Shown here: one piece after another, positions 1 through 24,000 of the stretch
Layout: every line of letters begins with the position of its first letter
How positions within the stretch are numbered: position 1 is the first letter of the stretch
NCBI GenBank assembly: GCA_035633255.1
Contig: DASQFD010000018.1
Coordinates: 1 to 24,000 of the forward strand
Source: Dermatophilaceae bacterium
GTDB taxonomy: Bacteria; Actinomycetota; Actinomycetes; Actinomycetales; Dermatophilaceae
Direction of reading: 5' to 3'
Length of the DNA stretch: 24,000 bases
Translations under genes and position numbers: made by a program
Notes under the pieces: model-generated
Told to the model about the DNA's origin: nothing
Databases searched by the model: none
The model's input: only the letters and a program-made list of their open reading frames with translations

Positions 1-135
1 GCGCATCCCGGTGTCATCGTCGTCGTAGCGGTAGAGCAGTACGCGTCCGCAGCTGACCAGGACCTGCCCGTCCTCGCTGGTGTGCAGGCGCAGCAGGGTC
101 GGCTCCGGCATCCCGTCCAGGGTGGGCAGATCCAT
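1..135 (-). CDS. N-terminal part of a hypothetical protein; the gene runs off the left edge of the window
   Basis: ATG at 135 on the minus strand and the frame is open to position 1. Translation: MDLPTLDGMPEPTLLRLHTSEDGQVLVSCGRVLLYRYDDDDTGMR. Third codon positions are almost all G/C, as in the real genes here. No family recognised. Confidence 0.45.
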   Translation of the reverse strand, partial: MDLPTLDGMPEPTLLRLHTSEDGQVLVSCGRVLLYRYDDDDTGMR

Positions 136-263
136 CCACACAGCATATCAGATCTTAACTGTTTTCCGATGACAATTCGCGAAGAGAAAGCCCTGATCAC
201 AGGGCTGGTCGGTCAGCTACTTCCGGAGGTCTGAGCCTGCTGACGTTCTTCTCCTCCACCGAG

Positions 264-758
264 ATGACTCGCCTGAACGCGACCGCGGACCTGCTCAACG
301 CGACGATCGCGCAGGCCGCGCAGACCGCCGGTGTCGGCTTCGTCAACCCCGCCCCGGCCTTCCTCGGCCACGCCGTGTGCGACTCCTCGCCGTGGCTGAA
401 CAACCTCACCTCGCCGACCTCGGAGTCCTTCCACCCCAACCGCGCCGGCCACGCCTCGGGCTACACGCCCACGGTGAGCCCCAGCCTGACCGGAGCTCCC
501 GTCACTGCGACCTCGGCCGTCCTGCGGACCGCCGAGGGCGCCGGGGCCGCGCAGGCGAAGAGGCAGCGCGGGTATGCCGCCTTGGACCGCACCATCACGC
601 CCAAGGAGTTCCGCCTGCCTGACCTCCACAGCCCGCGGGTCCGGGCGGCGGCGGAGCGCGCCGGAGTGGACGTCGACGACCCGGCCAGCGTGGCCGCCGC
701 GGACCGCGTCTGGTCCGCCCGGCAGGACGCCGCCCGGCAGGCGCAGCCCGCTCGGTGA
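264..758 (+). pseudogene. C-terminal remnant of an SGNH/GDSL-family lipase/esterase; the 5' catalytic half is missing
   Basis: The ORF holds only the last conserved SGNH block (SFHPNRAGHASGY, the D/x-x-H region) preceded by LNATADLLNATIAQAA...GVGFVNP...FLGHAVCDSSPW. There is no signal peptide, no GDS(L) block I and no block III. The frame is open upstream only to a TAA at 156-158, inside an AT-rich stretch. Confidence 0.55.
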
Positions 759-846
759 CCCGGCGGCCCGTCGCCTGGCGCGGCGGGCGCCGAGGGCGCC
801 GCTGCTGGTCCTGGTCCCGGTCCGGGTCACCGGGGCGTGCTCGCCC

Positions 847-1695
847 TCAGGCCGGTGCGCCGCGACCCGCCCGTATGCCGTCCAGCCAGTCCAGCCACGC
901 CGCCAGCCCCTCCCCGGTGCGGGCACTGAGGTGGAGCAGGCGCGCTGCCGGGTTGACGGCATACACGTTGTGCTCGAACAGGTCGAGGTCGACGTCCAGG
1001 TGCGGGACGAGGTCGACCTTGCCCACGAGGACGAGCTCGACCGCGCGGAACATCACCGGGTACTTCAGGGGCTTCTCCTCGCCCTCGGTCACCGACGCGA
1101 CCATCACCCGGTGGTGCACCCCGACGTCGAACTCCGCGGGGCAGACCAGGTTGCCGACGTTCTCGACGAGGACGAGGTCCAGGTCTTCGAGGTCGAGGCC
1201 GGCGAGCCCGCGCGCCACCATCGGCGCGTCGAGGTGGCACTCACCGCCGAAGCCGGCACCGGTGTTGACGAGCGAGACCCGCGCGCCCAGGCCGGCCAGC
1301 CGGTCGGCGTCCAGCGCGGTCTCGATGTCGCCCACCACGACCCCGGCGCGGACCCCGCGCCGCGCTAGCTCCGGCAGGGTGCGGGCGAGCAGCGCGGTCT
1401 TGCCGGCGCCGGGCGAGGACATCAGGTTGACCCCGACGACGCCGGCCGCGTCCAGGGCGGCCCGGTTGGCGGCTGCGAGGGCGTCGTTCTCCCCGAGGAT
1501 GCGCTCGAGCACCGCGACCCGCTCCGGGCCGGTGCGGTAGCCGGAGTGGTCCCCGAGGTCGTCGTGCCGGTGCCCGACGTCGTCGGGCGGGTACCCGGTC
1601 CCGTCGTGCCGGTGCCCGGGCCCGTCGTCGTCAATGTGCCCGGTCCGGTCGTGCACGTGCCCCGTGCCGTCGTCGTGCACGTGGAACCTACCCAT
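847..1695 (-). CDS. hypB: Hydrogenase nickel-incorporation GTPase HypB with a His/Asp-rich N-terminus
   Basis: 282 aa. The N-terminus is HVHDDGTGHVHDRTGHIDDDGPGHRHDG...GHRHDD. P-loop SSPGAGKT, then ENVGNLVCPAEFD and KVDL motifs. The start overlaps the hypA stop by 8 nt. Confidence 0.93.
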   Translation of the reverse strand: MGRFHVHDDGTGHVHDRTGHIDDDGPGHRHDGTGYPPDDVGHRHDDLGDHSGYRTGPERVAVLERILGENDALAAANRAALDAAGVVGVNLMSSPGAGKTALLARTLPELARRGVRAGVVVGDIETALDADRLAGLGARVSLVNTGAGFGGECHLDAPMVARGLAGLDLEDLDLVLVENVGNLVCPAEFDVGVHHRVMVASVTEGEEKPLKYPVMFRAVELVLVGKVDLVPHLDVDLDLFEHNVYAVNPAARLLHLSARTGEGLAAWLDWLDGIRAGRGAPA

Positions 1696-2029
1696 CGGCC
1701 ACCTCCAGTGCGGCGACGAGGAACTCCTCGCCGCGGACCACCCGCACGGCCCTGGACCCGCACGACCGGCACGCGACGACGAGCAGGTCGGTGACGCCGG
1801 TCGTGGTCCCGCACGCGGGGCAGGACAGGGTCACCGGCACGTGGTCGATCCGCAGGGCCGACCCGGCGAGCGGCGTCTCCGCGGTGACCACCTCCCAGCA
1901 CGCGACGAGTGTCTCGGGCACCACCTGGCGCAGCTGCCCCACCGTCAGCTCGACGCTCTCGACGACGCGGCCACCCCGCGCGCGGTCGACGACCTCGTAG
2001 ATCGAACTGCACAGCGCCAACTCGTGCAC
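1688..2029 (-). CDS. hypA: Hydrogenase nickel-insertion zinc protein HypA
   Basis: Canonical N-terminus (V/M)HELALCSSIY from a GTG at 2029, giving 113 aa. The ORF-track ATG at 2062 would add 11 atypical residues. Zinc CxxC pairs are CPACG and CRSCG. Confidence 0.88.
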   Translation of the reverse strand: MHELALCSSIYEVVDRARGGRVVESVELTVGQLRQVVPETLVACWEVVTAETPLAGSALRIDHVPVTLSCPACGTTTGVTDLLVVACRSCGSRAVRVVRGEEFLVAALEVADG

Positions 2030-2090
2030 GGGGCCACTCTGGCACGGCCGGGATGAGGACACACCGGCGCCGGCGTCCTACCGTGGGCCT

Positions 2091-4610
2091 GTGCCAGACG
2101 AGCCGGCTGCTGGTGTGACCGCGGTCCGGCGCGTGGTCGAGGCGACCGGAGTCGTCCAGGGCGTGGGCATGCGCCCCTTCCTCGCCCGCCTCGCCCGCGA
2201 GCTGCACCTCTCCGGCTGGTGCGCCAACACCTCCTCCCGCGTGCAGGTCGAGGTCGAGGGGCCGTCCGCGGCGGTGGCCGAGTTCGAGCGCCGCGTCGTC
2301 GAGGAGGCCCCGCCGCTCGCGGTCCTGGCCACGGTCACCTCGCGCACCGTGACGACGCGCGGCGGCTCCGGCTTCGTCGTCGTCGACAGCACCCCGGACG
2401 CGGGCGCCCGCACCCTGGTCGCCCCGGACACCGCACCGTGTCCCGACTGCCTGCGGGAGTTCGCCGACCCGGGCGACCGGCGCCACCGTCACCCGTTCGT
2501 CACGTGCACCAACTGCGGACCGCGGTTCACCATCACCCTCGACCTGCCCTACGACCGCCCCAACACGACCATGGCCGGCTTCCCGATGTGCCCCCGGTGC
2601 ACCGCCGAGTATGCCGACCCGCGCGACCGGCGCTTCCACGCCCAGCCGATCGGGTGTCACGACTGCGGGCCGAGGCTGACGCTGCGGGGCGCGGACGGCA
2701 CACCCCTTGCGACCGCACTGGACGACGTCGTCGCGGGGGCGGTCGACCTCCTGGCCGCGGGCCGCGTCGTCGCGGTCAAGGGGCTCGGCGGCTACCACCT
2801 GGCCTGCGCCGCGGGGAACCCGGAGGCGGTCGCCCGCCTGCGGGAGCGCAAGCACCGGCCGCACCAGCCGTTCGCCGTCATGGTGCGCGACCTCGCCGCG
2901 GCGGAACGGCTCGTGGACCTCACCTCGGGGGCGCGGGCGCTGCTGACCTGCCCGGCCCGGCCGATCGTCCTGCTCCGCCGGCGCGCGGACGGCGCAGACC
3001 GGGCCGCCCCCGTGACGAACTTGCCAATAGGCAGCTTCGTGACACCCGACCCCGTGACGAACTTGCCTATTGGCAGCTTCGTGACGGTCGATGGTGCCGT
3101 GGCGCCGGGGCTGGACGACCTCGGGCTGCTGCTGCCCTACACCCCCGCCCACCACCTGCTCTTCGAGGAGGCGCCCTACTCGGCGATCGTCATGACGTCG
3201 GGGAACCGCAGCGGGGAGCCGCTGTGCGTCGACGACGACGACGCGCTGCGCCGGCTGCCCGGCATCGCCGACGTCTTCCTCACCCACGACCGGCCGATCG
3301 CCGTGCCGTGCGAGGACTCGGTCATGGCGCTCGACGCCGAGGACCGCCCGCTCCCGGTGCGCCGCTCCCGTGGCTACGCGCCGCTGCCCATCCCGCTGCC
3401 CACCGTGCCGACGGTGCCGACCGTGCCCGTGCCACCCGAGCCGATCCCGGGCCCCGAGCCCCCGCCGCCGGTCGTGCTGGCGGCCGGCGCCGAGCTCAAG
3501 AACACCTTCACGCTGGTCCGCGACGGGCTGGCCTTCGTCAGCGCCCACGTCGGCGACCTGGGCACCCTGGAGGCGCACACGGCATACGAGCGGGCCGTGG
3601 CGCAGGCCGAGCGGTTCCACCGGGCCGCCCCCACGCTGGTCGTCGCCGACCGGCACCCGGGCTACCGGAGCCGGGCGGACGCGGCCCGGCGGGCCGAGGA
3701 CCTGGGCGTGCCGCTGCTGGAGGTGCAGCACCACCACGCGCACCTCGCGGCGCTCGCGGCGGAGCACCAGCACCTCGACGCACCGCTCGTCGGCCTGGTC
3801 CTCGACGGCACCGGCTACGGCTGCGACGCGACGGTCTGGGGCGGGGAGCTGCTGGCGCTGCGCGACGGGGGCCGGACGGCCGCCCGCCTCGGCCACCTGG
3901 GGGTGTTGCCGCTACCCGGTGGTGACGCCGGCGTCCGCCACCCGGTGCGCATGGCCGCCGCAGCGATGCTCGCCTCCGGGCTTGGGCTCGAGCCGGGTGC
4001 GCCGGTGCCCGACGAGCTCACCGAGCACGAGCGGCGGCAGGTCCCCCGGCTGCTCGAGGGCTGCAGCGGGTGGGTCGCCACGAGCAGCGCGGGGCGGCTC
4101 TTCGACGTGGCCGCCTCGATGCTCGGGGTCCGGCACCGGGTCACCTACGAGGCGCAGGCGGCGGTCGAGCTGGAGGCGCTCGCGACCCGCTGGGCCCGCC
4201 GCGTTGGCACGGCCGGCGCGGCCCGCGCGGCCGGCGCGGCGGTGCCCCTGCCGACCGTCGCGCCGGACGGCGGAGTCCTCGACCCCCGCCCGTGGGTCCG
4301 TGCGCTGGACGCCGGGGTGCGCGCCGGGGCCCACCGCGGGGAGCTGGCCTGGGCGTTCCACGCGGCCCTCGCCGACGGCGCTGCCGAGCTCGCGGCCGGG
4401 GGGGCCACCGCCGAGGGCGCCGACGTCGTCGGCCTGACCGGCGGGGTGTTCCAGAACCGGCTGCTCACCGCGCTGGTCCGGAACGCCCTGGCCGCACGGG
4501 GGCTGCGCGTCCTCACCCACCGCGTCGTGCCGCCGAACGACGGCGGCCTGTCCCTCGGCCAGGCGGCGGTCGGCCTTGCCTCCCTCGCACACCCCGGCGG
4601 TATGCCGTGA
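2091..4610 (+). CDS. hypF: Carbamoyltransferase HypF (hydrogenase maturation)
   Basis: 839 aa. Acylphosphatase-like N-terminus (VQGVGMRPF). Two zinc-finger pairs: CPDC...CTNCGPRFT and CPRC...CHDCGPRLT. YrdC-like region (GLGGYHLAC, RPIVLL) and a Kae1-like C-terminal half. Divergent from hypA. Confidence 0.95.
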   Translation: MPDEPAAGVTAVRRVVEATGVVQGVGMRPFLARLARELHLSGWCANTSSRVQVEVEGPSAAVAEFERRVVEEAPPLAVLATVTSRTVTTRGGSGFVVVDSTPDAGARTLVAPDTAPCPDCLREFADPGDRRHRHPFVTCTNCGPRFTITLDLPYDRPNTTMAGFPMCPRCTAEYADPRDRRFHAQPIGCHDCGPRLTLRGADGTPLATALDDVVAGAVDLLAAGRVVAVKGLGGYHLACAAGNPEAVARLRERKHRPHQPFAVMVRDLAAAERLVDLTSGARALLTCPARPIVLLRRRADGADRAAPVTNLPIGSFVTPDPVTNLPIGSFVTVDGAVAPGLDDLGLLLPYTPAHHLLFEEAPYSAIVMTSGNRSGEPLCVDDDDALRRLPGIADVFLTHDRPIAVPCEDSVMALDAEDRPLPVRRSRGYAPLPIPLPTVPTVPTVPVPPEPIPGPEPPPPVVLAAGAELKNTFTLVRDGLAFVSAHVGDLGTLEAHTAYERAVAQAERFHRAAPTLVVADRHPGYRSRADAARRAEDLGVPLLEVQHHHAHLAALAAEHQHLDAPLVGLVLDGTGYGCDATVWGGELLALRDGGRTAARLGHLGVLPLPGGDAGVRHPVRMAAAAMLASGLGLEPGAPVPDELTEHERRQVPRLLEGCSGWVATSSAGRLFDVAASMLGVRHRVTYEAQAAVELEALATRWARRVGTAGAARAAGAAVPLPTVAPDGGVLDPRPWVRALDAGVRAGAHRGELAWAFHAALADGAAELAAGGATAEGADVVGLTGGVFQNRLLTALVRNALAARGLRVLTHRVVPPNDGGLSLGQAAVGLASLAHPGGMP
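3008..3091 (+). repeat. In-frame 42-bp tandem duplication (2 copies) of low-GC sequence inside hypF
   Basis: A 36-nt core, CCCCGTGACGAACTTGCC(A/T)AT(A/T)GGCAGCTTCGTGAC, occurs at 3008-3043 and 3050-3085. The copies differ only by two synonymous third-position changes. It encodes PVTNLPIGSFVT twice using rare codons (aac ttg cca ata / cct att). Each unit is an imperfect hairpin, ACGAAcTTGCC-AATA-GGCAgcTTCGT. Confidence 0.9.
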
Positions 4611-4711
4611 CCGCGCGACGTGGTGCCCCGCCGACTCCGCCCGGGGTCGAGGTGATGCGCGGCGCGGCGCAGTAGGGTCGGTGACCTCGACGTCGGGCAG
4701 GAGGGGAGCGG

Positions 4712-5761
4712 ATGCGCACCACCGAGCGCGGTCGACGGCGCCCGCCCCTGACCGACACGCACGTCACGCTCGCGCACGGGGCAGGGGGCAAGTCCTCGGC
4801 CGCGCTGACCGAGGCGGTCTTCCTCCCGGCGTTCGGCAACCCGGCCCTGGACCTGCTCGGTGACAGCGCCGTCCTCGACGTCGCCTCGGGCGTGCGGCTC
4901 GCCTTCTCCACCGACTCCTACGTCGTCTCCCCGATCCGCTTTCCCGGCGGGTCGATCGGGCACCTCGCGGTGCACGGCACCGTGAACGACCTGGCCGTCG
5001 CGGGCGCCGTGCCGCGGTGGCTGTCGGCGGCGTTCGTCCTGGAGGAGGGCGTCGCCGTCCAGACCCTGCGGGAGGTGGTCGCCGACATGCGCGCCGCGGC
5101 GTCCGACGCCGGGGTGGAGATCGTCGCGGGGGACACCAAGGTGGTCCCCAGGGGCGCGGCGGACCTCCTCTACGTCACGACCGCGGGCGTCGGCGTGGTC
5201 CCGGCAGGGCGTCACCTCGGCGCCCACCTGGTCCGGCCCGGTGACGCGGTCGTGCTCTCGGGGTCGATGGGTCGGCACGGGATGGCGGTCATGCTGGCCC
5301 GCGACGAGCTCGCCATCGAGGCGGACATCACCTCCGACACCGCGGCCCTGAACGGTCTCGTCGAGGCGCTGCTGGCCGCGGTGCCCGGAACCCGCTGGAT
5401 GCGCGACGCCACCCGGGGCGGGGTCGGCACGGTCGCCAACGAGCTGGCCCGCGCGAGCGGCCTCGGCGTCGTCCTGCAGGAGGAGCGGCTCCCCGTGCAG
5501 CCGGTCGTCCGCGGCGCCTGTGACCTGCTCGGGATCGACCCCATCTACGTCGCCAACGAGGGGCTGCTCGTCGCCGTCGTCCCCGCGCCGGACGCCGACG
5601 CTGCGGTGCAGGCCTTGCGCGCCTCCCCCCTCGGCAGCGACGCTGTGGTGGTCGGCGAGGTCGTCGACGGGCCCGCCGGGCTCGTCGCGATGCGCACCAC
5701 GTTCGGCGGGACCCGGCTGGTCGACCTGCTCGTGGGCGACCCACTGCCGCGGATCTGCTGA
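4712..5761 (+). CDS. hypE: Hydrogenase maturation protein HypE (carbamoyl dehydratase)
   Basis: 349 aa. AIR-synthase-like fold motifs (HGAGGK) and the diagnostic C-terminal PRIC. AGGAGG-like RBS upstream. Confidence 0.94.
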   Translation: MRTTERGRRRPPLTDTHVTLAHGAGGKSSAALTEAVFLPAFGNPALDLLGDSAVLDVASGVRLAFSTDSYVVSPIRFPGGSIGHLAVHGTVNDLAVAGAVPRWLSAAFVLEEGVAVQTLREVVADMRAAASDAGVEIVAGDTKVVPRGAADLLYVTTAGVGVVPAGRHLGAHLVRPGDAVVLSGSMGRHGMAVMLARDELAIEADITSDTAALNGLVEALLAAVPGTRWMRDATRGGVGTVANELARASGLGVVLQEERLPVQPVVRGACDLLGIDPIYVANEGLLVAVVPAPDADAAVQALRASPLGSDAVVVGEVVDGPAGLVAMRTTFGGTRLVDLLVGDPLPRIC

Positions 5762-5789
5762 AGCCGGCCCGACGGAAGGGAGGACGCCC

Positions 5790-6077
5790 TTGTGCCTCGG
5801 CATACCCGGCCAGGTCGTCGAGATGACCGACCCGGAGCAGCACCTCGCCACCGTCGACGTCTCCGGCGCCCGACGGGCCGTCAGCGTGCGGCTCCTCGCC
5901 GACGAGGGGGTGGCCGTCGGGGACTGGGTCCTCGTGCACGTGGGCTTCGCCATGGCGAGGATCGACGAGGACGAGGCCGCCGAGACCCTGCGCGCCCTGG
6001 AGCACCTGGGGCAGCTCTACCGGGACGAGGTCGACGCGTTCAGCGCCGCGGTGCCGGAACGGCATACCAGCGCATGA
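5790..6077 (+). CDS. hypC: Hydrogenase assembly chaperone HypC
   Basis: A TTG start at 5790 gives the canonical (M)CLGIPGQVVEM N-terminus, 95 aa. GGAAGGGAGGA RBS upstream. The stop overlaps the hypD ATG (ATGA). Confidence 0.88.
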   Translation: MCLGIPGQVVEMTDPEQHLATVDVSGARRAVSVRLLADEGVAVGDWVLVHVGFAMARIDEDEAAETLRALEHLGQLYRDEVDAFSAAVPERHTSA

Positions 6078-7198
6078 GGTTCGTCGACGAGTTCCGGGAC
6101 CCGGCGGCCGCGCGGGCGCTGGTGGCGGCCATCGAGGCCGTGCCGCTGCCCGGGCCGGTGGCGCTGATGGAGGTGTGCGGGGGGCACACCCACACGATCT
6201 ACCGGCACGGCCTGGAGCACCTGCTGCCCGACACCGTGGAGCTGGTGCACGGGCCCGGCTGCCCGGTGTGCGTCATCCCGACCGGGCGGGTGGACGACGC
6301 CATCTGGCTGGCCGAGCAGCCGGGCGTCGTCCTGACCACCTTCGCCGACATGATGCGGGTGCCCGGCTCGAGCGGCTCCCTCCTCGACGCCAAGGCGCGG
6401 GGCGCCGACGTCCGCTTCGTCTACTCACCGCTCGACGCGCTCCGCCTCGCCGCGCGCAGCCCGGACCGGCACGTCGTGTTCTTCGCCGTCGGCTTCGAGA
6501 CCACGGCCCCGTCCACGGCCGTGACGCTGCTGCAGGCCCGCGCCCTCGGGGTGGAGAACTTCTCGGTGTTCTCCAACCACGTGACGATCGGGCCGCCGCT
6601 GGAGGCCATCCTCGACGCGGCCGAGGTGCGGCTCGACGGCTTCCTCGGCCCCGGCCACGTCGCCACGGTCACCGGGCTCGACGTCTTCGAGCCGATCGTG
6701 CGGGAGCACCACGTCCCGCTCGTCGTCGCCGGCTTCGAGCCGCTCGACATCCTCTCCGCCGTCCACATGCTGCTCGTGCAGGTCGCCGAGGGGCGCGCGG
6801 AGGTCGGCAACCAGTACGGCCGCGTGGTGCGACGCGAGGGCAACCCGGAGGCACTGCGCCTGATGGCCCAGACGCTCGCGCTGAGGGACGCCTTCGAGTG
6901 GCGCGGCCTCGGCGACATCCCCCGCTCGGGCCTGAGGGTCCACCCCGACTTCGCGACGTGGGACACCGAGCGCCGCTTCGACGTGCCGGGCCTGCGGGTC
7001 GCCGACCACCGCGCGTGCCAGTGCGGGTCGGTGCTGCGCGGGGTGATCAAGCCGTGGGAGTGCAAGGTGTTCGGCAAGGGCTGCGCTCCCGAGCGTCCGC
7101 TGGGCACCTGCATGGTCTCCCCGGAGGGCGCGTGCGCGGCCTACTACACCTTCGGCCGGACGAGCAACGACGCCGCCGGCCTCCTGGCGCGTCGATGA
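6074..7198 (+). CDS. hypD: Hydrogenase maturation Fe-S protein HypD
   Basis: 374 aa from the ATG at 6074 (MRFVDEFRD). Motifs CGGHTH, GPGCPVCV, FETTAP and C-terminal cysteines. The longer ORF-track start at 5792 is an out-of-context extension across hypC. Confidence 0.94.
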   Translation: MRFVDEFRDPAAARALVAAIEAVPLPGPVALMEVCGGHTHTIYRHGLEHLLPDTVELVHGPGCPVCVIPTGRVDDAIWLAEQPGVVLTTFADMMRVPGSSGSLLDAKARGADVRFVYSPLDALRLAARSPDRHVVFFAVGFETTAPSTAVTLLQARALGVENFSVFSNHVTIGPPLEAILDAAEVRLDGFLGPGHVATVTGLDVFEPIVREHHVPLVVAGFEPLDILSAVHMLLVQVAEGRAEVGNQYGRVVRREGNPEALRLMAQTLALRDAFEWRGLGDIPRSGLRVHPDFATWDTERRFDVPGLRVADHRACQCGSVLRGVIKPWECKVFGKGCAPERPLGTCMVSPEGACAAYYTFGRTSNDAAGLLARR

Positions 7199-7291
7199 CG
7201 CCGTTCGTCGCAGTCGGAGGACCGCAGCCACACGTCACACCCCCGGTGGGGTGCGGGTTCGGGGCGCCGGGCGTAGCGTTCCCGGACATCG

Positions 7292-7309
7292 ACAGACGCG
7301 CCCTTCACC
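7292..7309 (+). terminator. Short perfect hairpin downstream of hypD (possible hyp/hox inter-operon terminator or attenuator)
   Basis: GCCCTTC-ACCC-GAAGGGC, a 7-bp perfect stem with a 4-nt loop, about 95 nt after the hypD stop and about 80 nt before hoxF. There is no T-tract. Confidence 0.3.
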
Positions 7310-7390
7310 CGAAGGGCTGACTCACCCGCCACCGGGCAGCGCAGCACCGGGCTGCCCCGTCGTGGCGCCAACGCGACGGAGGCCGTCGGT

Positions 7391-9202
7391 ATGGGCATCG
7401 ACGCGGCACGGCTCCTCGACCGCCACGGGCACGACCGCACGCGCCTTCTCGACATGCTGTGGGAGGTGCAGCGCGCCGAGGGCCACCTGCCCCAACCGGT
7501 CGTCGAGGAGCTCGCCGCGGGGCTCGGCACCACCGCCGGCGACATCCACGAGACGGCGTCGTTCTACCACTTCTTCCACGACGAGCCGGGCGGCCGGCAC
7601 CGGGTCTACCTCGCCGACACCGTAGTCGCCAAGATGCGCGGGTATGCCGACGTGCGCGCCGCCCTGGAGCGCGAGACCGGGGCGTGCTTCGGTGGCCCGC
7701 CCGACCCCACCGGGACCTTCTCGCTGCACGACACCCCGTGCATCGGCCTCTCCGACCAGGAGCCGGCGATGCTCGTCGACGAGGTCGTCTTCACGAGGCT
7801 CCGGCCGGGGAAGGTCGCCGACATCGTCGGCCAGCTGCGGGCCGGGCTCACCGCCGAGGAGGTGGCCAACCCGGTCGGGCTCCCTCGGGACGAGGTGGCC
7901 TACGTCGACAACCTCGTCGAGACCAACGTGCGGACCAAGGGGCCGGTCTTCTTCCGCTACCCCGCGGACTACCGCATGCTCCTGCGGGACTGCCTGGTCC
8001 TGACCCCCGAGCAGATCACCGAGCGGATCTCCGAGTCCGGCCTGCGGGGGCGGGGCGGCGCCGGCTTCTCCACGGGCCTGAAGTGGCAGCTGTGCCGGTC
8101 GGCATACGGGGACCGGAAGTACGTGATCTGCAACGCCGACGAGGGGGAGCCCGGCACCTTCAAGGACCGCGTCCTGCTCACCCGGTCGCCCAAGCAGGTC
8201 TTCACCGGCATGGTCATCGCCGCCTACGCGATCGGCGCCAGCGGGGGGCTGGTCTACCTGCGGGCCGAGTACGCCTACCTCCAGCCCTATCTGGAGCGGC
8301 AGCTGGAGGAGATGCGCGCGGACGGCCTGCTCGGCCACGACATCCTCGGGCGGGCGCCCTTCGACTTCGACATCCGCATCCAGCTCGGCGCCGGCGCCTA
8401 CGTCTGCGGTGAGGAGTCGGCGCTGATCGAGTCGTGCGAGGGCAAGCGGGGCACCCCTCGGCTCAAGCCGCCCTTCCCGGCCCAGCAGGGCTACCTCGGG
8501 CAGCCGACGTGCATCGACAACGTGGAGTCGTTCGGGACGATCACCCGGATCCTCGAGGAGGGGCCGGGATGGTTCCGGGCGATGGGCACGGCGGACTCGG
8601 CCGGGACCCGACTGATAAGCGTCGCCGGTGACGCCCGCAAGCCGGGGGTCTACGAGGTGGAGTGGGGGACCACGCTGGCGGAGGCGCTGGCCCTGGTCGG
8701 AGCGGAGGACGCGCGCGCCGTGCAGGTCGCCGGCCCGTCCGGGGAGTGCGTGTCGCCGGAGCTCGATGGCGAACGCCGCCTCGCGTTCGAGGACCTGAGC
8801 TGCAACGGGGCCTTCACCGTCTTCGGCCGCGACCGGGACCTGCTGCGGGTGGTCCGCGACTACGTCAAGTTCTTCGCCGACGAGTCGTGCGGCATCTGCG
8901 TGCCGTGCCGGGTCGGCAACACCGAGCTGCTGCACAAGGTGGACCTCTTCCTCGCCGGGCGGGCGAGCGAGCCCGACGTGGAGGACCTGCGGCGGTGGAG
9001 CGCGATCATCCGCGGCGCCAGCCGGTGCGGGCTGGGCGCGACGTCGCCCAAGCCGGTGCTCACCACGCTGTCGAGGTTCCCCGAGATCTACCGGGAGCGG
9101 ATGGCCGCCGGGGGCGGCCCGCTGCTGCCGGCATACGACCTGGCGGGCCAGCTGGCCGGCTACGACGCCGCGATCCGGGAGCTGGAGGGGGAGCTGCGAT
9201 GA
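7391..9202 (+). CDS. hoxF: NAD-reducing hydrogenase diaphorase subunit HoxF (NuoE-like N-terminus fused to a NuoF-like FMN/NAD module)
   Basis: 603 aa. NuoF motifs GLRGRGGAGFSTGLKW, CNADEGEPGTFKDR and ESCGICVPCRVG. In the N-terminal thioredoxin-like NuoE-type domain only one of the four usual 2Fe-2S cysteine positions is kept (VYLADTVVAKM, CIGLSD). GGAGG RBS. Confidence 0.9.
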   Translation: MGIDAARLLDRHGHDRTRLLDMLWEVQRAEGHLPQPVVEELAAGLGTTAGDIHETASFYHFFHDEPGGRHRVYLADTVVAKMRGYADVRAALERETGACFGGPPDPTGTFSLHDTPCIGLSDQEPAMLVDEVVFTRLRPGKVADIVGQLRAGLTAEEVANPVGLPRDEVAYVDNLVETNVRTKGPVFFRYPADYRMLLRDCLVLTPEQITERISESGLRGRGGAGFSTGLKWQLCRSAYGDRKYVICNADEGEPGTFKDRVLLTRSPKQVFTGMVIAAYAIGASGGLVYLRAEYAYLQPYLERQLEEMRADGLLGHDILGRAPFDFDIRIQLGAGAYVCGEESALIESCEGKRGTPRLKPPFPAQQGYLGQPTCIDNVESFGTITRILEEGPGWFRAMGTADSAGTRLISVAGDARKPGVYEVEWGTTLAEALALVGAEDARAVQVAGPSGECVSPELDGERRLAFEDLSCNGAFTVFGRDRDLLRVVRDYVKFFADESCGICVPCRVGNTELLHKVDLFLAGRASEPDVEDLRRWSAIIRGASRCGLGATSPKPVLTTLSRFPEIYRERMAAGGGPLLPAYDLAGQLAGYDAAIRELEGELR

Positions 9203-9903
9203 CCATCCAGATCAGCATCGACGGCGAGGTCGTCACGACGAGCGCCGGCAAGGCCGTCGTCGACGTCGCCGCCGCGCACGGCACCTACGTCCCGACGCTC
9301 TGCTACCACCCCGGGCACGCCTGCCTGGGCACCTGCCGCGTGTGCACGGTCCGGGTCAACGGCGCCATGGTCGCGTCCTGCACCCTGGAGGCGCGCGACG
9401 GCATGGTCGTGGAGGTGGACACCCCCGAGCTGCGGGACACCCGGCAGGCCCTGGTGGAGATGCTCTTCGTCGACGGCATCCACAACTGCCCCAGCTGCGA
9501 GAAGAGCGGCCGCTGCACCCTGCAGGCGCTGGGCATCGAGATGAGCCTGGAGAAGCCGCGCTTCCCGTACCGCTACCCCGCCCGGGAGGCCCAGCACGGC
9601 GCCGCGGAGCTGTGGCTGGAGCGCGACCGGTGCATCTTCTGCCAGCGGTGCGTGGAGTTCGTGCGCGACGCGGAGACCGGGCGCAAGGTCTTCAGCATCT
9701 ACGGGCGCGGGGAGAAGGCCCGGATCGAGATGGACGAGGACCTCGCCGACGCGATGACCCCCGAGCAGGTCGACGAGGCGGTGGCCCTGTGCCCCGTGGG
9801 GGCGATCCTGCACAAGGGGGTCGGCTACGACACACCGATCGGCAGGCGACGCTACGAGACCGTCTCGCTGAAGGACCGCGTTCTCGGGCGGAGGCCGTCA
9901 TGA
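9199..9903 (+). CDS. hoxU: NAD-reducing hydrogenase Fe-S subunit HoxU (NuoG N-terminal-like)
   Basis: 234 aa. 2Fe-2S ferredoxin-type N-terminus (CYHPGHACLGTCRVCTV...SC). HNCPSCEKSGRC, CIFCQRCVEF and CPVGA cluster motifs. ATGA overlap with hoxF. Confidence 0.88.
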   Translation: MTIQISIDGEVVTTSAGKAVVDVAAAHGTYVPTLCYHPGHACLGTCRVCTVRVNGAMVASCTLEARDGMVVEVDTPELRDTRQALVEMLFVDGIHNCPSCEKSGRCTLQALGIEMSLEKPRFPYRYPAREAQHGAAELWLERDRCIFCQRCVEFVRDAETGRKVFSIYGRGEKARIEMDEDLADAMTPEQVDEAVALCPVGAILHKGVGYDTPIGRRRYETVSLKDRVLGRRPS

Positions 9904-10565
9904 CCGAACCGGCTCACCTCTCCGGGCACTCCTCCTCCTCCCCCTCCTCCTCGGGCGAGGAGGCCTCGCACGACCTGCCCCGCACCGCCGTCGCCCCGGG
10001 GACCGCGGCCGCCCGCGACGGCAAGATCAAGATGGCGACGATCTCGCTCGCCGGGTGCTGGGGCTGCAACCTCAGCCTCCTCGACCTCGACGAGCGCATC
10101 CTGCCGCTGCTGGACAAGGTGACGATCACCCGCAGCTCGTTCACCGACATCAAGCGCATCACCGAGCGGTGCACCGTCGGCTTCGTCGAGGGGGGCGTCG
10201 CCAACGAGGAGAACATCGAGACCCTCGAGCACTTCCGCGAGAACTGCGACCTGCTCATCGAGGTCGGCGCCTGTGCCATCTGGGGCGGGATCCCCTCGCT
10301 GCGCAACGCGGTCGGGCTCACGGCCTGCCTGCGGGAGGCCTACGTGGACAGCCCGACCCGCCCGGCCGGGTCGCTGCCGGTCATCCCGCGCCACGAGGAC
10401 ATCCCGGTCCTGACCACGCAGGTCAGGCCCTGTCACGAGGTCGTCCACATGGACTACTTCATCACCGGCTGCCCACCCGACGGCAACCAGATCTTCTCGG
10501 TGCTCGACGACCTGGCGAACGGACGCCCGGTCAACCTGCCCACCGCGATCACGCGGTACGACTGA
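9900..10565 (+). CDS. hoxY: [NiFe] hydrogenase small subunit HoxY, with a roughly 44-aa Ser-rich N-terminal extension
   Basis: The core begins KIKMATISLAGCWGCNLSLLD and includes GACAIWGG and GCPP motifs. An ATGA overlap with the hoxU stop and high GC3 through 9900-10030 favour the upstream ATG. An alternative start is the internal Met just before ATISLAG. Confidence 0.82.
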   Translation: MTEPAHLSGHSSSSPSSSGEEASHDLPRTAVAPGTAAARDGKIKMATISLAGCWGCNLSLLDLDERILPLLDKVTITRSSFTDIKRITERCTVGFVEGGVANEENIETLEHFRENCDLLIEVGACAIWGGIPSLRNAVGLTACLREAYVDSPTRPAGSLPVIPRHEDIPVLTTQVRPCHEVVHMDYFITGCPPDGNQIFSVLDDLANGRPVNLPTAITRYD

Positions 10566-10604
10566 CGTGGTCGCCCCCCGTCCGACGGACCTCCCGGAGG
10601 AGCC

Positions 10605-12074
10605 ATGAGCCGCAAGCTCGTCATCGACCCCGTCACCCGCATCGAGGGTCACGGGAAGGTCGTCGTGCACCTCGACGACGACAACCAGGTGTCCGACGCC
10701 CGGCTGCACGTCGTGGAGTTCCGGGGCTACGAGCGCTTCGTCCAGGGACACCCGTACTGGGAGGCGCCGGTCCTGCTGCAGCGGATCTGCGGGATCTGCT
10801 TCGTCAGCCACCACCTCGCGGGCGCCAAGGCGATCGACGACGTGGTCGGGGCCGGCGTGAACGCGCCGACCGGGATCCCCGTCGCCGCGGAGAAGATGCG
10901 CCGGCTGGGCCACTACGCGCAGATGCTGCAGTCGCACGCCACGGCGTACTTCTACCTCGTGGTCCCGGAGATGCTCTTCGGGATGGACGCGCCGCCCGAG
11001 CAGCGCAACGTCCTCGGTCTCATCGAGGCCGACCCGGGGCTGGTCACCCGGGTGGTGATGCTGCGCAAGTGGGGCCAGGAGATCATCCAGACCGTCTTCG
11101 GCAAGCGGATGCACGGGATCTCCGCCATCCCGGGTGGGGTGCAGAAGGGCCTGACCATCGCGGAGCGCGACCGCTTCCTCAACGGCGACGAGGGCATACC
11201 GTCCATGGCGCAGGTCATGGAGTACGCGCAGGACGGGCTGAGGGTCTGGCACGACTTCCACGAGAAGCACCGCGCGGAGGTGGACTCCTTCGCCGTCGTG
11301 CCCGCCCTGTCGATGTCGCTGGTCGGCGACGACGGCAACGTCGACTACTACCACGGCCGGCTCCGGGTGACCGACGAGCACAAGCGGGTGGTCGACGACT
11401 TCGACTACCACGACTACCTCGACCACTTCTCCGAAGGCGTGGAGCCGTGGAGCTACATGAAGTTCCCGTTCCTGAAGAAGCTGGGGCGCGAGCAGGGCTC
11501 GGTGCGGGTCGGCACCCTGGCCCGGATGAACGTCACCGAGACGCTGCCGACCAAGTTCGCCGCCGACGCGCTCGACCGCTTCCACGGGTACACCCACGGC
11601 GAGGCGAACCTCGCGACGCTGCACTCGAACTGGGCGCGCGCCATCGAGATCATCCACGCCGCCGAGCTCATCGAGGAGCTGCTGCGCGACCCCGACCTGC
11701 AGAGCGAGGACCTGGTCACCGACCCGGGCCCGAGCGGGTGGACCGGTGAGGGGGTCGGCGTGGTCGAGGCACCCCGCGGGACGCTGCTGCACCACTACCG
11801 CGCCGACGCGGACGGGGCGATGACCTTCGCCAACCTCATCGTGGCCACGACCCAGAACAACGAGGTGCTCAACCGGACGGTGCGGGCGGTCGCCGAGGAG
11901 CAGCTCACCGGGAAGGTCGAGGTCACCGAGGGGATGATGAACGCCATCGAGGTAGGGCTGCGGGCCTACGACCCGTGCCTGAGCTGCGCCACGCACGCCC
12001 TGGGCCAGATGCCGCTCGTCGTCACCGTGGTGGACGCCGCGGGGGACGTCGTCGCCGAGCGGGTGCGCTCGTGA
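10605..12074 (+). CDS. hoxH: [NiFe] hydrogenase large subunit HoxH (group 3d type)
   Basis: 489 aa. N-terminal ligand motif RICGICFVSHHLAG. C-terminal DPCLSCATH followed by a 25-aa extension (ALGQMPLVV...), the substrate for the maturation protease. GGAGGAG RBS. Confidence 0.94.
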   Translation: MSRKLVIDPVTRIEGHGKVVVHLDDDNQVSDARLHVVEFRGYERFVQGHPYWEAPVLLQRICGICFVSHHLAGAKAIDDVVGAGVNAPTGIPVAAEKMRRLGHYAQMLQSHATAYFYLVVPEMLFGMDAPPEQRNVLGLIEADPGLVTRVVMLRKWGQEIIQTVFGKRMHGISAIPGGVQKGLTIAERDRFLNGDEGIPSMAQVMEYAQDGLRVWHDFHEKHRAEVDSFAVVPALSMSLVGDDGNVDYYHGRLRVTDEHKRVVDDFDYHDYLDHFSEGVEPWSYMKFPFLKKLGREQGSVRVGTLARMNVTETLPTKFAADALDRFHGYTHGEANLATLHSNWARAIEIIHAAELIEELLRDPDLQSEDLVTDPGPSGWTGEGVGVVEAPRGTLLHHYRADADGAMTFANLIVATTQNNEVLNRTVRAVAEEQLTGKVEVTEGMMNAIEVGLRAYDPCLSCATHALGQMPLVVTVVDAAGDVVAERVRS

Positions 12075-12625
12075 GTGCGCCCGCGCCCGCGCTCGGGACC
12101 CGGCTCTCCGGCTACGACGACCCGACGTGCCTGGTGGTCGGCGTGGGCAACGTCGGGCGCGAGGACGACGGGCTCGGCTGGGCGTTCGTCGACCGGCTCG
12201 AGGAGACCGGCGCCTGCGCTCGTGCCGAGGTGGTGCAGCGCTACCAGCTGCTGCTCGAGGACGCGGACCTGTTCTCCCGCTTCGAGCGGGTGCTCGTGGT
12301 GGACGCGACCCGGGACGCCGGCGTGACGGCATACGGGGTGCAGGTCCCGGAGCCACGGCTGGACGTGACGTTCACCTCGCACGCGATGTCGGTGCCGTGC
12401 GTGCTGGCCACGACGGCGACCTGCTTCGGCCGGGTGCCGCAGGTGGAGGTGCTGGCGATCCGCGGCTACTCCTGGGACCTGTGCACCGGGCTGACCGATC
12501 AGGCCGCGGCCAACCTGGACGCGGCCCTGGACGCCCTGGGGTGTCCGCCCCCCGGCACCGGGCGGCCCGGCCGGCCCGGCCGGACTGACCGTGACGTACC
12601 CGCTCTCGGCGCGTGTGGAGGATGA
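12071..12625 (+). CDS. hoxW: Hydrogenase maturation endopeptidase HoxW
   Basis: A GTG at 12071 overlaps the hoxH stop (GTGA). VVGVGNVGREDDGLGW motif, later VVDA and a conserved His region. 184 aa. Confidence 0.85.
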   Translation: MSAPAPALGTRLSGYDDPTCLVVGVGNVGREDDGLGWAFVDRLEETGACARAEVVQRYQLLLEDADLFSRFERVLVVDATRDAGVTAYGVQVPEPRLDVTFTSHAMSVPCVLATTATCFGRVPQVEVLAIRGYSWDLCTGLTDQAAANLDAALDALGCPPPGTGRPGRPGRTDRDVPALGACGG

Positions 12626-12627
12626 GG

Positions 12628-13128
12628 ATGGACGAGAAGACGTTCGACCGGGTCGCGACGACCATCTACGAGGCCCCCCTGGGCACCTACATCGGGCGGG
12701 AGGGCGCGGAGGTGCTCGCCGAGTTCGCCGGCGAGGAGGTGACCCTGACCGACAAGGAGTTCCTCTTCCACCAGGGCGAGTTCGCGCGGACGTTCTACAT
12801 CGTCACCGGCGGGCGGCTCGCCTTCGTGCGCGAGGCGACGGCCAGCAAGCCCGAGGTCATCATCCACGTCCTGGAGAAGGGCGACCTCTGCGGTGAGATG
12901 AGCTTCATCGACGGTGGTGAGTACACCGTGTCGTGCTGTGCGCTGGGCCCGGCAGCGGTCCTGTCCTTCCGCGTCGGTGACCTCTCGCCGCTGGTGGAGA
13001 AGCACCCACGCGTCCTCTATGACTTCATGCGGGCGGTCATCGCCCGGGCCCACTCGACGAGCGCGTCGCTGAGCCGGCAGCGCCAGGAGCTCGCCGACTT
13101 CATCGCCACCGGAGGCAAGCGCGGCTGA
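12628..13128 (+). CDS. hoxI: Cyclic-nucleotide-binding-domain protein in the HoxI position of the SH operon
   Basis: 166 aa from the ATG at 12628; a GGAGGA lies 5 nt upstream, and GTG 12613 or ATG 12622 are alternatives. cNMP-binding fold signatures are FLFHQGEFARTFYIVTGGRL and GDLCGEMSF, with no HTH. It sits directly after hoxW, as hoxI does in the R. eutropha hoxFUYHWI operon. Confidence 0.75.
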   Translation: MDEKTFDRVATTIYEAPLGTYIGREGAEVLAEFAGEEVTLTDKEFLFHQGEFARTFYIVTGGRLAFVREATASKPEVIIHVLEKGDLCGEMSFIDGGEYTVSCCALGPAAVLSFRVGDLSPLVEKHPRVLYDFMRAVIARAHSTSASLSRQRQELADFIATGGKRG

Positions 13129-13158
13129 CGCGCGCCACCGGCATGCCACCATCGTGGC

Positions 13159-14133
13159 GTGGAGGACATGTCGGTCGGTGAGATGGCGGGACGCCTCGGT
13201 GTCACGCCGTCCACCGTGCGGATGTGGGGCACGCGGTACGGACTGCACGCCTCGGCGCGCAGTGCCGGGGGGCATCGCCGGTACACCGCCGCGGACGTCG
13301 ACCGCCTGCAGCAGATGCAGGAGCTGGTCAACAGGGGGGTCGACCCGGCCGAGGCGGCGGCCCGCGCGCTCGCCGCGGGCGGCGCCGCGGGTCCCGGGGG
13401 CGCCGCGGGTCCCGAGGGGACCACGGGTCCCGGGCGGTCCGCGGGCCCCGGGCGACCGGGCGGGCCGGGCGGTTCGGTGCTCGCCGTCCCCGGCGCCGAC
13501 TGCCGCGTCCGCGGGCTGGCCAGGGCCGCCAGCCGCCTCCAGGACGGTGAGGTCACCGCCATCGTGAGCGCCGCCCTGCGCGAAGAAGGCGCCGCCGCCA
13601 CCTGGACCGGGCTGGTGGTGCCGGTGCTCGTCGCCGCCGGGGAGCACTGGGAGCGGGGCGGCACCGGCATCGAGGTCGAGCACCTGCTGACCTCCGCCGT
13701 GTCGGTCGCCTTCACCGGCTACGTGTCCGGCCTCCCCGAAATTGCACAAGATCGGCCCGTGGTGCTGGCGGGGGGGCCGAACGAGGACCACGTCCTCACG
13801 CTCCACGCGGTCCGCTCGGCGCTGGCCGAGCGAGGCGTGCCGGTCCGGTTCCTCGGGCCGCGGACGCCGCTCGGGGCGCTCACGGCGACGGCCCGCCTGA
13901 CCAGGACGCCGGCGGTGCTGATCTGGGCCAGCCTGGCGGATTCCGAGGCGGCAGACGGGCTGGCGGAGCTGCGGGCGGCTCACCGGCGGTTGCTGCTGCT
14001 CGTCGCGGGACCCGGCTGGACCGGCCTGGACACCGCGCCGGCCACGGTCTGCACCAGCCTGGACGACGCGGTCGCCCGGTTGGGCGGGGCCTGGGGGCGG
14101 CGGCTCGGCGGCGCTGCCGAACGTGACGAATGA
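13159..14133 (+). CDS. MerR-family HTH plus B12-binding-domain regulator (CarH/LitR-type candidate light sensor)
   Basis: N-terminal MerR HTH (SVGEMAGRLGVTPSTVRMWGTRYGL...RRYTAADV). Gly/Pro repeat linker. Helical bundle with an exact W-x9-EH motif (HWERGGTGIEVEHLL). Rossmann-like B12 domain with E-D-H (VVLAGGPNEDHVLTLHAV), LGPRTPL and LLLVAGPGW. The start may instead be the ATG at 13168. Confidence 0.85.
   Translation: MEDMSVGEMAGRLGVTPSTVRMWGTRYGLHASARSAGGHRRYTAADVDRLQQMQELVNRGVDPAEAAARALAAGGAAGPGGAAGPEGTTGPGRSAGPGRPGGPGGSVLAVPGADCRVRGLARAASRLQDGEVTAIVSAALREEGAAATWTGLVVPVLVAAGEHWERGGTGIEVEHLLTSAVSVAFTGYVSGLPEIAQDRPVVLAGGPNEDHVLTLHAVRSALAERGVPVRFLGPRTPLGALTATARLTRTPAVLIWASLADSEAADGLAELRAAHRRLLLLVAGPGWTGLDTAPATVCTSLDDAVARLGGAWGRRLGGAAERDE
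13381..13470 (+). repeat. 18-bp tandem repeat (about 5 units) encoding a (G-A-A-G-P-G)-like linker in the regulator
   Basis: The units are GGCGCCGCGGGTCCCGGG / GGCGCCGCGGGTCCCGAG / GGGACCACGGGTCCCGGG / CGGTCCGCGGGCCCCGGG / CGACCGGGCGGGCCGGGC. They encode GAAGPG GAAGPE GTTGPG RSAGPG RPGGPG. Confidence 0.85.
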
Positions 14134-14153
14134 AACTTGCACAAGTCTTGACC
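14134..14153 (+). promoter_or_regulatory. Candidate operator plus -35 element of the rhodopsin promoter
   Basis: An AT-rich island sits right after the regulator stop. The inverted repeat ACTTG-CA-CAAGT (14135-14146) abuts TTGACC (14148-14153). The 11-mer AACTTGCACAA fits the nAnnTnnACAn repeat pattern that I recall for CarH operators. I could not find a convincing -10 hexamer. Confidence 0.4.
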
Positions 14154-14254
14154 TGACCCCAGCCGGAGGCGTCTACTGGGAGGGCTTCCGCACCCTCGGG
14201 AGCGCTCTCGACGGCCGCCATGCACGCATCGGCGCCTCAAGGCCAGGAGTCCGC

Positions 14255-15193
14255 ATGAACGACGACCAGTCGGCAGTCAACATCCCCTCGCTCACGGCCG
14301 GCCAGTTCGACATCGTCTACAACCTGTTGTCGCTGACCATCGCCTCGATGCTCTTCACCGCCCTCTACCTCGTGCTCTCCCAGCGCCGGGTCGCGCCTCG
14401 CTACCGGAACGCGGTCGTCGTCTCCGCCATCGTGTGTGGCATCGCCGCGTACCACTACTTCCGGATCTTCCAGAACTTCAAGGAGAGCTACCCACCGGGG
14501 GAGGGGGTCACGTCCGACCACCAGCTCTCGAACGTCGTCTTCAACGAGGCCTACCGCTATGTCGACTGGCTGCTCACCGTGCCACTGCTTCTCGTCGAGA
14601 CCGTCGCGGTGATGGCCCTGGCTCGTGCCGCCCAGCGCTCCCTGCTGGTCAAGCTCATCCCGGCGGCCGTCGCGATGATCCTGCTCGGCTACCCCGGTGA
14701 GGTCGCGACGACCAACACCGCACGGCTGATCTGGGGCTTCCTCGCGACCCTGCCCTTCATCTACATCGTCTACGTGCTCTTCGTGGAGCTGTCGCGGTCC
14801 CTGGACCGGCAGCCTCCCGAGGTCCGGCGGGTCGCCAAGCTGCTGCCGGTCACCCTCGTCGCGCTCTGGTCCGTCTACCCGGTCGCCTACCTCTTCCCGG
14901 TCTTCGGCGGGGACTTCTTCGGGGGCGCGGACGGGTTCGTCCTCCGCCAGGCCGGCTACAGCATCGCCGACATCCTCGCCAAGGCCGCGTTCGGGCTGCT
15001 GATCTTCTACGTCGCCCGGGTCCAGAGCCGACTGGACGACACGGCCTACGACGACGACCACTCGGTGACCGGGCACACCTCCCCGGCCACGAGCAACGGC
15101 TCCAGCGGTGACGCCTCCATCGGGAGCGCTGCCACCGGTGTGCCGGTCGGCGAGGTCACCGGCGCGCAGGCGTCCGCGGTGGGCCGGTCATGA
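14255..15193 (+). CDS. Microbial (type-1) rhodopsin, proteorhodopsin/xanthorhodopsin-like DTE proton-pump type
   Basis: 312 aa from the ATG at 14255, with an AGGAG RBS. There are seven hydrophobic helices. Helix C reads RYVDWLLTVPLLLVE (D, T, E at the BR 85/89/96-equivalent positions, with Leu at the PR-105 tuning position). Helix B has the AAYHYF His, helix F has LWSVYPVAY, and helix G has SIADILAKAAFG (D-x3-K Schiff-base lysine). The C-terminal tail is about 50 aa and rich in Ser/Gly/Asp. Confidence 0.92.
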   Translation: MNDDQSAVNIPSLTAGQFDIVYNLLSLTIASMLFTALYLVLSQRRVAPRYRNAVVVSAIVCGIAAYHYFRIFQNFKESYPPGEGVTSDHQLSNVVFNEAYRYVDWLLTVPLLLVETVAVMALARAAQRSLLVKLIPAAVAMILLGYPGEVATTNTARLIWGFLATLPFIYIVYVLFVELSRSLDRQPPEVRRVAKLLPVTLVALWSVYPVAYLFPVFGGDFFGGADGFVLRQAGYSIADILAKAAFGLLIFYVARVQSRLDDTAYDDDHSVTGHTSPATSNGSSGDASIGSAATGVPVGEVTGAQASAVGRS

Positions 15194-15678
15194 GTGCCGT
15201 GTCCTCGCAGCTGCCACCGCTCGACCTGCCCGCCGGCTCCCCCGTCGGCCTCGAGGACGGCGGAGGCTCGCCGCAGAAGCCCTTCTACGACCTGACGGTC
15301 CGACTGCTGGGCCACGTCCGGGACCACGACCTGCCGGCGCTGGCCGCCCTGTGCGACGACGACTTCGGGATCGTCGAGATCACCACCACGGGTGGATCGC
15401 TGGTCATCCGCGACCGGGCGGGCTGGGAGGCCTGGTTCGGCGGGCTGTTCGCCCAGCTCGACGCCATGCAGGCACGCACGTGGTCGGAGGTCACCGGTTA
15501 CGAGGCGGTGGTGAGCGGCGACATGGGCTACAGCGTCGTCGACTTCCACCAGATGCTGGTGACCGAGGAGGAGTCGCTGCGCTTCACCGTGATCGCCACC
15601 ATCATCTGGAAGCGCGTCGACGGCGGCTGGAGGGAGTCCCGCTACCACAGCTCCCTCCTCGGGGTGGAGCCCGTCTGA
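15190..15678 (+). CDS. NTF2-like (SnoaL/DUF4440-type) protein, translationally coupled to the rhodopsin
   Basis: 162 aa. The ATG at 15190 overlaps the rhodopsin TGA (ATGA). After a roughly 30-aa disordered N-terminus the pattern is typical of NTF2-fold proteins (LCDDDFGIVE...GWEAWFGGLF...VSGDMGYSVVDF...TIIWKRVDGGWRESRYHSS). Confidence 0.75.
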   Translation: MSAVSSQLPPLDLPAGSPVGLEDGGGSPQKPFYDLTVRLLGHVRDHDLPALAALCDDDFGIVEITTTGGSLVIRDRAGWEAWFGGLFAQLDAMQARTWSEVTGYEAVVSGDMGYSVVDFHQMLVTEEESLRFTVIATIIWKRVDGGWRESRYHSSLLGVEPV

Positions 15679-15717
15679 CCCACGCCTGACGTCGCTCTGA
15701 CCTCGGTCTGACCGGGA
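15674..15717 (+). repeat. Four tandem 11-bp direct repeats with core (T/C)CTGAC(C/G)
   Basis: The units are TCTGACCCACG (15674), CCTGACGTCGC (15685), TCTGACCTCGG (15696) and TCTGACCGGGA (15707), spaced exactly 11 bp apart. Unit 1 contains the stop codon of the NTF2-like gene. Unit 4 runs into the left arm of the terminator stem. Confidence 0.85.
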
Positions 15718-15750
15718 GGTCGGGCCCGGACAACCCGGGTCCGACCTCCC
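15714..15750 (+). terminator. Strong GC-rich hairpin ending the hyp/hox/rhodopsin co-directional array
   Basis: GGGAGGTCGGGCCCGG - ACAA - CCCGGGTCCGACCTCCC, a stem of about 16 bp with one mismatch, 36 nt after the last stop codon. There is no U-tract, which is common in high-GC actinobacteria. Confidence 0.65.
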
Positions 15751-16025
15751 GTTCCGCGCTCGCCCCTGGCGACTGAGCCGTGGCCGTGCCCCGTTCGGTC
15801 GTCGTAGCACGGGACGGGCCGGAAAGGGAGATTAGAGTCGGGTTGACCCGATCTGACTTCCCGGTCGGCGACGGGCGAAGGTAGTGGAACGCAGAGACGC
15901 GCCAAGCACCTTGTTGCGGCGCGAGAGCGATGCCGACGACTGCGTGGCACTGCTCATGGTCCAGCAAGGGGCCCTCGCGTCCGGGCCGATCCGGCCATCC
16001 GATCCACATCTCTAGGGGTATTTCC

Positions 16026-16312
16026 TTGTCCTTCTCCACCATCGACGACACCACCACCAACGACCGTTCGGTCCGCACCCACGGTGACGAGACGCGCCCG
16101 GCGCGCAAGACCACCGAGCTCATCGCCTACGTGGTGGCCGTGCTCGCGGTGGCCCTGACCGCACTGGTCGTGGGCGACGAGGCGACAACACCGCCGACCC
16201 GTTCAGCGCCGAGCAGGCCATGCGCTACATCGCCTACCTCACCATCGGCTACATGGTCGCGCGCGGCCTGGCCAAGTCCGGCAGCCGCGGTCGGGTCAGC
16301 GACGACGCCTGA
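16026..16312 (+). pseudogene. Small two-helix membrane protein gene with an apparent 1-nt frameshift
   Basis: A TTG at 16026 gives (M)SFSTIDDTTTNDRSVRTHGDETRPARKTTELIAYVVAVLAVALTALVVGDEA. From about 16184 the high-GC3 coding signal moves to another frame: DNTADPFSAEQAMRYIAYLTIGYMVARGLAKSGSRGRVSDDA, with a stop at 16310-16312. The total length is 287 nt (3n-1). The switch lies in the direct repeat GGCGACGAGGCGAC. Confidence 0.55.
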
Positions 16313-16543
16313 GCCTCGGCTCACCACCGGAGGGATCTCCGGTAGGACAGCGACAGCGCCCCCCTCCCCTTCGGGAGTGGGGGCGCCGTGCTGTCCGGAA
16401 CGGGCGGCCGGCGACCCACGACGCGGGGGGCCGACACCGCGGACCGCGGGGTATGCCGTGCCGTGCCCTTCCGTTTGCGCGCCGGGTCCAGCGGTGGTTC
16501 GGTGGGGTCCATCCCCGGTCCGACCCGCGAGGAAGTGGCGTCC

Positions 16544-19102
16544 ATGAGGACACGGCACACGGCATACCCGCTCAGGACGCTCGGGGGGCTGGCCCTCACG
16601 GCGGTGACCGCGGCCGCGTTGGTGGCCGCGCCGACGGCGGGTGCCCAGCCGTCCGCGGTCCCGCGAGGCGGCGTCGACGCGCAGGGGACGGCCGGGTGCG
16701 ACCCCTTCTCGGAGCCGGCGCTCGACGCCCGGGTGCCCACGGCTCGGGACGTCCTGGGACTCGACCTCGGTGACCGGGACGTCACGACGGCCGAGTCGGA
16801 CGCGTACCTGCAGGCGCTCGCGGCCGCGAGCCCCATGGTGACCGACGGTGTGCTCGCGACCTCGGTGCGCGGGCGGCCCCTGCGGTATGCCGTGGTGGGC
16901 CAGCAGAAGTGGGTCACCGAGGCCGGGCTGGCCCGGATCGGGCGCGATGTCGGGCGGCTGCGGGACGCCCGCACCCCGGAGGCGCAGGCCCGGCAGATCA
17001 TCCGGTCCATGCCGTCGATCCTGTGGGTGGCCGGGAACGTCCACGGGGGCGAGGAGAGCGGCACCGACGCCTCGCTGCGGGTGCTCTACGAGCTGGCCGC
17101 GAGGACCGACTGCGCGGCGCAGGAGATCCTCGACGACGCGATCGTCGTCGTGCTGCCGACGCAGAACCCCGACGGTCGCGAGGCCGACACCCGGCGCAAC
17201 GCGTACGGCTTCGACATGAACCGCGACTGGTTCGCGCGCACGCAGCCGGAGACCGACGGGAAGCTGGAGCTGCTGCGGCGGCTCCCCCCGCAGGTCTTCG
17301 TCGACGCGCACGAGATGGGGCGAGCGACGTTCTTCTTCCCGCCGAACGCCGACCCCGTCTACCACGACATCGGCGAGACCCCCCTGAGCTGGATCTACGA
17401 CCGGATCGGGCCGTCGATCCAGTCCTCGTTCGGCCGGTTCTCGATCCCCTACTTCAACGGAGACGTCTACGACCTCTTCTACATGGGGTACGGCGACACC
17501 GTCCCGACGACGGGCTTCAACGCGGCCGGGATGACGTTCGAGAAGGCGAACGGCGACCCGACGCCGCAGCGGGTGCGGGAGCAGTACGTCGCGATCTGGA
17601 GCACCCTCAGCACGATGGGTGCCAAGGACGACGCGCTGCTGACCGAGTGGCGGGCCGAGCACCGGACGGCATACCAGCAGGGCGTGCAGGGCAAGCTCGA
17701 GCCCAACCAGCTCTACTGGGAGGGCGCGGCCGTCGAGAACCAGGTGCCGGACGCCCCGGTCAGGCACTACTTCCTCGAGACCTCCGACCCGGCGAAGGCC
17801 GACGAGGCGCAGCGCGTCGCGCGACGGCTGCAGCGCATGGACGTCGACGTCTTCCGGCTGGTGCGGCCGCTGACGGTGCCGGACTACACGCCCTATGGAC
17901 GGCCCAGCGGGACGCGGACGCTGCCGGTCGGCACGTTGTGGGTGCCGATGGCGCAGGGGCAGAAGCACTGGGTGCAGGCGATGCTGAACGAGGACACCTA
18001 CGTGCCGTTCCCGTACTTCTACGACGTGACGGCGTGGAGCGCGCCGCTGCTGGAGAACGTGCCGGGCGGGCGCTCCGGCGCCGAGCTGCGGCCGCAGGCG
18101 GTGGCGCTGGCCCAGCAGGCCGAGCCGGACGTCACGATGCAGGGGGACGCGGCGCCGCGGGTCGCGGTGTGGCAGATCTCCGCCACGTCGGGCGGATCGA
18201 TCGAGTCGGCGGGCTGGCTGCGCTGGTGGCTCGACAAGCGGGCGGGGCTGGAGCACGCGGACGTCACGGCGGGGCGGATCGCCGGCGGGGCGCTGGCCGA
18301 CGTGGACGTGCTGGTGGTGCCGAGCGGGTCCGACTCGACGGCCGACACCGCCCTGGGCGCGGCGGGCCGGGCCGCCCTCACCTCGTGGGTGCGGGACGGC
18401 GGGCGGTTGGTCATGCTCCGCGACAGCTCCCGCCTGGCCACCCGGCTCGGCCTGACGTCGGCGACCTTCGCCGACGCCACGTCGGACATCCCCGGGTCGC
18501 TCGTGCGGGTCGAGGTCGACCCGGCCAGCCCCCTCGCCGCCGGGGTGGGTGACACCGCCTACGCGATGTACGAGTACGACTTCGTGTGGACGGCGCCGGA
18601 GGCGTCCTCGCCGGTGCGCTACCCCGCGGCGGGGGACCCCGACTGGTTCGTCTCCGGCTTCGCGGCCGGCGAGGAGCAGCTGAAGGGGACGTCCGCCGTC
18701 GTCGACGAGAAGCTGGGTCAGGGCCGGGTCGTGCTGTTCGGCTTCGACCCGAACTACCGCGCGTTCACCAACGGCACGGCGCAGCTGCTGCGCAACGCCA
18801 TCACCGGCCCGGCACCGTCCGACGCGCCGACGGCGCGGGTGACGGCACCCGGGGCGGCCACGGCGGCGTCGGTGGAGGCGTCCGGCCGGATGGTGCTGAG
18901 CGTGCGCCCGGGCGCGGCGGGCCGGGTCGAGGCGCTGCTGCGGGCCCGCGGCGCCCAGTCTGACGTCGTGCGGTCGCCCGGCGTGGTGAGCTACCGGGTG
19001 GACCTCGGTGGCAGGACCGCGGACGAGCACCCGTGGGCCTCGGACCTCGCCGCCGAGGTGGCGGCGCTGGGCAGCGCGGTGGTGGCGGTCCGCCTGCCGT
19101 AG
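16544..19102 (+). CDS. Secreted M14-family zinc metallocarboxypeptidase with a large C-terminal extension
   Basis: 852 aa from the ATG at 16544. Signal peptide MRTRHTAYPLRTLGGLALTAVTAAALVAAPTAGAQP. Zinc and substrate motifs HGGEESG, NPDGRE, GFDMNRDW and DAHEMG. The C-terminal region resembles amidotransferase-like domains (VDVLVVPSGSD...GGRLVML). Confidence 0.85.
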   Translation: MRTRHTAYPLRTLGGLALTAVTAAALVAAPTAGAQPSAVPRGGVDAQGTAGCDPFSEPALDARVPTARDVLGLDLGDRDVTTAESDAYLQALAAASPMVTDGVLATSVRGRPLRYAVVGQQKWVTEAGLARIGRDVGRLRDARTPEAQARQIIRSMPSILWVAGNVHGGEESGTDASLRVLYELAARTDCAAQEILDDAIVVVLPTQNPDGREADTRRNAYGFDMNRDWFARTQPETDGKLELLRRLPPQVFVDAHEMGRATFFFPPNADPVYHDIGETPLSWIYDRIGPSIQSSFGRFSIPYFNGDVYDLFYMGYGDTVPTTGFNAAGMTFEKANGDPTPQRVREQYVAIWSTLSTMGAKDDALLTEWRAEHRTAYQQGVQGKLEPNQLYWEGAAVENQVPDAPVRHYFLETSDPAKADEAQRVARRLQRMDVDVFRLVRPLTVPDYTPYGRPSGTRTLPVGTLWVPMAQGQKHWVQAMLNEDTYVPFPYFYDVTAWSAPLLENVPGGRSGAELRPQAVALAQQAEPDVTMQGDAAPRVAVWQISATSGGSIESAGWLRWWLDKRAGLEHADVTAGRIAGGALADVDVLVVPSGSDSTADTALGAAGRAALTSWVRDGGRLVMLRDSSRLATRLGLTSATFADATSDIPGSLVRVEVDPASPLAAGVGDTAYAMYEYDFVWTAPEASSPVRYPAAGDPDWFVSGFAAGEEQLKGTSAVVDEKLGQGRVVLFGFDPNYRAFTNGTAQLLRNAITGPAPSDAPTARVTAPGAATAASVEASGRMVLSVRPGAAGRVEALLRARGAQSDVVRSPGVVSYRVDLGGRTADEHPWASDLAAEVAALGSAVVAVRLP

Positions 19103-19127
19103 CAGGGCGACGCCTCCTCGGGGCCGG

Positions 19128-20825
19128 TCAGGCGTCGACGATGACCGGGATGATCAGCGGGCTGCGGCGCTGCTCGCGGTGGGCCCAGCCGGACGCGGCA
19201 CGGCGGACGAGGTCCTCGATCTGCTCGAGGTCCTCGATGCCGTCCTGGGTGGCCTTGGTGAGTGCCTTCTGGATGGCGGGCGTGGCGGCGGAGAAGTCGA
19301 TGGTGCCCGGGGCGAAGCCGTGGGCGAGGTAGTCGGGCTCCTCGGTGAGCGTGCCGGTGTCGGGGTCGACGAGGCACACGATGGTCAGGACGCCCTCCTC
19401 GGCAAGGGTCCGCCGCACGTGCAGGGTCTCCTCCGTGGCGCCGCCGACGTTGGTGCCGTCGACGAAGACGAGCCCCGCCGGCACGGTCCCGGTGATGGTG
19501 GCGCGGCCGTCGACGAGGTCGATGACCGCGCCGTCCGAGGCGAGGATGACCCGCTTCGGGTCCACCCCGGTGCGGATGGCGATGTCGGCGTTGGCGCGCA
19601 GGTGGCGCCACTCCCCGTGGACGGGCAGGACGTTGACGGGCTCGATGATGTTGTAGCAGTAGGCGAGCTCGCCGGCACTGGCGTGCCCGGACACGTGCAC
19701 CTTGGCGTTGCCCTTGTGCACGACGGTGGCGCCCCAGCGGGTCAGCTCGTTGATGACGCGGTAGATGGCGTTCTCGTTGCCCGGGATGAGCGAGCTGGCC
19801 ATGAGGACGGTGTCACCCTCGGTGACGCTGACCGGGTGGTCCCGGTTGGCCATCCGGGCCAGTGCCGCCATCGGCTCGCCCTGGGAGCCGGTGGCGATGA
19901 TCGTCATCTGGTCGGGTCGGAGCCGCTCCAGGGCCTTGAGGTCCTTGACGACGAGGCCGTCTGGGACGGTCAGGTAGCCCAGGTCGCGGGCGATGCCCAT
20001 GTTGCGCACCATCGAGCGCCCGACGAAGGCCACCTTGCGTCCGTGCCGCTGGGCGGCGTCGAGGACCTGCTGGATGCGGTGCACGTGGCTGGCGAAGCTG
20101 GAGACGATGACCCGGCCCTTGGTCGTGCGGAACACGGTGTCGATCGCGGGGGCGAGCTCTCCCTCGGAGACGGTGAAGCCGGGGACCTCGGCGTTGGTGG
20201 AGTCGACGAGGAAGAGGTCGACGCCCTCCTCACCCAGGCGCGCGAAGGCGCGCAGGTCCGTGACCCGGTCGTCGAGGGGGAACTGGTCCATCTTGAAGTC
20301 ACCGGTGTGCAGCACCAGCCCCGCCGCGGTGCGGATGGCCACGGCCAGCCCGTCGGGGATGGAGTGGTTGACGGCGACGAACTCGCAGTCGAACGGGCCC
20401 AGCGTGCGCCGGTGCCCCTCGGCGACCTCGACGGTCACCGGGGTGATGCGGTGCTCGAGCAGCTTGGCCTCGAGGAGCGCCAGGGTGAGTCGCGAGCCGA
20501 CGACCGGGATGTCGGGGCGCTCGCGCAGCAGGTAGGGCACGCCGCCGATGTGGTCCTCGTGGCCGTGGGTGAGGACGATCGCGTCCACCAGGTCCAGGCG
20601 GTCCCGCAGCCAGGTGAAGTCCGGGAGGATGACGTCGACGCCGGGCTGGTGCTCCTCGGGGAAGAGCACTCCGCAGTCGACGACCAGCAGCCGGCCGGCG
20701 TGCTCGAAGACCGTCATGTTGCGGCCGATCTCGCCGAGGCCTCCCAATGGGACGACCCGGAGCCCGTTGCGCGGCAGGGCGGGCAGGGTGCCGCTGCTCC
20801 GCCGGCGCGGCGAGCGGCGGCTCAT
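19128..20825 (-). CDS. rnj: Ribonuclease J (metallo-beta-lactamase / beta-CASP family)
   Basis: 565 aa. LGGLGEIGRNMTVFE, the HGHEDHIGG metal motif, a beta-CASP region and HVSGHAS. Confidence 0.92.
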   Translation of the reverse strand: MSRRSPRRRSSGTLPALPRNGLRVVPLGGLGEIGRNMTVFEHAGRLLVVDCGVLFPEEHQPGVDVILPDFTWLRDRLDLVDAIVLTHGHEDHIGGVPYLLRERPDIPVVGSRLTLALLEAKLLEHRITPVTVEVAEGHRRTLGPFDCEFVAVNHSIPDGLAVAIRTAAGLVLHTGDFKMDQFPLDDRVTDLRAFARLGEEGVDLFLVDSTNAEVPGFTVSEGELAPAIDTVFRTTKGRVIVSSFASHVHRIQQVLDAAQRHGRKVAFVGRSMVRNMGIARDLGYLTVPDGLVVKDLKALERLRPDQMTIIATGSQGEPMAALARMANRDHPVSVTEGDTVLMASSLIPGNENAIYRVINELTRWGATVVHKGNAKVHVSGHASAGELAYCYNIIEPVNVLPVHGEWRHLRANADIAIRTGVDPKRVILASDGAVIDLVDGRATITGTVPAGLVFVDGTNVGGATEETLHVRRTLAEEGVLTIVCLVDPDTGTLTEEPDYLAHGFAPGTIDFSAATPAIQKALTKATQDGIEDLEQIEDLVRRAASGWAHREQRRSPLIIPVIVDA

Positions 20826-20966
20826 CGGCGGACCCCCGTCGGGTGCGGACGGGGCGTTGCTGCGGAACGGTCGTGCGGCGTGAGGCTCATGGGCTACTCC
20901 GGGGGTGGGGGCTATGAGGACCGGTGCGAGGGCACGTCGGCAGGTCGCTCACCGGGGGTCCATGGG

Positions 20967-21044
20967 TGGCCAGGGGCGGGGTCGAACCGCCGACCTCCCG
21001 GTTCTCAGTCGCCGGAGGGCCGTCCCTGATGTGCGGACCGGGCC
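20967..21044 (-). tRNA. tRNA-Phe-like remnant or pseudo-tRNA: intact 3' third, but no foldable D or anticodon arm
   Basis: The minus-strand 3' part, AGGTCGGCGGTTCGACCCCGCCCCTGGCCA (about 20967-20996), has a perfect T-arm (GGCGG-TTCGACC-CCGCC) and an acceptor 3' strand matching actinobacterial tRNA-Phe as I remember it. A possible 5' acceptor GGCCCGG at 21038-21044 pairs with one mismatch. The interior, CCTCCGG-CGACTGAGAA-CCGGGAGG, gives a bulged stem with a 10-nt loop, not a 5-bp/7-nt anticodon arm. CCA is not encoded. Confidence 0.45.
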
Positions 21045-21413
21045 GACGCGTGCTCAGCAACGTCCATCCTATCCATGCCGAACCACGGCGGTGCCGGGCG
21101 GCGCTCAGCACGCTGCCGGCACGGGAGGGCCGCTTGACGACCAGGCGTGACGGCACCGCGGGCAGCCGGTACCTCGCGCCCGCCACCGGGTCGTCCACGG
21201 GATCCCCACCGGGGCGGCTGCTTCTTCACCCCCTCGGGTCTCGGCCCTCCGGGACGTCATCGGTGCTGCGCCCGGCCTGGAGACCTGAGAAGCCGGGTGA
21301 CCGGCCCAGAACCACGCAGGGCTCCTCCGTGCGCGTTCGCGCTCATGGCGGGCCGGCGGATGGAGCTGCGGCGGTGCGGTCCTTCCGCACCTGTCGTTCG
21401 TGCTGGGGGTGGT

Positions 21414-24000
21414 TCACCCGCCCACTGCGGGTGGCTCCACCTGCTCCACCTGGTCGGGCCGGTCGGACGCGACAAGCTGCGTCCTGGAGCTGACGCCCAG
21501 CTTTCGGTAGATCTTCCCGAGGTGGAACTCGACCGTCTTGGGTGAGAGGAAGAGCTCGGCCGCGATGTCGCGGTTGGACCCGCCGCGCTGGACGGCGGCG
21601 ACGACGCGGCGCTCCTGCTCGGTGAGCTGCTCAGTCGGCTCCCGTGTCCGCCGTCCCCCGGCGGCGCGCAGCTCCGCCGCCGCCTGCGCCGCCCATGGTC
21701 TGGCGCCGAGGCGCTCGAAGCCGGAGACGGCCTCATGGAGGTGCTCTCGCGCCTGCACCCGGCGCTTCGCGCGATGCAGGCGGCGGCCGTACGCGAGCTG
21801 CGTGCGCGCCCGCTCGAAGGGCATCGGCCGATCGTCGTCGAGGCGGAGTGCCTGCAGGAAGGGCTCGTCGTAGTCGGCGTGCACCATGCCTCGGCACCGG
21901 GAAGCCGCTGCCGCGGCGACGGCGGTGCCGGCCGTGTCGGCCCGCTCGACGAGACGGTGCGCGGCGCGTCGGGCATCTCGAGCCCGGCCCATGCGAAGGT
22001 ACGCCTCGACGAGGTCCGGAGCCCAAGGGATGAGGGTGGGTTCCACCATCCCGTCGTGCTCGGCTGCCGCGGAGACCCACTCGAGGTGCTGCACGGCGGC
22101 ACCGGCCCGGGCGAGCCCGAGCTCGAGGAAGCCCAGCCCGGCCCGCGCGTAGTGCAGGCCGCTGCGCATGCCCGAGGCCGTCGCCCCGTCGACCACGGCA
22201 CCCAGCATGGCGCGGCACTCCTCGGACTGACCGCGGGCTCCGGCCAGCCGCGCGGCGATGACCGCGGCGTGACCGGGAACGGCTTGCCCGGTGTCCCGTC
22301 CGACGTGCTGCGCCTCGGTCAGGGCCCGGTCGGCCCCCGCCCAGTCACCCATGCGGTAGGCGCAGTCCGCCACGACGACGAGCAGGTTGGGCAGCGCGCC
22401 CAGTGCGCCCGCCCGCCGGGCGTCGGCGCACATGGCCGAGGTGTGCGCGACCGTCGCCTCGAACGCCCCGGTCACCACCCCGCCGTAGAGCCAGCCCTTG
22501 ACGTGGTCGCCGGTCGGGCCCAGCGGGTCGTCAGCTCTGGTGAGGCGATCCACCCGGGCGAGCACCTGCTGAGCTCGTGCGGCCTGACCACGCAGCAGCA
22601 GCGCCCAACCGAGGGCCGCGAACACGTGCGCACGCGCCGTCGCCGTCCCCGACCCACCCAGCAGCGCGGCTGCTCGCTCTGCGACCTCGAGGGCTTCATG
22701 GGTGTCCGCAGCCGTGTTCAGCGCCAAAGACGCGTCCGCCAGCATTACAGCCGCCGAGCACGGGTCGTCGAGCTGGATCCGCGTCGCCTCGGTCACCAGC
22801 ATCTCCACCGCGGGACCGACGCCACGCCGCCAGAGCAGGGTCAGCCCCTGCAGGTGCCGTGCGGATGCCCGGAGAGAACGGTCGTCGGTGCCGGCGACCG
22901 CCTCCTCGAGCAGTGACAGGGCCCGCTCGGGCTGCCCCGCCGTGACCGCGGTCTCCCCGGCGGCGACGAGCCGGCGGGTGGCGGCGGATCGCTCCGGAGT
23001 GAGCCGCGCGCTGCGCTCGAACGCCGTGGAGGCATCCGCCGGAGCACGTCGCACCAGCGCCGACCGGGCGACGTGCTCGAGCTCGGCCGCCACCTCCTCC
23101 TCGGGCTCCACGGCGGCGGCGGCCCGATGCCAGGTGCGCCCCTCGCCGGTGACGACACCGGCCAGCGCGGCATGGGCGGCGCGCCGGCTGCGCCCACGGG
23201 CCCCGTGGTAGGTGGCGCCACGGACCAACGGGTGGGTGAAGGTGAGCCGGCCGCCCTCGATGCCGACGAGGCCGGCCTCCTCGGCGGCCGTGAGGTCGTC
23301 GAGCCCGCAGCCGACGCTGCCCGCGGCGGCCGCCACCGTGCGCAGGTCGTCACCCTCGTATGCCGCCGCGACCAGCAACAGGGTGCGGCTCGGGCCGGAG
23401 AGCGCACGGATGCGGCGCAGGTACACCTCGGTGAGCAGCGGGCCCGGCGGCAGCGGCACCCGCGGGGGGAGGCGGCAGCGCTGCTCGGGTCCCAGACCCG
23501 CAGCCAGTTCCACCAGGGCCAGCGGCAGCCCACCGGCCGCCTCGAGGACCCGGTCCACCACCGGACGCTCGAGGTCGGGCGCGATGCGGGACAGCAGGGC
23601 TCGGGCAGCCGACGGCTCCAGGGGGCCGATGGTCAGCTGCGGCAGGTCGTCGGTGACGGGGACCCCACCGGACTCCCGGCTGGTGAGCACGATCCCGAGC
23701 GGACGCTTGGAGGCGCGGCGCGCGGCATACCCGAGGCATTGCAGGGAGGAAGCGTCCACCCACTGCACGTCGTCGACCAGGAGGACGACCGGCCGGGTGG
23801 CGGCGTGGGCCAGGAGAAGTCCCCACGTCGCCACGCACACCGCGAAGCGGTCGCCCGCTCGGGACGGGCCGAGGGCGAGCGCTCCCAGCAGAGCCGCCCC
23901 CTGGACGGGAGGCAGCTCGGCCACGCGGCCCAGCAGGGGGGTGACCAGGTCGCCGAGCGTCGAGAACGCGAGCTGTGCCTCGCTCTCGACGCCGCGAGCG
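21414..24000 (-). CDS. Large ATP-binding LuxR-family (LAL/MalT-like) transcriptional regulator; the N-terminus lies beyond the right edge
   Basis: C-terminal LuxR HTH (ERRVVAAVQRGGSNRDIAAELFLSPKTVEFHLGKIYRKLGV). A long helical, TPR-like middle. Walker-B-like LLVDDVQWVD near the N-terminal end. The frame stays open from 23924 to position 24000 (...ESEAQLAFSTLGDLVTPLLGRV...), so the Walker A region should lie outside the window. Confidence 0.85.
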   Translation of the reverse strand, partial: ARGVESEAQLAFSTLGDLVTPLLGRVAELPPVQGAALLGALALGPSRAGDRFAVCVATWGLLLAHAATRPVVLLVDDVQWVDASSLQCLGYAARRASKRPLGIVLTSRESGGVPVTDDLPQLTIGPLEPSAARALLSRIAPDLERPVVDRVLEAAGGLPLALVELAAGLGPEQRCRLPPRVPLPPGPLLTEVYLRRIRALSGPSRTLLLVAAAYEGDDLRTVAAAAGSVGCGLDDLTAAEEAGLVGIEGGRLTFTHPLVRGATYHGARGRSRRAAHAALAGVVTGEGRTWHRAAAAVEPEEEVAAELEHVARSALVRRAPADASTAFERSARLTPERSAATRRLVAAGETAVTAGQPERALSLLEEAVAGTDDRSLRASARHLQGLTLLWRRGVGPAVEMLVTEATRIQLDDPCSAAVMLADASLALNTAADTHEALEVAERAAALLGGSGTATARAHVFAALGWALLLRGQAARAQQVLARVDRLTRADDPLGPTGDHVKGWLYGGVVTGAFEATVAHTSAMCADARRAGALGALPNLLVVVADCAYRMGDWAGADRALTEAQHVGRDTGQAVPGHAAVIAARLAGARGQSEECRAMLGAVVDGATASGMRSGLHYARAGLGFLELGLARAGAAVQHLEWVSAAAEHDGMVEPTLIPWAPDLVEAYLRMGRARDARRAAHRLVERADTAGTAVAAAAASRCRGMVHADYDEPFLQALRLDDDRPMPFERARTQLAYGRRLHRAKRRVQAREHLHEAVSGFERLGARPWAAQAAAELRAAGGRRTREPTEQLTEQERRVVAAVQRGGSNRDIAAELFLSPKTVEFHLGKIYRKLGVSSRTQLVASDRPDQVEQVEPPAVGG

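Follow-up and report, generated by a model that had tools for sequence, protein, structure and literature searches.

A conserved actinobacterial cassette of a CarH/LitR-like regulator, a DTE rhodopsin and an NTF2-fold protein, putatively controlled by light

The window analysed in this work, a 24-kb stretch of DNA from a Dermatophilaceae bacterium, carries three consecutive genes on its + strand: a MerR/B12 regulator gene (13159-14133), a DTE rhodopsin gene (14255-15193) and a gene encoding an NTF2-fold protein (15190-15678). The regulator open reading frame starts with the GTG at 13159, ends at 14133 and encodes 324 amino acids. It is separated by 121 nt (14134-14254) from the ATG of the rhodopsin gene at 14255, which is preceded by the ribosome-binding site AGGAG (14245-14249). 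The stop codon of the rhodopsin gene overlaps the start codon of the NTF2 gene in the sequence ATGA at 15190-15193, through which the latter is probably translationally coupled to the former. An operon-end hairpin with a 17-bp G+C-rich stem and without a T-tract follows on the + strand at 15713-15751 (z = -4.9 relative to shuffles). The 121-nt gap, the overlap and the strong final hairpin had been noted in a preliminary description of this DNA, and all three were located by measurement. No carotenoid or B12 genes were found within the 24-kb window.

Profile and structure searches, which had been suggested as a check, agreed with the preliminary assignment of the three proteins. The regulator comprises a MerR winged helix-turn-helix (wHTH) domain, a long linker rich in Gly and Pro, a four-helix bundle that carries the W-x9-EH motif and a Rossmann-type B12 domain that is divergent and contains E-D-H. 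Pfam placed MerR_1 at residues 4-66 and B12-binding_2 at residues 119-185, and a phmmer search against the PDB aligned the protein with the Thermus CarH (3whp, 5c8d). In this alignment the exact W-x9-EH motif 'geHWerGgtGievEH' lies opposite 'geaWhrGeiGvaeEH', and 'pnEdH' lies opposite 'pgErH', which contains the lower axial His, as expected from the W-x9-EH and E-x-H motifs first read from the sequence. Both W-x9-EH and the axial His are unchanged throughout 23 regulator homologues. The B12 domain as initially described was only partly recovered, since B12-binding_2 and E-x-H were found but the Rossmann B12-binding profile PF02310 did not match the regulator of the window, and the NCBIfam CarH equivalog scored 81 bits against a cut-off of 400. 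PF02310 does score in relatives of this regulator. The conserved residues suggest that the regulator depends on light and B12. Its linker contains an 18-nt tandem repeat of 4.3 copies (13376-13454). Some regulators of these loci carry the automatic JGI annotation 'light-induced transcriptional regulator'.

The rhodopsin (312 aa) matches Bac_rhodopsin in Pfam (1.8e-39), and its best PDB matches are 9hfk (1e-78), 6nwd, 9wfa, 3ddl and 7ytb. Its motif string HDTEGDK is complete, with the helix-B His, the D/T/E residues, the D-x3-K lysine and the antenna-site Gly, so that every pump residue listed in the preliminary description is present. The protein would pump protons outward, as pumps of the xanthorhodopsin, Gloeobacter rhodopsin or actinorhodopsin type do. 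It shares DTE, the helix-B His, D-x3-K and the fenestration Gly with these proteins and with Kin4B8, but differs from xanthorhodopsin-type pumps in its long (45-aa) Ser/Gly-rich C-terminal tail, in the dedicated photoreceptor regulator gene before it and in the NTF2 gene that follows in place of blh.

The NTF2-fold protein (162 aa) exceeds the Pfam cut-offs of both DUF4440 and SnoaL_3. Its AF2 model has a mean pLDDT of 82.9, and Foldseek returned generic NTF2 enzymes and hub domains alone (E about 1e-7, TM 0.6-0.8), which bears out the fold first assigned to this gene. The alpha+beta cone fold is shared with SnoaL, scytalone dehydratase, BaiE, LinA, the CaMKII hub and the C-terminal domain of the orange carotenoid protein, but identity to these enzymes and binders is 9-21%, and the family is sharply isolated, with its own invariant motifs (CDDDFGI, RDRAGW, TWSEIT, IIWK and RYHSS). 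To our knowledge, none of these NTF2-like families has previously been linked to a rhodopsin.

A survey of the neighbourhoods of rhodopsin homologues, also proposed beforehand, showed that in 29 distinct loci from actinobacteria the regulator gene directly precedes the rhodopsin gene in the same orientation; in these, identity falls to about 61-70% for the rhodopsin and 43-47% for the regulator. The flanking genes are unrelated (hydrogenase at the locus of the window, urease/ABC in L118, RecBCD in L119, crt genes in L125). Because the order is kept in 29 loci with unrelated surroundings, the adjacency of regulator and rhodopsin is not due to chance. The three-gene form with NTF2 occurs in 18 of the 29, including the cultured Nakamurella sp. 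GG22, and the suspicion that it might be a chance neighbourhood can be set aside. We found no description of this arrangement in the searchable literature.

The third position of the cassette is occupied by NTF2 in these 18 loci, by Blh in 10 and by an RPE65-family carotenoid oxygenase in one. NTF2 and Blh are mutually exclusive, never occurring together across the 125 fetched loci and the window. The third protein had been described as an unknown accessory; this reading needs qualification, since the retinal synthase Blh is what the third gene usually encodes, and the 'unknown accessory' thereby becomes the feature of greatest interest at the locus. Within Actinomycetota, the swap from Blh to NTF2 may have been a single evolutionary event. 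The NTF2 family is small, with only 109 representatives among 1.84 billion proteins, and about 40 of its positions are invariant among members from two phyla. Among metagenome loci seeded on NTF2 alone, a rhodopsin adjoins it in 57 of 80, and one is likewise present in the three arrangements that were inspected in Bacteroidota (six loci, L032-L037). No rhodopsin was found in 24 NTF2 loci, six to eight of which have enough flank on both sides to indicate a true absence. The linked rhodopsins are drawn from several families, carry DTE or NDQ motifs and comprise unrelated H+ and Na+ pumps. Genomes with NTF2 beside NDQ sodium pumps may well hold blh elsewhere. No 4-His iron site of the kind found in Blh and carotenoid cleavage oxygenases is evident in NTF2, which has a single invariant His.

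The region 14134-14153, where an operator had been proposed, contains the non-coding element that is best conserved at the locus. This is a 14-bp near-palindrome, AACTTGCACAAGTC (14134-14147), a putative promoter operator whose first base follows the regulator stop codon; next to it stands the -35-like hexamer TTGACC (14148-14153, + strand). Upstream of every rhodopsin gene linked to a regulator, the near-palindrome AACTTGnnCAAGTT directly adjoins a -35-like TTGAC; operator and hexamer are contiguous in the window and share two bases in relatives, TTGAC being kept in the NTF2 clade and TTGCnC in other clades. The form (G)AAACTTGCACAAGTT is kept in all regulator-containing loci, with the lineage variants CCTGCACGAG, CTTGTGCAA and CTTGTTCAAG, and holds the TnnACA / TGTACA-like core of CarH/LitR sites (PMC9304148, PMC9758184).

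A putative second operator copy, AAATTGCACAAGAT (13739-13752), lies within the coding sequence of the regulator, in the part encoding the linker that joins the helical bundle to the Rossmann domain. When up to 2 mismatches are allowed, the 24 kb contain exactly two occurrences of the palindrome AACTTGNNCAAGTT (13739 and 14134; expected 0.01). The intragenic copy is kept in 22 of 23 homologous regulator genes while the encoded amino acids vary, and among 4-codon windows it ranks first in third-position conservation (0.924). Its third bases, A/T/A/A, make rare codons in genes with a GC3 of 0.72-0.93. The two sites co-vary, as illustrated by CACGAG at both of them in L012, L015 and L016. In L018 the intragenic copy is absent and the second copy lies upstream of the regulator instead; a check covering non-coding sequences also placed a copy upstream of the regulator in L121, L124 and L125. 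The L125 copy falls in the divergent crt promoter region and thereby ties the family to the classical CarH targets. In L013 the regulator has been lost, and the rhodopsin-blh genes, promoter and operator site are kept.

A canonical promoter for the rhodopsin gene was not recovered, a consensus scan for sigma-70 promoters being empty. The likely -10-like element is TCTACT (14172-14177, + strand; GGCGTAnAnC in relatives), 18 nt past the -35-like hexamer; this block recurs in 19 aligned sequences with its spacing unchanged and does not conform to TAnnnT in the window. It is followed by a 5'-UTR hairpin (14178-14209, + strand), the first of two hairpin blocks kept in relatives, which shows compensatory changes in 3 of 6 predicted pairs and has no Rfam match. 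Upstream of the regulator, the block GTGCCATCATCGGnnCGTGGCGGACATG is kept in most loci, and CACCAT (13147-13152, + strand; CATCAT in relatives) is a candidate -10-like hexamer of the regulator's own promoter. Its position 6 nt before the GTG suggests a leaderless mRNA.

The closest known regulators are the CarH proteins of Thermus thermophilus, Myxococcus xanthus and Bacillus megaterium and the class I LitR of Streptomyces, AdoB12 photoreceptor repressors that share the MerR helix-turn-helix, the four-helix bundle with W-x9-EH and the Rossmann axial His, and whose operators likewise touch the -35 and carry TnnACA. The crt-promoter site of L125 is a further likeness. The present regulator differs from them in its much longer linker and its low CarH equivalog score, in the lack of a LitS-type sigma factor and in its target, which is an operon of rhodopsin and chromophore genes rather than carotenogenesis. 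Characterised CarH tetramers bind 3-4 tandem 11-bp direct repeats (PMC9304148), whereas the operator described here is one 14-bp near-palindrome with a distant, usually intragenic, second copy, so that stoichiometry and binding mode may differ.

Proteorhodopsin photosystem clusters (rhodopsin and blh, with or without crtEIBY) resemble the cassette in that a chromophore gene shares a transcript with the pump gene, and the sister cassettes have the order regulator-rhodopsin-Blh; the proteorhodopsin clusters differ in having no known dedicated light-sensing regulator, and Blh is replaced here by a non-homologous soluble NTF2-fold protein. The bop regulon of Halobacterium, with the regulator bat, the opsin bop and the retinal gene brp, follows the same logic, in which a dedicated sensor-regulator beside the opsin and retinal-synthesis genes co-controls both. 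Bat, however, is unrelated (GAF/PAS and HTH), archaeal and devoid of a B12 chromophore, and the gene order is another one. The Anabaena sensory rhodopsin forms an operon with its soluble transducer ASRT, which resembles the present locus in the co-transcribed gene of a small soluble protein directly 3' of the rhodopsin gene, but ASRT is all-beta and partners a sensory rhodopsin, whereas the partner here has an NTF2 fold and the rhodopsins have pump motifs (DTE, NDQ).

Other readings of the regulator have to be weighed. It is unlikely, but conceivable, that it is not a photoreceptor but acts independently of B12 or senses B12 availability, as do the Myxococcus CarA and class II-V LitRs, being cued by a partner protein, redox or cobalamin supply. 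The divergence of its B12 domain from PF02310 and its low equivalog score would fit this, as would the existence of LitR classes without B12 photochemistry (PMC9758184) and a palindromic operator that resembles the inverted repeats of the Myxococcus CarA operator rather than CarH direct repeats (PMC9304148). Yet the residues specific for AdoB12 photochemistry are invariant in the 23 homologues, relatives do score on PF02310, and the controlled genes are of use in light alone. A classical MerR-type activator remodelling a suboptimal promoter is less probable still: the MerR-family HTH, the 18-nt spacer and the poor -10 are in its favour, but such activators recognise a dyad at the centre of a 19-20-nt spacer that separates -35 and -10, while the dyad here lies upstream of and abuts the -35, with a second site 395 bp away. 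Moreover, L013 retains the rhodopsin-blh genes and promoter without a regulator, and all characterised CarH/LitR proteins are repressors (PMC9304148, PMC9758184). That the adjacency reflects chance or hitch-hiking, the real targets being elsewhere, is hardly credible. Carotenoid genes are the targets of classical CarH/LitR, and the L125 regulator is divergent from a crt operon with its own operator copy, but 29 loci with differing flanks, each with the operator in its rhodopsin promoter, and the presence of both operator matches of the 24-kb window inside the module argue against it.

A role of NTF2 other than in retinal supply is a more serious, if still minor, possibility; the protein could carry or load an antenna carotenoid, act as a soluble signal or partner protein of the rhodopsin in the way of the Anabaena transducer ASRT, or be an unrelated light-stress enzyme that is co-expressed. 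The first role has an analogue in the orange carotenoid protein, whose NTF2-like C-terminal domain binds carotenoids, and the fenestration Gly needed for antenna binding is found in all linked rhodopsins; this Gly is equally present in rhodopsins without NTF2, however, and hence does not discriminate, and the orange carotenoid protein domain is absent from the top 50 fold matches. That the protein is so extremely conserved beside different rhodopsin families would be in keeping with a shared ligand or with an interface that is conserved, one distant family member is membrane-anchored, and NTF2 adjoins NDQ sodium pumps, which normally rely on blh elsewhere. Against such roles, no rhodopsin-NTF2 fusion was found in the family search, and the slot otherwise holds only two unrelated retinal-forming enzymes. 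Because Blh or an RPE65-family oxygenase fills this slot in sister cassettes, the most likely role of the NTF2 protein is to supply the pump with its chromophore or to load it.

We therefore favour a CarH/LitR-like repressor released by light. In the dark, the regulator would hold adenosyl-B12 and oligomerise, as CarH/LitR proteins do, and the oligomer would occupy both the near-palindrome abutting the rhodopsin -35 and the copy about 395 bp upstream in its own coding sequence. Binding at the promoter site would block initiation, and the intragenic site could either cooperate with it through a DNA loop or act as a roadblock. In the latter case, read-through from the regulator's own unregulated leaderless promoter would be cut off, resulting in autoregulation. 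Light from UV to green would break the Co-C bond and dissociate the oligomer, and both sites would be vacated, allowing the synthesis of a bicistronic rhodopsin-NTF2 mRNA ending at the 15713-15751 hairpin. The regulator-rhodopsin arrangement is widespread and not a one-off, and we consider it likely that the locus is a compact, light-controlled 'rhodopsin photosystem' cassette, in which the NTF2 protein would probably take part in chromophore supply.

The preliminary description had placed three genes side by side, namely a regulator, a rhodopsin 121 nt further downstream and an NTF2-like gene, and all were recovered in that order on the + strand at 13159-14133, 14255-15193 and 15190-15678, respectively. 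The regulator ORF (13159-14133, + strand) encodes 324 amino acids, with a MerR-type winged helix-turn-helix at the N-terminus (Pfam MerR_1, 1.7e-16, residues 4-66) that aligns to the DNA-binding domain of CarH, and a match to B12-binding_2, the four-helix bundle carrying W-x9-EH over the adenosyl group. In the alignment with Thermus CarH (3whp, 5c8d), the W, E and H of this motif, invariant in 23 homologues, fall exactly on W131/E141/H142, and the lower axial His (E-D-H, E-x-H motif), likewise invariant in homologues, falls on H177; GxxxP is mostly kept. The GxxH glycine of the Rossmann-type B12 domain is replaced by Asn. The assignment to the CarH/LitR type, a family of AdoB12 photoreceptor repressors, is supported by both motifs. 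The Rossmann B12 model PF02310 matched only relatives and not the window regulator, which reached 81 bits against the NCBIfam CarH equivalog NF052513 (cut-off 400). The protein is longer than its relatives (297-319 amino acids) because of an 18-nt tandem repeat (4.3 copies, 13376-13454) encoding its Gly/Pro/Ala-rich linker. Its exact sequence is absent from a collection of 15 billion proteins in which its two neighbours are present. Some regulators of this kind already bear the label 'light-induced transcriptional regulator' in the JGI automatic annotation.

The rhodopsin most likely starts at the ATG at 14255 (+ strand), preceded by AGGAG and lying 121 nt after the regulator stop. It has the type-1 rhodopsin fold (Pfam Bac_rhodopsin, 1.8e-39; motif string HDTEGDK), and its best solved relatives are 9hfk, Gloeobacter rhodopsin (GR), psXR, xanthorhodopsin (XR) and Kin4B8. 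PDB alignments bore out the full set of pump residues reported earlier: RYVDWLLTVPLLLVE and AAYHYFR match the GR segments with D121/T125/E132 and the helix-B His, and SIADILAK, with the D-x3-K counter-ion and the Schiff-base Lys, falls on the corresponding stretch of both 9hfk and GR. From these residues, the protein is predicted to be a xanthorhodopsin-like light-driven proton pump. The fenestration Gly that permits a carotenoid antenna (XR G156, GR G178) is present as well, LIWGFLA aligning to GR IIWGTVS. It was considered as a marker specific for rhodopsins with an NTF2 partner and was dropped, because it is equally frequent in rhodopsins without NTF2.

A scan of one genome per species, seeded on the rhodopsin, returned 31 loci, and in 17 of them the regulator lies directly upstream of the rhodopsin on the same strand. 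Metagenome loci and individual-protein look-ups brought the number of distinct regulator-rhodopsin loci to 29, with identities down to 43-47% for the regulator and approximately 61-70% for the rhodopsin; the NTF2 gene comes third in 18 of them. The flanks are unrelated: a hydrogenase in the window, urease/ABC genes in the related locus L118, RecBCD in L119 and a divergent crtE-crtI-crtI operon in L125. Since the pair is conserved within unrelated surroundings, the cassette, i.e. regulator, rhodopsin and third gene, is a mobile, self-contained unit, and the three-gene adjacency is not confined to the window. Cultured carriers include Modestobacter sp. VKM Ac-2983, Kineosporia sp. R_H_3, Dermatophilaceae Soc4.6 and Nakamurella spp. 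GG22 and UYEF19. Entries from a Dermatophilaceae MAG match the rhodopsin and NTF2 proteins of the window at 100% identity. The regulator is missing beside the rhodopsins of Kineococcus, some Frankiales, Gracilimonas and Roseiflexaceae. In locus L013 (~5800-5870) it has decayed to a 22-codon remnant (MSVGEVAARLG...), with operator, rhodopsin and blh retained, and this locus should represent a natural 'regulator-deleted', constitutive variant.

Two other arrangements were observed during this survey. In a Myxococcales MAG (L025, 4877-9102), a divergent MerR-family regulator with no recognisable B12 domain lies 150-200 bp from a rhodopsin-crtY-blh operon; here a MerR-type regulator may have become linked to a rhodopsin photosystem independently. 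In Modestobacter sp. VKM Ac-2983 (L122), an AraC regulator is found ~1 kb downstream of the regulator-rhodopsin-Blh cassette, followed by a different SnoaL_2 gene, outside the NTF2 family studied here, and by a second, distant rhodopsin (7911-8333, 10259-10912).

The window has a G+C content of ~72% and contains no carotenoid, retinal or cobalamin genes over its 24 kb. Besides the cassette it bears hyp genes, an NAD-coupled NiFe hydrogenase and genes for a cNMP-binding protein, an M14 peptidase, RNase J and a LuxR-type protein. The region from 159 to 12625 (hypB-like, hypF, hypE, hypD, a NuoF-like diaphorase subunit, the NiFe small and large subunits, and an ORF without Pfam match that is a possible maturation protease) encodes a soluble NAD-coupled [NiFe] hydrogenase beside the phototrophy cassette. 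A gene for a CRP-like protein of 171 amino acids consisting only of a cNMP-binding domain, without helix-turn-helix (12613-13128, + strand), stops 30 nt upstream of the regulator; in Thermus, LitR has a CRP-family activator, LdrP, as its partner. The cNMP-binding gene was nevertheless ruled out as a member of the module: it is not conserved in any related locus, and its pairing with the regulator is therefore probably coincidental. Downstream of the cassette, a small gene for a two-helix membrane protein (16020-16312, + strand) appears to carry a frameshift near 16180-16200 that divides it: its N-terminus is encoded in the 15930-16547 frame, its C-terminus ('MRYIAYLTIGYMVARGLAKSG...') in a different one. 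Either the MAG is misassembled at this point or the gene is a pseudogene. A further motif, CGTTGCGCAAGGGAATCCGT, occurs in seven loci (L001 at 12464, L004 at 9480, L005 at 9625, L007 at 9476, L008 at 9528, L009 at 9846 and L024 at 10294), in most of them ~3.5 kb downstream of the cassette. In L118, which is on the same contig as L005, it lies between an AsnC-type regulator gene and an arginase gene; from this position it was judged unrelated to the light module and is probably the AsnC-type regulator's own site.

Alignment of the spacers between regulator and rhodopsin revealed a single standout block, (G)AAACTTGCACAAGTT, as their most conserved element. Its consensus is a 14-bp near-palindrome, here called the operator, whose 3' end runs into a -35-like TTGAC; 3' of the latter, at a fixed spacing of 18 nt, lies a GGCGTAnAnC block. 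In the window the operator copy AACTTGCACAAGTC occupies 14134-14147, its first base directly following the regulator stop codon, with a -35-like TTGACC at 14148-14153 and a -10-like TCTACT at 14172-14177 (both + strand). The lineage variants CCTGCACGAG, CTTGTGCAA, CTTGTTCAAG and GTTGTACAA keep the dyad. The region named earlier as a binding site of the regulator, 14134-14153, thus coincides with the operator copy and the -35-like hexamer. A consensus scan of the window found no canonical sigma-70 promoter and no T-tract terminator. The operator core, TGCACA or TGTACA, corresponds to the TnnACA element of CarH direct repeats and to the TGTACA half-sites of class II LitRs (PMC9304148, PMC9758184). 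In CarH operators, three or four 11-bp direct repeats (nnnnTnnACAn) are, as a rule, arrayed in tandem and overlap the promoter (PMC9304148). Such tandem repeats were sought in the rhodopsin promoter and are absent; a single TGCACA lies within the near-palindrome, the next TnnAC is found 9-10 bp and not 11 bp away, and the operator does touch the -35 element.

The rhodopsin 5' UTR (14178-14254) contains, shortly before the ribosome-binding site, two hairpin blocks, CGCCGAnnnnTCGGTG and then GCGGCAnnnnTGCCGC, that are conserved across relatives (the corresponding region of L001-L024, alignment A2). Compensatory changes affect three of the six predicted pairs of the first hairpin. Rfam yielded no credible family for this region, either in a gathering-threshold scan of the window and eight loci or in an E-value scan of 13900-16400. 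The conserved hairpins could form an mRNA-stabilising or regulatory leader.

The 24 kb contain two matches, and no more, to the pattern AACTTGNNCAAGTT with up to two mismatches, where 0.01 would be expected. The second copy, at 13739-13752, is inside the regulator coding sequence, in the segment for the loop that connects the helical bundle to the Rossmann domain. At the DNA level GAAnyTGCACrAG is kept in 22 of 23 regulator genes, while the encoded peptide varies (EIAQD, KVAQD, ELAQA, EPARE and others). In third-position conservation the site outscores every other 4-codon window of the gene (0.924), with A/T/A/A as the conserved third bases in genes whose GC3 is 0.72-0.93. It also co-varies with the promoter: where the promoter site has CACGAG, the internal site has CACGAG or CACGAA (L012, L015, L016). 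The regulator reading frame hides a site that is maintained by selection on synonymous codons. In the ten loci in which both exact copies were found, 390-402 bp separate them. L018 is without the internal copy and has its second copy just upstream of the regulator instead; in L121, L124 and L125, too, a copy lies upstream of the regulator (a count based on the upstream region), in L125 within the divergent crt promoter region. All loci examined for this point have two sites. The sole conserved element upstream of most regulator genes is a CATCAT block 6 nt before the GTG, which suggests that the regulator's own promoter may be constitutive and leaderless. We infer that the internal site acts together with the promoter site, the regulator oligomer closing a loop between them, or stops read-through transcription that starts at the regulator promoter, or does both.

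Anatomy, conservation, co-variation and slot exclusivity were observed directly in these loci; the following scheme is our proposal as regards the cofactor, the response to light, repression, looping or a roadblock, and the chemistry of NTF2. In the dark, an AdoB12-bound regulator oligomer would sit on the promoter dyad and occlude the -35 element, with the second dyad also occupied. A loop closed by the B12-dependent oligomer, or a roadblock against read-through, would in either case autoregulate the regulator. Upon illumination, photolysis of the Co-C bond would break up the oligomer and release it from the DNA, and the rhodopsin and NTF2 genes would be transcribed as one mRNA ending at a hairpin. 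The pump would then need retinal, which in sister cassettes would be supplied by the co-expressed third gene.

The overlap of the rhodopsin stop with the NTF2 start and the strong hairpin downstream, both noted earlier, were verified. The NTF2 gene (15190-15678, + strand) overlaps the rhodopsin stop in ATGA and encodes a soluble protein of 162 amino acids; the hairpin (15713-15751) was confirmed by folding and has a 17-bp G+C-rich stem (z = -4.9) and no T-tract. The protein scores above the Pfam cut-offs of DUF4440 (34.2 vs 25.2) and SnoaL_3 (32.7 vs 22), and its AF2 model is a confident NTF2 cone (pLDDT 82.9, core >90). Foldseek with this model gave 526 PDB matches at E <= 1e-3, the top 50 listed all being NTF2-fold; those listed are generic NTF2 enzymes and hubs only, and a PDB sequence search found nothing significant. 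The C-terminal domain of the orange carotenoid protein, a carotenoid-binding NTF2 domain that also has stand-alone homologues, is not among these 50. P0243, a distant family member of 256 amino acids, has two N-terminal transmembrane helices, which would fit a function at the membrane surface.

The gene following the rhodopsin in the 29 regulator loci is Blh/BCD in 10 (the form carried by Modestobacter sp. VKM Ac-2983, Kineosporia sp. R_H_3 and Dermatophilaceae Soc4.6), an RPE65-family carotenoid oxygenase in one (Nakamurella sp. UYEF19) and NTF2 in 18, these 18 being the window's closest relatives and including cultured Nakamurella sp. GG22 (GCA_052976845.1). Two of the three occupants of this slot are known retinal-forming enzyme families, unrelated to each other. 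With a Blh HMM, Blh was found directly beside the rhodopsin in most fetched loci without NTF2 (exceptions L030, L031 and L124, the last with an RPE65 gene in place of Blh) and in no fetched locus that has the NTF2 gene. Likewise, the surroundings of the NTF2 loci examined contain no crt, blh or RPE65 gene. It is this sharing of one slot by Blh, the RPE65-family oxygenase and NTF2 that singles out the NTF2 family as a candidate route of retinal supply.

The family is small and closely tied to rhodopsins. A profile search retrieved 109 cluster representatives among 1.84 billion proteins, eight of them at E <= 1e-30, and none is a rhodopsin-NTF2 fusion. Actinomycetota and Bacteroidota members share 55-65% identity and ~40 invariant positions, among them D56-D58, R74, K141, E149, R151, Y152 and H153. 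Other genomes with a family member are those of Hymenobacter latericus (CP110136) and Tunicatimonas pelagia (CP120683). Among metagenome loci seeded on NTF2, 57 of 80 have an adjacent rhodopsin, as do three Bacteroidota arrangements inspected (six loci), usually in the order rhodopsin then NTF2 with an overlap or less than 110 nt between them; 24 NTF2 loci show no rhodopsin ORF, their flanks being mostly short, so that true absence is assured in six to eight. Several rhodopsin families are represented among the partners: besides the actinobacterial xanthorhodopsin-like type, there are other xanthorhodopsin-like proteins (42-56% identity), a DTE group ~30% identical that includes the Bacteroidota examples, and NDQ sodium-pump types.

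The protein most likely serves the pump by supplying its chromophore or loading it. It may itself form retinal, with the reservation that the family has a single invariant His and no evident multi-His iron site. Pfam detected no homology to the retinal-forming enzymes PF15461 or PF03055, and operon position is the only thing shared with Blh and RPE65 enzymes. The NTF2 protein is nonetheless the element of the cassette that could prove new in kind. A bolder and, in our opinion, doubtful reading is that it constitutes a third, non-homologous retinal supply for microbial rhodopsins, which replaced Blh in this actinobacterial clade and spread horizontally, and, separately, that the intragenic operator represents a new operator architecture for B12 photoreceptors. 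If so, NTF2 would either make retinal from carotenoids or apocarotenals by cofactor-free, NTF2-typical chemistry, or capture and load it; horizontal transfer between Actinomycetota and Bacteroidota would have carried it along with rhodopsins that pump H+ or Na+, and the intragenic operator would act through a loop or roadblock. Rhodopsin-bearing bacteria that lack blh and diox1 and yet have a functional pigment are a long-standing puzzle (PMC7734400), for which NTF2 would then be a candidate gene.

The window regulator is predicted to work like CarH/LitR, with which it shares its diagnostic residues (W-x9-EH, axial His), but differs from class I in equivalog score, in the lack of a direct-repeat operator and in its target. 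CarH/LitR control of carotenoid genes finds no counterpart in the window: crt genes are absent, and it is the rhodopsin operon that the operators flank. Only L125 has a copy of the operator at a crt promoter. The cassette resembles the haloarchaeal bat-bop-brp regulon in its logic of sensor, opsin and retinal gene. In the literature searched, with most subscription journals outside its scope, we came across neither rhodopsin genes under CarH/LitR control nor a rhodopsin partner of the NTF2 type nor the regulator-rhodopsin-NTF2 operon, in agreement with the preliminary description; nor is the arrangement described in a Geodermatophilaceae rhodopsin survey and the literature on actinorhodopsin regulation.

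Light-induced rhodopsin transcription has been observed repeatedly in bacteria. For the mechanism by which they match rhodopsin expression to light, the cassette offers a concrete candidate, a B12 photoreceptor acting on the pump promoter, which is directly testable since it occurs in cultured Actinomycetota (Modestobacter, Kineosporia, Nakamurella, Dermatophilaceae). It could also be of practical use as a compact, self-contained, light-switched expression module for high-G+C hosts. The mechanism would extend the CarH/LitR regulon from photoprotection by carotenoids to phototrophy, with a new operator layout in which one site is hidden within the regulator's own reading frame, and the tiny, extremely conserved NTF2 family, linked to rhodopsins in at least two phyla, is a candidate for the retinal-supply route of rhodopsin-bearing bacteria that lack blh.

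Follow-up and report, generated by a model that had tools for sequence, protein, structure and literature searches.

The window (the whole stretch of DNA that was analysed, 24 kb in length) carries a gene for an NTF2-like protein directly behind a rhodopsin gene, and the features of this locus are listed in Table 1. Pfam was run on all 16 GC3-supported genes of the window, with the exception of ORF 16388-19102, which was recognised as an M14 peptidase by eye only. The matches comprised hydrogenase and maturation genes, a cNMP-binding protein, a LitR/CarH-like regulator, the rhodopsin, the NTF2 gene, an RNase J and a LuxR-type regulator; ORF 11975-12625 had no Pfam match. There were no blh or crt genes among the Pfam matches of the window, and the remark in the initial annotation that these genes are absent beside the rhodopsin is in agreement with this.

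Table 1. Positions of the features at the rhodopsin-NTF2 locus of the window.
Feature	Position	Strand	Basis or remark
cNMP-binding-domain protein	12613..13128	+	Pfam cNMP_binding 4.9e-15; directly upstream of the LitR-like gene
LitR/CarH-like light-responsive regulator, MerR HTH and B12-binding domain	13159..14133	+	Pfam; directly upstream of the rhodopsin
Predicted xanthorhodopsin-like proton-pump rhodopsin, 312 aa	14255..15193	+	Pfam Bac_rhodopsin E=1.5e-39
ATGA stop/start overlap of the rhodopsin and NTF2 genes	15190..15193	+	Read from sequence; NTF2 ATG = 15190-15192
NTF2-like protein, 162 aa, DUF4440/SnoaL_3 type	15190..15678	+	Pfam, GC3, AlphaFold2, Foldseek
Perfect 17-bp GC-rich hairpin	15713..15751	+	35 nt past the NTF2 stop; no U-tract

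The rhodopsin gene begins with an ATG at 14255 and its stop codon is the TGA at 15191-15193. The product has the DTE motif, the Schiff-base Lys and a Gly at the fenestration position that corresponds to XR-G156 (motif columns D/T/E, H, L, G, D, K), and it ends in a low-complexity C-terminal tail of ~55 aa. Its best relatives of solved structure are 9hfk (1e-78), Gloeobacter rhodopsin 6nwd (5e-73), xanthorhodopsin 3ddl (1.5e-61), psXR and Kin4B8. By its domain, DTE motif, Lys, closeness to XR, GR and Kin4B8, and the Gly at XR 156, the gene product is a predicted xanthorhodopsin-like proton pump.

The initial annotation had described an ATGA at which the rhodopsin stop and the NTF2 start overlap and had taken it to imply stoichiometric co-expression. 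The overlap was confirmed, with the TGA at 15191-15193 and the ATG at 15190-15192, and translational coupling stands with it, but the stoichiometry does not follow; coupling is no proof of a stoichiometric complex, because the enzyme Blh is translationally coupled to the rhodopsin in the same manner in a sister operon (L152). In other genomes the start codon of the NTF2 gene lies at -4, -1 or +1 to +3 of the rhodopsin stop in about 33 of the 48 same-strand pairs, and coupling is not peculiar to this window.

Upstream, the regulator at 13159-14133 was matched by Pfam MerR_1 (1.7e-16) and B12-binding_2 (2.1e-6), and partially by the NCBIfam CarH model. In those NTF2 loci of L001-L016 that are actinobacterial, a LitR-like homologue precedes the rhodopsin in every case in which the contig extends into the upstream region. 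The cNMP-binding gene, in comparison, was not found adjoining the rhodopsin-NTF2 module in other loci, and its membership in the operon is uncertain. Downstream, the region 15676-15790 folds as RNA with -63 kcal/mol (z = -3.98; none of 200 shuffles folded equally well), and the hairpin at 15713-15751 is a candidate for the end of the operon. A consensus promoter and terminator scan of 12400-16500 called nothing, and the hairpin was missed by it because no T-run follows.

Long non-coding ORFs overlap the region on both strands, in number, and the reading frame at 15190-15678 could be a spurious one of the kind that is abundant in a genome of 72% GC. This was rejected as extremely improbable. 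The codon composition is of the coding type for such a genome (GC1/GC2/GC3 = 0.72/0.50/0.92), there are hundreds of homologues with 32 near-invariant residues, and both Pfam DUF4440 (34.2 bits against a gathering score of 25.2) and SnoaL_3 (32.7 against 22) are matched above gathering, with SnoaL_2 under its cut-off (19.4 against 27 bits). The Pfam matches are all to families of the NTF2 clan, except for a weak sub-threshold one to HVO_2525_N (13.8 against 27 bits), and an identical database entry from a Dermatophilaceae MAG is named "NTF2 family protein". The AlphaFold2 model is an alpha+beta NTF2 cone with helices H33-44, H48-54 and H76-92 and six strands, of mean pLDDT 83.7, with the core mostly >90 and residues 51-80 at 70-88. 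When the model was compared with the PDB in Foldseek there were 438 matches at E <= 1e-3; all listed ones have the NTF2 fold, with a probability of 1.00. The NTF2 fold given to this ORF in the initial annotation is therefore borne out by the Pfam matches above gathering and by the predicted cone.

Residues 1 to ~29 are variable and disordered, and the conserved cone domain spans residues 30-162. Across 134 homologues, 32 residues are >=97% invariant, and these include four Trp (W79, W82, W140 and W147), further aromatics (F83, F87, Y104, F119 and F132) and the polar residues D56-D58, Q121, K141, E149, R151 and H153. Such a set of aromatic and polar residues suggests a conservation pattern like that of a ligand site. 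Both faces of the beta-sheet look conserved, and on whether the invariant residues are placed in the pocket or on the surface, strand parity and the alignment with CaMKII contradict each other. The subfamily was defined by the signature CDDD[FY]GI[VI]D ... TWSE ... W[KRQ]E[SA]RYH[SG]S together with direct adjacency to a type-1 rhodopsin. The protein of the window reads CDDDFGIVE ... TWSE ... WRESRYHSS, in which E63 for D is the single deviation, and by this signature and the stop-codon overlap with the rhodopsin it belongs to the rhodopsin-linked subfamily.

A type-1 rhodopsin directly adjoins the NTF2 gene in 60/80 loci from species-representative genomes; of the remaining 20, four are cut by contig ends and ~16 have adequate flanks without an adjacent rhodopsin. 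The same adjacency was seen in 39/43 assessable metagenome contigs, with four loci lacking it. Overall, ~80-90% of the assessable loci of the subfamily are rhodopsin-adjacent, and the pair is carried by some hundred genomes and metagenome contigs, which belong to several phyla of bacteria. Chance adjacency to a gene that is present 1-3 times per genome is estimated at well below 1%. The phylogenetic profile that had been proposed with the initial annotation was thus strongly positive for a compact subfamily, and at the level of loci the subfamily was not found to be widespread in rhodopsin-free contexts. The pairs comprise 48 that are co-directional with the rhodopsin upstream, four convergent, three divergent and two reversed, and so the adjacency persists despite varying gene order.

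No other gene behaves in this way. Clustering of 1,034 flanking genes showed nothing common across phyla aside from the rhodopsin, a Pfam search of 90 immediate neighbours of NTF2 loci yielded 115 families that were each present in <=4 loci, and no conserved neighbours were found in the NTF2 loci that lack an adjacent rhodopsin. Rhodopsin is the only conserved neighbour of the subfamily, and the genomic link between the two genes is well supported. The family is also small and compact, with 113 matches at E <= 1e-3 and eight at E <= 1e-30 among 1.84 billion cluster representatives. Its lineages include Actinomycetota (Actinomycetes and Acidimicrobiia), Bacteroidota and Chloroflexota, and the association with pumps extends to at least four phyla; in Rhodothermales, with a single locus, no rhodopsin adjoins the gene. 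A mobile-element search revealed no plasmid or phage copies. In several Bacteroidota loci the module is adjoined by a pair of radical-SAM and DUF4130 genes which, we speculate, might relate to DNA repair.

The partner rhodopsins fall into four clades, namely xanthorhodopsin-like proton pumps, proteorhodopsin-like proton pumps and two NDQ (sodium-pump-type) groups, and their motifs are all of the pump type (DTE or NDQ), with none sensory. Identity between these clades is 20-28%, against 49-62% between the NTF2 proteins that accompany them. Where the neighbour is a Bacteroidota-type NDQ pump, the NTF2 proteins are 62% identical to those that adjoin proteorhodopsin-like pumps, compared to 64% within the proteorhodopsin-like group, and the rhodopsins of the same two groups share 21% identity. 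As one NTF2 lineage accompanies such divergent pumps, an element common to them, namely the chromophore, is favoured over a lineage-specific protein surface. The rhodopsin partner is interchangeable, with DTE xanthorhodopsin-like, DTE proteorhodopsin-like and NDQ pumps all occurring beside the NTF2 gene.

Two features of the rhodopsins were examined and set aside. At the position equivalent to XR 156, two of the assessable partner rhodopsins have an Ala and all others a Gly. This was rejected as evidence for a carotenoid role: according to a preprint (10.1101/2024.11.08.622755), nearly every Bacteroidota proteorhodopsin has this Gly, and many clades of xanthorhodopsin-like proteins, sodium pumps and chloride pumps conserve it as well. 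A conserved C-terminal tail as docking site was rejected because the tails differ between the rhodopsin groups.

The nearest relatives of the rhodopsin that lack an NTF2 gene (67-72% identical) have the order rhodopsin-blh in 6/6 cases, with a LitR gene upstream in 5/6. In all six, therefore, the position of the NTF2 gene is filled by blh, which encodes a beta-carotene dioxygenase, and this lends independent support to a chromophore-related role. To that extent the proposal in the initial annotation of a chromophore or carotenoid-handling partner is strengthened. The NTF2 protein is not a strict replacement of Blh, an idea that was rejected since both genes are present in L157, L140, L136 and L044. 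In L157 the order is rhodopsin, NTF2 (after a 3-bp gap) and blh, and in L140 a crtY-blh pair and a probable divergent LitR-like gene precede the rhodopsin-NTF2 pair. A protein search with the Blh fragment of L044 as query returned one match only.

Among known systems, Blh/Brp (beta-carotene 15,15'-dioxygenase; Pfam BCD, PF15461) is similar in the position of its gene, which lies directly downstream of the rhodopsin and sometimes overlaps it; actinobacterial blh also stands behind the same LitR-like regulator and is linked to retinal-using rhodopsins. The two proteins are nevertheless non-homologous, as Pfam finds no BCD match in the NTF2 protein, whereas BCD is readily recognised in the sister loci. 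With ~330 aa and conserved His ligands, Blh is an iron enzyme integral to the membrane, unlike the NTF2 cone, which is soluble and has ~135 aa. The comparison drawn by the initial annotation was with the C-terminal domain of the orange carotenoid protein (OCP) and its homologues (CTDH), which are soluble carotenoid carriers of Pfam NTF2 (PF02136). The analogy holds for the fold class, the NTF2-like cone, and nothing closer: the NTF2 protein does not match PF02136 even at E <= 1, and there are no OCP or CTDH entries among the best 50 of the 438 Foldseek PDB matches. The OCP-type carriers hold their carotenoid in the cone, where a Tyr/Trp pair is hydrogen-bonded to its 4-keto group; Trp and Tyr are also numerous among the invariant residues of the NTF2 protein. 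It differs too in belonging to the DUF4440/SnoaL_3 subfamily and in having hosts that are not cyanobacteria, and no genes for an OCP N-terminal domain or a helical carotenoid protein (HCP) were seen in the flanks of the NTF2 loci.

By sequence, the hub of CaMKII-beta, a domain that assembles into rings of 12 to 16 subunits, comes closest among proteins of solved structure (profile E = 3.4e-4); in this alignment W140...W147...H153-x-S155 of the NTF2 protein are aligned, and the TM-scores in Foldseek, normalised to target, are 0.75-0.81 for the CaMKII hub and bacterial DUF4440/SnoaL_3 proteins. This is distant homology only, since Pfam CaMKII_AD remains under its gathering score (11.7 against 22.1 bits), and the NTF2 protein differs further in having no attached kinase domain. 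By the numbering assumed for the pocket arginines of the hub, two of the three fall on F119 and I138 of the NTF2 protein in the HMMER alignment. The third position is a Cys in the matched CaMKII beta-isoform chain and lies opposite S154.

A likeness in fold (Foldseek E ~1e-6) also exists to BaiE (bile-acid 7-alpha-dehydratase), LinA, scytalone dehydratase, SnoaL and ketosteroid isomerase. The NTF2 protein has conserved Asp, His and Tyr (D56-58, H153 and Y104), the types of residue on which such cofactor-free enzymes rely and candidates for a catalytic set, but the identity is 9-21%, and a link to rhodopsins is not known for any of these enzymes. A further comparison is ASRT, the small soluble transducer of Anabaena sensory rhodopsin, which is encoded directly downstream in the same operon. 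ASRT has a beta-sandwich fold and serves a sensory rhodopsin, whereas the NTF2 protein is alpha+beta by prediction, has no ASRT-family match in the Pfam scan and accompanies rhodopsins with pump motifs (DTE or NDQ). The claim that a soluble accessory factor for a rhodopsin would be new can consequently be kept for ion pumps and is too wide for rhodopsins generally, for which ASRT is a precedent.

Our preferred explanation, to which as a whole we would give slightly less than an even chance, is that the NTF2-fold protein would be a cytoplasmic and dedicated partner of rhodopsin pumps that handles their chromophore, be it retinal or a carotenoid. In the window, its gene would be co-transcribed and translationally coupled with that of the xanthorhodopsin-like proton pump, in a LitR-rhodopsin-NTF2 operon, and the LitR/CarH-like regulator immediately in front of the pump makes induction by light probable. 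The protein may bind all-trans-retinal, a carotenoid or an apocarotenoid in its presumably aromatic-lined cone pocket, and may then hold, protect or hand over the pigment while the holo-rhodopsin is assembled. That a ligand is bound, which one it is and that it reaches the opsin are what we infer, with an enzymatic role or a direct protein partnership as alternatives to a carrier. Counting against a carrier are the ~16 genome loci and four metagenome loci with adequate flanks and no adjacent rhodopsin; the conservation of both sheet faces and the ring-forming CaMKII hub would fit an oligomer or protein-partner role equally well. Since retinal and carotenoids are both made and used within the membrane, it is not evident why a soluble carrier would be needed. 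The well-studied pumps xanthorhodopsin, Gloeobacter rhodopsin, KR2 and proteorhodopsin work, as far as is known, without such a protein. In a wider version of the explanation, a rhodopsin photosystem that is widespread outside the sea would have the family as its third, obligate component: a soluble chaperone or enzyme for retinoids or carotenoids that decides which chromophore the pump carries, or whether the pump matures at all, and that, where it replaces blh beside the rhodopsin, provides a blh-independent route to a working chromophore through scavenging or new chemistry. This we regard as unlikely.

Alternatively, the protein may act as an enzyme on the chromophore or on a precursor of it. 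This would account for the slot of the gene, which is that of the enzyme Blh, and the coupling to the rhodopsin is no counter-argument to it, as Blh is itself coupled in L152. With the Asp/His/Tyr set, for example, ring dehydration or double-bond isomerisation of a retinoid or carotenoid would lead to a different retinal or antenna pigment, and in loci without blh the protein might contribute to retinal formation by another route. BaiE, LinA and scytalone dehydratase are among the top structural neighbours in Foldseek, the invariant D56-D58, H153, Y104, Q121, K141, E149 and R151 resemble an active-site constellation, and a cross-phylum identity of 49-62% is typical for enzymes that act on a fixed small molecule. 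The probability of this alternative is nonetheless judged to be low: SnoaL_2 is under its Pfam cut-off, we know of no metal-free NTF2 fold that cleaves beta-carotene oxidatively, and the co-occurrence of Blh and the NTF2 gene in four loci (L157, L140, L136 and L044) means that Blh is not simply replaced. The protein could also be a direct partner of the pump, possibly an oligomeric hub on the cytoplasmic face of the rhodopsin, that aids its folding or oligomerisation, regulates pumping or relays a light signal as ASRT does. The widespread stop/start overlaps suggest roughly equimolar synthesis, the motif W-x6-W-x5-H-x-S is shared with the nearest relative of solved structure by sequence, the CaMKII association domain (E = 3.4e-4), which forms rings, conservation is seen on both faces of the sheet, and one representative of the family (P0122) has an N-terminal hydrophobic extension that is probably membrane-anchoring. 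If the interface were specific, the NTF2 protein should change along with its partner, yet it is nearly constant beside rhodopsins that are 20-28% identical and have no conserved tail; in Bacteroidota, H+ and Na+ pump types are both accompanied by the same NTF2 lineage, and the partner motifs are all those of pumps, with no sensory ones. In our estimation a direct partnership is improbable.

Lastly, the protein may have no direct role with the rhodopsin and act in light or stress responses, for example on photo-oxidation products, being co-regulated and co-transferred with it. The LitR-type light regulator upstream in actinobacterial loci, the ~20% of assessable genome loci that keep a well-conserved NTF2 gene without an adjacent rhodopsin, and the radical-SAM and DUF4130 pair of several Bacteroidota loci, with its speculative link to DNA repair, are in keeping with this. 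Genes that are simply co-regulated, however, rarely stay directly adjacent in 80-90% of loci from different phyla, with the start codon of one overlapping the stop of the other. The adjacency survives changes in gene order, phylum and rhodopsin class with no other light-related gene retained, and in L157 the NTF2 gene is located between the rhodopsin and blh. We consider a light or stress protein of this kind highly improbable.

Microbial rhodopsin pumps are usually seen as a minimal photosystem of opsin and retinal, for which blh and crt are the sole known accessory genes. A small, highly conserved soluble protein that tracks pumps of differing ion specificity over at least four phyla suggests that there is an unrecognised step in the assembly of the photosystem or in its pigment supply. 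Should the NTF2 protein bind or convert retinal or a carotenoid, bacterial rhodopsin pumps would have their first known soluble factor for handling the chromophore; this could explain how the chromophore is acquired or tuned in some lineages, and could improve heterologous rhodopsin expression for optogenetics and bioenergetic engineering. The family is apparently undescribed so far, as no description of a linkage between rhodopsin and NTF2 proteins (SnoaL, DUF4440 or ketosteroid isomerase) was found in the papers that were searched, and those on rhodopsin and LitR gave no description of a LitR-rhodopsin-NTF2 operon. The pair is present in cultured isolates, namely Hymenobacter latericus (CP110136.1) and Tunicatimonas pelagia (CP120683.1).

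Conservation among relatives of the NTF2 protein encoded behind the window rhodopsin is striking, as members from Actinomycetota and from Bacteroidota share 55-65% identity. With each species represented by one genome, a scan gave 194 relatives and, among the best 80 loci, which were analysed, a type-1 rhodopsin recognised by HMM directly adjoins the NTF2 gene in 60. Four of the 20 non-adjacent loci end at a contig edge, and the others form small subclades nested inside rhodopsin-adjacent relatives. An independent metagenome scan was seeded with more distant family members, and contigs bearing a gene of the main, rhodopsin-linked subfamily were counted; the rhodopsin is adjacent in 39, absent from four with 900 bp or more on each side, and undecidable in 12 where the flank is too short. 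The phylogenetic profile proposed in the initial annotation is thus strongly positive, and the linkage is both unexpected and broad, with the pair also carried by the cultured isolates Hymenobacter latericus and Tunicatimonas pelagia. A literature search over 8 million full texts found no published description of it. Clustering of 1,034 flanking genes revealed no neighbour other than the rhodopsin common to several phyla, and the 90 immediate neighbours matched 115 Pfam families, each in four loci or fewer. The usual order is rhodopsin followed by NTF2 on one strand (48 loci), with four convergent, three divergent and two reversed arrangements. As approximately 33 of the 48 co-directional pairs have a start codon at -4, -1 or +1 to +3 relative to the end of the rhodopsin gene, tight coupling is the rule across phyla.

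The window derives from an actinobacterium of 72% GC, and database entries for identical proteins come from a Dermatophilaceae MAG. The real genes of the window were told apart from numerous spurious ORFs by GC3 analysis. The overlap of the rhodopsin and NTF2 genes, as initially annotated, was found on reading the sequence. The NTF2 product (162 aa) scores above the Pfam gathering thresholds of both its families, its predicted structure is an NTF2-type cone (mean pLDDT 83.7, core mostly >90) preceded by about 29 disordered residues, and Foldseek matched it to NTF2-fold proteins with probability 1.00, which upholds the fold originally assigned. The reported lack of retinal and carotenoid genes also held, as neither blh (beta-carotene dioxygenase) nor crt families occur among the Pfam hits of the GC3-supported genes in the window. 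The hairpin downstream has no T-run behind it and may be either an actinobacterial-type terminator that needs no factor or a repeat element. Immediately upstream of the light-regulated unit is a complete NiFe hydrogenase cluster of NAD-linked type (847-12625), including the maturation genes hypA, hypB, hypF, hypE and hypD; the remaining window also encodes RNase J, a LuxR-type regulator and, assigned by eye outside the Pfam scan, a probable M14 peptidase.

Features of the rhodopsin-NTF2 unit and of the adjoining hydrogenase cluster
Feature	Position	Strand	Remarks
Diaphorase-like Complex1_51K/2Fe-2S subunit	7391-9202		
Oxidored_q6 small subunit	9342-10565		
Hydrogenase large subunit	10605-12074		
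Probable maturation protease	11975-12625		No Pfam hit
cNMP-binding protein	12613-13128	+	Pfam; first of four in order
LitR/CarH-like regulator, MerR + B12-binding	13159-14133	+	Pfam
Rhodopsin	ATG 14255 to TGA 15193	+	Pfam
NTF2-like ORF	15190-15678	+	Pfam DUF4440, SnoaL_3
ATGA overlap, rhodopsin stop/NTF2 start	15190-15193	+	Sequence reading
Perfect 17-bp GC hairpin, 5-nt loop	15713-15751	+	Downstream of NTF2 stop; z = -3.98 (RNA folding)

For the reverse comparison, the six rhodopsins most similar to that of the window among those without the NTF2 gene were taken (67-72% identity; Dermatophilaceae Soc4.6, Modestobacter, Kineosporia, Motilibacteraceae and two MAGs). In all six, blh (Pfam BCD) is immediately downstream of the rhodopsin, and five have a LitR-like gene upstream; in one (L152) the start of blh and the stop of the rhodopsin gene overlap, and in another (L156) crtE- and crtI-like genes stand behind blh. 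The window NTF2 gene therefore occupies the position of the retinal synthase in the sister lineage. Within the flanks examined, blh near the NTF2 gene is rare (3/151 loci). Mutual exclusion of the two genes was considered and rejected, as they co-occur in L157 (rhodopsin, NTF2 after a 3-bp gap, then blh) and in L140, where crtY-blh and a probable divergent LitR-like gene, unannotated and assigned by reference to locus L136, precede rhodopsin-NTF2. The Modestobacter locus L152 also carries a SnoaL_2 NTF2-like gene (6411-6833) approximately 2 kb downstream of rhodopsin-blh; it is unrelated, and the HMM of the rhodopsin-linked family did not match it at E <= 1e-5.

The LitR/CarH-like regulator is kept upstream of actinobacterial xanthorhodopsin-like genes (the window, L001-L016 and L151-L155) irrespective of whether NTF2 or blh follows. 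This conservation suggests that these operons may be induced by light in a B12-dependent manner, of which no account was found in a literature search.

In the window rhodopsin, a DTE proton-pump motif and the Schiff-base lysine are present, and Gly occupies the 'fenestration' position (G156 of xanthorhodopsin). The solved structures closest to it are 9hfk, Gloeobacter rhodopsin, psXR, xanthorhodopsin and Kin4B8, and together these features make it a xanthorhodopsin-like (XLR) pump. NTF2-adjacent rhodopsins comprise four clades: XLR-type DTE pumps in Actinomycetota, proteorhodopsin-like DTE pumps with a Met tuning residue in Bacteroidota, an NDQ (sodium-pump-type) group in Bacteroidales and Anaerolineae MAGs, and a second NDQ group in Acidimicrobiia. 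Between clades the rhodopsins share 20-28% identity and the adjacent NTF2 proteins 49-62%; within Bacteroidota, NTF2 proteins beside NDQ and beside proteorhodopsin-like pumps are 62% identical, compared to 64% within the proteorhodopsin-like set. The NTF2 protein therefore tracks its host's lineage and accepts a change of rhodopsin partner, a pattern of identities which speaks for a role tied to some feature common to all the pumps rather than for an interface that co-evolves with one particular pump.

In actinobacteria, rhodopsins linked to NTF2 measure 299-312 aa and those of the sister clade linked to blh roughly 275-303 aa; the former bear a low-complexity C-terminal tail (window approx. 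15030-15190; L001-L011) with a conserved SR(L/I)DDP..YDD and frequently an RPIPA end right before the overlapping NTF2 start. In four loci (L005, L045, L056 and L075) the rhodopsin is split over two frames or ORFs beside an intact NTF2 gene, which could be due to assembly error or pseudogenisation.

Of the clues to function, placement inside retinal-rhodopsin operons is the strongest, and the blh-slot evidence shifts the emphasis to retinal supply or handling. We infer that the NTF2 protein, which is of soluble type as it has no Pfam match to membrane-protein families, handles the chromophore; on the preferred though tentative reading, it may bind or chaperone retinal or a carotenoid/apocarotenoid, and retinal would suit a steroid-sized NTF2 pocket. 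An enzymatic role is unlikely, with dehydratase-like structural neighbours (BaiE, LinA and scytalone dehydratase; Foldseek) and Asp, His, Tyr and Lys among the invariant residues in its favour. It is similarly doubtful that the protein is a direct protein partner or forms a hub-like oligomer, to which point a remote homology (E = 3.4e-4) with the association domain of CaMKII, the apparent conservation of both sheet faces, and an N-terminal hydrophobic, probably membrane-anchoring extension in the family representative P0122. Mere co-regulation by light is compatible with the presence of LitR but agrees poorly with direct adjacency of 80-90%, and is improbable. Translational coupling does not decide among these four readings because Blh can be coupled likewise.

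The protein belongs to the DUF4440/SnoaL_3 branch of the NTF2-like fold. The analogy to the orange carotenoid protein (OCP), with its carotenoid-binding C-terminal domain, drawn in the initial annotation survives as a fold-level lead but not as family membership, as PF02136 was not hit and the top 50 Foldseek matches include no OCP entry. It is also non-homologous to Blh, and its Pfam scan gave no match to the Anabaena sensory rhodopsin transducer (ASRT) family. It would work like an operon accessory of a rhodopsin photosystem, a role hitherto known only for blh, crt genes and, with a sensory rhodopsin, ASRT; the window locus is regarded as a rhodopsin gene cluster whose accessory gene is of a new type.

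When 1.84 billion representatives of 50%-identity clusters were searched with a profile, 113 matched at E <= 1e-3 and just eight at E <= 1e-30; judged by these profiles, the rhodopsin-linked group is a small, sharply bounded subfamily and not generic DUF4440. Across 134 NTF2 sequences, invariance reaches 97% or more at 32 residues, including W79, W82, W140 and W147, the aromatics F83, F87, Y104, F119 and F132, and the polar residues D56-D58, Q121, K141, E149, R151 and H153.

A radical-SAM + DUF4130 pair directly adjoins the module in T. pelagia (L081 3728-5737) and in four Cytophagales MAGs (L017, L020, L024 and L033); a link to light/UV, for example through DNA repair, would be speculation. 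Three contigs with remoter, distant-type members (L084, L086 and L087) showed no rhodopsin in the available flanks, on thin data. Tandem main-type and distant-type copies occur at L079 9476-11039 and L109 725-1943, the main copy (about 180 bits) coming first and the distant copy (116-129 bits) having a WxEARWHCS motif. In P0122 (256 aa) the extension before the NTF2 domain is roughly 115 aa, hydrophobic and probably membrane-spanning, which hints that this domain may act at the membrane surface.
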